A DNA stretch of 53,574 nucleotides, counting the filler, from Stramenopiles sp. TOSAG23-2 (Eukaryota), in assembly GCA_900128395.1 (NCBI GenBank). It is 4 parts of 4 records of this genome, joined end to end, with 100 filler letters (N's around TTAATTAATTAA, not from the genome) between each part and the next. Parts side by side here need not be neighbours in the genome. Positions count along the whole stretch, not along the records: positions 1 to 13,365 come from LT649806.1; 3 more parts are not named here. The stretch is one strand, 5' to 3'. Below, piece after piece: positions 1-53,574 of the stretch. The translations under genes and the position numbers were made by a program. The notes below the pieces were generated by a model. It ran no database searches. It saw nothing but the letters and a program-made list of their open reading frames with translations, and had not been told where the DNA came from. Numbering within the stretch: position 1 is the first letter of the stretch; each line of letters begins with the position of its first letter.

Positions 1-274
1 TATAATAATAATAATAGTGTAATAGTGACTAATAATAATAATAAAAATACAAAATAATACTATGATATATTTATCGTTTATTACCACACTGAGTAGCTAT
101 TAATCTTTCTTACTAGAGTGAGAACCCTCGTGGATATATTCAACGCAACAAAGCACCATCGGGCATTTCAAATTCTCTATATACATGTTCCAACATTTGA
201 ATATAAAATTTCTGTTGTTAATCCAGTATTATAAACTGAAGCTATCTTTTTTTGTCTGAGTGTACACTGTTACT

Positions 275-3200
275 ATGATACTCTTTACAATGTTTCTAGT
301 CATATTTTTAAAAGGGATTTTTGTGACAGTTGCTTACCATAAGAATGAATGTTATGAGTTCGTTGGGTGCCCCGATAAACTGGAAGCAGTTCGCGGTGGA
401 ATGCAATTTTTAGATTGGAAAGGTAACTCTGTCTCTCAATTGCATATAAGCCAACCTGAATTTAACGAAAATGATAGCAAGTGGAAAATAGAGTTAAATA
501 CTGAAAATTTCCCTATGGAATTTCTAGTTGTAAAAAGTGATATTAAAGAATCGCTTGCTATGAAAATACAAAAAGATCGTCCTGCACATAAACCTGTAAA
601 CCCAATGTTAACACAAACAGCCGATATCACTCTCCCCGCTGCATATGTAGGCAAGTTTGCACAATCTTCAGACGCAACTGAAATATCATTTTTAAGATCG
701 AGAGGTACACGAAATTATCCAACCAATACAGAACAAAATGATGTATTAGGTTATATAACATTTAAATCATTCGCATCGAATAATTGGTATGCTGCTTCCC
801 AAATGTATGGAACGTTAGAGCAAGATTTGCCTGATATTGGAAAATCTGGTGGAAAACTAACATTTGCAACGACAGAATTAAATACTGCATATACGCATGA
901 ATTAATTGATAGAATGACAATAGATAGCAAAGGTCGTATGTTTCATCGATCTACGGCGGAAACAGGTATTGTTCATAATATTTTTGCTAATAATGTAAAC
1001 ACTGGTGTACCATTTAAAATACAAATGTCAAATTTAAGTTCTGGTATTGGTGTACATATAACAACTGAAATCGTAAAAGAAGATCCAGATAATGTGACTA
1101 CTTTTTTAGACGGGGGAACATTAAATGTCAGTACACATATCGTAGCAAAATATAAATCAGGAGATTTAATTGAAATAAACAATTGTACAAATATAGAAAA
1201 TAATGGAAAATATATTATTCGTTCTAGCCTTGGATCGACAATTCATTTGCAATCATTAGACGGGATTCCACCAACGAATTTATATGGCCCTGATACGACA
1301 TGCAATATACGGAAACCTGAAAGTATTCCAAAAATGGTTACACGTATAAGAAAGAAACAAATACAATCATTATCATCAAATGGAACTGTTGTAGTTTTTT
1401 TGGATAGTGACATTGATGATTATAATATCGGTGATTTAGTCCATTTTAATAATTGTCGTTTTTCAGAAAATAATGGTAAATATATTATTGAATATAAATT
1501 TACTGCTGTAAAGGTATTACGTTTAATTACAAGCGATGGGCAAGCAATAACAAATTTAATTGATGAACCATCGTCTACATGTCAAATAAGCCGACCACCG
1601 GGTACGGTAGTTAATATAGATGCACGTTCGCAAAGGCACGGGACATTGGTAGATATAAATGCAAATAATATGTTAGATGGTGAAATTGTATATATAAAAT
1701 CAAATAATTTACAAAATGAAGGAAAAGCAATTCATATTGAGTCTACCTCGCCTTTGTCCAATCATATCGTAAAATTAGATGCATATGAAAGTACATTTGG
1801 AAATGTTGTAGCTGTAAATGGAAGAGATATGAAAAACGGAAGTCTTGTGCATATAACATCAAATTTAGGTAATGCTTTAACAGGCTCTCCAACATCGTTT
1901 AGAATAGTTAATATTAATAACAGTGATACATCTACTACTGTTGTTGAACTGGAAAATTATAACAACAATTTTGAAACCGGCGATAAAGTACGAATAGTAG
2001 GAATAGGTGGCGATGACGACAGTACTAGTATGCACGAATTAAACAATAAAATATACACAATTTCACGAAATACTAATTCTACAAAGATTGAATTGGATGG
2101 CATAGATTCTTCTGGCTATACTGCCTACGATAATTCTATATCGTCTCGTGGTATTGTCACTCGTGTAGGTGGAAAACTATTGCACGTTCAAGGCGATTTT
2201 GAAACAGATGGGACGTTAGTAGATATCAGCGGTGTTGATTTAGTTGATGGAACAGCTTTAAAGATTACTGGTGGTGCACACATGGAGGAAGGTAATTTAA
2301 TAAGCTTACAAACATCTTCTAAAGATTTAGTAAATGGTGCATTGAGTTTAGTAGCAAATTCAGTGGAAACGGGAAGAATTATCAAACTTCATGGTAACAG
2401 TTTAACGACAGGAAAAATTATAGACATAGTTTCGACAACATCTGGCATGACATCTGATGGCAAAATAATCAATATCGATGTTACCGCAGCAACATCAGGT
2501 ACAATTATCGATATGAAAGCACCTGCATTGACATTAGGTACAATGATGGATATATCTGCCAAAGCATTAACGGAAGGTAAAGTAATCGATATAACTGATA
2601 ATGAAGATCTTACTACAGGACATTTACTTCATATAAAAACAATATCAGCTACAGCAGAAAAACCAATATTTATCGAATACGATAGTATGAATGTAGGAAC
2701 AGGTATAAAAATGGATGTACCAGCATTGAGCACTGGACATGGTATGGTAATTGATAGTCTTAATGGAAATGATTTATTAAATGATGGTTCAGGAGTATAC
2801 GGCACCGGTGGATCATTATTGACGCTAAACGGTACATCACAAACTGCAGGTACATTATTAGATATTGATGCCACTGCTTTAACAACCGGACGAGCTATAC
2901 GAGTCAAATCTGGGAATGTATCAAGTGGGGCGTTGCTGGATTTATTCACAAATAGTACTGCAGCTGGAAATACTAATGGACTTGTACGATTAACGGCAAA
3001 TAGTATTACCACTGGGGTCGGTATGAAAATTAGCGCTGCAGCACTAACTACTGGGAAAGCATTGCATATTACTTCTGGTAGTGGCACAGCATTGGCTGCA
3101 GGAGGGAGTTTGCTGCGGGTACAAGGTGATTCCGTGACAGCTGGTAATATTGTAGATATTAGTGCCACAGCAATGGAAACCGGGACGTTATTAAAACTTA

Positions 3201-6200
3201 CAAGCGGGAGCGAATTGACTAGTGGGAGATTGCTGCATTTACAAACAAGTTCAACGTTTAGTTCTTCCGATACTCTAGAAGGTGCAATATTTGATGTAAC
3301 AGCAAATGCTGTACAAACTGATCGCGTAGTGAGAATTAGCAGCAACAGCGTTAAAAGTGGAGCCGCACTTGAAATTGTTGCAACTGGCAACGATGCTACA
3401 ATGACTGGAGACGGACGTGTGATTGATATCCAAGCTGCAGAACAAACAACAGGGAAACTTTTAAAAATTGATGGATCAGCGCTGACAGACGGAATTGGAT
3501 TGTATATAAAAGGAGGGAATTTAACTACTGGATCCTTATTGCATTTACATAGTACATCTGCTGCATCACAAAATGGCATAATGCGTATTGATGCTACACT
3601 CATGACAACTAAAAAAGTTGTAACCGTAAATGCACCGGATGTAACATCCGGTACTGTAATAGATATTACAGCAGCAGAGAATAGCAATGGTAATATTTTC
3701 AGTGGCAAGCTCATAAACATAGTAGCAGGCGCTCAAGCAAATGCTGGGGGTACTATTGTAGATATTTCAGCAAATAGTCTAACAACTGGTATAATTTTAG
3801 ATATTACAAAGCATAAACTACAAGGTGCTGGGAGAGCAATTAAATTATCTGGAGGCTCTGGTGCAGAATTTCAAGCTGATGGTTTAGCTGAAAGCGGCAA
3901 AGCGCTTTACATACATTCAAATTCAGATAACTCGGATTACAAAAGTGTTGTTGAAATCGATAATAAAAATTCCGCATCTACAAAAACCCAGACTTTACAT
4001 CTCACTCACAGTGCAACTAGTGACTCGAATACCACCCTTGGACAGAAACCAGCAACAGCTTTAGCGATTGATTCATTACTCCCAGAAGCTGTATTTATAC
4101 GCGTTAGTAGTGATACCAATGCTGAAAATGGGGCGCAAATAACATTATCAAGAGATAGACAGGGAAGCGATTTGGCGCAGCCCGCAACAACAGTTGCAAA
4201 TGGCGATGTAATAGGACGTATCCATTTCGACGCATTTACGTCTGCTGTTAGACAAACTGTTGGAGCAATTGAATCTCGTGTTGATGATAGCTCATTAAGT
4301 AGCACTTCACTAGGTAGTAAATTGATTTTTAAAACTTCCCAAGTGAGTACAAACGCGACTCTAAAAACACGACTGGTCCTACCCAATGATCATAAGATGA
4401 TTCTGGGAGAGGGAGATGATGAATTTCACATTAAGAAAGCCATTAGAGCAACGGATGGGCATGGTACAGATTTAATTATTACAGGCCAAGCTGCTAGGGG
4501 TACAAATAATAATAATAATAATGGTGGCGATGTTATTGTTAGGGTAGGTTCACATACTGGTTCTGGTTTAAAAGGTGAAATGAAAGTTCAAAACGATGAT
4601 GGCACTGTTGATATATTAACAATAGATGAAGCCAAAACAACGTTAAAAACACCAACTATCGACGTTTCTGATGGTACAAAAACTATAACAATTGTCGACT
4701 CACAGGCAAGCTCGCTTCAAATAGGAACATCTAGTAATCCCGATATATTAAAAATCGATACATCTGATACCGTTGAAAAAGTTATTATAGATGGAAATTT
4801 TGATATAACCGAAAATTTGCTTGTTACAAAAGAATCTATTTTTACTAAGCAAGTAGTTATTTTAACAAAGAAAGTTCTTTCTAAAAACGATGTAGATGTA
4901 GAATTGTGTTACAAAACAGGAAATGGAAATGATGCATTTACCGATACTATTAAACTTGGTGGAACGGGTTCCACTGTATATATTTATCAAACCGATATAG
5001 GTGGGGGCTTCAGTTCTACCGGTGCAACAATAGAAGATGACGGTGATATGAAGACAAATGGTATCTTGACAGCAGACAGTGCAGTAAAATTAAATTATAA
5101 TGACAATACCAAAAGTGTTTCCTTGACCAAATCAAATGGAAAAATTTTCTATGGTGGGGCGCCTCCGATGAACATGCATATTGCTACAAACATGCCTAGT
5201 GTCGATTTAGATGGTAATGGGTTTTGCAACAATTGTAAAGTTATAAAGATTGGCACAAACACGGGTAATTCTGGTGCCAATATAATGATACTAGGGGGAT
5301 TGCATGTAGTGCAAGTGCATGGTGTGACGACAATTAACAGTATAGACACCAATGGTGTTTACACCGTTGCGAATGGCACGGTTTTTGCAAAGAATGAAAC
5401 GGTAACGGTATCAGGTTGCGATGCGGATGGAAACAATGGGGAGTTTCTAGTTTCTAGCATATATGGTGATAATATCACTTTGCATGACGTAAATGATAAC
5501 GCCATCACGACAATTGCTACTACTACTAATTGCAAAATCTCCACTATTACCGTTGTTTCTACAAACGGGAGTACATTTGAAGGCATGATGGGAATGAAAA
5601 TTGAAACATCTACTATTAATTGTTTAACAACAGCTTGTTCTGTACCAGATAACGGCGACATCGAATTTGGACTGGGAAAACATATTAATGGCAACATATT
5701 AAACTTGGACAATCAAAATGAATCAGATGATCATAGCATTTTCACTGGGGTTGTTGGAAATTTCGATGTCAACATCGGTACAGAAACTTGTACAATAAAT
5801 GTAACAGGTGACTTACAAATTGGCGGTGGATATGGTAGTGAATTAGGGTCTACTTTTGCAACAAATGGGGACGGATCATTGGATGGAAAACTTACTGTTG
5901 ATGGAACTTCTACCCTAACAGGCAGTGTCACATTTGGTGGAAATATAATAAGTGATCAACCAAATGAAGCTAAAACTATATTTAATACGATTACGTCTCA
6001 GACAATTTCTGTTGGTGCCGTTACCGGTAGCACCACATATATCATTTTAAATGCTATTAAGATTGGTGGGGAAGGTGCCGGTTATACTGGAAACACTGGA
6101 GCAACAATAGAAAAATCTGGTAATTTTTTCACAGATGGAAACATCATAGTCAAAAGTAATGTGGATCTAGACGGAAGTGCAAATTTTGATGTTGGTGGTA

Positions 6201-9200
6201 ATATTCTTCGTAATACACAAAGTGATTCAGAAATATTTACAGCCGTGACAAATGTCAATCATGATATCACTATTTTGCCAACTAACAGCACGAAACAAGT
6301 TAGTATGCCATTTAAGTTGCAAACTATCACCCAAACAGGAGGAGGTACAGCACATGTAGAATTTACATCATCTGGAGTACAAACAGAAAAAAAGCTTCAT
6401 GTAGATGTTCCTTTGTTTTATAATACAACTTTTGACGGAACGGATAATTCAAGTCACCCATCAGCGAACGCGTTAGATGGCAATTATGCCAATAAATGGA
6501 AAATAACCAGTTGCAATAGTTGCGGTCTTATCATGACAGGTCTAACAACTGATAGTGTTGTTACTAGTGTACGAGTAAAATGTGTTACTGTCTCTGACAA
6601 CAAGTGGCCTACATCCCTTGCAATTTATGGATCAGGTGATACAATCGTACCAAATGACGGTGGAACATGGACACAAATTGGGGGAGGGGACATTGCCATA
6701 CCTGATTTTACAAGTAACGATCAAGTCCAAACGGTAATATTTAGTAATTCTAATGTGTACAAGCATTATAAAATTGTATTTAAAACTATAAAATTAGGAA
6801 CTACAATGGAAATACGTGAAATTGCCTTACTTACGAATGTTGGAGACTTTAATGAAGATGTTATATTAAATGGTAATATAAGAGCAAGTACGTTAAAGAC
6901 CATCAACGGAAATGCAGTAAATACGAAAACTTTTGATCGCCATTTGAATTTTGCTAATACCCAAATAAAGATAAGCGGCACTGGTGGTGTAAAAGTCGAT
7001 AACTTGCATGTACATGCAAATGGAGACGAAAGCAACCCAACAAAGATTGAATCCGATGGAACATTTACTCTTGCTACAGATGGTAGCTTTCAAGTTGGCA
7101 CTTCGCCTCCAACTGCAGGGACCTCTGGTGATTTGGCATATGATAATGGAAAGCACATATCTGGTAATCCTCCTGGTACAAATGTAATTGCAACATTGCA
7201 AACGACTGGTGCTTCGGGCAGAGATCGTCAAATCTTCGTTACTACTACGAGCCAAGCGATTGATATTGGTGCAATTTCGAGTGGGTCTAACACGGTTAAA
7301 ACCCAAGCCTTTTCAGTTCAAAATGGTGCAACTACCATCTTAAACAACGGTGTTGTTACGTCAGGTGGAACATTGACGGTAAATAATGATGTTACGATTG
7401 GCACGCAAGGCGCCCCAAAATCAATTACAATAAATAACGGACATATTAAAGCATTAAGTAATTCTCAAATTACAGGTGGGCTGTTTACCAACTCTGGGAC
7501 AAATAACATTGCGATCGGTAACATCGATGGCAAAGTTAAGTTTCAGCATGATTTTAAAGTTGGAGATACCAATAATGATGGTACGACCGACGCCTTTACT
7601 GCTGTATTTAATACTGAATATACTTTGACTGCGACTGGCGATTGTACAATAAAAGGTTCAAATAGTGGTGGCGCAACAATTATTGCAAAATCTAGTACTG
7701 TTGGTACTGCTAAAGAAATATTTCGAAATGTTGCCAATACAAATATTGAGATCGGGAAAAGTGGCAGTGCAAATAGTATAGTAGAAATGGGGAATATAAA
7801 TTTGGTATCTGCGATGGAGGTTAAAGCTGGTACTATTGTTTTTAAAAAACATTTTGATTTCACATTGGCTGCAGGATCCGATGGACAAATTAAGTACTTT
7901 GTATATACAACCGGTGTTGTAACCATTACTGATATAACAACTAATGGTGTTTATACTGTGATAAATGGTACAGGTGATGTTGATAAATTCGCGGTAGGTG
8001 ATATGGTAACAGTTGCAGGTTGTACTGCTGCTGGAAATAATGGAGATTTCAAAATAAATACTAAAGGTACGGATACACTTGAATTAGTAACATCATTAGA
8101 TGCTGCAATCACAACAACAGCAGTTACTAGTGGAACTGGGGGATGTACAATATCAAAACGATATATAGATATCACCAACAACGATGGATCTACATGGTTG
8201 GCACGTTTGTCACATGAGTTTAAAATTTGCAAATTAATGTATGTTACAGATAAATGGGTTAAAATTAAACCAAGGCAAGTGTTGTATTTTTTACAAATTG
8301 AGCATCAAAATATTGATTACAATGTAGTAAAAAGTGGAACTTCGACTAATTTTGGTGACAACACGTTAGTTCCACCATTATCCGATTATACATTTGATGT
8401 ATTGCTTCCAGCATCCTCGAAAACAGATACTAGATATACAGGAGGTACTGATGTATTTATTTTTAATATTAAATTTAAATCAAAAGTTAAAAATGACTTT
8501 TTATATGCAAAAGTTACTTCACCATCTGGTGGAAAATTTACTGATAAACAAGTTGTCTCTGACAGCGATACTACAACAACATTATCTTCAGACGAAGGAA
8601 ATAATAGACTAGTTATAAAACCAGGTGATTATGCGGATAACATTGTGCAAATATTTCATAGTATTGATGGTACATTTAGTATTCGTATAAGAAAACCATG
8701 TGCAAAGGGATATTATTTTGATAGTAACGAATGCATCATTTGTGCCGCAGGCCAATATAGCACAACAGAACCTTTTCAAACTAGTACTTGTATAAATTGC
8801 CCAGCGGGTACATTCAACAATTACGGTTCGTACGCACCTTATCATGATAGCACATCTGATTGTACAACGTGTTATAGTGGAAAATACCAACCTTATACCG
8901 GACGGACTAGTTGCTATAATTGTCCTGCTGGTAGTTATCGAACAACTGATTCAACAAATGATTTAAAACCTTGGAATGGTAATAATAGATTTTATATGGA
9001 TTCAATCTCCGATTGTACGATATGTGGAGCAGGCAAATATAGTGAAGCTAATGGACAAACATCCGAAAGCACGTGTACCGATTGCCCAGTGGGAACATTC
9101 AACAATCAACCAAGCAATTATTGGTATCATTATACTGGACATGATAGCACATCTGATTGCACAACGTGTAATAGTGGAGAATACCAAGACGGAACCGGAC

Positions 9201-10574
9201 AAACTAGTTGCAAAGATTGTCCTGCTGGTAGATATCGAACAACTGATTCAACAAATGATAATAAAAATTGGAATGGTAATGCCAATGGAAATAATGATGG
9301 TATGAAAGCAGAAGCCGATTGTACGATATGTGGTGCAGGCAAATATAGTGAAGCTACGAAAGCAAATGCCGAAAGCACGTGTATCAATTGCCCAGCTGGT
9401 CGATACGGTGTAAATAATGCGAATACTGTTGGTGAACATGATCAATTATCTGATTGTGCGATATGTGGCGCAGGTAAATATAGTGAAGCTGTAGGAGCAC
9501 AAACATCAGCTACTTGTAGTGATTGCCCAGCTGGTACAATTGGTGTAAATAATAATAATGTTGTAGGTGATCATGATCAAGAAGCTGATTGCACAACGTG
9601 TAATAGTGGAGAATACCAAGACGGAACCGGACAAACTAGTTGCAAAGATTGTCCTGCTGGTAGATATCGAACAACTGATTCAACAAATGATAATAAAGAT
9701 TGGAATGGTAATGCCAATGGAAATAATGATGGTATGAATGCACTCGACGATTGTACGATATGTGCAGCTGGTAGTATCACAGATACTGGAACAGCTGATG
9801 GTGCTACAACCTGTACGCCGTGTGTTGCCGGTAAATTTTCCGCTAGTTCTAATGTGGCATCTTGCTCTGATTGTGCAGCTGGTAGTATCACAAATACTGG
9901 AACAGCTAATGGTGCTACAACCTGTACGCCGTGTGTTGCCGGTAAATTTTCCACTAGTTCTAATGTGGCACAATGCGATAATTGTGTTGCTGGTACATAT
10001 AACGATTTGAATACTGGAATAGCTACATTTTTATAACGATTTGAATACTGGAATAGCTACATGTAAAACATGCACAGCTACCGAGAGCAATAAATATGTA
10101 TCTACTGCTTGTACAACTACAGTCAACACAGTGTTCACATCATGTGGTACCTGTAATGCTGGTCAATATATATCAACGGCATGTGCGGTTGGTGATGCAA
10201 CCACGGTAGGTTCCGTTGCAATCTGCACGGCGTGTGTCGCCGGTAAATTTTCCGCTAGTTCTAATGTGAACTCTTGCTCTGATTGTAATGCTGGTAGTAT
10301 CACAAATACGGGAACAGCTAATGGTGCAACAAGCTGCACGGCGTGTGTTGCCGGTAAATTTTCCACTAGTTCTAATGTGGCATCTTGCGATAATTGTGTT
10401 GCTGGTACATATAACGATTTGAATACTGGAATAGCTACATGTAAAATATGTGGCGCAAATGAATGGCAAAATGGAGTCGGTGAAACTTCTTGCAAAAGTT
10501 GTCCAGGTGCAAAAGTTACAAACGGTAACGCTGCTGCAGACCATGATGAGAATAGTGATTGCACCAATCAATAG
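275..10574 (+). CDS. Giant (~3,420 aa) secreted adhesin/fibre-like protein: signal peptide, phage tail-fibre-like motifs, five E1-FCCH-like beta modules, beta-solenoid repeats, discoidin (F5/8C)-like domain, C-terminal Cys-rich ephrin-receptor/TNFR-like repeats
   Basis: ORF 260..10036 has its first ATG at 275 (MILFTMFLVIFLKGIFVTVA). It continues in ORF 10041..10574 across a 34-bp insertion that duplicates tataacgatttgaatactggaatagctacat (9998-10028 and 10032-10062). Motifs: FLRSRGT..PT...NDVLGYITF (~685-770); GD.V.I..C...NNG.(Y/F) at ~1150, 1420, 1970, 5380, 7990; G..L.I....LTTG repeats ~2170-3900; SANALDGNYANKW ~6460; C..C.AG.Y/F repeats 8700-10570. No introns needed. Confidence 0.85.
8700..10560 (+). 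repeat. Intragenic Cys-rich module repeats, some nearly identical at DNA level
   Basis: 9153-9306 matches 9585-9738 with one mismatch seen. 111-bp units start at ~9761 and ~9872 and recur at ~10225-10440. Confidence 0.9.
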
Positions 10575-10941
10575 CAAGTTTGATCATTTTTGTTTGGTGT
10601 TCCAAAATGCATTATCATAAATGATGCTGGTCCCTTGTGCTTATTTATAGCTGTTGTGCAATTGGATCCAACACGCATTGCGGTAGCAGAGATGGCTACA
10701 ATGTTGGCAGTGGCATCCATATATAAATATTGTAAAGAGTAGCCCGATGCTGGACCATAAGGTATTTACGTGGCGCGTGACAGCAACCATGTGCATATTC
10801 ATAAATGGCCCGACGTAGGTCCTCTTTATAAATATTACATACAAAATACTTGCACCATACATACATAAATAAAATATAAAACCCGTAAAAAAACATCAAA
10901 CAAATACAAACCACCCATGATATAAACACGGACGATCATAT

Positions 10942-11660
10942 ATCGATGAGTTTTTACTTACAAAATCCAAACTGACCCAAATACACTACACAAGCGATTT
11001 AAAGTATTTCAGAAAATGGTTGAAGGAAAATAATATCCCAGAGGCTGTTACACGCATTCGATTCCTCGACGTTTAGCGATACTTAAAAACGGTAGTGGTA
11101 TCTCCATCCCGGAGAAGAAAGATCATTACATTAAAATCTTTCTTTCACTATCTACACTTGAACGACTATATCACTAAAGATATATATTAAAGTGTTTAAA
11201 AGTGCCACCAGCAACTAAATGCAGAGTAGGGAGAAAAATGACAGAGGAAGAGGTATAATGGTATACTTAAAAAAGCCAGAGGGAAGGTAAAACTGGTGCC
11301 TTTTCTTTCTCGGTCTTCGTGTATCTGAAGCATTGTCCTTGAAGAAAAAGGATGTGATCTACGGACCACGGTTGTCCTTTTCGGTGATGGGAAAAGGTCA
11401 GAAGCGGAGAGAGGTATTGACTGGGAGAATGGTATCGAAAAAGATTTGGCATCAAATATTCAAGATGGTGGGCACAGAGACATTTAAAGCGTCACCACAT
11501 TGGTTGAGACATGCATTTTGCAGTCTTAGTATCCAAAAAGGGTGCGATGTAGGGACTGTGAGCATCGCCATTGGGGCATACCACTTTGGCCACTACACGC
11601 AGATACGGCCATTCCGCCAAACCACCCGGCGAGTATTTGGAGGAAGCAGCATTTCTTTGA
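10942..11660 (+). pseudogene. Degraded XerC/XerD-like tyrosine recombinase (phage integrase family)
   Basis: Manual translation across frames gives an N-terminal core-binding segment (YTSDLKYFRKWL...DV*RYL...RRKIITLKSFFHYL, TAG at 11074), box I GLRVSEALSL (11312), GKGQKRREV, HWLRH (11498) and, after a frameshift at ~11570, LGHTTLATTRRYGH (Tyr at 11604), with stop at 11658-11660. Further frameshifts lie near 11185, 11258 and 11300. Confidence 0.9.
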
Positions 11661-11728
11661 GTCAGGAAAGTACTGATTACTAAAAAATATATTTTTATTT
11701 TTTAAAAATATTTTACGTGCGTATTAAA

Positions 11729-12081
11729 ATGTACGCTATTTTAACTTTTTTACTAATGCCATACTCTCAAAAGACAAATACAGGTTGACTGAGCCAAATG
11801 ACGAGAAAATTATCATATCACACTGGACGTAGAATGTCCAAAATCAGGACAGAACCTTATTTTCTACATCCATATACCAGATATCATATCATATCATAGT
11901 GTTTTGAGCCAATATTTAATATCATATCATATGATACGTATCGCACAATATGTGTCAATAACTCCAATATGATAGGAATTACGATGTTTATCAACCTTCT
12001 GTTGATGAAAAATGGGCATTATATACGAAGGTGGAGAGAATAAATTGTATACCAGGGTACGCATACGAGTACGTTAATTAA
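11729..12081 (+). pseudogene. Small decayed ORF of unknown function
   Basis: MYAILTFLLMPYSQKTNTG*LSQMTRKLSYHTGRRMSKIRTEPYFLHPY..., with in-frame TGA at 11786. It resumes in another frame as DRNYDVYQPSVDEKWALYTKVERINCIPGYAYEYVN*, interrupted by (atatc)n expansions. Confidence 0.4.
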
Positions 12082-12397
12082 ATTTAGAGACACACCGTAA
12101 ATATTGTAAATTTACGCGCGCGTAAATATTTTAAATTTTATAAATTTTTAATTTTTAATTTTTCTACTCGGTGATAATTCTAAATAACCGCCACCACGTC
12201 CACCTGGATGATTGACAAATCCAAGCTCATTGTGTCGCCATCCACCGCAATCACTAGCTATTTTTAATTACAACCGGCGGGGCCTTAGTATAATGCCCAT
12301 ATTCCAATCAACATCCGCTGCATTCCATCCAATATCATCCCCCTCCTCCTCATCATACATATATAATATATCTCTACCTCTACTATACGACATTTTC

Positions 12398-13365
12398 TTA
12401 TGCCTCATCCATATTGTTCAACCATCGATTTGTCCAATACGAATCACCAACATTTTCTTCTTCCTCGTCAAAAAGGTAACTCTTAGTAGGCCTCTTGAGA
12501 TTTCCAGGATTTCTTGCAGATCTTCTTTTTTCTCTTTCTTCTCTTCTTTTTTCTCTTTTTTCAGCACCACGGAGCTTTGAACCTTTTTTTATTGGAGGTG
12601 GAAAATATTGACATGCTTCTTCAGTGGATCCTTGGGTGGCACAACGACAGTACAAATATGATATTTCATATTTATCAGTGGAAATACCATTACGACTTAA
12701 TACTTTAAGAGCACGATCAAAATATTGTGTTCCGGTACCACCTACATAAGAATGTACATCATTTACACATTTATCCCAAGCTTCATTTTTGATTAAGCAT
12801 TCTGGTACAGGGCAATTTCGTATTTTTGGTAAACGATTATAAACATATTTGTTACACCTGTTACACTGCTCTTCGCAGTTATTAGCGCAAGGTTGTGTGC
12901 GCCAGCCAGGAACTTTGCCACCGCGATCATTACAAACTTGGTAGCATTTATCGTAACAGTTTTGATTAACTTCATATTTTTTATTTCCTGCAGATCTCCC
13001 AGGGCGATAACCAGCATCACAACGGTCAACGTCTTCATCACTTTCATCAAAGTTAAATGGATTTAGAGGCACACCACGTCCAGCTGGTTGATATTCGTAT
13101 CCAATTTCACTACCAAAGTCATATGTTGCACCGTCATCCATCATATCGAATTTAATATCCTTCCATGGTTTTTTTGGTTTTTTAAAGGAATCATCACATG
13201 TCAACTCAGTATTTTTGAGACGTTCACTTTCTATGACACCAAGTGCAGTTGCTTGAAAAGATGCAGTAATAAAGTGGATATCTGCTTCTTTGATTGCTGC
13301 ATCTCTTTTTTTCCATTCAAGCTTTGTGCTTTTAAATCTACCTCCCATGCTCGATTTCGATTTTA
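12398..13365 (-). CDS. Cys-rich hypothetical protein with acidic spacer motifs; possibly 5'-partial and 3'-degraded
   Basis: ORF 12398..13348 stays open to the contig end. It has a Cys cluster (CYDKCYQVC...CANNCEEQCNRC) and FDESDEDVD / FDEEEENVG motifs. Coding-like sequence with stops continues to ~12150. Confidence 0.6.
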
Positions 13366-13465
13366 NNNNNNNNNNNNNNNNNNNNNNNNNNNNNNNNNNN
13401 NNNNNNNNNTTAATTAATTAANNNNNNNNNNNNNNNNNNNNNNNNNNNNNNNNNNNNNNNNNNNN
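13366..13465. other. Artificial contig linker N44-TTAATTAATTAA-N44
   Basis: 100-bp spacer with stops in all six frames, identical at three positions. Confidence 0.98.
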
Positions 13466-13940
13466 TTGATGGATGTGGCCTTGAATAAAATATAAATATT
13501 TTCGGAAATTTATGTTATCATAAAATTAAAAATATACGTTTTTGTCATTTTGGTTAAATATAAGTATAAAATAGACTACATCATGTTGATAGGTGTCGTT
13601 TTCACTTCGAGTAAGTCTTTCCTTGGGAAGACTCTGCGCTTGCCAGGCTTGCCCAGCTTGCCCAGCTTGCCAGGGCTTGCCAGGGTAAGGGCTCTCGCAT
13701 ATAAATGAAATAAAAAACTGAACTAATAATAATACATCGAAACACATAAATAATATAATATTCATTAAATAGAATCGATCAACATATTATATTTGTTACA
13801 TTTACCGATAGATTACATAGATAGATAACCAAGCGAATTTGTGTAAAATCAAATATAGAATACGAAATATAAAACATATCGTATTTGTCAAGGTTTTTTT
13901 TTTTAAATCAATCAGGACAAACTATATAGAAAAAGATTGA

Positions 13941-15231
13941 ATGAAGTGCTTCCCTCTTAATATTATTTGTGTGCTTCTGTTTGTTATTAGTAGTATAACT
14001 AATAACGTACAAGGAGAACACACACACACACACACACAATGTCAACAATACAAAGAATTATCTGGTGACTGTGGCGGGAACGATATTAAATGGATTAGAG
14101 ATAAAAGTACAACTGAATGTATCAACGAATGCAATAAAGATGCAAATTGTGCTGGATTTACATATGCTCACGGAAATGTAGATGGCAGAGTGGGTAGCAA
14201 TGGTTGTTGTTTAAAAAGTAAAAGCTGTGGTACACCTGCCGGTGTTTGTGATCCAACTCAACAGCACTGTTTCCACGCCAAACCAACAAGAGAAGAAGAT
14301 TGCGAGACTAGAAATAATGTTGATGACAATCCATCTACGGGCTATTTTCTAGGAGAGTATGGTACAAATTTTGAAGATGCAAAACAATATTGTGAGGAAA
14401 GAGGTTCGATGCTTGCAATTATAAAAAATGAATATAGTCAGCACGAAGCTGCTGAAATATGTGGAACACATTCGTGTTGGATTGGATTAGTTGAGCATGG
14501 AGATCGAGATGGGACATGGAAATGGTTAGATGGCGAGACACTTTCATATGATAATTGGGAAGATGGAGAACCAAATAACTACGGTGGGAAAGATGAAAAA
14601 AATGGCATGATGAATTGTTGCTCAGAGGAAGCAGACCTTATCAAAGGTGGTAAATGGGTCGATGTGAAAAAGGAAGATTTACATTCGTCTCGTCCTCTTT
14701 GCGGTATAGGTGGTGAGAAGCCTCATGATGACGGCGGTGTTGGGGGCTTAATTGCTTTAATAATCTTGATTATGTTATGCGGTGGTGTTATAACCTGTAT
14801 TATTTGGTGTTGTGCCAAACAATCAAATGGATTCAACCAACCACAAAATAATGTTATTGGAGTCACATCGCCACCACATATGGTTCAGCAAGTACAAATG
14901 GTTCCGCAACAGCGTGTCCAGAAAGTTACTGCTGTGCAGCAGAATGGTCAACCTATACAAGGCCAAGGCTTTGTAATGCAAAATGGTCAACCTATGCAAG
15001 GTCAAGGCTTTGTAATGAGTCAACCTATACAAGGTCAAGGCTCAACCTATGCAAGGTCAAGGCTTTGTAATGAGTCAACCTATACAAGGTCAAGGCTACA
15101 TTACTCAACAACCTGGAATGAATAACTTTAACAACCGACCATCAATAATGATGAATCAAAGTGCTACAGCTCCAGAACCAGTTGTTGTACAAGCTACATA
15201 TACGAATTCGGTCAATCGTCAAAATATATGA
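13941..15231 (+). CDS. Type I membrane receptor: signal peptide, PAN/apple-like domain, C-type lectin domain, TM helix, Gln-rich repeat tail
   Basis: PAN-like ECINECNKDANCAGFTY..CCLKS; CTLD NFEDAKQYCEERGSMLA..CWIGL..WKWLDG..NWEDGEPNN with EPN motif; TM GLIALIILIMLCGGVITCIIWCC. A 55-bp duplication (14987-15041 and 15042-15096) shifts the frame into ORF 15049..15231. Confidence 0.9.
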
Positions 15232-15278
15232 TATTAATTTTGTGTGTTAATATAGAATTTAGAATATATATATCTAGA

Positions 15279-15310
<32 letters not shown>

Positions 15311-15866
15311 GTATACAAAATTATCATGAGTAAATTAAAAAATAAGTTATGCATTAAAAAATAAGTATATATATATATATATATACAAAATTCAAAATTA
15401 CTATAACTAGATAACTATTAACTATTAGCTATATGCATATCGTGTTAAAATTTTTAGGTACCAAAATCGTACTTGATAGAATATATTTAATTTGATAGGT
15501 ACCATTTTCACATTTTTCACATCGATTCACCGATTCCCGATTTTAATTTAGATTCCCGATTCCCGATTCCCGATTCGTGCATTCCCTACGGATCCTCTCT
15601 AATGGATTCCGTCCAATAATAATAAATCCAATAATAATTAGAATAATAGCAATATGGGACAAAAGGAAATTCTACTATATCATCATCATAGAATAAGAAG
15701 TTGCTATACAGATATATATATTAATATGTACACTAGGTTTGAATATTTCTTTTATATTTATATATCACATATAGGTTTGTCTTATTCTGTTTTTTATTTC
15801 TATAAAATAATCGTGTTTTCTTTTTTTTTCCCAAAGTATCAACCAACAAATAAATTTATATAATAT

Positions 15867-17316
15867 ATGTCGAAAAAAAAAGTATTGCCATGTGCAATTA
15901 CATTATTAAAAGAACGTTTTTTATTATCTGCAATGACAAATGAGAATTTAGGAAATATATTAAATAGAATGGCATGTGATTATAGAGACGATGAAATAGC
16001 GCAAGCGACAACTCCACCACCATCTGTATATGTAGGTTTTGATCCGACGGCAAGTTCTTTGCATGTTGGAAATCTTGTATCGGTACGTGCGTTAGAAATT
16101 TTTCAAGCATCTGGTTTTCGTCCAATAGCTTTAATAGGTGGTGCAACTGGATTAATTGGAGATCCAAGTGGGAAAAGTACAGATCGTATATTATTAAATG
16201 TAAAACAAGTGGAAGAAAATCAGTTTGGCATTGAAAAATCATTAAAGCAAGTATTAGATTTCAACGGAAACAATAATCAACAGATCAAAATGGTAAATAA
16301 TATAGACTGGTATGATAATATGTCAGCTTTTGAATTTGTTCGTGACATTGGTCAACATTTTCGATTGTCTCAAATGTTATCAAAAGATAGTGTTCGAAAT
16401 CGTTTAGAATCAGATGTTGGGATAAGTTTCACGGAATTTTCATATCAAATGTTTCAAGCCCATGATTTTTATCATTTATATAACAATGAAAATTGTATAT
16501 TGCAAATTGGTGGTAGTGATCAATGGGGTAATATAGTTGCTGGATGTGAATTAATACGTAGACGTTTGGGTAATAATGATGATAATAATAATAATAATAA
16601 TAATGCATATGGTATGACGGTCCCATTGATGACCACTGCAAGTGGTGAAAAAATTAGGAAAATCTGCTGGAAATGCTATATGGATTGATCCAGATAAAAC
16701 GTCTCCATATGATTTTTATCAATATTTCATGCAAATTAAAGATGAAGATATTGTAGGCTTAATACCATTAATGGGCGTACATGTAAATATGAATGGTGAA
16801 GGTGAATATATCCATGATGATTATGATAATGAATTTTCATTAAATAAAGCAAAAGATGTAATAAAATTACATCAACAAGATCCTGGGAAAAGATATGGTC
16901 AAACATTTTTAGCTGAATCTATGACTACATGGGTACATGGTGAAGAAGTATGTCAAAGCGTACGCAAATTATCAAAAACTTTATTTCAAAAAAAGAAAAA
17001 AAGTAGTAATAATAGTAACGATATCAAAGACATGTTAAAAATGGCATTAAAAAATGGCAATGTTACCAAAGTAGAATTAAGGAATGATGACCTATCATCA
17101 ATAACAATTATAGAATTAAGTATGAAATGTAATGCGATTAAAAGCAAAGGTGAAGGTAAACGTTTGGTAAAGAATGGTGGATTATATGTAAACGATGTAC
17201 GAGTTGAAAATATTAATGAAATATTTGATATGGAAAAACATATTGTAGACGATCAATTTGTAATAGTACGTGTTGGTAGAAAATCACAATACATTATTCA
17301 AATATCGTTGTTGTGA
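15867..17316 (+). CDS. YARS2: Tyrosyl-tRNA synthetase, bacterial/mitochondrial type (one frameshift)
   Basis: YVGFDPTASSLHVGN (HIGH motif), QIGGSDQWGNI, KLGKSAGNAIW (KMSKS motif), C-terminal S4 domain (SKGEGKRLVKNGGLYVND). An extra A in the run at ~16648-16653 splits ORFs 15867..16688 and 16642..17316. Confidence 0.95.
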
Positions 17317-17667
17317 TTGATAAAATGTTTTGTTGTGGTGTAAAACAATGGGAAAAACAAAATAAAAATGAAAAGAATGTCTGTGTGTGTGTATATTTAA
17401 TTATTTCGTACGAACCGTATTATTAATTTATCAATATACATCCAGTATTTCATTAATACTGCTGATTATAATAGAAAAGTAATAAATGATACGCGCATAT
17501 GGTCAGTAACAAGAAACAAGTAAAATATTTAACCTGTCTCTATATACGGAGAGCGTAATTCGTTTTAATTTATTCATATATATATATATATATAATATTG
17601 AGAAACACGGAAACACATAAGTATAATATTTTAAATATTAAGAGAATTTTTTATATGATATATATAT

Positions 17668-18522
17668 GACCCACCGGCGATAAGATCCGTACGATTTGGG
17701 TAAATACCTTAATATTAATAGGGGGTATCCCTTGATAATCCCGATATTTTTGTATACTAAGTACCTATGATTTAGTACATAATGTGTTTTACTACCCTTT
17801 TCCTGTACTCAAAGTCTACGGAAATTAGATCCGTACGATTTGGGTAAATACCTTAATATTAATAGGGGGTATCCCTTGATAATCCCGATATTTTTGTATA
17901 CTAAGTACCTATGATTTAGTACATAATGTGTTTTACTACCCTTTTCCTGTACTCAAAGTCTACGGAAATTTAGTAGACACTGTAAAATGGAACCAAAAAA
18001 TTTCTTCTGCTAAATAAATCCACTTCCTGGTGTCGTCTGAACCTGAGGTTCGAGTATAGAAAAGCTCTTATTCCAGGTTATGCAGTGTGTAGGTCGGAAA
18101 AACTGAAAATGGAAAAAATTTTATTTCACAAGGATGCGCATGGACCACCAGTTCCAAAAAAAAAAATATTTTTTTCTTGTGACTTCCCAAAACTTTTTCA
18201 TTGCTCGTGTGATTGCATTTTGTCTCGCCTTGTCTCAGATTGCATAACCTGGCATGTTAAAAATCATCTCGTGAAATTTTTTTGGACAAAAATAAAATTT
18301 ACGTAAAAAATTTAGCAGAAGAAATTTTTTGGTTATTTTTTACAGTATTGGATAGGTGCTGGTAATCTTCTTGGGTCTTTGAGTACAGGAAAAGGGAGTA
18401 AAACACATGTTATACTAAATAATAGGTAATTAGTATACGAAAATATCGGTAATATCAAGGGATACCCCCTATTAATATTAAGGTATTTACCCAAATCGTA
18501 CGGATCTTATCGCCGGTGGGTC
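17668..18522. mobile_element. Non-autonomous DNA transposon (MITE, MULE-like) with long terminal inverted repeats
   Basis: gacccaccggcgataagatccgtacgatttgggtaaatacc... at 17668 is the reverse complement of the sequence ending at 18522; imperfect inverted match extends ~200 bp. atatgatat lies near both flanks (possible 9-bp TSD with AT slippage). A 146-bp duplication sits in the left TIR (17682 and 17828). No transposase. Confidence 0.85.
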
Positions 18523-18902
18523 ATATGATATATTTATATTTATTCTCCGCCTTCCTATGATGCCCATTTTCCATCAGCTATTATGAGTAGTTGATACTAT
18601 CTATTTACCTTCATTGGTATTTTCGATTATGAGAATATCAACACACTTGTGTGAGATAGATTATTTCAGTTATTTTATTCTTTTGAAGAGTAGGAATTAT
18701 CATGAGTAAATTAAAAATAAATTATGCGTAAATTAAATTATATTTATAATAATTTTACTTCCCGTGCTATGATAAGCTAAGTAATATCATATATATATAT
18801 GCTCAATACTCAATCTCAAGAATAATATTTTCTAATCCCACTATTAGTAAAGCTCTAAATGCACACAAAATGTGATATAATATATACGAGTATATCTTGT
18901 TT

Positions 18903-19013
18903 TTAGGACAAGCGCTCAAGCGCAATACTCGCAGCTCCATATCCTTTTGCTGCTTTTGTATACCATTCAACTGCTTTTTTGAGATCCTTTGTAACGCCAT
19001 GACCATTTATTTT
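18903..19013 (-). pseudogene. Single Sel1-like repeat fragment
   Basis: Minus-strand translation KINGHGVTKDLKKAVEWYTKAAKGYGAASIALERLS* fits the Sel1 consensus G.GV.KD..KA.EWY.KAA. Confidence 0.75.
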
Positions 19014-19520
19014 TTATATTTTAGTTTTAATAACACGTAATTCTTTTTCTAATATACTAATACGATGTCGAAATTGTTTACTTTCATCATCAGCTTGTTG
19101 TTTTAATTCTTCTAACCTACTTTCAATCCTTCCTGTACATATCCATATATCATTATGAACTAATTGGTTAAAATATACAGATGCAGCAACACTTCCAAAA
19201 CCAAAACCGACAAGTAATGATGTTAAGGACCATTTTGATTTACCACTATCATTTGCTGCTTTTTTGAGGTTTTGTTGATAATCCACTGTTTTAAATTTTT
19301 TCATTTCGTCAAGTTTTCTAAAACCTTTACCAGAGGATGATGAACTAGTTACTGCTGTTGATTCATTATGTTTATAACTAGTTTTATAAAATATCTTTCT
19401 TTTTTGTTGAATATTTATTTTGAAATAATTTAATAATTTATTCTTGCTTTTATTACTACTACTACTACTAGTACAATGCTGGATATATTTTGCATGACGA
19501 CATGTACGTGATAACAACAT
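19014..19520 (-). CDS. Probable mitochondrial single-pass membrane protein with C-terminal coiled coil
   Basis: 168 aa; basic, acid-free N-terminus (MLLSRTCRHAK), TM LLVGFGFGSVAASVYF, heptad-rich tail. Confidence 0.75.
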   Translation of the reverse strand: MLLSRTCRHAKYIQHCTSSSSSNKSKNKLLNYFKINIQQKRKIFYKTSYKHNESTAVTSSSSSGKGFRKLDEMKKFKTVDYQQNLKKAANDSGKSKWSLTSLLVGFGFGSVAASVYFNQLVHNDIWICTGRIESRLEELKQQADDESKQFRHRISILEKELRVIKTKI

Positions 19521-20285
19521 ATTGATTGTGTTTTGTGCTGATGTTTTTAATTAAAAAACTAAAATGCAATAACAAGCAATCTATTCCGCCGATTGTCCGT
19601 CCTTTGCAACAAAAGTATTAAAAATGATTGAAAGGATCTTCTTCTTTCACTTTGACTTCATGTATTATATATTGTGCTATTTATATTCATTCAAAATAAA
19701 AAATATAATATCGTTCTTCTATCCATCACAGCAAAAAATCTAAAAAAAAATTAAAATCATAATATAATAGAGTGGGCGGGAAATGTCACCACCTCGATGC
19801 CAGAATCCATCACCACGGATTCATTATTTCAATTTTATATAATAAGTTTCAAAATATACCAGAAAATGTAGTAAAACATGAACGCCAATTAGCATATAAA
19901 TAATATTACAAACTACTTACTTTCAATCACATAAAAAAAACTTACCTAAATCCTTTTTTTATCAATTTTTTATGGCGATGACAATGCTATTCCCTTGCCT
20001 TTTTTACGTATCAATCAAATTTTGAAGGAGGATGAGAGGTCATAGTCCATTTTAGGGTCCATCAAAAAGAAATTGAGCTTTGTATAGCATGCATTTACCA
20101 TTAGCTGTTTTTCAAACTAAAAAAAACACACATAGAAAAAAACAAATAGAGATAGATAGATAGATAGATAGATAGATAAAGAAAAAGAAAACAAAAAACA
20201 AAAAAACAAAAAAACAAAATCAAAACAATCCACGCTTACGTAAACAAGATACAAAAAATCGAATTATATCAATTAATAAAAAACA

Positions 20286-21116
20286 ATGTCATCAGAAACC
20301 ATGGGCAGTAATAATTCCACCACAAAAACCGAAGATCAAGTAGTTGAATCATCCAAAAGTGTCGAAGAAACTAAAACAGAAAATGTTGAAATTGTTGATG
20401 AACCTGTAAAATCAATCGATGCGAAAGGTGAAGATAGCTCGGAAAAGAAAAGCGACGAAAAACCTGTAGAGGAAAAAAAAGATGAAGAAAAAGTCGATGA
20501 AAATAAAATGGATGTTGAAAAAGATGATAGCGAAAAAAAAGATAGTGAAGTCGACGAAAACAAATCAAATGCAAGTGAAGAAGCAGCTAAAGTCGAAGAA
20601 GATAAAAAAGAAGAATCAGATACTACTGCAGCAGCAGCAAAAGATGATGATGCTGATGAAAAAGTAGCAGAAACAACTGACGAAAATGTTGATAAATCTA
20701 AATCCCCAGAAGAAAAGAAAGATAACGAATCTGTTGAAAAATCCGACGTAGTGAAAGAAAGCGAAGATTCGAAAGAAGATGCAGAAGAAGATAAAAAATC
20801 TACTGATGAAACAACCCCAGTCGTTGAAAAGCCAAAAGATGTCGATGTTAACAAAGAACCAGTTGCTGATGAAGATTTGAAAAAAGATGAAGCACCAATT
20901 GCAAAAGACGACGATGTCGAAATGTCCGAACCAAAAGAGACAACATCAACTGCTGGTAGCAAACGTAAAGAGAGTCCAGTCGCAGAAGATGATGCAAAAA
21001 TTGATGGTAGTGCTAAACGTGCGAAAGTAAACAAAGTAGACGAGAAAGTTGATGAAGTTGTTGAAAAAGCAAACGAAGTTGAAAGTACTGCGTCAAAAGA
21101 TGCAATCGTCGCTTAA
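20286..21116 (+). CDS. Acidic E/D/K-rich disordered protein with a bipartite NLS-like motif
   Basis: 276-aa ORF with no aromatic or Cys residues; SKRKE...AKRAK near the C-terminus; A-rich start context. Confidence 0.85.
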   Translation: MSSETMGSNNSTTKTEDQVVESSKSVEETKTENVEIVDEPVKSIDAKGEDSSEKKSDEKPVEEKKDEEKVDENKMDVEKDDSEKKDSEVDENKSNASEEAAKVEEDKKEESDTTAAAAKDDDADEKVAETTDENVDKSKSPEEKKDNESVEKSDVVKESEDSKEDAEEDKKSTDETTPVVEKPKDVDVNKEPVADEDLKKDEAPIAKDDDVEMSEPKETTSTAGSKRKESPVAEDDAKIDGSAKRAKVNKVDEKVDEVVEKANEVESTASKDAIVA

Positions 21117-21620
21117 GAAAAAAATATTTATATATATTTCTGGAGAATGTATATATTTACTTCATCGCATATGAAACTAATCATTTGTCGTTTCAATGAA
21201 TCGGTATACAAATAAACACGCACGCTTTTACATATATATATATATAAATAATATATGTGTTTATCACGGATATCATTGATATCCATAATCATTTCATCAA
21301 TTCAAAAAGTACATTATATTTTATAAAAAAAAAAATAAAATATAAAAACAAGAAAATCTTACCAAAGGAACGTAAGAGAAATATTACAGAATCATCATTA
21401 TAAGTGCGAAACGTAATTTTTGTTAACACAAAAAATGTGTATTATACTGTTAAAATATATAAGATTAAAATAAGATTTAAAAAAGATTTTATTTTTCTTT
21501 AATTTTTATATATATGACATAATATTAAAAAAAGAAAAAATTAAAAAAAAAGCTTTTTTATAATACCATCTCGGTCGTCTCCTCCATTACGTATACATGT
21601 ATATATATATTTTCAAACTT

Positions 21621-22835
21621 TTACGAATTCAATTTTTCTAAATTTTCCTTTGAACATATCGTAGTCTTCAATAAATCATTTAGTTTCACATCTAATGATA
21701 CATACGCATCTGGTTGTTGATATTCTGCTAATGCACATATTGCTTCCAACCATGCACGTGTATCTAATGTTTCACCACGAACAATTTTCTGCGTTGCAGC
21801 ATCATCAGCACCCCGGCGTTTTACTTTCACCGTGGAATCATAAAAACTTAACAAGTCCCACTTTTCTGCATGATGTCGTCCTTTCACGCTACCAGCTTCA
21901 TCTACTATACTTTTTAAATCTAACCCTTTCCCACCACCACACGCATTTTGAAAAATTTGACGCGCACTCATTTGAGATACTTGTCGTATACGAATATTTT
22001 TTATCATATCATCTTCAGTTAATGATGTGACTGTGTTCAAATTTTCTGCACCAGCTGTACGGGCCGCAACTCGTTTACTTCTATCTTTTGAACTTTGTGA
22101 TGGACCTGTCTCTTGTTCTAACAATGAATAGTCTTTCAAAAATTGCATCCATTCATTTACATTCATACTTTTTTGCCAATTTTTCAATGGTGGAAGTTAG
22201 GTCATTTGGCAATGATGTCTAGAACAATGAATAGTCTTTCAAAAATTGCATCCATTCATTTACATTCATACTTTTTTTGCCAATTTTTCAATGGTGGAAG
22301 TTAGGTCATTTGGCAATGATGTCTAGTACCAATCCAGCAGCAGAGAAAGCTTATATTGCATTATTGAAACGTATTGTGTTGAAAGAATGGCATAATTTAG
22401 TAATTCAATTAAAATTCAACAATTTACAAGATAGTATTGACGACCATAGTAACAGAACACGAGATACAAAACGTGGAATATTAGCACTGAGGCAAGAAGT
22501 CGTTTTGAAGCGTCATGAGCTAGTTCGCCTAATGGAATCGCTCGTAAGTTTTCTCTTCTCTGTTTCCTAGCAGCTTCTTCTATCTCTTTTCTACGTATTA
22601 CCATGACATCTTCATCCATTGCATTTAAAAGTGCATCTTGTAATTTGAAGGATTGCTTTGTACGTGGAGAGGACCATGCTGCATTTTGATTTGTTTTATT
22701 TAATACAAGTTTTACAGGTGATTGTACAACACTAGTTGGTGGTAAAGATCGAACATGCAATATTTGTTTTTCCTTTCCATTTGGAGAATGTTGATATGTT
22801 ACATAATCATAATCTTCTATTTTCGTATCTTCCAT
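21621..22835 (-). pseudogene. Hypothetical protein gene disrupted by an internal inversion, a duplication and an in-frame stop
   Basis: ORFs 22416..22835 and 21621..22187 are bridged by segment 22326-22543, which codes on the + strand. There is a ~103-bp duplication (22120-22222 and 22223-22326) and a TAA in QMT*LPP. Confidence 0.7.
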
Positions 22836-23429
22836 ATCGTTTTGAAAATGCAGCTATGGCGGTATATCTTCATGCGTTTCTATATTGTTTTGTTTTTAAT
22901 GTGTCATTTATTTTGGAAACATCACACATGTAAGTATACACATGTATATGGATATATATATATATATTTAGAACATAAATAAATATGACAAAAAAAAGTA
23001 ACGACAAAAAAAAAAAAACTTTCTCTGTCACAAAAACCTTAAATATTTGCAATACATATTTTAAGATTTTAAGCCCAGCTGGGCCAGGGCAGAGAGGACA
23101 GCCAGGACAGCAGTCGTCTGGCAGTTGCACAAAATATTACCGTACCTGTGATAAATAGAATTACAGAGGTAATATGATGTGGAATGTGGAATGCTGGAAT
23201 GCCATGGAATGCCTGGGATGTATTATATAATACTTTCGTATCCTCGTAATACTATTAATAAGTGGTATAATAATACGGTCGGTAACCTGATGTATTACCT
23301 GGTAAGTCGTCTGTCGTCTATTTATATATACCAGCCTTTTTTTATTAATTCACATAGGACTACATATACTTTATTATAGTAATATATTGCAAAAGAAGAA
23401 AAGACAATATAATCAAGAATGTGTGTTTT

Positions 23430-24515
23430 TTATTCTTTCTGGACAATTACACTAATATCCTCCTCCTTCTTATTTTTAGAATATTCTTCATCTGCTTTAT
23501 GTTTACTAGTGGTACCTGTATCTCTGTAAATATTGCCTTTGCAAAATATCATCAACTCAAGTTCGGTATCACGAAATAAAGTATACAAGCCACTGACAGA
23601 AAATAACAAGGTTTGTATAAAAATCGATCGTTGAATCGGTCGTTTATACATAATATATGGCATACCATCCCATTGATATTTTAAAAGTATAATAAATTCA
23701 CCTTTGGAATCCATTCCCCCATTACCCATTGTTATTCGCCAAATATTTGTTATCAAAATGATTAAAAAAAGTATTCCAATAATTATAACAAACAATCTAC
23801 TTTTTACTTTAAATGAATCCATAAACACAAACAAATTAATAAACAAAAATAATAAAATATCGAATATGAATGGCCGCCCTGCATCAGGTTTATATCCATT
23901 AATTATTACATGTGCAATACTCATCGAAAGTATAATAATGACGTTGGATTCTTTTAATAATTTTCGAATAATGACATAACTAACATTTTTATAATAAATC
24001 ATAAATATACCTATAAGAACAGGTAAAGCAGCCAACATAACCACCATACTTATAATCTCATTTCTATCTTTAAAAATATTCAACGTAACAGAAACAAATG
24101 CAAAAAACAAAGACAATCTTTGACCATGTTTGATTCTCCAGCGTAAATTATTATCTATATGAAATACTTGGCCATATACCGTAATACTTTTACGTTGAAA
24201 CACGTCTGGTCCATGAATTAGCTCAACGATGGATTTTCTATTTTGCAGTTTTTGCATCCATGTTTCTCCTTTTTTAATTACACTATTACTACGTCGATTG
24301 TTTATGCCGGAAGAAGGCAGCATTGCTGCTGCTGGTGGCGAACTTTCGTTTTCCTCAGTGTTACTATTTTTTTTATCAACTGTAATTATCTTCTCTTGAA
24401 TTACGTCCAAATTACTGCTGGTATTTTTATTCTTACTTGCTGCTTGTACAACACTTTTCTCTTCTTCATCTTTCCCCTCCTCTTTATCTTCCTCTTTATG
24501 TACATATTTTGACAT
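23430..24515 (-). CDS. Multi-pass membrane protein (about 6 TM), family not recognised
   Basis: 361-aa ORF with a hydrophilic N-terminus followed by several hydrophobic helices. Confidence 0.85.
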   Translation of the reverse strand: MSKYVHKEEDKEEGKDEEEKSVVQAASKNKNTSSNLDVIQEKIITVDKKNSNTEENESSPPAAAMLPSSGINNRRSNSVIKKGETWMQKLQNRKSIVELIHGPDVFQRKSITVYGQVFHIDNNLRWRIKHGQRLSLFFAFVSVTLNIFKDRNEIISMVVMLAALPVLIGIFMIYYKNVSYVIIRKLLKESNVIIILSMSIAHVIINGYKPDAGRPFIFDILLFLFINLFVFMDSFKVKSRLFVIIIGILFLIILITNIWRITMGNGGMDSKGEFIILLKYQWDGMPYIMYKRPIQRSIFIQTLLFSVSGLYTLFRDTELELMIFCKGNIYRDTGTTSKHKADEEYSKNKKEEDISVIVQKE

Positions 24516-25196
24516 GATCGATGTATTATAACAATCACAATAATGTAATATATATATATATATATATGAGTTACTTCTTTTAATTGTTTCTAGAAAAAGT
24601 ACGATTATTGTTGTATTATTATAACATTTAATATATATATATTAATGTATGGTGCTATGTATTATGGCAACAACAAACAAAACAACAATGCCTGGAGGTT
24701 TTACTTTACACATAACTTCAAATGATAGTAATCAATATAATAGTAAAAGGTGGTAAAAGTTGTGCCATAATAATAAAAAAAAAAAAGGCTGCTGTTGTTG
24801 TTATTTTTTAAGTTGTTTTATTATTATATAGTTTAAGTTTTCTGTTTTAGTTTTCTGCTCGTCTTCCGCGTCTTCCGTTCCAGGTTAAGGTATTGACAGA
24901 ATTGCTCGTCTTTCGTCTTCCGTTCCAGGTTAAGGTATTGACAGAATCGCTCCAGATATCCAGATATCCAATATAGTGAGGTAATAAATATTATTACTAC
25001 ACTAATACATGGAATAGCACTAAATCTACCTCTCTGGGCGGACTAATTCAAATCCATCCATGAAAAAATTATTATTACACTTAGGTTGCTTAGATGATTG
25101 GACATAAAAAAAAATACTATATAGCGCTATACACAGTATCAGGTATAATATGTAAAAGAAAGATAGAAAACAAGCGAAGAAAAGATATTTAGAACA

Positions 25197-26543
25197 ATGG
25201 CATCCTCAAGCCCAGCATTGCAAAAAGAAGGTGTTGCAGATGGTACATATGCAATGACGGCAAAACAACGGGGGTTAATAGCACCGGAAACATTTACACG
25301 CGTAACATTAAAAACAATGCCGACACGTTTGTCACAATTAGTGAATTTTTGGACAACATTATTAGGTACTGTCGAGGTAACAACTTATCAAGAAGAGAGA
25401 TTTGTTAGCATACGCTTGGTTAATTTTACAGGATATTCTAAAGAGAATGAATATAGAATTGACATATTTGGTGATCCTAATTTAAAAGTATCCACAAACG
25501 ATGAAAAACCAGGATTTCCCGCTGTAGGAGTTGACCACATAGCTTTTACCTATGCAAATTTTAAAGATTTAGCTTCTACTGTCTTACGACTAAAAAGTAA
25601 AGGAATAGTACCGACTTTGCCAATTAATCACGGACCAACAGTGTCATTTTATTACACCGATCCAGATGGCACAAAAGCTGAGTTACAAATTGATGTGTTT
25701 GATAGAGCGAGAGATACCGAGGCCATGAAAGATCTTTTTGCTGGTCCATTTATGGAGAATCCAATAGGTATTATTATCGATCCAACGAAGTGGGCACTTG
25801 AAGCTTCAAAATTATCTGTAACTGAGGAAAATCATAAAATCGTTACAAAATATCCTGAAGCAACTAAAAGAGATAAAAAGATGGTTGTTGGCCAAAGAGC
25901 GTTTGCAAATATGTTAGGTGGAGGTAAATTTCCATTATCTGATGGAAATTTAAATAGAAGGATTGCCTCTATTACTATTGATACTACTATCCAAAAACCA
26001 GAACCAAAATTAATTCAAAATGGTATTTCTCCGCGATGCATGGCTCATATTGTTTTACGCACTGTTCGACCTGAGAAACAAATAGCGTTTTACAAAACTG
26101 TTTTCAATTGTCTAGCAGCATATGAATCAAAATCAGCAACATTTATTACATATGACGATGAACATCATCGCTTTGGAATTATTGTCATGCCAGTTGCAAA
26201 TAGAAGCAATGCACCTGGTGTATCCCACTGTAGTTACACTTTTAGCTCCATTCAAGAATTATATGAAACTTATCTACGCCTTGCGAATGATTTAAATGAA
26301 GCTATTTTACCAATTCATAGTAATCAAATGAATGATTGGATTTCATTGTTTTACATGGATCCAGATGGAAATCATGTTGAATTAACAGCAAGATTGCATA
26401 ATCAGTATGGCGATAATGACACAGCATTAGATCAGTGGCTATCTAATAATAATGCAGATATCAAGTACCCACTAGGAGAAACATTTGATTATGAAAGGGA
26501 TTGGTCAAAAGTATTAAGTAGTGATATGAAATCGAAGATGTAA
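25197..26543 (+). CDS. Tandem two-copy VOC/glyoxalase-superfamily protein (one-domain extradiol dioxygenase-like), PTS1 -SKM
   Basis: Copy 1: GVDHIAFTY...INHGPTVSFYYTDPDGTKAELQID..F.ENPIG. Copy 2: MAHIVLRT...FITYDDEHHRF...GVSHCSYTF...FYMDPDGNHVEL. Intronless, ends MKSKM*. Confidence 0.9.
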   Translation: MASSSPALQKEGVADGTYAMTAKQRGLIAPETFTRVTLKTMPTRLSQLVNFWTTLLGTVEVTTYQEERFVSIRLVNFTGYSKENEYRIDIFGDPNLKVSTNDEKPGFPAVGVDHIAFTYANFKDLASTVLRLKSKGIVPTLPINHGPTVSFYYTDPDGTKAELQIDVFDRARDTEAMKDLFAGPFMENPIGIIIDPTKWALEASKLSVTEENHKIVTKYPEATKRDKKMVVGQRAFANMLGGGKFPLSDGNLNRRIASITIDTTIQKPEPKLIQNGISPRCMAHIVLRTVRPEKQIAFYKTVFNCLAAYESKSATFITYDDEHHRFGIIVMPVANRSNAPGVSHCSYTFSSIQELYETYLRLANDLNEAILPIHSNQMNDWISLFYMDPDGNHVELTARLHNQYGDNDTALDQWLSNNNADIKYPLGETFDYERDWSKVLSSDMKSKM

Positions 26544-26797
26544 AAAGTTATGTGATGTGGTCAAAATATTACGACGTAAAATATTGGGATATCATATACG
26601 TCGTATGTGACATATATAATGCATAATATGTGCTCTTTACTACGGTTCGTATCATTAATGTGTGTGTGTAATATTATATACAGCAGTCTTTAATGTACGT
26701 ATTATTAAAAAATTAAAAAATTTTATATATTTTTTTATATATATATGGCTCAAATCGACAAAGATTTCCCCCATGCCAACATCAATATCTCAGCCAA

Positions 26798-26897
26798 NNN
26801 NNNNNNNNNNNNNNNNNNNNNNNNNNNNNNNNNNNNNNNNNTTAATTAATTAANNNNNNNNNNNNNNNNNNNNNNNNNNNNNNNNNNNNNNNNNNNN
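26798..26897. other. Artificial contig linker
   Basis: N44-TTAATTAATTAA-N44. Confidence 0.98.
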
Positions 26898-28023
26898 AGT
26901 TCCATATTTTAAACATTTTCTAATAAAATAGTCAAAAACGTCATTTATTTTGTACAGAATATCATTACATATTTAAAATATCCGAAATATGTGTCCCATA
27001 TCGTCCAAAATATTGCGAGTTGTCAAGATGTCCATTTTTCCTGGGGACAAATTGTCCCCGGCTAATGCTATCTTACACTAAAGATAGACATTAGGGTATG
27101 GAAAATACCAAAAAAAGCTCCATATAGCGAGTACACAGCATGGTATAATGGCACATAAGATAGTTCGACAGCTTTATAGACTGTGACTGATTATTTTAGC
27201 ATGGATTCTCAATCGCATGCTATGTTCATGACCAATGGTACGCGCCTGCTAAGAAATGGTTGAGAATTCGACACTTAACTATTATTTTTTGATAGGGATA
27301 CAACAAGATATTTTTAAAAAGATCGAAACAAGATATCCAACTTAAACTCTTTATGCCGAAAAGATTTTTTTTTTTTTACAACAGTATATATATATCAAAT
27401 ATTTTAACAACTAAAGGCAACCAGTAAAAATTAATTTCGATGTGTGGATTTATAAAAAAGAAACAATTGTTTAACTGATTATTTGACTATAGCTCAAAAC
27501 AATTTTAAAATAGTATTACAACAGTTTATTATTCATAAATAATTATAATTAAATATTATATTTTTGTTAATTTTTTAGTAGGAGTATTCTTATCTTGAAA
27601 ACGAAACAATGCTCCGTGAGTGAATGTGATTGTACTTTATATCCGTTTTATAACAGAATAAAGTTGTCTTTGATTTGAAAAGACGTTCTTGTCTATTCAA
27701 ACCGGCGCTGTGAGTGAATGTGATTGTAATTTATCTGTTTTGAAACGAAATAAAGTTTGCAAATGAATTGAATAGTTTTTCTTGACACTGTTCATATCAG
27801 TGATTTTTACTCTTGTTTATTGTGTAACGTACTGTATTTACTGCGTAATATACTATATTTCTCTTTTCTGTCCGATATATATATATGAAATGAGTAAAAT
27901 TTTCTACCATTCTTAAGTATTTACTTTTCTTTTTCTTTTCAATTTCTTCTTACATTCTTGTAATAAAGCTTTTGTTCTCTAAGCCTTCTTTCCAACAATT
28001 GTGTATATTTTAATTATTTTTAC

Positions 28024-28513
28024 CCTATAGGGGTGCAAAAACCTGGGTCACAGTAGTATATTCACCTGCTATAGTGGTATATACACTACATAGCATGGTA
28101 ATGGTATTACTATATTATATTTATTTAATAGGTACATACCATTGGCTACTGTCATTAATTTTATCAGTCCATTTTCGCAATTTGATGCTTATATACATAA
28201 ATTATTAGATATTGATATATGGTTTTTGGCTACAAAACGAAAGTTGCGAAAATCTCCTGCATTCCAATTCTTGGTTCTTGCCGTGAATCACTTGGTACAA
28301 GATAGACATACCATTGTATATATTTGATAGAATATATTACAGGTATTTAGTACGGCCATAAGTACGAAGTGATTCACGGCAAGAACCCAGAATTGAAATG
28401 CAGGAGATTTTCGCAACTTTTGTGTTGTAGCCAGGTATGTCTATCTTGTATGCTATATCCATTGTATATATAGCAGGTGAATACTGTGACCCAGGTTTTT
28501 GCACCCCTATAGG
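28024..28513. mobile_element. Foldback/MITE element with nested inverted repeats
   Basis: cctataggggtgcaaaaacctgggtcacagta (28024) is inverted at the end (...tactgtgacccaggtttttgcacccctatagg, 28513). An inner ~70-bp inverted repeat lies at 28227-28298 versus 28362-28433. The TAGGGGTGCAAA terminus resembles hAT; TSD is ambiguous. Confidence 0.85.
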
Positions 28514-28744
28514 ATACTCCTATAGTAATTAGTAGGTGTAGTTTTATTATTATTTATTATTATCAATTATTATTATTTTTAAATACATTTTTTTTACAAC
28601 AATATAATAATAATAGTAAGTGTAGTATTTTAATAGTACTTGGTGGCATTAAATTTTAAAAGTCTGTGGTATAGTAGCAAATTTTTTTTATAATATTTTT
28701 TTTTAAAACAAACGTTCCTTCACTTCTTGGTTGGCACACCTCAC

Positions 28745-29736
28745 TCACTCGAACTTTACTTCATCATCATCATCTCCAGCATCATCATTTGTCGTACCAA
28801 ATGCTGCAAATGACATTTCTTCCTGCATATTATTATTATTATCATTTGTCGTATCATCATTACCAAATGCATCAAAACTAATATCTTCAATAGTTGTATT
28901 GTCATTTGCATTGTTATTACCAAAGGCATCAAATGTGATATCATCATCATTATTGTTATCATTGTTACTATCATTGTTATTGTTGCTGTTATCATTGGTG
29001 GTGGTTTTATCATCATCTCCACCCCAACCATATCTTTGCCTCAATGCTTCATCGTCCACATCGTCATCGTCATCATCATCATCTTCACTATCATCACTAT
29101 CGTCCTCATCTTCGTTATTCATATCATACTCTAGTTCACCAGTTGTTATTGTTGTGTTTTGTCCAAAATTGTTGTTGTTGTTATTATTATTGCTATTGCT
29201 GTTGTTCAAACTAGATGGTAATACCATATTCCCAAGCTCGGTTTCCCATATTTTTGATGCTTTTGTTATACCATCCGATTCAATATTCAATGCTCTTGCC
29301 ATATCTAAATAATGTCCACCATATGCAATTTCTAATGAAATATCGTTTTCATCACGATCAAAATGACCAATGATTTTCTCTGCAATTGCATTTATTTTCA
29401 CACCACGATCTGTAATCATGCGTGCAATGGCACTATGCAATATATTATGCAATGGATACACTTCCATTAAATCAAATATTTTCAAACACGTATCATCATT
29501 CACACTATCTGGTTTTATCGCAGCCAACACTGAAACCAATTCCACTGCAAGTAAACGTTCGATGCCAAACGGTTTGTACACTTTCATATTGGTTGTCATT
29601 TTACCTTCTTCTGAATTGGTAGAAGTAATCATATTAACCACGTCTGGCATTTTATTTTCAACGGCAACGATTAGTTGTTGGATATTTAATATATTATTAT
29701 TACTACTACTACTATTCGTATTATTGTTCTCGTTGC

Positions 29737-29772
<36 letters not shown>

Positions 29773-30883
29773 TTTTGTTTAATAGTTGTTGTTGTTGTTG
29801 TTGTACCATTCCACATTCTTCCAATATTCTTGTTATGATGAAAAATGCACCACGATTTGGCAATGCATCTAAAACTTGTTGTATTTGATCCGTCAATGCA
29901 TTCATCATAGGTGTTTGTTCTATGCTTTGACTTTGCATTTCTTCCTCTTGCTGTCGTTGTGCTATTTCATTCAAATCCATCATATCGCTTCTACTGAAAT
30001 TAAAGGATGTTGGTGATGGTGGTGTATATGTTGATCGAGCTATTGCATCAATTAATGTTTCTGCAATATTTGTATATGCAGTTTGTGATTGATCTTGTTC
30101 ATGCAATGTTCGCAATAATGATGAAACTATACTATTTGCTGGCCAAAATGGTTTTGGAAATGTATTTGTTGTAGTTGCTTGATCATTATTGTTAACATCG
30201 CTGTTATTCCCATCACCATCATCACCACCACCATTACCAGTTGTCTTTTCTGCATTTTCATCTTTTGTTTCACTTGGTTTTAAATCAGATGCCTCTAACA
30301 ATAAACGAAAAGAAGCTGCGATGGAATCAACATTCATATGTTGTATAAACATAGTTAACAATACGTTTTCTTTTGTTGATAGATAATTTAACAATTCAGC
30401 ACGTCGTTCTTCCGATTCTTTGCATATACTTAGCATACATTTGTAAAAATTACCAGCTGAACGTGCATCCAGTTTGCCCCTATTTAATACGGAAAATAAA
30501 ATATTTAAATTTTCTTCATTTGTTAACTCATCGTTAATTTCCGATACGTCACAAGCAAATATTTCCGAGGCACTAGATGCTAATAACTCATAATCAAAGT
30601 TATTCGTACCATCTCCATCAGTGTTGTTGTCATCATTTTCTTCTTCCTTTACAATTAGTTCAATCAATGATTTTACATTTTCTTTTAAATATTTAATTAA
30701 TGATTCATTTAAATTTCTAACTTCTTGTATTAACGTTTGCTGCGTCAATACATCTTTTAACGTAAAATTGCCACTATCTAATAAATCTTGCAACGGGTTT
30801 GAAAACAAACCACCACCACTATCATTTCCCCATAAACTACCGGAGCTATCATCATCATTCGCAAACGATGCAAATAATGACAT
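28745..30883 (-). CDS. SIT4-associated protein (SAPS) / PP6 regulatory subunit
   Basis: PLQDLLDSGNFTLKDVL...LIQEVRNLNESLIKYL, ASEIFACD, KPFGIERLLAVELV, YPLHNILHSAI, YGGHYLDMA, acidic tail. Confidence 0.9.
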
Positions 30884-31778
30884 GATGATTTATGTATATA
30901 TATTTATATATCTTAAAATGTATATAAATATATATATATTTAGTTGTGTTTGTTTATATTATTAAATATATAGTATTTATATATAATTATATATATTTCT
31001 CCTATAATTTACAAGGTGCCAAGAAAAAAAATAAAATAAAAAAATGATGATGTTAATTTAAAAAAAAATATAAAAAAATGATTTTTTTTTCAAACAACAA
31101 TATTATATTATATATATAAGTTCGTTATCCTTGTTCCGTATTTGTTTCAACCAACAAGATATATATAATTCTATTTATGTCATATAGATGATATTATTTT
31201 TATGTTATATTATAACAATAAATTCTAATAATTCATATAAATCACTGGCCTTCTTCGGTCGAGTTTAAAAAATGCGGAACCTAAATCAAGCGGAACGAAA
31301 AAATGAATTTTAAAAAAGGAATTTGTGATTTCATGTTTTTTTAAATAAATAACTATGAAGTTTCACTTTACAAAATAAAATCGGATATTTGTATGTTTAA
31401 AATATCTATAATCGGCATTTTGTGATCCAATTTCGTACCCTTCAACTCAATTACAATGCTATTCGGATGCTAATATTTTCGGTCCGCCTGGTCCGCATTT
31501 AATAAATCTACCGGACTGGCCATTGGTGTATCGTTTTCATTAGTGACAGGATCGAGCGGATCGAGTATATCGGCCAATCTACCATCTGGGTCTCAATACA
31601 CATATATATCATGTGCTCATCTTGGACATCTGGACTGTAAGTGTGTGTGTGTTGACTCAAGTAGAGCTACGTATATATATATCTATATATATCATCTGGA
31701 CATCTGGACTGTAAGTGTGTGTGTGTTGACTCAAGTAGAGCTACGTATACCGCGATCTCTTTATTCAAATTATAAAAT

Positions 31779-32114
31779 ATGGCGTTTGATCCTACCAAGG
31801 TGACAATACATGATAAAAGTTACAGTGAAAGTGATGAAGGTGATTACGACTCATACACTATTCATGTTTTACAGCATGACGGGGAAGAATTTTTAAGAAT
31901 ACGTAGTCGCGAAAGTTCTAATATTGGTGGTGCATGGGGTTCAGAACATAAAATATTAGAAATGGACGGGGAAAAATGCATTGTTCAAAACTTTAAAGTT
32001 GGTGGTACAGTAGGGAGTGGAGGTCGAAATTCGGAAGCTAACGGTAGTCCTGTGGTATACGATTTGAAGACAGAATGGGAAAAGTTCATGAAAAAAAAGA
32101 AAGAAAAAAAATAA
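31779..32114 (+). CDS. Hypothetical protein, 111 aa
   Basis: Clean ORF with protein-like composition and A-rich start context. Confidence 0.7.
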   Translation: MAFDPTKVTIHDKSYSESDEGDYDSYTIHVLQHDGEEFLRIRSRESSNIGGAWGSEHKILEMDGEKCIVQNFKVGGTVGSGGRNSEANGSPVVYDLKTEWEKFMKKKKEKK

Positions 32115-32499
32115 GAAATGATGATGTTTGAAGCTAAAGTATTCATCCCAAGAAGTACAGAGTACTATACAAAAAATTGAGGAAACTTGATTATTTTTTA
32201 AATAGTAAACAGTTATAGCAACAACGTCAAAATGCCGTCATGACCGTGGACGGGTGTGAATTTTTCCCAGATGCCGTGGACGAGCGTGGATTTTTTTTTC
32301 TTGCCGTGCCCATCACTAAATAGTATAATACCATTAAATCCAAAAAAAAATTAAAACAGGAATGTACAAGAAGACGACCTGTATAACTCGGTCCCTTCAC
32401 ACTACGTGTATAATGGTGTCTCCTCTTCTATGTCTTTTGCTTCCCTCCTTTTTAAAATGAAGCAAGGAGGGAAGCGACGTATAAGCATGCGATCATGCA

Positions 32500-32980
32500 T
32501 TGTACAAAAATGTCAAAAAATCAATTGAAGATACAATACGATTAGTGAATCCATTGCCATTTGATCGAGATATTTTACGCTCGGAATTAATGCAGCGCAA
32601 AGAATATTTAGATATGCAAAAGAAACGCCCATATGCAAATCCAACTGCAATGTTTAAAAATCATCAAGACGCATTAAATGTGAAACAATCTGAATTAGAT
32701 AGTAAATTATCACAAATCTTAAAAGGAAAAGTTCCTCGTGTATATGGGGAAATGCCAAAACATTAAGGCAAATATCAACGTATTGCACCTGTAACGAAAT
32801 TGTATGACAATGTGCTGCTGTTAAATTACGACGATCTGGTTTAGCTGGTAGAAAATCAGAAAATAATAAGAAACAAAAACGATTTAATATTACGCGTACT
32901 ATTTCCTTTTCTGGAAGGGGTAGCCGGTCTAGTAATCATCGAAGAAGACGTGCGTGGGATATACCAAATTTTATTTTAAA
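32500..32980 (+). pseudogene. Probable decayed gene
   Basis: ORF 32500..32766 has no ATG start, and coding-like sequence continues in frame through stops (PKH*GKYQRIAPVTKLYDNVLLLNYDDLV*LVENQK). Confidence 0.45.
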
Positions 32981-33183
32981 AAATTATTTCTTCAATCGTA
33001 AAAAAGTGAAAGTGGTGTGTTTAAATTTATTATAGATGTTTGCAAAAGGTATATGTGATGTGTAATACATGTATATTTATACACTTCTATATTTTCCCCT
33101 CTTTCAAGTATATAAATTAGAATATCTGAAACCTGGAATTTGATAGGAGATTTTTATGTCCAACACAAAAAAAAATAATAAAT

Positions 33184-33432
33184 TAGAGTTATCGATATTA
33201 AAGATGGCAAATTTAAATTTTTTTATTTTTTTTGCAACTTTTTTTTTTCTTACCCTCTAGTATCAAATAGTATCACATATATATATATTAAGGTATGTTA
33301 ATATTTATTTTAAAAAACCCCTCTGAAATTGTGTGTGTAATATTATTCCTATACTAAAGGGGCTGGAAAAACATTTTTAAAAAAAATAAAAAAAAATATT
33401 TAAATTTGCCATCTTTAATGTCAATAACTCTA
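33184..33432. mobile_element. Short MITE-like element (249 bp) with ~35-bp TIRs
   Basis: tagagttatcgatattaaagatggcaaatttaaat (33184) versus atttaaatttgccatctttaatgtcaataactcta (ends 33432), 2 mismatches. No TSD seen. Confidence 0.75.
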
Positions 33433-33473
33433 CAAAAAACATAGAATTTAGGCTTTAAGATAGAGAAAGAGTA

Positions 33474-34352
33474 GATTTCCATTCTAGGTAATATAGTTGA
33501 TAAACCAAGTGGGACAATCATTCATATATCTATCTGATCGTTGTCTCTGTATATTTATCTATTTATTGATAACAATCCTATTGTAGTCCATACTGTTTGA
33601 ATATATTCTAATAGTTTTGTGCGCGCGTGTGTGTATATATATATATTACGGTGCGGATTATTATTATTAAAAATAATATATATATACATTGACGAAATCC
33701 CTGATTTCCATTTTAGGTAATATAGTTGATAAACCAAGTAGGACAAATCATTCTTCTATCTATCTAATCGTCGCTGTATATCTATCTATTTATTGATAAC
33801 AATCCTATTGTAGTCCATACTGTTTGAATATAGTTTTGTGCGCGCGTGTGTGTATATATATATATTACGGTGCGGATTATTATTATTAAAAATAATATAT
33901 ATATACATTGACGAAATCCCTGATTTCCATTTTAGGTAATATAGTTGATAAACCAAGTAGGACAAATCATTCTTCTATCTATCTAATCGTCGCTGTATAT
34001 CTATCTATTTATTGATAACAATCCTATTGTAGTCCATACTGTTTGAATATAGTTTTGTGCGCGCGTGTGTGTATATATATATATTACGGTGCGGATTATT
34101 ATTATTAAAAATAATATATATATACATTGACGAAATCCCTGATTTCCATTTTAGGTAATATAGTTGATAAACCAAGTAGGACAAATCATTCTTCTATCTA
34201 TCTGATCGTTGTCGCTGTATATCTATCTATTTATTGATAACAATCATATTGTAGTCCATACTGTTTGAATATAGTTTTGTGCGCGCGTGTATAGATATAT
34301 ATATATATTACGGTGCGGATTATTATTATTAAAAATAATATATATACATTGA
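33474..34352. repeat. Tandem array, 4 copies of a ~219-bp unit
   Basis: Units start with gatttccatt at 33474, 33703, 33922 and 34141. Inner copies are near-identical and outer copies slightly diverged. Confidence 0.95.
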
Positions 34353-34416
34353 AGAAAAATTTATTAAGTAAAAGGTATAATTCTTCATATAAATAAATAT
34401 AATAATAATAATATCA

Positions 34417-34944
34417 ATGGCATATTTACAACGACCAAGACCAAATGCAAAACCACATGAACCCTGGGGTAAAGCGGAACCATTAATTAAAGCACATGAT
34501 TTAGCATACGTACGATTTAGCTGCCCTGATTTAGAGACAATGCATACGTTTATTAATGAATTTGGTTTAAAAGTAGTTCATTATGAGAAAAATAAATGTA
34601 TTTATTCAAGAGGATTGGAAAAAGATTATCCATATGCACATATTGTACATCAAGGACCACCGAAATTCATAGGTTTTGCATTTCGTGTTAATAAATTGGA
34701 AGATTTACATACATTAGCAAACAACGTACCAAATTGCACGCCAGTGGAAGAGATGACTGGTATTGAAGGTAAATTAAGCAATAACCCTGGTATTGCTAAG
34801 AAAGTATCATTTATTGATCCTGTGAATGGATTTCTTATTGAAGCAGTATATGGACAAAAATGCGATGAAATTCCATCACGACATGCACAACGAATTTTAT
34901 ACAATTATGGTGTAAGTATATATACATCATATATAAAACTTTAT

Positions 34945-34978
<34 letters not shown>

Positions 34979-35803
34979 CAAACACATAATTTTCTAACAA
35001 ACGGTATACACACACACACACATACACCAATTATATAGGAACGTAAAAATTTTCAACGTTTAGGACGTTTACAAGATGTTGGTAATCGTAAAACTGGTGG
35101 TGGTGAAATTGGAATGGTTGAATGTCGTAAATTAGGCCATTGCGTTTTATCAATTCATCCAAGTAAATTCAAAGATTCATTAATATTTTTTCATGATACA
35201 TTTGGTTTAATAGGTAGTGATACGAATTTTGGGGATAAAGAAAAAACACGACCAATGTCACAATTTATGCATTTAGATCGTGGGGAAGAATATACGGATC
35301 ATCATACTATTTTTCTATTACCTGGACGTAGTAATAAAATGAAAACTGCACAATTAAGCCATTTATCCTTCGAAATGGAAACGATTGATGATGTATTTCG
35401 TGGACATCATATATTTAGAAATGCAAAGAAAAAAAACAGACGTAGATACCAACATGCATGGGGTTTAGGTAGACACGTACAAGGTTCACAAGTGTATGAT
35501 TATTGGTTTGATCCATGGGGTCATATCCATGAACATATGTGCGATGGGGATCAAATTAATAATACGCATGAACATCGTATGTGGGGTCCAGGCGATCAAA
35601 CTGGTGCGGGGGATCAATGGGGACCAACGGAGGAAGAAAGCACGGTATTTAATTTATTTGGACCAGATCGATGTGAATATTTTCCATTATTACCAACGAG
35701 TTTTCAAGAAAGTATTTTAAGTCGTGATTTAGAACATTTAATACATATTGATGTGGTGGATACAGTGTTGAAAAGTTATGGTGTGAATAGTAGTAAGATG
35801 TAA
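34417..35803 (+). CDS. Two-domain extradiol dioxygenase, trihydroxytoluene oxygenase (DntD)-like VOC family, 419 aa, PTS1 -SKM
   Basis: Exons 34417-34911 and 35039-35803; phase-0 intron 34912-35038 (GTAAGT..CTAAC..TAG). Motifs LAYVRF..PDL, KLGHCVL, FMHLDRGEEYTDHHT, HLSFEM, HAWGLGRHVQGSQVYDYWFDPWG..HEH..DGD. Ends NSSKM*. Confidence 0.92.
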
Positions 35804-37334
35804 CGAGAGTTTTGTGTGTTTGTAGTAATTTAATAATTGTATGCAAATAATGTGAATCACGATTCGTAATATGATATCAGTGTTTAAAAAAAGGGAAAAT
35901 ATTGAACAAGAATTAAAAAAAGAGGAGAGAGAGAGTTTTATATATATACACATGCATATTATATCATACATGATATATGATTGGTTAAAATCTAAAGTTA
36001 TTTTAAATAATTTTACACTTACCACTCTTTCACGAGGTGTTAAGTGTTAAGTAAAATAAAGCTAAAGTGATCAAAACCGCGGCTTTTTGCCACAACCGTG
36101 CACTTCAAGATCTTTATCCGGCTAGTTACCGATTGTTGTTCACAACAGGATCTTTCACTTTGACAGCCTCACCGCTATCGAGTGAACCCGACGTCCAGCG
36201 CGTTCAACGATTGCGCACGGAAGGATAGAAACCTACTTGTGCTTGTAGAGTATTAGTTTGCAGAAGGTGGTGGTGCCCTTTTTTGTTTTAACCCTTCAAT
36301 CGTTGATTGTTTCAAGCGCTTTGCAGGTGGTGGGTTAGTAACTATCGATGCCATGATGGCTTACTATCTCTCACTTACTTTCTCTCACTCACTCACTCTT
36401 TCATCTATCATCTCTCTCTTGTAAGTACACATGTGAAAATATAAATGTATATATATAATATCTATAAATATATATAATGCATCATCATGTGTACCTGCTA
36501 ATAATCGATATGTTAAGATTTTTTGTTGTTCTCGTGTTGATTTAAAATGCGGCACCACTTTGTTTTCAATTTGGATTTATTATACATATTTTGTTTTCCA
36601 TCGTGCCGCTTTGTTTCCAATTGTTTTGTATTGCTTTTTTTCCATTTTTGGAGGCATACCACTTCCGGTAATTTTTATTCAAAAAGAATCCCACCAGTAA
36701 AAATATCGAAAATATACATTAATTAAAAAACATGCCACAGCATTATATCAGCAAAGCGGCGAGGCACTCGATGTTGTTAAAATACCATTATTACATATAT
36801 TCTCTATATTAATTTTTAATATTTCTTAAAATATCCGTAATTGTTAGCATAATATATCAACACAATATACTAATACACTAATATTACAAGGCAATAATAT
36901 CTATTACATTGCTGATTGCTGATATAAAAGTATTCTACTAGCAATTTTCCACATCAATAAATTCCAATATTAAAATACCATTATTACATATATATATTAA
37001 AATATCCGTAATTATGATCATAAAATATACATTCATAAAGAGCGTAAGAATATGTATTCTACTTCTGATATAATATAAAATTTGATCAACAATAATACCA
37101 TCAATAATATAATAATATTCACCCACACTTCTTTTAACCAACAATCAACAATACACAATACACATACACACATACCTGAGATGAAGACAGAGTTGTACAG
37201 CATAAAACATGTACATCTCGCTACTACAGTCTACTTCAGAGCAATCGATACAAACTTAATTCATTTATATTTTTTTAAATCATAATAATAGCGGTGTATA
37301 ATTTATTTAACAACAATATATATATATAACAAAC

Positions 37335-38053
37335 ATGACACGGACATGGAAATGTGGATGTGGAAAATTTACAGCAAAAATCGAAGGGGAACCCATTTTA
37401 TTATTTAACTGCCATTGCCATAGTTGTATGTAAAAACATTTTTTTTCTATCGTTTTACAACTAATATTAATCTTTATCTCTCTAACACATCATTTTTTTT
37501 TCATACAATATATGTGATACATATATATATACATATCACAGGTGTTGCGCCTGCACGTTATGCAGATGAACATTTTGGTAGAACCAATCGTACTGCGTTG
37601 GACTCACTTGGTGGAGTTGCAAAATATTTTGCAAAATTAAAAGATGTAACATATCATCCATCCAACCCACCATTAAATTACATACGTGTTGGCCCAAAAG
37701 GTACCAATGTACGTACGATTACAAGTTGTTGTGGTACTATTTTAAATACTGCTGGTGGTGCTAAATTTCCAATCAAGGATGCAAGGCCATTTTCACGTAA
37801 TAATATTTACAATGCAGATGGAACTTTGTATAATTTACAATGTGGTCGTTGTGCTGATTTTATGTTGGATAAAGCATTTAATGATTACAAACATCCAACT
37901 GGTGGTCCAGCTTTTAATGGTGCAGCATTTGGTAATGCAATCAAAGCTGGTTTGAAACAAGATACAAGTATCTTTCCACAGCATTATTACAAAGTCCCAG
38001 ATGAAGGTACTGTTACGGTACCAATTACATGGGAAACAAAAAGTAAAATGTAA
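37335..38053 (+). CDS. GFA/CENP-V (Mss4-like Zn-binding) family protein, 200 aa, PTS1 -SKM
   Basis: Exons 37335-37425 and 37542-38053; intron 37426-37541 (GTATGT..CAG). Spliced product MTRTWKCGCG...NCHCHSC...TSCCGT gives the CxC/CHCxxC/CG Zn-ligand pattern. Ends TKSKM*. Confidence 0.85.
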
Positions 38054-38993
38054 TTTAACATAACTTCTTGTTGTATTTCATATGCGTAATGCATCGGAGA
38101 TCATACATTATGTTTTGTGTTGGTGTGTGTAATTGATTGTTGATTTAAGATTTAAATATATATATATTGTATACATGAGATGAAATCTGCCTCTTAAATG
38201 ATGGTGTTGAATTATATGTTGTAGCAATTATACAAAACATTTTAATATACAAACGTATTGAATTTATCATATATTGTTTGCCCTATAGGAATAGCATTAT
38301 ATCAGAGTTGAAGAGTAATCAAAATATGCCGATTATTGATATTATTAACATACAAATATCCGATTTTATTTTGTAAAATGATTCATTATGATGTGCTTAT
38401 TTTAGTTTTTTATTTAAAAAAAATTGAAATCACAAAATCCTTTTTTGAAATTCATTTTTTGATAACATTTCGTTCCCATTGATTACGTTCCCGCCTCGTC
38501 CGCATGTTAGAATTAAGAGGCACATAGCATAGCATTTTGATGATTATTATTTCAAAAATGTGTACAAAAATTTATTTTTTTACTCATATTTACATGTAAT
38601 TACCACTAATATTTATCCGGTATATATTCTATATAAATATGTGTCGAGTAAAAGATGCATCTATAGAGAGATTAATAGAGAGATTATATATAATTTTTGC
38701 GAGACTTTGGGGGCGTGAAAGTTATCACCAATAGCTGATATATTCACTACTATATCAAACAGTATATTTTATCACAACCAGTCAAATCTAGTTCTTCGAC
38801 AAGCCTTCCATCTTTATCTACATCATATTTTATAGATTCTTGAATTTCTTCTTCGTATTTTTGCTTTTTTTCAATAACAAAATTTTTTACGCTTATAGTA
38901 TACAGAGGTCCCAGAGGTATACATAGATTAAGAATTAAGATAGGTTGATCGATCGTGGTAGAAGAGAGCTGGGAGAGATAAACATATGACAAA

Positions 38994-39893
38994 ATGGCAT
39001 TGTATAGAGATACTGCACAGCGTATTGGATACATTGTACCTTTTACAGGGAAAAAAAGAAAATTTAATGATAGTGATGATGATGAAGATGAAGATTTAAT
39101 TGTAGAAGAAGAACCATGTACTAATATATATTCCGTTTGTGATGTATTGGGGTTGTTTAAAAAGATTGTGGATTATTTAAATGTACATGAAAAATTGAAG
39201 GTAAAAGAGTCTTGTTTTACAAAACAACTAAGTCAGAAAAATGGAAGGCTTTCATATTGGCTGTATGGTAATGATTTAATATACAACACAAAAATACTAT
39301 TTGATTTGTATCGTAGATATGAAAGAAAGTTTCCACGTGGTACAGAACTCACAGCAGGTCAAATACCAACACTTTTCATATGTGCATGTGAACACGGACG
39401 TATGGTTGATGTAGAATTATTTGTGAATCTTCATCCTTTTCACAAGTATATTGCTAATCGCGATGTGAATGGCTACAGAGATGATATGACATTGAAAGAT
39501 ATGGTTAATCAAGTCGGTAGAAATAGTCGTGGTGGTGAATGTACACCTTTAATGATAGCTGCAAAGAAGGAACATTTCCAAATAGTTAAATATTTAATTG
39601 AACAAGGTGAAGCTGATCCTAATATTGCAAATAGTCGTGGATATAATGCATTACATTATGCAGCAGGTAGTAACGAAACAAATACTGAGTTGATTGAATT
39701 GTTATTAACTCATATGACTCTTAATAGCATTAATAAGAAGACGTCCTGGTGGGGAGCCACTCCCCTGGACTATGCATATCGTAATTATAATAGTCCAATT
39801 CAACAAGAGATCATTGCACTTTTACGTTCAAAAGGTGGATATACGCGCGCTCATATGAGCGCTTATATTACTGGTAATGCTGTGGTGGTATAA
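38994..39893 (+). CDS. Ankyrin-repeat protein with a possible degenerate F-box-like N-terminal segment
   Basis: TPLMIAAKKEHFQIVKYLIEQGEADPN, NALHYAA, TPLDYA; upstream GLFKKIVDYLNVHEKLKV. Confidence 0.9.
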   Translation: MALYRDTAQRIGYIVPFTGKKRKFNDSDDDEDEDLIVEEEPCTNIYSVCDVLGLFKKIVDYLNVHEKLKVKESCFTKQLSQKNGRLSYWLYGNDLIYNTKILFDLYRRYERKFPRGTELTAGQIPTLFICACEHGRMVDVELFVNLHPFHKYIANRDVNGYRDDMTLKDMVNQVGRNSRGGECTPLMIAAKKEHFQIVKYLIEQGEADPNIANSRGYNALHYAAGSNETNTELIELLLTHMTLNSINKKTSWWGATPLDYAYRNYNSPIQQEIIALLRSKGGYTRAHMSAYITGNAVVV

Positions 39894-40188
39894 TGTGGGG
39901 TTTATAAAAAAAATACCTTTTTCGTAAATATATTAGAATATCCATCTTATATTTATGATGTTTAAAATCTAAGTTATTAATAATTTTACACTTCTCGTGT
40001 TGAGTAATATATGTATTTTTCTCTTACTCATATGTTATATTAAAATTCTTTTACTCCCGTTTATTAATATCTCAAATCAAAAATGATTTATAAATTTTAG
40101 TAAAAATTATTTAGTATTCAAAAGATGTTTCCTCTGTCTGTGATTCAGAGCTAAATGAAAGAGGTCCTCCTTCATAAAGTTGTAAATC

Positions 40189-40288
40189 NNNNNNNNNNNN
40201 NNNNNNNNNNNNNNNNNNNNNNNNNNNNNNNNTTAATTAATTAANNNNNNNNNNNNNNNNNNNNNNNNNNNNNNNNNNNNNNNNNNNN
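40189..40288. other. Artificial contig linker
   Basis: N44-TTAATTAATTAA-N44. Confidence 0.98.
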
Positions 40289-40289
40289 A

Positions 40290-41440
40290 TGTACAAACAA
40301 TAATAATGTTATTGACGTCGGGAAGTATTTATTATTACATGGTAGTAAAGAAAAAGATTTTAATCAAGGCAAAGCAGATTGGCCTAATGCAAGATTACTA
40401 ATTAGAAAATATAAAAAAGAATTTCCACGCGGTACGCCAATAGTATGTGCGTGTGAAAAAGGACGTTTTGAGGATGTGAAATTATTGATTACAGGCTATA
40501 ATGATCTGAATGATGGATGTTGGGCGCGTGGACCGAAGGACTCCAAGAAAATAATCACGGATCTAAAATCATGGCGTTTAGGCTTAAAGGTTGGTGATCG
40601 TTGCGATGCAATGGATAGTGTTGCAGGTGCAAATAGCAATTATACACCACAGTGGTTTGAAGGTATTGTACAAGAAATTAATGAAGAGAAAAATACATTG
40701 CTCATACATTTTCATGCCTGGAAACCCAGATTTGATGAATGGATTACAAGAGATTCAGAGCGTTTACAGCCACGGTTTACAAAAAAGAGAGATTGGCGAT
40801 CTCAATTAAAAGTAAACGAAAGAGTTGAGCTAAATGTCTACAATAAACATAAGAAGCAAGATGAATGGATTGCGGGATTAGTCCTTAAAATTGATCGCAC
40901 TGTTGAAGGGTCGGAAAAAATATTTGTAAAAGAGTTGAATAAAGGCCGCAGTACTTACAGCAATTATTATTCTAGCTCCATTCGTACCTATGGTAATAGC
41001 ACCACTCGGTGGATTGGTGTATGGGATGAAAAATTAACTGAACAGCACACTCATATTAAAGATAGTAATGGTAATATGACATTGAAAGAATACGTGAATC
41101 AAGTCGGTAAAACTAGTGAAAGTTATAATAATACACCTTTAATGGCAGCTGCATGGAAAGAACATTTCCAAATAGTTAAATATTTGATTGAACAAGGTGA
41201 AGCTGATCCTAATATTGCAAATAGTCATGGATGGAATGCATTACATTGGGCAGCACTGATAACATAAAGGATACGAAGGTGATTGAGTTCTTATTAACTA
41301 ATATGTCTCTTACTAGCATTAATAAGAAGGCGGCGTGGGGCACTCCCCTGGACTGGGCATATGAATATAATAAAAGTCCAATTCAACAAAAGATCATTGA
41401 TCTTATACGTTCAAAAGGTGGAAAACGTAATAATGAGTGA
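40290..41440 (+). CDS. 5'-partial ankyrin-repeat protein (paralogue of 38994..39893) with an inserted tandem Tudor/Agenet-like cassette; one frameshift
   Basis: Frame is open from the contig start. It shares FPRGT..CACE.GR..DV.L and EHFQIVKYLIEQGEADPNIANS with the paralogue. Insert: WRLGLKVGDRCDAMD..WFEGIV..LLIHFHAWKPRFDEWI..DSERLQP. Frameshift at ~41256 into ORF 41231..41440. Confidence 0.85.
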
Positions 41441-42757
41441 ATTATAAAAAAATCATAATATAAAAAAATAATACAAATATATGTTAATATACAACAAACT
41501 CATTATGTACAAAACCTCACACACTCTTATACATGCATCATCAATACACGAGACCTTTTTGACGTTTAACTATTATAAATGTAAAAGAATTATATTTAAT
41601 TTTAAAATTATATTTTTATAAATTATCACGGTTTGTTTTTTGAAAATTAAGCAGATAGCATATTGTTTTTTTGGTTTCATCCAAACGAAGAAAAGAAATT
41701 CTGGCTGCCATTTCGCGTATATGCAATTGAATATATTACTTACATATAAATGTATTGGTCATGATATAAATTGTTAAAATCTATATTATACAAATAAAGG
41801 TTCTATTTATTATTTCAAATATTTGAATTTAAATTATAATAAAACTTCAATATTTTTTCTTTGATAGTTGTCACTCACTATATATTATTAAGTTTAAAAG
41901 AATAATGCATATTTTAAATATGAAACTTATTTCAAATATTTGAATTTAAATTATAATAAAACTTCAATATTTTTTCTTTGATTGTTGTCACTATTAAGTT
42001 TAAAAGAATAATGCATATTTTAAATATGAAAGTTGGTTAGTTCTACTAAGAGATAGCACGCCATCAACGATAACGCCAATAACTGGATATACATCACTTT
42101 GAACGAGGAAAGAGAATGAGATACACTTCTAACATTGCATTTTCACTAAAACATGTTATATAATTTGGTGATTTTGAATGAAAAGTATCAAACAATTCCA
42201 CTTAATAGTAATTATGAGAAACAAAATCTATATAAAATGAGTCCTGCCGATATGAGTCATTTGGAAATGGCTGCTTCGGCGATGATAGACACCATTCGTA
42301 CCAAATGATATCAGGATAGTGTGTACATGTGAAAAGTATCAAACAATTCCACTTAATAGTAATTATGAGAAACAAAATCTATATAAATGAGTCCTGTCGG
42401 ATATGAGTAATTTGAAAATGGCTGCTTCGGCGGTAATAGACACCATTCGTACCAAATGATATCAGGATTGTGTGTACATGCGGGTAAACATGGAGATGCT
42501 TTATTAAAAATAAAAAATAACTTTTTTAAATTGAAAATTGAAAATCTTAAAATAATTTTAAAACAAAATGCAGGAATAATTGTAAATCTCTCTCCTCAAA
42601 ACTCTATTTGTTATGAAAAGCCATCACTCACACAATTCACACACACACAAACTTTCATTTCTCTTTAGTCGGATGAATCCCACTTCTAAAATCATATTAT
42701 ATATATATATATACACGATCGTACAACACTTTTAGAGATTTATAACCATCACCCCCA

Positions 42758-44215
42758 TCATCTTATTGTTCCCGCTGTCCGTCGTGTTCTTCTTCCATAT
42801 TTCATATACAACACAATGATAATCGTAATGATAAATATGATAACAACTATAACAGCAAAGATTCTACTTAATTCTTGAAGTCCACTTGTACAAAGTAATA
42901 ATGAACCTAATAATAAAAACAACAATATCAATCGTCGAAATGCAATTGGATCAATGTATTTACTTAAATATTTATTCGCAATCAATGCAGCGAATATGCC
43001 ACATACCATCGTAGTGAAGTATATTGGTAATAATTCTTCTTTATATCTACCAGATGCCCATAAAATATATACAATACGTGGAATAATGTAAATCTACATG
43101 TTGACAAAGTGTATTATGTTAGTTTTTTAAAATGGACATATATGTAAAATACAAAGTTGTATGAAGTAGTTAGAATTCTCTTGAAATACATACCGATGTC
43201 ATATGGGATGCACATGCACGCCATATATTTTTATCAACATCACGATTATATGTTAACCATACCATAAATGGTGGACCTTTATATATGATACGTAAATATA
43301 TATATTGTAAATTGTTAGAAAGCAAGAAATGCATTGTATAAAGAGGATGTAAACATATGCAATAGAGATATACACATTTTGACAAGGATGCAAGTATATG
43401 CAAATGCAATACATATTGTGAGAAAAAGATGTAAACCTACCAGCTGTACCAAATAAACCACCAAGGAAACCAGCAAATGATGATGTTATTAATAAAATTA
43501 ATATTGATTTCCAATCATTAATTTCAAATGTATCTACATTGTTATTAATGAGAACAGAAGATGTGATTTTTGTAACATCCACATTGTTATTTGAATCATC
43601 CAGATTATCTTTAATTTCTATTTCAATGTTATTGTTTCTAGTATTGCCACCATCCTTGTCTATAGATAGTTTACCTTCTTTCATTTCAATAACTCGTTCT
43701 TCATCTTCTTCTTCTTCTTCTTTATCTAGTACACCATCTTTTTTTGTTGTATTATTAGTATTTACAATGTTATTTACAATGTTATTTTTAATGTTCTGTC
43801 GTTTATTTTTTTCTTCTTCTTCTTCTTGTTTTTCATGTTGTCGTTGATCATACATCATTTTAAACCATTGTAATAAAAACAATATACCTAAACTACGTTT
43901 TAACCATGGTGATTTTACATATAATAAGACTTGTATCCCTATTAACATGAATGGTACAAATCCAATGATCATAATAAATACCATTTTCCAATAAACATAT
44001 TTATGTAATAAATATGCTTGATATGGATTCACAGCAAGTCCAGCAATGGATAAATATAATAAACCATCGACAATATCGCCATTGCCATAAAATAAACTGA
44101 TGAAGTACCATGATATTTGAAATATAATCGCACTGCCAAAACCAGTCAACGCCCATGCGGTATACGATATGTAACCGATGATACCAGTAATAATTCCAGT
44201 GAGTATTAACGACAT
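42758..44215 (-). CDS. TauE/SafE (TSUP) family membrane transporter, 3 exons
   Basis: ALTGFGSAII and AGFLGGLFGTAGPPFMVW motifs. Exons 44215-43441, 43276-43194 and 43093-42758; GT-AG introns 43277-43440 and 43094-43193 keep the frame. Confidence 0.9.
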
Positions 44216-45559
44216 TTTATAATTTAATTATATAGAATAACTGCCACAAAAATGTTTCAAAAAGTATACGATATGTAACCGATGATACCAGTAATAATTC
44301 CAGTGAGTATTAACGACATTTTATAATTTAATTATATAGAATAACTGCCACAAAAATGTTTCAAAAAGTAATTATTAAAAAATGAAAAATGAAAAATGAT
44401 GAAAAAAAAAACTTTTCAAAAATCAAACAAGCATAGATACACACCGTACAAATTTCAATGAAATCCAATTCAAATACCACAATTAATAATCACACACACA
44501 TATACGTCCTTTTTCAAACAACTCTCGCACTATATACACATTGCTTTCTATATATCCGATATATATATTCCACCCTGTCTGTCCTGTTGGGGGTGGTCGA
44601 ATGGCCACTTGTACTTATATGTATACTAATTACTACTGATTACCTATATAATACGATGTAATGCTATGTGATGCTACTGGAAAGACCCATTTTCCAATAG
44701 TGTATCGATATAATTTATTGATGTATTTTAGCCAATGCTGTGTGTGTGGTACGGCCAATTTTGAACTTAGGATGGAATAGCATTACTTGTGGTGTGTACA
44801 TGCTAGCAAATTGTAGTGAGTGCTGTGTCATGCTATCTCGTATTTTCTGCCCCCTATAGGACTTCTTGGTAGTGTACCATGTACCAGGTACCAGGTAAGA
44901 CTGTCAGATATGATATTGGTTAAGGGATATCTTGTCTTATATATAACTTATATACTTTTAAGTACTCTCTGTCGTATATGACACATATATATATCCATAA
45001 TATATACATATATATCAGATATGATATTGGTTAAGGGATATCTTGTCTTATATATAACTTATATACTTTTAAGTACTCTCTGTCGTATATGACACATATA
45101 TATATCCATAATATATACATATATATCTACTATATCTGTTGTCGTTGCTCCGTTTACTGGTTGTCGTTCTTCTGCAATATTGTGTGCCTGCTGTCTGTGA
45201 TCTTTAAGGCTTCGTCTCCTTGCGTATGGTTAGCTTGTTCACAAGACAGAGTAAAAATCTATACTATAAAATCCAAAAATTCTCAAAAAATGTTTTGTCT
45301 AAAAAAATGAAAAATCAAAATATCCGGAAATATATATATATATATAATGTATGAATACATGTTGAGGGGATCATGTGATATATATATATATATATAAATA
45401 TCATTTGATCGTTAGTATAAGTCTGTTGTCACCACTCCATTTCATACGGTTTGATTATTGTTATACATTTGGTGTTTCACAATTTTTCTTTTTATTGTCT
45501 ATTTTTTTTTGTGGTCGATACATATTATTGAATCATCCTCATCATTAATATTAATTAAA

Positions 45560-46390
45560 ATGAAAGCACAAAATGTATGTATCTATGTCTTATTCATTTG
45601 TTTCATCATGTATTTATATAGTAATTATTTTTCATCTGTGTTTAAAATACATAAATATGTAACAAAAGATCAACAAATTGTTGACGGCACGGTTAGGGGT
45701 TCGAAAAGTACAATGCATCATTCAATAAAACAAGCGCAGGAAAACATGTTAAAAGCAATGAAAATAACACAAACACAAATCATACAGGAAACATTAAATA
45801 AAAATCCATCGTCATCAACCACATTGTCAAAAAGAAAAGAAAAAAAAGAAAATAATCATCCTATCTTTGATATTTCAAAAGAATCTATTGATGTAAAATC
45901 ATCTGTCAAAGGTAATTTATCACCAGCAAATATTGTATTAAATGGTAAATCAAATAATTGGTTAAAAGATCGATGGCAAGCAGCTAAAAATATGCAAGGT
46001 GTACCTATACCTGGAAAACATTTTATACAATTTATTTTTAAAAACAATATTGATATGATTAAACAAATAACATTAGATTATGAAACTGCATATTCATCGA
46101 AATATGTTTTAACTGTATACAATGATCAAAATCCTACAAATAACATTGTTACATTGTATTCATATAAAGTAAAATCAATTGAAAATAATATATGTCAACC
46201 ATCACCAGCTGATAAAAGCAAAAACAAACATGTCATTTATATATTAAATTGTAATACTAACAAGGATATGTTTAAAGATGAAAATGATAATGTAATAGAA
46301 AATATTAATACCTTTAAAATTGAAATGGAACATAGTACAAATTGGGGTGTTTCGTTGTGGAATGTTGATATCATCGGACGGTATTCGTAA
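45560..46390 (+). CDS. Signal-anchored protein with a C-terminal discoidin/CBM32-like domain
   Basis: First ATG at 45560, hydrophobic anchor (VCIYVLFICFIMYLY), RWQAA...ITLDYETAYSSKY...WGVSLWNVDIIG. Confidence 0.8.
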   Translation: MKAQNVCIYVLFICFIMYLYSNYFSSVFKIHKYVTKDQQIVDGTVRGSKSTMHHSIKQAQENMLKAMKITQTQIIQETLNKNPSSSTTLSKRKEKKENNHPIFDISKESIDVKSSVKGNLSPANIVLNGKSNNWLKDRWQAAKNMQGVPIPGKHFIQFIFKNNIDMIKQITLDYETAYSSKYVLTVYNDQNPTNNIVTLYSYKVKSIENNICQPSPADKSKNKHVIYILNCNTNKDMFKDENDNVIENINTFKIEMEHSTNWGVSLWNVDIIGRYS

Positions 46391-46754
46391 AAGGTTTTTG
46401 TGTTTGGTGGTTGTAAATTGTACGTATAGCTCATGATGATGGGGTGGAAGACACGAAAAGAGGTCTAAGGAGAGAGAGAGAGACGGGGAGAACAGGGAGG
46501 CGAAGAGTGAATGTAGATCGAGAAGATGTACTTTTAAAAATCATATATACTAATATGCATTAAAAATTACGACGTATTTTTTCCCAAAAAAAAGATATAC
46601 GTTCGTAAAAAAATATAAATTAAATTTAAAATAACAAAATGCACCAATCACAAACCCTGTTTTTATCAGGAGCTATACGTACATTTTACACCCAACACTA
46701 CGCGTACACATTCACACATTACACATTCACACATTCTACGATCTTCCGCGCGAC

Positions 46755-49700
46755 TCACTTATTCATCGCAGTCAACGCAGCTTTCTTCGCTTTATCCACA
46801 TGTGTTTCCATATTTTTTTTCGTATCGGTAACAAAACTCCAAAAATCTTTTTTCTTTTTTGATCCAGTCCTATTATTACGATTATTCTTAACATTTTTCA
46901 TACTACCATTATTACCACCACCACCACTACCACCATCTTCCCCATTGACATTTGCATCTGGTTTATAATCGGGACTGTTTTTATATTGTTCTAAAAAATT
47001 ATCTTGTTCATTCTTTTTAATACCTTTTAAATTCATTAAATCAATAAAATCACTTTCTGTTGCAGCGGGCCATATTACTGGAAGACTTTCAATTAATCGG
47101 AAACTTGGTGTTTGTACTAATTTTAAAATTGCTTCTGCTTTACCAATTTCACGTACAACAACTTTTGTATATGCATCCATACGTTTTGAATTAGAAATAA
47201 TAACTGTATGATTATTATTTCCATCATCATCATCATCATCTGCATGCGTAAAACTGCGTAATTGTGTAAATATTTGTTTTAAACTTTGTGTATCTAATAA
47301 TAATTGTTGTGCACCTTCTTCACATATTTTTTTACATTTGTAAATCGTTGTAGTATATCTGTTTGTGGGTGTATATATATATATATTTATGTGATGTATT
47401 GAATATAAAATAACATTGTTAGAATAGTTTACTTGTATGTCAATATATAAATGTAGCAATATATTATACTTACTGTGGCAAAAAGGAAGAAATAAATGAA
47501 TCACAAAAACTACGGAAATACGTTTCCGATAATAATTTCTTCAATAATGGAACAACATCTAAACATGTTTGATGAATTAAACCAATATATTGTGATTGAT
47601 CACCAACGTCCGCCCATGTATCCCATGGCATTTTCGTCATAATATCTAAATGCTTCAATAAACGTTGTTCCAATCCACTTGCTAAAACACGTATGGAAAT
47701 ATTAATTACATCATAAAATGAATCTTCAATCGCATCCATATTAATATGATCTTTAAATGCTTCATCGATTTTTTCACGTACCATATCCGCTAGTTGTGGA
47801 GATGTTTCTGCACAATATTCAGATGTATTTACAATTAAACATGCCATTCGTAATACATCTTCACCATCATCTAATTTATAATTTGCATGTGCAGCAACAT
47901 TGTTATTATCTCCATTGTTATTATTACTACTGCTATCATTTAATGGTTTTGGTAATTTATTAATTAATAAATTACTATATCGTGTTAAAACATCTTGATA
48001 TTCTTTTTGTAAATTATAAAATGTTTGTCCTGTACTATATCCAGTACAACGTTTTACACTTTGTTTAATATAACCAAATAAATTTACCGAACTACTAAGT
48101 ACAGGAAGTCCACTTTGATCATCCGTACTACCATCTTCCGCCATCACTTCATCTAACATATTCTCCATATTTTGACGTTCTTTTTTCACATATGCAATCA
48201 TATATGCATCAAAACTACGACTGATATATCCACGAAATTTCACATCAATCGTTTTTAACCCTTTTTGTTCCATTTCTTTTTGTTCTTGTTCCATTTGTTC
48301 TACTTTTTCTTTCCGTGCATTGCGTTCGCCAAGACGTTTATATTTCAATTGTATACCAGCACTTGAATTTGGATCGACAACATTGCCATCATCATCCATT
48401 AACATACTATCTGCTGAATTTTCATTTAATTGACCTTCACTTAATACTGCTTGCCTTGCTGCATTGACTTCAAATGTTGCAGCGGCTTCACGTTCAAATG
48501 CTAATGTTTTCGTTAATCCTTTTAATAATAATTCCACATCTGCACTTTCTGGTGGATCTATTTTTAAAAGTATATTAGTAATCATCGTTTTCGTACGTTT
48601 TGCAAAATCCAATGCCATACGATGTAAAATACACCAATCACGTGGGAATACATTGCCATATCTTTGTGTGTTTGTTTTATGATGTAAAAATAGATATGGA
48701 AAAGAAATGAAATGTTAGTCATTTATATGTTTGTGTTTGTAGGTAGGTGTATATATATGTGTGTGTGTGTGTGTCCATATGTCAACGTGTAATGTATATA
48801 TATATACACATATATATATACCGATCAAAGTAGATATATAACTATACATACTTTTCTTCGTATTTACGAACGGTACGTCTCCACCATGCATATCGTACAT
48901 CTATACATACTTTTCTTCGTATTTACGAACGGTACGTCTCCACCATGCATATCGTCGTTCAATTGTTTCTAATTTATCTTCTCCACCATTTTCACGAAAG
49001 ATTACATCATATACATTTAAATGTATATCACAAAATTGTTGTATAATCCTTTCTTTAATCTCTGGATCTAATGAATTGACAACAATGCATGCATCGGATA
49101 ATTGATCAATACTATTTAAACCAGGTAAGGGACTTGCAACACGTTTATTATCGTTGTTGTTGCTGCTGCTGTTATTATTATTACCATCCATTGAATCATC
49201 ACCATTCTTATTATTAGTATCATCATTTTCTCCATTACGTTCATCACTTGCTAATGTACGTATATATTTAAAATCATTTAATATACGTTTTGTTAATTCA
49301 TCTTTTGTATCTTTAACAGAATTACGTAATTCCGCAATTTTTGGTACTTGATCATAATCTTGAAAATAATTATACAATTCATTTACAGCTTGTAATAGAT
49401 TACCAGCTTCACGATATTGCCGTCCTTCTGCCATAACTTCCAATTGATCTACAGCAGTAACAAGCATATGTAAACGTTTTAATGTTGTAATAGATGTTTG
49501 CAAATTTGTTTTTGCATTATCTAATAATTTAATATCATGACATATTTCATCTACCATATGTTCACTTTCTTGTGCTTTTGATTTAATATCTTTTACTTTG
49601 GAATATAATTGTTTGATAGCATTTTTTGCTTCATCTACTTGTGCATGTGCATTTGTCGATCGATTTGCTTGACTATGTATAATATCTTTAATTTCTGATT

Positions 49701-50157
49701 TTGTTTTGACAATATCACGTTGTATATTTGCAATAAATGTATCAGCACGATTTAATGAAGCCTCGTCTGGAAAATGTTCATTTAAATATGCAATTGGATC
49801 AAAATCTTCTTGATCCAATGGATCATCAGAGGGGCACACTTCACGCATGGATTCTTGCAAGTCATCGCTAAATAATGAAAAATCCATACTTTGTCCAATC
49901 ACATCATCAATTTCTTTAATAGCTTTTTCAACACCATTAATATGTTTTGTTAATTTTTGTAATACTGGGTGAACCTCTGGATCATCTTCTGTTGTCCTAT
50001 CATATATTTTATTTATATTTTTTGGTTGTGTTGGATTGATGGATGGTGGTATTGTAAAGGTGTCATCGTCGTCGTCGTTGGTGGTGGTGGTGGTGGTGGT
50101 GGTGGTGTTAGTATCATCAATGATATCAATATCGTTAGGTGATGTTGTATCTGTCAT
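46755..50157 (-). CDS. VPS53: Vacuolar protein sorting 53 (GARP/EARP complex), 1012 aa, 3 exons
   Basis: DPLDQEDFDPIAYLNEHFPDEASL, DIKLLDNAKTNLQTSITTLKRLHMLVTAVDQL, IVNTSEYC, GAQQLLLDT. Exons 50157-48911, 48661-47474 and 47358-46755 total 3039 nt; both introns are GT-AG. Confidence 0.96.
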
Positions 50158-50383
50158 TTTGTTTTAATATTTTTTTTATTATTACTATTACTATATTATT
50201 CAATTAATAAATAAAATGTGTAAAATCCCACACTATAATTTAAAATGGATAAAAAAAATAAAAAATTGAAAATTAAAATTAAAAAAATTGATATACACTG
50301 TCTATATCAATATCAATATATATATACACGTATATATGAATGTGATCAATGGTATTGTACGTATATCTGTTATTTCTGTTGTT

Positions 50384-50415
<32 letters not shown>

Positions 50416-50460
50416 TTATATCCTAATTTCGATTCATTAATTCATTATTATTTTTGATTT

Positions 50461-50900
50461 TATTAGCAGGGAGACATCATTACATAACAGGTACACAGCA
50501 CTGTAATATTTTATGAGGCTAGGAGTGTTAGGGTTAGGGTTCGGACATCATTACATAACAGGTACACAGCACTATAATATTTTATGTAGCAGGGAGACAT
50601 CGTGTAATAGTCTAACATGTACATAAGCTATTTGAGATTTTTTTAGGATTAACAGGTACACAGCACTATATATCTTTGAGATCTTATAGTACACAGCCTT
50701 ATAATTTTGGATTATATTAGTAGGGAGATATCATTAATCATTACATAACAGCAAACAGAAACAGAATTTTGAGATTATATATAAGATAGTAGTAGGGAGA
50801 TAGGGAGATATCACTTAACCTAACAGGTAAATAGCACTGAAAATGTAGAATAAATTTTTGACATTATATTATAGTAAAACAGAAGCTACACAGCACAGAA
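50461..50900. repeat. Degenerate array of (tagcagggagacatcattacat / aacaggtacacagcact) units with an embedded TTAGGG dimer
   Basis: aacaggtacacagcact variants at ~50486, 50557, 50651 and 50822; TTAGGGTTAGGGTT at 50528-50541. Confidence 0.7.
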
Positions 50901-51166
50901 CTATATCTTGTTCAGTACAAAATCCACCATCATCAACAACACATCTAAAATTCGTTAAAAGTGATGAAAAATGATGAAAATATATATAAGTCAGGCCATA
51001 AAACATGGTGGTGGGTGTACACATCTATGAATGATGATAGATGTACAATCATACATGGTAAACATAGACGACGACGAATTCGAAGAGTGAAAGTGAAGTG
51101 AAAAGAGTGAAGAGTTGGCGTGAAGAGGACGGTCATAACATACCCGATCAAAACATACGATACCCG

Positions 51167-51253
51167 ATCAATACATACGTGATCATACATATTATCAATA
51201 CATACGTGATCATACATATTATCAATACATACGTGATCATACGTATTATCAAT
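51167..51253. repeat. 27-bp minisatellite, ~3 copies
   Basis: atcaatacatacgtgatcatacatatt at 51167, 51194 and 51221. Confidence 0.9.
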
Positions 51254-51368
51254 CGATCAATATAATACGCAGTCATAACATACGGGTACGTGATACATAC
51301 AAACAACGATCAATATTCCGTGGTCATACATAACAAAAACGATTCAATAATATAAATACACAATCATC

Positions 51369-51786
51369 ATGTCGGATGATGATTCAGAATTAATACAAAT
51401 GCAAGAATTATGGAATGATGCAAAAATGGAATTAAATCGTTTACGTAAATTAAAAAAAGTACAAGAAAAAAAATTACAAGATAAAGATTCTAAAATTAAA
51501 GAATTAGCAAAAATGTTTGAAGAACGTAAACGTGGTATTGAACAAGCATTGTTGGAATTCAAAGGTAAAGAAAATGCATATAAAACAGAATTGCAAATAG
51601 TCAATGATAAATTGGAAGAAGAAGTGAAAATACGACGTGAAATGGAAGAAATGAAATATGATTTAGAATTTAAATTGGAAAATGAAATGCAAAATTCTAA
51701 TAATTATAAAATTTCACATGAAAAATTACAAATTAGTTATGAACATGTATTACGTGAATATACAGAAGGTAAAGAACGTAATAGAG
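51369..51786 (+). CDS. First exon of a coiled-coil protein; downstream exons not found
   Basis: Heptad E/K/Q-rich ORF followed by a GTAGGT donor-like site at 51787. Confidence 0.7.
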
Positions 51787-51866
51787 GTAGGTAATGAGGT
51801 ATAGATAATTAGACAGATAGTGAAAAGTATATTTCATATAGAGAGAGATGAACTGATTATACCTAC

Positions 51867-52002
51867 CATGTGAACATGTTTCCCACGATTCACCTGCATC
51901 TGTATGGCATATACCATCGCCGCATCTAACTGCCAGAGCAATATCCGACAATAGGAAAAAGAATGGCACCAAGACCATCAATATATATACATTTACTTTC
52001 AT
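51867..52002 (-). CDS. First exon or fragment of a secreted Cys-rich protein
   Basis: Signal peptide plus CGDGIC..DAGESWETCSH (CGDG.C...E....C..DC-type repeat), then a GTAGGT donor-like site at 51866. Confidence 0.55.
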
Positions 52003-52884
52003 GACTTTTTTTTTTAACGTTTTTTATACCTTTTTTCTTTCGTTAGAATGCACTATATAATCTAGAATGGCACCAAGACCATCAATATATATACATTTAC
52101 TTTCATGACTTTTTTTTTAACGTTTTTTATACCTTTTTTCTTTCGTTAGAATGCACTATATATAATCTACTTAATGATTTTAAATTTACAAAATGTAACG
52201 AAATAAAAAGAAAATAAAAGTTATACAAACATTAATCCGTACAATACTATATCAATTATTCAATTTCTTTTCACAAAGACATCGATGTACATATAAAATA
52301 TTTTTTAAATTTTACAAAATCTATTTTCAATATATGTTTTCTATGAAGAAAATGTGTACAGAAAAATGAAACAAAGAAACTGTCGTCCAACAAAAAAAAT
52401 TGATAAAATAGGGGGCGAGATGGTGTTAATGATAGGGTTTTACAATTTACACACCAGCTCACAGTGTTTTTCACATATCCTTAGTATAAAAATAACTTAT
52501 ACACATATATTAACGTACAGTATGGAAATAAAGCAATGCACTAATATGAGAACATATATTTGTTAAGGCATCTATAAAGAATGTTAACATCGAAATAGAC
52601 AATGTAAATGCATCTTGTATCATTATATAAAATGTATTAAATATATATACATGATAATGATAGATTTACGTAGCAATTAGAATATAAAATTAAAGAAAAA
52701 GTGATGAGGAGATTTGGATATTCTTCTATCAAAAGAAGTTACAAGTAAAATTTAAAATTGAATGAATATCGATACACAGTAAATATAAATGTTCTAAATA
52801 CATACAACGCAAACAAGAACCATTTTACATCCAACATACGTTAAATATATATAATAAACAAAACAATATAATAATAAACCAACT

Positions 52885-53574
52885 ATGGGATCGGGAAACT
52901 CGACACCTGCAAAAGTAAAACCAACAAATCCAATTGTGAAACAACTACTTAGTTCAGCGGATAATGATATAGAAAATAAGGATATACCAAGTGCTATTGA
53001 ATCATATCAAAAAGCAGAAGCTATCACAACAGATGAAAAAGTGAAAACATATATACATTATCAATTATCGAAACTATTACCATCGAAAGACGACGATGTA
53101 CGCGACGCTGAAGCAACCGTACCCAGCTCCCCATCTAAAAAAATACAAAAATCACAAGAAATTACAAATAAATTTGATCAATTATTTGAAGCTTTTAAAA
53201 CAAATATTGCATCCCCAGCTACCTACAACGATGCCGTAGAAAATGTTAACATCATTATACAGATGGATCCACGACAAGTTATATCAATCGGCACATATTT
53301 TAATAATTTAATGTATATATGTTTTCACTTTTTCATCTGTTGTGATAGCTTCTGCTAGAAAATATTATGATATTGTTAAAAGATTTAGCATTTGTTAATT
53401 TCCAAAATAATTTATCGATTGGGTTAAAAATTTCTTCGGAAAAACATAAAGAAATGGTTGATGCTATTACAACACATATTAAATGGATGCAAGCAAGTGA
53501 AACGAAAGAATTATCCTTCACACAATTATATTTTTTCACTGATTATATATTAGATATATTAAAATTAATGTCAA
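52885..53574 (+). CDS. N-myristoylated helical (TPR-like) protein, 3'-partial
   Basis: Starts MGSGNS (MGxxxS); contains AIESYQKAE..YIHYQLSKL. Coding resumes in another frame after the AG at 53347-53348 (LLLENIMILLKD...), implying an intron whose donor is uncertain. Open to the window end. Confidence 0.7.

What the first reader, a model, noticed from the sequence alone, without database searches (positions are those of the whole stretch)
275..10574. 10-kb intronless gene fusing phage tail-fibre-like modules to eukaryotic Cys-rich repeats behind a signal peptide
Seen: one ~3,420-aa reading frame carrying (i) two copies of an F.RSRG...PT.V..GD.LG.I.F...G.L.F.T motif (~685-935, ~4140-4380) plus G.DL.I.G....G.N..GGD.....G..TG.G, (ii) five GD.V.I.GC...NNG.F/Y modules, (iii) a long G..L.I....LTTG solenoid, (iv) a discoidin-like domain and (v) ~600 aa of C..C.AG.Y repeats. 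Knowledge, from motif recall: (i)-(iii) are typical of tailed-phage fibre/structural proteins and giant bacterial surface proteins, including 'E1 FCCH-domain' phage proteins; (v) is typical of protist surface proteins. Inference: a virus-derived fibre recruited as a secreted protist adhesin (e.g. prey capture), or the fibre gene of an integrated eukaryotic virus. I do not recognise this architecture as a described family.
Basis: partly seen in the sequence, partly recalled or inferred. Interest (0 to 1): 0.85.

Follow-up and report, generated by a model that had tools for sequence, protein, structure and literature searches.

The report
Phage-fibre-like giant protist secreted protein
A marine protist's nuclear gene encodes a roughly 3,400-residue secreted protein whose long shaft is built from modules shared with bacteriophage tail-fibre and structural proteins and joined to a eukaryote-type cysteine-rich stalk, so it may be a virus-derived fibre that a bacteria-eating cell now uses itself.

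Summary
The gene is real. It runs from ATG 275 to stop 10574. One frame break is caused by an exact 34-bp tandem duplication at 9998-10062. The contig is eukaryotic (Vps53, C-type lectin/PAN, ankyrin), and the gene's codon usage matches its neighbours'.

Four N-terminal module types have relatives in phage or viral contigs:
- A beta-helix domain (two copies) scores as well on a cyanophage fibre protein as on the protein's own second copy. It also matches solved Bdellovibrio MAT prey-recognition fibres (E 0.0016).
- A 'GxDL' module matches a viral-contig protein at E 2e-11.
- 'DEAK' units are 52% identical over 85 aa to another viral-contig protein (E 8e-17), and a 181-aa stretch is predicted to form an intertwined trimer.
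- An FCCH-like barrel matches a viral-contig protein at E 6e-7.

The "solenoid" is a 13-residue repeat with no viral relative found. The C-terminus is Ephrin_rec_like repeats.

Homologues occur in MAST-4 stramenopiles and in marine eukaryote data. I found no description of the family in print.

Best reading: a native, horizontally acquired, mosaic trimeric extracellular fibre, probably an adhesin. Prey capture is inference only. An integrated virus or a contaminant is unlikely.

The parts
275..10574 (+). Whole gene: ATG 275 to TAG 10572-10574, no intron needed. One frame break (stop at 10034-10036, continuation in the +1 frame from about 10041).
275..337 (+). Putative signal peptide (aa 1-21, hydrophobic core)
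   Evidence: Read from the translation; no predictor was run
338..664 (+). N-terminal domain (aa 22-130) with no family match. From aa 42 on it is colinear with the MAST-4 orthologue P0005.
665..946 (+).
   Evidence: 31.5 bits on a profile built from 14 copy-2-type sequences, decoy maximum 12.7. 27% identity over 93 aa to cyanophage protein P0121. phrog_2248 tail protein at E 0.004-0.008.
1082..1324 (+). Small FCCH-like barrel module 1 (aa 270-350)
1352..1609 (+). Small FCCH-like barrel module 2 (aa 360-445)
1892..2194 (+). Small FCCH-like barrel module 3 (aa 540-640; lacks the Cys pair)
   Evidence: E1_FCCH 3.6e-4 at 21 bits, below the cut-off of 29.5. phrog_584 major tail protein 4.1e-4. 37% identity over 82 aa to the IMG/VR ORF L013:309-2606, E 6e-7.
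2207..4024 (+).
   Evidence: Lag-13 autocorrelation. 29 unnamed Atlas clusters at 0.96. No viral relative found.
4058..4429 (+). Fibre beta-helix domain, copy 2 (aa 1262-1385)
   Evidence: Homologues, for example P0022 at 5.7e-17. The profile scores 30.7 bits on cyanophage P0121. The A9 profile matches PDB 8ol4 (Bdellovibrio Bd2439 fibre) at E 0.0016.
4427..4624 (+). 'GxDL' module (my label; aa 1385-1450)
   Evidence: 28% identity over 232 aa to the IMG/VR ORF L011:2226-6440, E 2e-11. That ORF matches phrog_697 structural protein at 4.4e-17.
4982..5107 (+). Partial 'DEAK' unit (my label; aa 1570-1611)
   Evidence: 16 bits, i-E 1.7e-4
5321..5569 (+). Small FCCH-like barrel module 4 (aa 1683-1765)
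5804..6301 (+). Two tandem 'DEAK' units (aa 1844-1925 and 1926-2009)
   Evidence: 52% identity over 85 aa to the IMG/VR ORF L003:5626-7119, E 8e-17. Unit profile 105 and 25 bits. Three copies of aa 1830-2010 predicted as an intertwined trimer.
6443..6775 (+). Discoidin-like (F5/8 type C-like) domain (aa 2057-2167)
7547..7786 (+). Weak further 'DEAK'-like unit (aa 2425-2504)
   Evidence: 8.9 bits, i-E 0.028; tentative
7922..8194 (+). Small FCCH-like barrel module 5 (aa 2550-2640)
   Evidence: phrog_584 at E 0.16 only
8687..10574 (+). Cys-rich Ephrin_rec_like / TNFR-like repeats (aa 2805 to the end, across the break)
   Evidence: Ephrin_rec_like 2.2e-28 and 4.6e-10; TNFR_ELAPOR1_6th 1e-14. PDB Mst1 mastigoneme 8tx1 at 2.7e-6.
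9998..10062 (.). Exact 34-bp tandem duplication that shifts the frame

Best explanation
This is a native nuclear gene of a marine heterotrophic protist. The protist is probably a stramenopile related to, but not the same as, MAST-4. The gene encodes a secreted, mosaic fibre protein of about 3,420 aa.

Shown here:
- The contig is eukaryotic and the gene shares its codon usage.
- The protein consists of a signal-peptide-like start, an N-terminal ~660 aa conserved in MAST-4, a long beta-rich shaft, a discoidin-like domain and a C-terminal Ephrin_rec_like stalk of about 600 aa.
- At least four shaft module types are homologous to modules of tailed-phage fibre or structural proteins. These are the beta-helix domain (two copies), 'GxDL', the tandem 'DEAK' units, and an FCCH-like barrel.

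Inferred:
- The chains assemble as an intertwined homotrimer, like phage fibres. This is predicted for one 181-aa segment. A 13-residue repeat is also too short for a single-chain solenoid coil.
- The phage modules were acquired by horizontal transfer in an ancestor of this lineage and then fused to eukaryotic Cys-rich repeats.
- The product is an extracellular adhesive fibre whose lectin-like and barrel domains bind surface glycans. The most plausible target is bacterial prey, by analogy with phage receptor-binding fibres and the mosaic adhesive trimer (MAT) fibres of the predatory bacterium Bdellovibrio.
For: Eukaryotic, native context:
- Vps53, tyrosyl-tRNA synthetase, C-type lectin+PAN and ankyrin genes lie on the same contig.
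- The best named Vps53 hits are stramenopiles at about 41% identity.
- GC3 is 0.229, against 0.16-0.28 in 10 neighbouring ORFs, and synonymous codon use is the same.

Family:
- P0002 (EukProt) is 86% identical. It was the only hit among 2,515 long candidates.
- P0005 (EukProt, named Stramenopile-MAST_4) is colinear with aa 42-660 at 40% identity, E 6e-135.
- Other members come from marine eukaryote transcript catalogues and long ENA contigs.

Phage homology:
- MAST-4 paralogue P0022 matches phrog_9942 (2.7e-14) and phrog_18345 (4.6e-12), both tail fibre protein. It is 46-47% identical over ~80 aa to 7 Synechococcus phage records.
- A profile of 14 eukaryotic copy-2 sequences scores 30.7 and 23.4 bits on those phage proteins, against 31.5 bits on the window's own copy 1. 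The decoy maximum was 12.7 bits over 1,200 shuffles.
- DEAK units: 8 of 111 pattern hits in IMG/VR are relatives. The best is 52% identical over 85 aa, E 8e-17, in an ORF matching phrog_697 structural protein. Another lies on a 176-kb contig that also carries PhoH.
- GxDL: E 2e-11 to a 1,404-aa IMG/VR ORF matching phrog_697 at 4.4e-17.
- FCCH-like module 3: E 6e-7 to an IMG/VR ORF.
- The DEAK pattern scan found no relative in 185,579 prokaryote genomes (0 of 81 pattern hits).

Solved relatives: the motif-(i) profile matches Bdellovibrio MAT fibres 8ol4/8onf (Bd2439) at E 0.0016 and 8oml at 0.05. The match falls in the region the authors describe as the trimeric beta-helix (PMC10769870, section 14).

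Trimer:
- Three copies of aa 1830-2010 scored 0.84, with the best of 3 controls at 0.00.
- The mark was reached by 21 of 30 proteins solved as pairs of one chain and 0 of 23 solved as single chains. These counts hold only roughly, because calibration used two copies.
- On eukaryotes the mark was reached by 17 of 29, but by only 1 of the 7 with no older solved relative, so the pass may come from memory. It was reached by 0 of 30 single chains.
- The runs agree in at least 96% of contacts, and the partner's pLDDT is at least 83.
- The same region as a monomer reached only pLDDT ~50-75.

RNA: contigs from a polyA and an oligo-dT marine RNA library match the 3' part and the 3' flank with 0-1 differences. 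This shows presence in RNA libraries, not proof of transcription.
Against: - The window protein's own scores on PHROG, Pfam and NCBIfam models for the N-terminal 2,800 aa are all below threshold.
- tblastn of aa 100-2742 against 50,697 phage records found nothing.
- Demonstrated phage-like modules cover only about 500-700 of roughly 2,800 shaft residues.
- Neither the 13-residue repeat nor the first 130 aa has any viral relative that I found.
- No Peptidase_S74 chaperone domain, transmembrane segment or hydrophobic C-terminal tail is seen, so folding control and attachment to the cell are unexplained.
- The trimer prediction covers 181 aa and may reflect remembered phage fibres.
- Monomer models were poor (mean pLDDT 39.4 and 46.7), so no fold comparison was possible.
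- The unit tree is unresolved (16 of 23 inner branches open), so neither the direction nor the number of transfers is shown.
- If the 34-bp duplication is real, this copy is truncated by about 180 aa.
- Nothing here tests localisation, glycan binding or prey binding.
- Only 1 related locus turned up in the JGI metagenome scan.
Confidence: 0.55

Rival explanations
1. The molecule is the same phage-derived extracellular trimeric fibre, but its role is purely structural. It could be a component of flagellar hairs (mastigoneme-like), a cell coat, scales or a cyst wall, with no part in prey recognition.
For: The only solved relative of the C-terminal repeats is the Chlamydomonas mastigoneme protein Mst1 (8tx1, E 2.7e-6). 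Stramenopiles carry flagellar hairs (established knowledge). No membrane anchor is seen. The shaft is very long and repetitive.
Against: The Mst1 match is confined to the widespread Ephrin_rec_like repeats. The HMMER search of 1.84 billion representatives with aa 1250-2449 returned no hit that I could assign to another stramenopile. Of the 20 hits whose source I looked up, the 3 named ones were 2 EukProt entries (one labelled MAST-4) and a Phycisphaerae MAG, and the rest were unnamed marine metagenome or transcript records. A core hair protein would be expected across stramenopiles. The discoidin-like domain and the homology to receptor-binding fibres and to MAT adhesins favour binding.
Confidence: 0.3
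2. The gene is the fibre gene of a eukaryotic virus or virus-like element integrated at the left end of the contig.
For: The gene sits 274 bp from the window's left end, so its upstream context is unseen. Overall GC is higher than in the neighbours (0.36-0.40 against about 0.30). The modules are virus-like.
Against: GC3 and synonymous codon use equal those of the cellular neighbours, and the higher GC lies in codon position 2. The downstream genes are cellular. The viral relatives found are phage-type: a PhoH gene, phrog_697 matches, and cyanophage genes beside gp23 or a tail-collar protein. The protein has a signal peptide and eukaryotic Cys-rich repeats. A colinear orthologue at 40% identity exists in MAST-4.
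Confidence: 0.05
3. It is an artefact. Either bacterial or phage DNA was mis-assembled or co-binned with protist DNA, or the phage likeness is only convergent, low-complexity, beta-strand-rich composition.
For: The window holds six exact two-copy tandem duplications, which suggests assembly problems. The shaft is rich in G, T and S. BLAST against phages with the low-complexity filter on found nothing.
Against: A single ORF joins the phage-like modules to the Ephrin_rec_like repeats, in the window and also in the independent EukProt proteins P0002 and P0005. Codon usage matches the neighbours. Composition-adjusted BLASTP gives 8e-17 at 52% identity. Shuffled decoys reach at most 12.7 bits against 30.7. 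Independent Logan contigs of two DNA runs and two RNA runs carry parts of the 3' region.
Confidence: 0.04

Closest known systems
Bdellovibrio bacteriovorus MAT (mosaic adhesive trimer) fibre proteins (Caulton et al. 2024, PMC10769870; I read the abstract, sections 14 and 16, and search passages)
   Same: Both are a secreted, multi-gene, mosaic family in a predator of bacteria. Both have a signal peptide followed by a conserved N-terminal part and then a long fibre. The beta-helix domain profile matches the solved Bd2439 and Bd1334 fibres (E 0.0016 and 0.05). Both use lectin-type domains. A trimeric intertwined shaft is predicted here for one segment only.
   Different: The host here is a eukaryote and the protein is about three times longer. 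The C-terminus here is ~600 aa of Ephrin_rec_like repeats, not a compact tip. The discoidin-like domain is internal. A 13-residue repeat, FCCH-like barrels, and GxDL and DEAK modules are present. Homology of the N-terminal domains could not be tested. Surface display and prey binding are shown for MAT but not here.
Tailed-phage fibre and structural proteins of marine phages (phrog_9942, phrog_18345, phrog_697; cyanophage proteins annotated 'chaperone of endosialidase')
   Same: The beta-helix domain, GxDL, DEAK units and FCCH-like barrel are shared at 27-52% identity. The DEAK units are arranged in tandem in both.
   Different: There is no Peptidase_S74 domain, whereas the phage proteins P0121 and P0122 have one. 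The window protein itself does not reach significance on these PHROGs. It is encoded in a eukaryotic nucleus, has a signal peptide, and is fused to Cys-rich repeats.
MYRF (myelin regulatory factor) triple-beta-helix plus ICA domain (PMC3742443, PMC8326128; search listing and start of abstracts only)
   Same: It is a precedent for phage tailspike or fibre-derived trimerising modules in a eukaryotic protein.
   Different: MYRF keeps the S74/ICA self-cleaving domain and is an ER-membrane transcription factor. Here S74 is absent and the protein is a secreted giant with many more phage-type modules.
Chlamydomonas mastigoneme protein Mst1 (PDB 8tx1)
   Same: Arrays of Ephrin_rec_like Cys-rich repeats in an extracellular filament protein.
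   Different: The match is limited to aa 2807-3244. Nothing in the N-terminal 2,800 aa matches Mst1.

Membership tests
Ephrin_rec_like (PF07699) repeat proteins | Match to the Pfam model above its gathering score | tested here: met
   98.2 bits against a cut-off of 23.1, with 7 stretches, plus 39.6 bits after the break
F5/8 type C (discoidin, PF00754) | Match above the gathering score | tested here: inconclusive
   22.3-23.9 bits against a cut-off of 28.2. Homologue P0009 carries the family at 6.4e-13, but P0008 has no Pfam hit.
E1_FCCH (PF16190) | Match above the gathering score | tested here: not met
   21 bits against a cut-off of 29.5, for module 3 only. This is a likeness of a small barrel, not membership.
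Phage S74-type fibres / endosialidase-chaperone proteins | C-terminal Peptidase_S74 (PF13884) intramolecular chaperone domain | tested here: not met
   No PF13884 hit on the whole protein or on slices. The phage comparators do have it.
Phage S74-type fibres / endosialidase-chaperone proteins | Beta-helix fibre domain upstream of S74 | tested here: met
   The eukaryotic profile scores 30.7 and 23.4 bits on the phage proteins, with a decoy maximum of 12.7
phrog_9942 / phrog_18345 tail fibre protein | Significant match to the PHROG profile | tested here: not met
   The window protein gave none at E<=1. 2 of 18 family members scanned do match, the best being P0022 at 2.7e-14.
phrog_697 structural protein | Significant match to the PHROG profile | tested here: not met
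   No hit for the window protein. Its viral relatives L003 and L011 match at 2.2e-8 and 4.4e-17.
Bdellovibrio MAT superfamily | Trimeric beta-helix fibre domain | tested here: inconclusive
   The profile matches 8ol4 at E 0.0016, 21.5 bits. Trimerisation is predicted only, and for a different module.
Bdellovibrio MAT superfamily | Conserved beta-rich N-terminal domain of ~130 aa after the signal peptide | not tested
The window has an unassigned domain of ~110 aa in the same position.
Bdellovibrio MAT superfamily | Surface display and binding of prey glycans | not testable with these tools
   Needs experiments
Mastigoneme protein Mst1 | Homology beyond the Cys-rich repeats | tested here: not met
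   The only aligned stretch is aa 2807-3244

The most novel reading that the evidence does not exclude
A lineage of bacteria-eating marine stramenopiles captured receptor-binding fibre modules from marine phages. It built them into a family of giant trimeric surface fibres that recognise bacterial prey. That would be a eukaryotic counterpart of Bdellovibrio's MAT fibres, meaning predators in two domains of life independently reuse phage host-recognition hardware.
Probability: 0.3. Interest if true: 0.9.

Novelty: new variant of a known kind. Interest (0 to 1): 0.72.

Why it matters
How uncultured marine flagellates such as the MASTs recognise and select bacterial prey is largely unknown. A nuclear gene family assembled from phage fibre modules would be a concrete, testable candidate for prey recognition. 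It would also be a rare case of large-scale reuse of phage structural modules in a eukaryotic protein; the known precedent, MYRF, uses only the tailspike stalk and chaperone. Finally, it would parallel the phage-like adhesive fibres recently shown in the bacterial predator Bdellovibrio. Even if the role proves structural, it shows that phage fibre architecture can be secreted and combined with eukaryotic disulfide-rich repeats.

Tried and rejected
- **Whole-genome search:** no genome is held for this window.
- **Earlier findings:** none by place or by sequence.
- **Whole-protein PHROG scan:** only a 0.044 hit in the Cys repeats.
- **tblastn against 50,697 phage records:** no match with aa 100-2742, nor with P0058, P0091 or P0070. 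The low-complexity filter may contribute.
- **NCBIfam on 10 slices:** nothing meaningful.
- **RNA genes:** Rfam and tRNA scans found none.
- **ESM Atlas, leads only:** Uroviricota clusters at 0.87 for aa 100-660. For the 13-residue repeat, unnamed clusters at 0.96 and a HylP cluster at 0.80.
- **PDB profiles:** the DEAK profile gave only 4s36 at E 0.13, and the GxDL profile gave nothing.
- **IMG/VR scans:** alignments A2 and A7 were too divergent to derive patterns. The 13-residue repeat gave 0 relatives among 10 pattern hits.
- **Prokaryote genome scan with the DEAK alignment:** 0 relatives among 81 pattern hits.
- **JGI metagenome scan with the N-terminal alignment:** 1 relative among 412 pattern hits.
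- **Tree of 26 DEAK units:** P0002 was left out as a near-copy, as were units under 20 bits or covering fewer than 40 profile positions. 16 of 23 inner branches were open. One eukaryotic clade is not rejected (p-AU 0.62) but is not shown either, so no donor or direction can be inferred.
- **Read laying on 8600-10700 with 2 DNA and 2 RNA runs:** the contigs are short in the Cys repeats. No listed record bridges 10027-10032, and no 34-letter deletion row appears. The duplication is therefore neither confirmed nor refuted, and stretches without cover are not evidence.
- **Paper searches:** 'MAST-4' + 'tail fiber' returned 0 papers. Three broader searches listed nothing relevant by title or abstract. 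Supplementary tables of PMC10769870 (the MAT lists) were not seen and might name eukaryotic homologues.

Full report
**1. What is in the sequence**

The + strand carries an ORF from 260 (ATG at 275) to a TAA at 10034-10036, giving 3,253 aa (kept as P0001). It is followed at once by a 177-aa ORF, 10041-10574, in the +1 frame.

The break lies inside an exact 34-bp tandem duplication, 9998-10062. The downstream frame resumes the same Cys-repeat text. It matches the relative P0002 in 56 of its first 60 residues, and in P0002 the corresponding sequence is continuous. Without one copy the product would be about 3,421 aa.

The window holds five more exact two-copy duplications of 55-144 bp. Several lie at the edges of other ORFs, so an assembly artefact is likely. 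Logan contigs of four runs did not bridge the junction, so this stays open.

**2. Context**

The other ORFs on the contig include:
- Vps53, in three ORFs;
- a class I tyrosyl-tRNA synthetase, in two overlapping ORFs;
- a C-type lectin/PAN protein;
- ankyrin proteins, a TauE-like protein and a glyoxalase-fold protein.

Whether the ORF splits are introns or frame breaks was not resolved. The best named Vps53 relatives are stramenopiles at about 41% identity.

The gene's overall GC (0.36-0.40) exceeds that of its neighbours. Its GC3 (0.229) lies inside their range (0.16-0.28), and synonymous codon choice is the same. The gene is therefore native to this genome, not a recent insert or a contaminant.

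**3. Anatomy (aa of P0001)**

| Residues | Feature |
|---|---|
| 1-21 | Hydrophobic, signal-peptide-like (read by eye) |
| 22-130 | Unassigned domain |
| 131-224 | Beta-helix fibre domain, copy 1 |
| 270-350, 360-445, 540-640 | Three small barrel modules |
| 645-1250 | About 45 units of a 13-residue repeat |
| 1262-1385 | Beta-helix fibre domain, copy 2 |
| 1385-1450 | A module I call 'GxDL' |
| 1570-1611, 1844-1925, 1926-2009, weakly 2425-2504 | Units I call 'DEAK' |
| 1683-1765, 2550-2640 | Barrel modules 4 and 5 |
| 2057-2167 | Discoidin-like domain |
| 2805 to end | Ephrin_rec_like / TNFR-like Cys repeats (2.2e-28) |

No transmembrane or hydrophobic C-terminal segment is evident in the translation.

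**4. Relatives in eukaryotes**

Among long proteins the only relative is P0002 from EukProt, 86% identical. The N-terminal 660 aa is colinear with a EukProt protein named Stramenopile-MAST_4 (P0005; 40% identity, E 6e-135).

A full HMMER search of 1.84 billion representatives with aa 1250-2449 gave 103 hits at E<=0.001.
- Most fall on the discoidin-like domain. The best of these is a bacterial protein with repeated copies of the domain (P0008, from a Phycisphaerae MAG).
- About 20 are fragments of the same eukaryotic family. They come from marine eukaryote transcript catalogues, long ENA contigs and MAST-4.
- A handful look prokaryotic or viral. Examples are P0060, from a 0.1-0.22 µm Tara size fraction, and P0091, from the 0.22-3 µm fraction.

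**5. Test of phage affinity**

Direct scans of the window protein against PHROGs are sub-threshold: phrog_2248 tail protein at 0.004-0.008 and phrog_584 major tail protein at 4e-4. tblastn against 50,697 phage records found nothing. Four lines nevertheless connect the modules to phages.

(a) Beta-helix domain.
- MAST-4 paralogue P0022 carries a more canonical copy. It matches phrog_9942 (2.7e-14) and phrog_18345 (4.6e-12), both annotated tail fibre protein.
- That copy is 46-47% identical to proteins of 7 Synechococcus phage records.
- These phage genes sit beside the major capsid gene or a tail-collar gene and end in Peptidase_S74.
- A profile built only from 14 eukaryotic copy-2 sequences scores 30.7 and 23.4 bits on the two phage proteins. 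It scores 31.5 bits on the window's own copy 1 and 22.1 bits on P0022's canonical copy. The maximum over 1,200 shuffled decoys was 12.7 bits.

(b) DEAK units. Of 111 pattern hits in IMG/VR, 8 are relatives.
- The best is 52% identical over 85 aa, E 8e-17, in an ORF matching phrog_697 structural protein.
- Another lies on a 176-kb contig that also carries a PhoH gene.
- The units are tandem in the phage proteins too.
- The same patterns found no relative in 185,579 prokaryote genomes.

(c) GxDL. It matches a 1,404-aa IMG/VR ORF at E 2e-11, and that ORF matches phrog_697 at 4.4e-17.

(d) Barrel module 3. It matches an IMG/VR ORF at 37% identity over 82 aa, E 6e-7.

The 13-residue repeat and the first 130 aa gave no viral relative.

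**6. Solved relatives and oligomer state**

A profile of the beta-helix domain matches PDB 8ol4/8onf (E 0.0016), 8oml (0.05) and 8on4 (0.52). These are Bd2439 and Bd1334, members of the mosaic adhesive trimer (MAT) fibres of Bdellovibrio bacteriovorus.

According to PMC10769870 (abstract, sections 14 and 16, and passages read), MAT fibres:
- are displayed on the predator's surface;
- are trimeric;
- consist of a conserved N-terminal domain, a beta-helical fibre and diverse adhesive tips;
- serve prey recognition, and Bd2439 binds bacterial glycans.

The aligned part of 8ol4 overlaps the beta-helix the authors place at N850-V968.

Three copies of aa 1830-2010 were predicted as an intertwined trimer.
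- The score was 0.84, with the best of 3 controls at 0.00.
- The mark was reached by 21 of 30 proteins solved as pairs of one chain and 0 of 23 solved as single chains. These counts are only rough here, because calibration used two copies.
- On eukaryotes the mark was reached by 17 of 29, but by only 1 of the 7 with no older solved relative, so the pass may come from memory. It was reached by 0 of 30 single chains.
- The runs agree in at least 96% of contacts, and the partner's pLDDT is at least 83.

As monomers, the same and other shaft segments fold poorly, as is common for obligate trimeric fibres (my knowledge). A 13-residue period is too short for one coil of a single-chain solenoid, but it fits a chain that contributes one face per turn to a three-chain helix or spiral (inference).

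**7. Most likely mechanism**

- Shown: this is a native eukaryotic gene for a signal-peptide-bearing mosaic protein with several phage-homologous fibre modules and a Cys-rich C-terminal stalk.
- Inferred: it forms an intertwined homotrimeric extracellular fibre, with barrel and discoidin-like domains as ligand-binding knobs. The modules were acquired from marine phages before the split from MAST-4, and the family then diversified in a mosaic fashion. P0022, for example, has the same modules in another order and different C-terminal domains.
- Speculative: the fibre binds bacterial surface glycans for prey capture. This rests on the analogy with phage receptor-binding fibres and MAT fibres, and on bacterivory of MAST lineages (my knowledge).
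- Unknown: how the fibre is held on the cell and how it trimerises without an S74 chaperone.

**8. Rivals**

- A purely structural fibre (flagellar hair, coat or cyst) is the main rival (0.3).
- An integrated viral element (0.05) is disfavoured by the context and codon usage.
- An artefact or composition-driven convergence (0.04) is disfavoured by the codon usage, the independent gene models and the decoy controls.

**9. Expression**

Contigs from one polyA and one oligo-dT marine RNA library match parts of the 3' region and the 3' flank with 0-1 differences. This shows presence in RNA libraries of two studies, not proof of transcription.

**10. Novelty**

The nearest known systems are listed under Closest known systems. 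I found no paper describing phage-fibre modules in MAST or other protist surface proteins. Supplementary tables of the MAT paper were not visible and could list eukaryotic homologues.

I rate this a new variant of a known kind: phage-type trimeric fibres co-opted by a cellular organism.

Noticed in passing
window 9998-10062, 14987-15097, 17683-17970, 44160-44370, 44904-45127, 48842-48955: Six exact (100%) two-copy tandem duplications of 34-144 bp within 53.6 kb. Several abut or interrupt ORFs (the giant gene, the lectin gene, the TauE-like ORF, Vps53). This looks like a systematic assembly artefact, but it could be real.
   Followed up: partly
window 13941-15125 (+): The next annotated gene downstream encodes a PAN plus C-type lectin protein with a short Q/G-rich tandem repeat at 14939-15097. 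It is another candidate secreted carbohydrate-binding protein beside the fibre gene.
   Followed up: no
window 6443-6775 (aa 2057-2167): The nearest relatives of the discoidin-like domain are bacterial proteins with up to 7 tandem copies, such as P0008 from a Phycisphaerae MAG at 31% identity. This domain too may be of prokaryotic origin.
   Followed up: partly
P0087 (EukProt g610.t1, 656 aa): A separate eukaryotic protein with a signal-peptide-like start and three tandem copies of the same Cys-pair barrel module (GD.V.L.GC...N..F/Y). The module therefore circulates among other secreted proteins.
   Followed up: no
window 33474-34357: A 219-bp tandem repeat, 4.0 copies at 95% identity, in a region without ORFs.
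   Followed up: no
window 15867-17316 (+) and 46755-50157 (-): The tyrosyl-tRNA synthetase gene is in two overlapping ORFs and Vps53 is in three. Whether these are short introns or frame breaks like the one in the giant gene was not resolved.
   Followed up: no
L007:5371-7341 and P0060: Phage-side carriers of the DEAK unit end in a short ...RW..IY... motif followed by a compact C-terminal domain. That tip type is absent from the window protein.
   Followed up: no

Follow-up and report, generated by a model that had tools for sequence, protein, structure and literature searches.

The stretch of DNA analysed here, which we call the window, comprises 53,574 bases and consists of four contigs of about 13.3 kb, separated by runs of N at 13366-13465, 26798-26897 and 40189-40288. 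Eukaryotic housekeeping genes such as Vps53_N (2.6e-72) and exocyst Sec6 are found on contigs 2-4, which also carry a class-I W/Y tRNA synthetase (2.6e-54), ankyrin repeats and a C-type lectin. A scan of the whole window for tRNA genes and Rfam families gave no matches. According to the ORF list, contig 1 (positions 1-13365) contains a giant ORF, a 1.8-kb spacer and a minus-strand gene of 316 amino acids, and its G+C content is 0.31-0.41, against 0.25-0.40 (mostly about 0.27-0.33) in the other three contigs. The spacer that separates the two genes is occupied by the relic of a recombinase, the only copy in the 53.6-kb window. The features of contig 1 are as follows:

275..10574, plus strand: giant gene, formed by ORF 260-10036 and its continuation 10041-10574 (ORF list, Pfam, protein search)
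10928..11660, plus strand: whole recombinase relic, from an ACG start to a TGA stop (frameshift-aware alignment, tblastn pieces)
12398..13348, minus strand: gene for a Cys-rich protein of 316 amino acids with no Pfam family, near the contig end (ORF list, Pfam)

The stretch bearing the relic is widespread across marine DNA and RNA data sets. When positions 10600-12400 were used in a run search, 20 of the 24 runs listed contained part of this stretch, with shares of 0.29-0.67; the matching runs listed represent nine studies, and ten of them are recorded as RNA.

Positions 10928-11660 hold a dead tyrosine recombinase gene of the compact, two-domain Xer type. The original prediction had noted that the ORF track shows nothing here beyond a fragment of 116 amino acids and that a core-binding domain appears once frames are stitched together, and both observations hold. 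The only ORF listed in the spacer is the 116-aa one at 11333-11683, which by itself scores 17.7 bits against PF00589 (Phage_integrase), below the cut-off of 27.1. The longer stop-to-stop stretch 11291-11680 passes that cut-off (30.8 bits, E 3e-7), and 10921-11187, translated with its TAG as X, matches the SAM-like core-binding domain PF02899 at 32 bits (E 1.6e-7; cut-off 22.3). We reconstructed the relic by a frameshift-aware alignment to P0321, an intact protein of 267 amino acids from marine metagenomes. This alignment covers 240 of the 267 codons, with 226 of the 240 identical (94.2%), and resolves the relic into seven pieces:

10939..11181, plus strand: core-binding (SAM-like) piece, residues 4-84 (PF02899, alignment, tblastn pieces)
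11184..11255, plus strand: inter-domain linker piece, residues 85-108 (ILKCLKVPPATKCRV...), in a second frame (alignment, tblastn pieces)
11257..11295, plus strand: residues 109-121 (GILKKARGKVKL), where the first frame is resumed (alignment, tblastn pieces)
11297..11452, plus strand: first part of the catalytic domain, residues 125-176, with R132 (GLRVSE) and K157 (GKGQK) (PF00589, alignment)
11454..11492, plus strand: remnant YSRWWAQRHLKR in another frame, after a 17-codon deletion (alignment, tblastn pieces)
11495..11569, plus strand: second part of the catalytic domain, residues 213-237, with H214, R217 and H218, after a 6-codon deletion (alignment)
11571..11657, plus strand: C-terminal piece in a shifted frame, with LGH and the nucleophile Y249, one codon lost (alignment, tblastn pieces)

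The catalytic positions had been placed at R 11318, a lysine, HxxR 11498, LGH 11571 and Y 11604, and the alignment to P0321 agrees with each of them: R132 lies at 11318-20, K157 at 11393-5, H214 at 11498-500, R217 at 11507-9, H240 at 11577-9 (with LGH starting at 11571) and Y249 at 11604-6. The TGA stop follows at 11658-60. The C-terminal variant of the relic (11571..11657) recurs in another family member, P0324.

The damage to this gene is heavier than the "stop and about 4 frameshifts" first proposed: the kind of lesion was right, including the stop, a TAG at 11074-6 that pairs in frame with a Q of P0321, and the count was too low. There is no start codon, the corresponding triplet (10928-30) being ACG. 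The frame changes seven times, after 10936 (a 2-nt insertion, 10937-8), 11181 (an additional TA within a TA run), 11255 (a single additional base), 11295 (a net loss of 8 nt that removes the three codons of residues 122-124), 11452 and 11492 (flanking the 17- and 6-codon deletions) and 11569 (immediately before LGH). Together with one codon missing near the C-terminus, the four deletions (3, 17, 6 and 1 codons) amount to 27 codons, and no uninterrupted frame with a start codon is found. Because the start is lost, a stop and frame changes intervene and the segment between K157, the beta-hairpin lysine, and HxxR is partly deleted, the relic is unable to yield an enzyme. Nor does it retain recombination chemistry, since Y249 and H240 are out of frame with R132 and K157. 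A variant code that reads TAG as glutamine was considered for the internal stop and rejected: the standard code leaves a 3258-codon ORF and the other genes open, and the frame changes would persist.

We considered whether the gene could be intact in the organism, its lesions being errors of assembly or amplification. The TAG and the changes at 10936, 11181, 11255 and 11295 are seen in this assembly only, a slip in a TA repeat and a single extra base are among them, and P0001, which is 98% identical, stays in one frame through the junctions at 11181, 11255 and 11295. These five lesions are either later events in the lineage or errors. Against this explanation, the net loss of 8 nt at 11296 is atypical of base-calling errors, and the 17- and 6-codon deletions and the frame change before LGH recur in sequences from other assemblies (P0151, P0001, P0152), the 17-codon deletion being common to the relic and all three. 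P0151, a JGI metagenome sequence, has several residues that deviate from the window and is therefore distinct; both internal deletions are present in it, as is the frame change ahead of LGH, and its read-through enters a 3' flank homologous to that of the window. Because they are common to this distinct sequence, these three lesions are not artefacts of this assembly, and we give an intact gene in the organism only the slimmest chance.

The neighbouring genes bear directly on a second proposal. The original prediction saw contig 1 as one integrated element whose integrase had died while its 10-kb cargo gene stayed open and was domesticated. The element could be a polinton-like virus, a virophage or a giant-virus insert, and several features invite such a view: the relic adjoins an unusually long gene with no detectable introns, the G+C content of contig 1 is somewhat above that of the other three contigs, and polinton-like viruses and virophages use tyrosine recombinases, as far as the accessible parts of the literature describe them. 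The giant gene encodes an N-terminal hydrophobic leader, Cys repeats of the Ephrin_rec_like/TNFR-like type and a weak F5/8-C domain. As assembled, it has not simply stayed open, for a perfect 34-bp tandem duplication at 9998-10062 (1.9 copies, 100% match) shifts its frame, which creates a stop at 10034-6 and leaves the last 177 codons in another frame. Its first 795 residues are 40% identical to 'Stramenopile-MAST_4_protein_3835', with 89% of the region covered, 58% identical to a protein encoded on a contig of 235,131 nt and 97% identical to Tara-labelled fragments. In IMG/VR, the same region gave one weak match among 63 candidate stretches (37% over 77 amino acids). Judged from these similarities, the giant gene looks like a resident gene of the lineage, and adjacency is its sole tie to the recombinase. 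The 316-aa gene on the other side has relatives that are 80-91% identical, and a EukProt protein covers 20% of it at 89%.

Pfam-type domain searches of contig 1 gave no signal of a capsid, packaging ATPase, polymerase or reverse transcriptase, and the spacer outside the relic (10577-10940 and 11660-12397) holds no Pfam family in nine frame translations. When IMG/VR was searched with the alignment of the recombinase family described below, 42 candidate stretches emerged and no relative was encoded in any of them; with a broader alignment, 130 of 189 stretches encoded relatives, the best at 34% identity, and the best for compact outgroup proteins was at 35%. Fold matches in BFVD are phage integrases at 13-23% identity, and of the 50 entries listed, the lone one named from a eukaryotic virus, an entomopoxvirus protein (14% identity), ranks 13th. 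An integrated element with domesticated cargo is thus left unsupported, because the giant gene has diverged MAST-4 relatives and a broken frame, and contig 1 has neither viral hallmark domains nor real IMG/VR relatives of the family or of the giant gene. A virus-like insertion therefore appears improbable to us.

To place the relic among its relatives, a search of 1.84 billion representative proteins returned 205 matches at E<=1e-3, five at E<=1e-10 and one at E<=1e-30. These include near-identical fragments (P0001, 98%; P0003, 94%) as well as intact relatives of 259-267 amino acids. A word-indexed search with one of the family members, P0002, found clusters 53-100% identical to it, all from metagenome collections; the next level below these clusters is at about 32% identity, with XerD of Flavobacteriia. 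The family clusters are 61-100% identical in pairwise comparisons and fall into two groups. The first consists of P0321, P0195/P0330, P0196/P0337/P0339 and P0194 (73-99% pairwise), and the second of P0002/P0192 and P0193/P0394, about 61-72% identical to the first. A quick maximum-likelihood tree with 56 rows unites the 11 rows of the family in a single clade (SH-aLRT 100) whose sister (support 99) consists of unnamed compact recombinases of about 260 amino acids, and named XerD rows stand apart. Distant compact relatives (P0005, P0006, P0013 and others) have only generic 'XerD' labels.

Intact ORFs of the family encode 266-269 amino acids and keep all catalytic residues. R132, K157, H214, R217, H218, H240 and Y249 are invariant in an alignment of 54 sequences, and the family has a specific C-terminal tail, ...AEKPxxEYLE. 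In Pfam, the five proteins scanned from the family and the outgroup matched PF00589, PF02899 and PF13495 only, P0002 reaching 87.2 bits for PF00589 and the relatives 22.6-40.5 bits for PF02899 (cut-off 22.3). The AlphaFold model of P0321 (pLDDT 91.1, pTM 0.74) predicts with high confidence that intact relatives fold as a C-shaped clamp made of a SAM-like core-binding domain and a catalytic domain. The PDB folds closest to this model are XerH, XerA, IntI4 and Cre, and by sequence E. coli XerD ranks first among PDB entries (E 9.6e-22). The compact bacterial or phage Xer layout attributed to the relic is thus borne out by both Pfam domains and by the PDB sequence and fold matches. The titles and abstract openings searched describe no Xer-type recombinase family of marine stramenopiles, and the gene family of the relic is apparently undescribed so far.

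The DNA that carries this family appears to be eukaryotic. Three family members have EukProt names (P0339, 'Stramenopile-MAST_4_protein_5058'; P0330, g8030.t1; P0394, g3570.t1), and so do relatives of both flanking genes, which argues for a eukaryote-type setting. In line with this setting, truncated family members lie on contigs of up to 216,302 nt. Contig 1 is, in our reading, part of the nuclear genome of a MAST-4-like marine stramenopile, a view that rests on source names, and single-cell proteomes can hold contaminants. A bacterial origin of contig 1 or of the relic, as a contaminant, a symbiont or a very recent transfer from prey bacteria, would fit the bacterial or phage-like architecture of the protein, the fact that the nearest named Atlas clusters are bacterial, and the description of MAST-4 as bacterivores in the accessible text of PMC13724720. 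The prokaryotic collections speak against it. We scanned one genome per species for 185,579 species with two family motifs, and only five of the 307 candidate stretches encoded relatives, four of them full-length at 27-31% identity and one at 41% over 75 residues. Searches by tblastn matched 136 phage and 909 plasmid records, none at 60% identity or more and with a maximum of 30.5% among the matches listed, and blastn of the relic against plasmids and phages gave no match. The flanks, moreover, have Cys-rich receptor repeats of eukaryotic type and EukProt relatives. In a family scan of JGI metagenome contigs, most matches were generic Xer genes, the best at 35% identity among those listed. A bacterial source is in our view very improbable. 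As to the idea that the locus might lie in a free viral or bacterial genome, which had been named as a test of the original prediction, the family was not found in the viral, phage, plasmid or GTDB collections and the flanks have eukaryote-named relatives; it appears to be confined to uncultured marine stramenopiles.

Of most interest for the nature of the relic is the state of its closest relatives. The 90%-identity cluster that holds P0321 has 34 members, and we inspected nine. One is intact (P0321), three are ambiguous (P0197, P0318, P0324) and five are damaged (P0316, P0317, P0319, P0322, P0326), with differing alternative-frame tails or a premature end; P0322 lies on a 7-kb contig. Because their tails and ends differ, these near-identical copies were inactivated separately. 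Truncated members are also found in other subfamilies, on contigs of 216,302 nt (P0334), 31,422 nt (P0376) and 20,088 nt (P0392). Two other possible indicators were set aside. Member counts do not serve as a proxy of copy number, the clusters of the 316-aa control gene having 24 and 12 members against 34 in the recombinase cluster. Nor does contig shortness point to repeats or mRNA, as relatives of both neighbouring genes are found on contigs of about 0.5-2.4 kb too, and short contigs are the rule in those assemblies for every gene of this organism.

Our preferred reading, which we hold tentatively and with a little less than even confidence, is that a small selfish element with a recombinase as its only gene inserted into the nuclear DNA of a MAST-4-like stramenopile, the relic being what decay has left of that copy. 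The separate inactivation of copies in the P0321 cluster, the truncated copies in other subfamilies and the bacterial-type, uninterrupted ORF of the intact members inspected all argue for it. There is also a precedent in the recombinase-only transposons of stramenopiles, CryptonS, as presented in the accessible part of PMC3212892. On the other side, no ends, target-site repeats or recombination site can be defined at this locus. The lesions moreover form a nested series from P0321 through P0324 and P0151 to the window, and P0151 and the window have a 3' flank in common, as would be expected if a single locus were decaying within a population. The clusters could also simply branch as their host species do, which is what a single-copy gene passed on vertically would show.

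These last observations lead to the alternative that the relic is a pseudogenised host gene, a bacterial-type recombinase acquired once by an ancestor of MAST-4 through old gene transfer or domestication, inherited vertically as a single copy with some cellular role, and now without function in this lineage or population. Intact ORFs with full catalytic sets occur across clusters that differ by up to 39%, which implies long purifying selection. The cluster tree is species-like in shape in the quick tree, the nested lesions and the 3' flank common to the window and P0151 suggest one locus, and part of the stretch with its flanks recurs in 20 of the 24 runs listed, from nine studies. A single-copy gene is harder to reconcile with copies at least 90% identical that bear separate inactivating lesions, and with the truncation of P0334, P0376 and P0392, which belong to other subfamilies, on long contigs. 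By eye, the N-terminus (MDDYIEEF) has no obvious added leader. The two groups that are 61-72% identical both include EukProt names of the 'g....t1' form and may thus represent two paralogues per genome. We also know of no cellular role for such an enzyme in a eukaryote with linear chromosomes. A pseudogenised host gene is, all told, a serious rival, which we regard as somewhat less likely than the selfish element.

If the relic is indeed the decayed copy of a selfish element, MAST-4, which are abundant, uncultured grazers of the ocean, might still harbour its live counterpart, an autonomous element of about 1 kb whose sole gene would encode a 267-aa Xer-type recombinase of bacterial ancestry, adapted to the nucleus of a eukaryote. 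We regard this narrower claim as possible and rather unlikely. Enzymes of this superfamily cut DNA with a tyrosine, which forms a 3'-phosphotyrosyl link, and proceed through a Holliday junction with no need of high-energy cofactors. By analogy, a live enzyme of the family would clamp paired inverted half-sites between its two domains, Y249 would cleave the DNA and form the 3'-phosphotyrosyl link, and strand exchange would pass through a Holliday junction in two steps, with two strands in each. On our preferred reading, the family is or was an element that is Crypton-like in its lifestyle and Xer-like in its protein and that would leave the genome as an excised circle and then reinsert. The relic would then be one insertion that is decaying neutrally, with no functional tie to the adjoining giant gene.

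The relic itself is an ordinary pseudogene, and its value is as a pointer to a compact Xer-type family that has intact members with complete catalytic sets and that shares a mere 30% or so of identity with its nearest named relatives. A mobile family would be a new kind of recombinase-only element in eukaryotes and a source of genome change in major ocean bacterivores. A live element of about 1 kb would be among the smallest autonomous mobile elements of eukaryotes and a recombinase-only branch distinct from Cryptons, the relic being one of its fossils. If the family is a host gene instead, it would be an unusual instance of a eukaryotic nucleus retaining a site-specific recombinase of bacterial type, and one would have to account for its role. 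In both cases, a recombinase of 267 amino acids that would already function in a eukaryotic setting merits a trial as a tool.

Comparison of the protein with known recombinases, as had been suggested, upholds its Xer-type build, and Pfam gives no viral-hallmark, DIRS or Crypton-linked domain. The DIRS, Ngaro and VIPER elements have a reverse transcriptase and RNase H beside their recombinase, and neither was found around the relic in the nine frame translations, while the domains matched in the giant gene are repeats of receptor type. The family described here shares its superfamily with the integrases that polinton-like viruses, virophages and large DNA viruses use, which also lie inside protist genomes; in contrast to those integrases, no viral neighbours were found beside the relic and the family has no IMG/VR relatives.

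Cryptons offer a closer parallel in lifestyle. In the accessible text of PMC3212892 (Kojima and Jurka 2011), CryptonS are recombinase-only transposons of oomycetes and a diatom, with ends marked by 5-6-bp terminal direct repeats, mostly TATGG, and Cryptons in general have low copy numbers, many decayed fossils and a proposed cycle of excision, circle and reinsertion. The family resembles them in its eukaryotic stramenopile host and in that the recombinase is the sole recognisable gene of its locus, as in CryptonS so far as that text describes them. TATGG is absent from the spacer (10577-12397), and its complement CCATA occurs six times, against 2.2 expected, counts that point neither way. The family differs from Cryptons in that the five proteins scanned have no DUF3504 or other Crypton-linked Pfam match, and no conserved extra C-terminal domain was seen in it, the separation from Cryptons being one by description and Pfam.

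In its protein, the family is closest to the Xer recombinases of bacteria and archaea (E. coli XerD, 1a0p; archaeal XerA, 4a8e/5hxy; H. pylori XerH, 5jjv). Both have the same SAM-like core-binding and catalytic domains, a length of about 260-300 amino acids and the complete R-K-H-R-H-Y set, at an identity of only about 22-32%. Against the NCBIfam models for XerA, XerC and XerD, family members score 129-135 bits where the cut-offs are 220-335; P0002, for example, reaches 133.4 against 329.6 for XerD, 130.3 against 335.15 for XerC and 128.8 against 220 for XerA. Because these scores are far under the cut-offs, the family is, on sequence grounds, Xer-like in build and not an orthologue of XerC, XerD or XerA. 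Unlike Xer, it has no known dif site or FtsK partner, lies in eukaryote-type DNA and carries a C-terminal tail of its own.

The giant gene carries a perfect tandem duplication:

9998-10062, 34-bp tandem duplication within a Cys-repeat of the giant gene, 1.9 copies, 100% match

This duplication shifts the reading frame and leads to a stop at 10034-10036, and the frame would be regained if one 34-bp unit were taken out. It may be a real and fresh lesion, a polymorphism, or an artefact of amplification or assembly.

Beyond the TAG that ends the giant gene (10575-10577) lies a further ORF, 10590-10742. Reading 10555-10742 by eye, we found that this ORF encodes a hydrophobic stretch followed by a short tail of basic residues (...IAVAEMATMLAVASIYKYCKE). 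Also picked out by eye is a GT...AG interval at about 10555-10649; it could be a short intron, joining on a last exon that would supply a membrane anchor.

Directly downstream of the stop of the Cys-rich 316-aa gene, the minus strand of 12192-12396 contains degenerate echoes of the motifs of that same gene. These include a 38-nt direct repeat with 76% identity to 13072-13109, as well as a tail resembling DEEE...W..N...W.NM. They could represent a decayed tandem partial duplicate or a further exon.

Two host genes, on contigs 2 and 4, are each split between two ORFs:

48901-50157 and 47470-48618, minus strand, Vps53 in two long ORFs
15867-16688 and 16642-17316, W/Y-type tRNA synthetase in two ORFs

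Such splitting points either to introns in the host genes of these contigs or to breaks in their frames. The 1-kb bin 20001-21000 displays a very strong AT skew (0.448), and each strand has a long ORF there:

20286-21116, plus strand, long ORF
20336-21034, minus strand, long ORF

Together, these features suggest coding or repeat sequence that is rich in purines and low in complexity.

Relatives of the giant gene and of the recombinase occur on long contigs of public assemblies: P0409, a database protein related to the giant gene, is on a contig of 235,131 nt, and P0334, a truncated member of the recombinase family, is on one of 216,302 nt. The similarity of P0409 to the giant gene is lost after about 400 residues, for which a frame break or an intron could be responsible. 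In IMG/VR, the sole match to the giant protein is L190:1944-2165, which aligns with query residues 564-640 (77 residues, 37% identical) and probably corresponds to a shared small domain rather than to a viral relative.

Follow-up and report, generated by a model that had tools for sequence, protein, structure and literature searches.

The window analysed here is a stretch of 53,574 nucleotides, filler included, from Stramenopiles sp. TOSAG23-2 (GCA_900128395.1), an AT-rich, intron-bearing marine eukaryote, and consists of four contigs joined via N44-TTAATTAATTAA-N44 spacers. Three genes in this window, referred to as G1, G2 and G3, encode proteins that all end in Ser-Lys-Met (SKM), a candidate peroxisomal signal (PTS1). 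Their features are as follows:

25197..26543, + strand: G1, single exon, 448 aa, tandem VOC protein, C-terminus ..DMKSKM
26532..26540, + strand: G1 Ser-Lys-Met codons TCG AAG ATG, candidate PTS1; stop TAA at 26541-26543
34417..34911, + strand: G2 exon 1, 165 codons; N-terminal, non-catalytic domain, extradiol-dioxygenase-like
34912..35038, + strand: G2 intron, GT..AG, 127 nt, phase 0, supported by sequence and an RNA contig
35039..35803, + strand: G2 exon 2, predicted catalytic domain, then helical C-terminal region and tail ending in SKM
35792-35800, + strand: G2 Ser-Lys-Met codons AGT AAG ATG, then stop TAA; protein of 419 aa, ..VNSSKM
37335..37425, + strand: G3 exon 1, Cys-x-Cys ... Cys-His-Cys-x-x-Cys zinc motif, GFA-like
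37426..37541, + strand: G3 intron, GT..AG, 116 nt, phase 1; RNA contig X15 record 6 skips exactly this span
37542..38053, + strand: G3 exon 2, 169 residues, no recognisable family, SKM end
38042-38050, + strand: G3 Ser-Lys-Met codons AGT AAA ATG, then stop TAA; protein of 200 aa, ..ETKSKM

Translation of the window reproduces the three coordinates and SKM tails given in the initial annotation, which had also described the tripeptide as unique to these genes and encoded by different codons, and G2 and G3 as co-oriented neighbours about 1.5 kb apart with G1 on a different contig. All of these descriptions hold. G2 and G3 share an orientation with 1531 nt between them, spacers separate the contigs, and only G1, G2 and G3 end in SKM among the 205 stop-to-stop ORFs of at least 60 aa in the window. 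No further SKM was found in the 24 ORF segments of the window taken as coding (~9,900 residues), and an SHM end closes one 65-aa ORF (22736-22933) that is probably non-coding. As the SKM codons differ among the three genes (TCG AAG ATG, AGT AAG ATG and AGT AAA ATG), the three tails had separate origins. In each gene SKM, which fits the wider class [SAC][KRH][LM], stands directly before a TAA stop codon. The SKM tails of G1, G2 and G3 are far beyond chance: calculated from composition, the probability of SKM at three or more of 22 gene ends is ~2e-9, and the corresponding chance for the wider class at gene ends is ~8e-6.

Expression and genomic setting

Marine RNA contigs assembled from the polyA libraries of four studies confirm the expression of G2 and G3 and both of their introns. 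The G2 splice joining 34911 to 35039 is present in RNA contig X19 record 25, where both pieces are contiguous, and the G3 splice joining 37425 to 37542 (GT..AG) is seen in X15 record 6. The G2 model is identical to a stored protein (P0133) except for strain differences. With their spliceosomal introns and this RNA support, G2 and G3 are genuine eukaryotic genes.

In a single-cell or metagenome assembly, such genes could also derive from bacterial contamination or mis-assembly, a suspicion that might be raised by the intronless G1 and by the bacterial identity of the nearest non-self relatives of G2. This explanation carries hardly any weight, and for G2 and G3 it is already contradicted by the GT..AG introns spliced out in polyA-library RNA. 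In addition, the genes resemble the remaining window in GC content (~31%), lectin, PAN and tRNA-synthetase genes lie on the same contig as G1, and the bacterial relatives are only 42-45% identical. G3 adjoins an ankyrin gene in an order that is kept in a second record, a 95.8% identical strain contig in which the 603 coding bases of G3 carry one change, a synonymous one.

SKM tails as a targeting signal

SKM is listed as a PTS1 for established plant peroxisomal proteins in the cited part of one study (PMC3355810), and the PTS1 screen pattern given for diatoms in part of another, [SAC][KRHS][LM], takes it in (bioRxiv 10.1101/2021.01.24.427197); the initial annotation's description of SKM as a recognised PTS1 variant is thus borne out. 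In clusters of members at at least 90% identity, SKM is kept in 11 of the 15 members listed for G1 and in 13 of 15 and 11 of 11 for the other two genes, with every exception being a truncated fragment. All full-ended strain variants therefore keep the tripeptide, while the residues just upstream vary (position -6 is D/G or V/T) and a two-residue insertion is seen ahead of it in strain variants (..SMHSKM). Predicted structures are consistent with exposed tails in G1 and G2, as pLDDT falls below 50 at G1 residues 442-448 and is 66 in the last G2 block, which lies beyond the conserved fold in the AF2 model.

It is conceivable, though improbable, that the SKM ends are unused for import and that the enzymes are cytosolic, with a tail that is neutral or serves another purpose. 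More distant relatives are divided on this point: the two eukaryote-type relatives of G2 both bear -SKL on a similar extension, which speaks against an unused tail, while the one G3 homologue ends in -QKL and the one collinear G1 relative is without a PTS1, which would favour it. The acidic residues at position -6, Asp in the window's G1 and Glu in G3, likewise lean toward an unused tail. However, a basic residue at -4 favours PTS1 function, and Lys occupies this position in both G1 and G3. The chance probability given above, the independent codon usage among the three genes and the invariance of SKM amid changes in neighbouring residues and length also argue that the tails are functional. No PEX genes were found among the 20 ORFs scanned in the window.

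Folds, residue patterns and relatives

From its sequence and predicted structure, G2 resembles the two-domain extradiol dioxygenases of type I and has kept the catalytic residue set intact, in line with the extradiol-type dioxygenase proposed in the initial annotation. The AF2 model (pLDDT 83.9, pTM 0.88) predicts two tandem VOC domains, each of paired beta-alpha-beta-beta-beta modules, and its best Foldseek matches are 3b59 and catechol 2,3-dioxygenases (E 1e-17 to 1e-18, probability 1.0); a profile search of the PDB with G2 yielded 3b59 at 7.8e-29. In an alignment of 28 sequences, H199, H253, H254, H273, H311 and E330 are invariant and Y320 is nearly so, and this His/Tyr/Glu set aligns with the matching residues of 3b59, a Mn(II)-bound, uncharacterised two-domain VOC protein. 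Based on BphC, XylE and HPCD in addition to the 3b59 alignment, these positions are presumably the metal ligands and catalytic residues, and the C-terminal domain is predicted to hold a 2-His-1-carboxylate site with a catalytic His and Tyr.

Known extradiol dioxygenases (1mpy catechol 2,3-dioxygenase, homoprotocatechuate 2,3-dioxygenase, BphC/HsaC and 3b59) have the same two-domain fold as predicted for G2, with TM to target of 0.70-0.78, and share its metal and catalytic pattern (H199, H273, E330, H253/H254, H311, and Y320 ten residues before the Glu). However, the solved enzymes are only 16-20% identical to G2, which adds a helical C-terminal region of ~60 residues, found elsewhere only in a clade of marine bacterial long forms, as well as a PTS1-ending tail and, unlike the known enzymes, is encoded by a eukaryotic, intron-bearing gene. 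Scores for G2 fall far below the curated equivalog cut-offs of the named catechol 2,3-, biphenyl-2,3-diol, HpaD and HsaC dioxygenase families (the best NCBIfam match, TIGR03211, gives 48.1 bits against 320.2), and G2 therefore represents a distinct subfamily. Its annotated relatives carry only the name 'VOC family protein', which lends no support to the label 'THT-oxygenase-like' given in the initial annotation. A literature search yielded no paper that links PTS1 to extradiol dioxygenases.

Among 111 G2 relatives, PTS1-like ends occur only in its own cluster, in P0004 (59% identical, -SKL) and in P0007 (-SKL), the latter two being probably of eukaryotic origin. In a tree rooted on one distant outgroup row, the three eukaryote-type rows group together (SH-aLRT 98), and their sister group consists of 19 bacterial long forms (93); the combined long-form clade (SH-aLRT 100) falls within the bacterial short forms. 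None of the 19 bacterial long forms has a PTS1. These closest relatives outside the eukaryote-type clade are marine VOC proteins of 402-461 aa, 42-45% identical to G2, from Acidimicrobiia including Candidatus Poriferisodalis, a Bacteroidota MAG and alphaproteobacterial single-cell genomes. They share the length class and C-terminal region of G2, but contain two insertions missing from the eukaryote-type proteins and end in ..LDGL, ..IDAL or ..RATE, whereas the G2 tail runs past the bacterial C-terminus in an extension that ends in -SKM or -SKL only in eukaryote-type sequences. With its position beside a bacterial radiation, its intron and its AT-rich codon usage, G2 has the appearance of a horizontally acquired bacterial gene. 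As the eukaryote-type clade branches alongside the bacterial long forms and not from among them, any donor and direction of transfer are tentative.

G1 belongs to the VOC/Glyoxalase family, with PF00903 matching two stretches (44 bits, cut-off 20.6), and its halves are homologous to each other (E 7e-11). In the family alignment, the first His and the EHH motif are no longer present in the N-terminal half, while the C-terminal half keeps the His/His-His/His/Tyr/Glu set and is missing the NHG motif. G1 is a fused VOC domain pair in which a single extradiol-like residue set is complete. Two VOC domains are also predicted in the AF2 model (pLDDT 72). The VOC unit of ~200 aa is found in 955 cluster representatives, and two copies of it make up G1; compared with PcpA (4huz), MhqO-type proteins (3oaj) and the single-unit 'VOC family proteins' of ~200 aa, G1 is a fusion with complementary decay, an arrangement in common only with P0160. 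P0160 is the only collinear G1 relative, and carries an N-terminal extension. No PTS1 was found among the 150 best family representatives, and in comparison with single-domain and pseudo-dimeric VOC enzymes the PTS1 end is confined to G1. Assignment of G1 as a FosA/FosB fosfomycin thiol transferase was rejected, as the best NCBIfam score of 34 bits, against cut-offs of 170-310, reflects generic VOC likeness only.

The first exon of G3 matches the Pfam GFA family (PF04828) at 23.1 bits (E 8e-5), under the 24.3 cut-off and over profile positions 2-28 of ~115. A profile built from 30 bacterial GFA domains scored G3 at 10.6 bits, compared with 8.9 for the best of 200 shuffles, and hhalign gave 54% over residues 2-33 (32 columns). 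Full membership of the GFA family was rejected, since exon 1 alone scores below the Pfam gathering threshold and the likeness is limited to ~32 residues. The Cys motifs of G3 are C7-x-C9, C26-H-C28-x-x-C31 and a later S-C-C-G, and their spacing and the remainder of the protein are not alignable to GFA profiles. Exon 2 has no Pfam or NCBIfam match and a best Atlas score of 0.77; judged by these searches, G3 beyond its first ~32 residues appears to be an orphan. Its sole homologue is P0115 (55%), the protein with the non-canonical -QKL end. The initial annotation had called all three enzymes bacterial-type, a term that fits G2, whose nearest relatives in the tree outside its own clade are bacterial, and that is not supported for G3, with its GFA-like N-terminus only and this single homologue.

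Proposed ring-cleaving chemistry in peroxisomes

We place a probability of roughly 55% on the reading that G1, G2 and G3 are matrix proteins of peroxisomes or an organelle derived from them, with G2 being a ring-cleaving enzyme of bacterial lineage. Three enzyme genes with a common peroxisome label suggest, at the level of sequence, ring-cleaving chemistry inside peroxisomes. A PEX5-type receptor would bind the free C-terminal -Ser-Lys-Met in the cytosol and bring the folded enzyme into the organelle. The G2 lineage would have come from bacteria and later gained the short C-terminal extension with its targeting signal, and the enzyme may be a dioxygenase of the extradiol type, dependent on Fe(II) or Mn(II), for which the substrate would be a dihydroxylated aromatic compound whose ring it opens. 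G1 may be a second ring-cleaving-type VOC enzyme, derived from the fusion of two copies of the ~200-aa unit. As a small cysteine/zinc protein, G3 would most likely carry out a thiol (glutathione)-dependent reaction in which an aldehyde or a reactive product of ring fission is isomerised or trapped. Import, metal, substrates and any link among the three enzymes are all conditional in this scheme.

The three proteins might instead all be peroxisomal but unrelated, separate detoxifying enzymes with an accidental adjacency of G2 and G3, in which case the VOC proteins could be glyoxalase-like or other metal enzymes and the GFA-like protein could trap formaldehyde from peroxisomal oxidases. The VOC fold spans many chemistries, and G1 illustrates this with mixed Foldseek matches (glyoxalase I, GLOD4, PcpA and unknown proteins, TM ~0.45) and the weak FosA-type NCBIfam likeness; moreover, G1 lies on a separate contig, and no hydroxylase or hydrolase genes were found near G1, G2 or G3 within the window. 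Nevertheless, we consider separate functions unlikely. The full extradiol pattern, in which the Tyr precedes the Glu by ten residues, is preserved in G2 as well as in the C-terminal half of G1. PTS1 genes make up an estimated ~1% of total genes, and at that frequency two adjoining PTS1 genes would be unlikely by chance. The bacterial relatives of both families also sit beside aromatic monooxygenases and FAA-type hydrolases. In five bacterial contexts of single-unit G1-family members, an FAD aromatic monooxygenase lies directly beside the VOC gene in two, one of the orders being FAA hydrolase-VOC-monooxygenase. Across seven loci of bacterial G2 relatives, the neighbours include an FAD aromatic monooxygenase (4/7), a small Rieske protein (2/7), and an FAA-family hydrolase (1/7); the long forms stand in operon-like clusters with such genes, in contrast to G2. 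RPE65 and Acyl-CoA_dh_2 proteins are found beside the G2 relatives in two of the seven loci.

Candida parapsilosis provides a precedent for G3 within the proposed peroxisomal ring-cleaving chemistry, as a GFA-family gene is tied there to a ring-cleavage pathway in the gentisate and 3-oxoadipate clusters: induction of GFA1 accompanies that of the gentisate pathway, its product has been proposed to be a glutathione-dependent maleylpyruvate isomerase, and peroxisome genes are induced on hydroxyaromatic substrates (bioRxiv 10.1101/2021.09.13.460007). The ring-cleaving enzymes of this yeast differ in belonging to other families, with no PTS1 reported for them in the cited part of that study, and G3 itself is GFA-like over its first ~32 residues only.

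The glycosomes of kinetoplastids and diplonemids offer a second comparison, in which bacterial-derived enzymes have been retargeted by the same logic as proposed for G2. Glycosome cargo serves sugar and nucleotide metabolism, unlike the ring-cleaving dioxygenases proposed here. In these protists, as described in part of one study, enzymes with a bacterial origin have acquired a PTS and been moved into the glycosome (PMC9512073).

The C-terminal tripeptide shared by three genes

Three genes of the window encode proteins that end in Ser-Lys-Met (SKM), each spelled in a different set of codons.

25197-26543: G1, tandem VOC protein gene; one exon, 448 codons, ending TCG AAG ATG, then TAA
34417-34911 and 35039-35803: G2, two-domain extradiol-dioxygenase-like protein gene; 419 codons, ending AGT AAG ATG, then TAA
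37335-37425 and 37542-38053: G3, gene adjoining G2 with a GFA-like start; 200 codons, ending AGT AAA ATG, then TAA

The initial annotation had reported these three ends and their differing codons, and every detail of that report, coordinates and codons included, proved correct on re-reading. Its further statement that no other gene ends this way is borne out by the open reading frames of at least 60 amino acids in the window, of which 3 of 205, these three alone, end in SKM. The tripeptide is absent elsewhere in the ~9,900 coding residues of the window, and the probability of at least three SKM ends among 22 gene ends, as computed from amino-acid composition, is ~2e-9. Since the three tails have different codons and lie in unrelated flanking DNA, they are independent and not copies of one another; a common tail derived from shared 3' ends or from gene conversion is ruled out by the differing flanks and Ser and Lys codons. 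Strains differ, in RNA as well as in protein clusters, at residue -6 (Val or Thr in G2, Asp or Gly in G1), and G2 also occurs with a two-residue insertion giving the end ..SMHSKM. SKM itself is kept by all complete-ended members (11/15, 13/15 and 11/11 of the cluster members listed), the listed members without it being truncated fragments. It is almost certain that the tails are signals under selection, and much the best reading of their sequence is as candidate type-1 peroxisomal targeting signals (PTS1).

Four marine metatranscriptome studies supplied RNA contigs, which were mapped to 34300-38200. A 927-nt RNA contig (record 25 of the marine set X19) links 34911 to 35039, confirming the splice in the G2 model, which equals stored protein P0133 (419 aa), and a second (record 6 of set X15) omits exactly 37426-37541, confirming the 200-aa G3 model. 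Two stored models of G3 are wrong: P0114 (232 aa, ORF-style) runs through the intron, and P0144 (176 aa) is mis-spliced and drops the Cys-rich residues 8-31. A metagenome scan for G3 relatives returned one locus only, the copy on a 95.8%-identical contig of another strain, and no spliced transcript or distant orthologue. In that strain copy, G3 carries one synonymous change in 603 coding bases, and its aligned flanks show 1.4-2.4% mismatches in addition to indels.

Relatives and genomic settings of the two VOC proteins

A word-indexed search returned 111 relatives of G2. In a 28-sequence alignment, H199, H253, H254, H273, H311 and E330 are invariant and Y320 is nearly so, and this residue set aligns with its counterparts in the Mn(II)-bound protein 3b59. 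These residues match those of BphC, XylE and HPCD that make up the 2-His-1-carboxylate site, the catalytic His and, ten residues ahead of the Glu, the catalytic Tyr. The AF2 model of G2 is a two-domain VOC fold (pLDDT 83.9) that Foldseek matches best to 3b59 and to catechol 2,3-dioxygenases; by score, G2 falls far under the cut-offs of named enzyme families. Searches of plasmid collections for a named function of the relatives yielded "VOC family protein" labels alone, with no support for the earlier designation "THT-oxygenase-like".

The closest non-self relatives of G2 are P0004 (59% identity, 404 aa, ending -ASKL) and the fragment P0007 (ending -RSKL), which together with G2 make up the eukaryote-type group. 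They are followed, at 42-45% identity, by bacterial long forms (402-461 aa) from marine Acidimicrobiia/Candidatus Poriferisodalis, one Bacteroidota MAG and alphaproteobacterial single-cell genomes. In a tree of 42 rows (quick search, rooted on one long-branched row, P0007 fragment excluded), the long forms fall into a single clade (SH-aLRT 100) nested inside short bacterial forms (302-439 aa as extracted). In that long-form clade, the three eukaryote-type rows group together (98) as sister to the 19 bacterial rows (93). PTS1-like ends are found in 3/3 of these eukaryote-type rows versus 0/19 of the bacterial rows. The eukaryote-type proteins have a common N-terminal HEPWG stretch, lack two bacterial insertions, and reach 7-12 residues beyond the bacterial C-terminus, with the signal sitting in that extension. 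For G2, a history in which a bacterial-type enzyme became a eukaryotic gene with an intron and then received an added -SK[LM] tail is well supported.

A neighbour scan took in 34 ORFs around seven bacterial long-form genes. A FAD_binding_3 aromatic-type monooxygenase adjoins the long-form gene in 4/7 loci, from three phyla, and the other neighbours include a small Rieske protein (2/7), an FAA-family hydrolase (1/7), and RPE65 oxygenase and Acyl-CoA_dh_2 proteins (2/7). This neighbourhood is a setting of aromatic catabolism. A conserved cluster around the long-form VOC dioxygenase, present at bacterial loci L059, L064, L077, L055 and L002, is a candidate for an uncharacterised aromatic pathway. 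Its marine alphaproteobacterial single-cell version holds an FAA hydrolase, a 208-aa protein, a small Rieske protein, the long-form VOC dioxygenase and a divergent FAD monooxygenase, and the core in the Bacteroidota MAG consists of monooxygenase, Rieske protein, a 215-aa protein and dioxygenase. The 208-aa and 215-aa proteins are 44% identical to each other and belong to no Pfam family. Compared with G1, G2 and G3, this neighbour and nine other unassigned neighbours gave no significant similarity (best E 0.12); as the 208/215-aa protein is unrelated to G3, there is no co-transferred operon.

G1 contains two Glyoxalase stretches (Pfam), and its halves are homologous (24% identity, E 7e-11). Its family comprises 955 cluster representatives at E <=0.001 in an exhaustive profile-free search, mostly single units of ~200 aa, and no PTS1-like end was found among the best 150 of the 955. 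Invariant or nearly invariant in the family are a first His, Glu-His-His-Arg, a second His, Asn-His-Gly, Tyr-Tyr-x-Asp-Pro-Asp-Gly and a Glu, at a spacing that mirrors G2 and the 3b59 C-domain. In the first half of G1, Arg replaces the first His and Glu-His-His is absent; in the second half, the first His and Glu-His-His are present and Asn-His-Gly is gone. The sole collinear relative, P0160 (31% over 413 residues), shows complementary decay as in G1, and has an extended N-terminus and no PTS1. From these residue patterns, we infer that G1 would be a pseudo-dimer with one working site.

The G1 model (pLDDT 72) has two VOC domains and a floppy tail, and reaches a TM of only ~0.45 against PcpA, MhqO-type proteins, glyoxalase I and GLOD4. 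G1 had no match in the PDB by sequence; the best profile match for its family is PDB entry 9u42, on which a literature search found no paper. In 2/5 contexts examined, a FAD aromatic monooxygenase gene directly adjoins that of a single-unit G1 relative, one of these being a Rhodococcus plasmid with the order FAA hydrolase-VOC-monooxygenase; in a third context, an FAA hydrolase lies ~4 kb off with insertion sequences between. Atlas clusters similar to G1 represent both Ascomycota and Pseudomonadota.

G3 and a possible peroxisomal pathway

The name "GFA protein" given earlier to G3 is apt for its first exon, which alone resembles GFA, and not for the other 169 residues, which match no Pfam or NCBIfam family. 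The likeness amounts to 23.1 bits in Pfam against a cut-off of 24.3, to 10.6 bits for G3 against a profile of 30 bacterial GFA domains (best of 200 shuffles, 8.9), and to 54% in hhalign for residues 2-33. Exon 2 gave chance-level matches only against the PDB by sequence, and a best score of 0.77 in the Atlas, with no lead. Among 5.8 billion clustered proteins, the search with G3 found only the cluster to which it belongs and a single further protein, 55% identical and with the end -KQKL. With GFA likeness confined to the first exon and one homologue, the description "bacterial-type" is unsupported for G3.

A preprint reports that, in Candida parapsilosis, a gene with a GFA domain is induced together with the gentisate pathway, and proposes its product as a glutathione-dependent maleylpyruvate isomerase (bioRxiv 10.1101/2021.09.13.460007). 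By analogy, this precedent could give a reason for a GFA-like gene beside a ring-cleaving dioxygenase. A GFA-like isomerase role for G3 would also fit the FAA-type hydrolases of the bacterial clusters.

A more far-reaching reading, to which we give roughly one chance in four, is that a widespread marine heterotrophic protist performs O2-dependent peroxisomal cleavage of aromatic rings by means of bacterial-type extradiol dioxygenases, G2 and the fused G1, that acquired PTS1 tails, coupled to the neighbouring G3 as a new thiol-dependent zinc enzyme. If true, it would be the first extradiol pathway in peroxisomes, and protists would join bacteria as degraders of phenolic matter in the sea. Peroxisome enzyme content varies between lineages. 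The relocation of enzymes of bacterial descent to organelles of the peroxisome type has precedent (PMC9512073). We found no report of peroxisomal extradiol ring-cleaving dioxygenases in searches limited to the main text of openly accessible papers, and within that coverage an extradiol dioxygenase appears to be new as peroxisomal cargo. Should import and activity be confirmed, G2 would be a clean case of a bacterial enzyme domesticated via a three-residue address, aromatic-compound turnover by uncultured marine protists would be indicated, and the orphan GFA-like protein G3 would have a testable role.

Source of the DNA and other elements of the window

The four contigs are ~13.3 kb each, are separated by spacers of the form N44-TTAATTAATTAA-N44, and have ~31% GC all along. 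An ORF scan shows eukaryotic gene content (a giant repeat ORF, a C-type lectin/PAN protein, ankyrin proteins, Vps53, tyrosyl-tRNA synthetase), and the introns are short and GT..AG. The stretch 34300-38200 is present in 20/24 public runs among the matches listed (13 studies, mostly labelled marine or seawater), and six of the runs carrying it are RNA libraries. Based on this gene content and these marine runs, the source is a marine unicellular eukaryote. Rfam and tRNA scans of the whole window returned nothing at gathering scores.

Several repeats and a transcribed element lie around G2 and G3.

31298-31445 and 38300-38460: inverted arms of ~150 nt each, ~90% complementary
33474-34346: 219-nt unit, four copies head to tail, 80-100% identity
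36003-36264: transcribed ~200-nt stretch between G2 and G3, overlapping a GC-richer island (36040-36360)

The ~7 kb between the inverted arms includes the tandem repeats, G2, the abundant element and G3, and the right arm is found also in strain contig L111; the arms may represent a pair of MITE-like copies or else the two termini of a composite mobile unit. The 219-nt array stops ~70 nt before the start codon of G2, and therefore the promoter-proximal region of G2 is part of the array. In all four RNA runs, the summed contig depth of 36003-36264 is 50-600 versus 2-7 for the genes, a contig measure that is not taken here as a ranking of expression. Its many short RNA contigs have loose ends that differ on either side. 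It has no Rfam match or long ORF, and an E-value scan of 35850-36500 yielded weak, chance-level matches; it resembles either a transcribed repeat of dispersed type or a small RNA of high abundance.

Elsewhere in the window, 260-10574 holds an intron-less ORF of 3258 codons followed by one of 177 codons, encoding a giant cysteine-rich surface-type protein with Ephrin-receptor-like, ELAPOR/TNFR-like, NCD3G and F5/8 type C (discoidin) repeats and with internal DNA repeats of 80-220 nt. Two ankyrin-repeat genes on separate contigs (38994-39893 and 40476-41267) share 85%-identical stretches (39484-39665/41074-41255 and 39758-39839/41341-41422), and are either recent paralogues or a sign that the contigs are neighbouring or allelic. 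Finally, the tyrosyl-tRNA synthetase at 15867-17316 lies in two overlapping ORFs with a bacterial-type SYY C-terminal domain, and is probably the organellar enzyme, its gene interrupted by a short intron or changed in frame.
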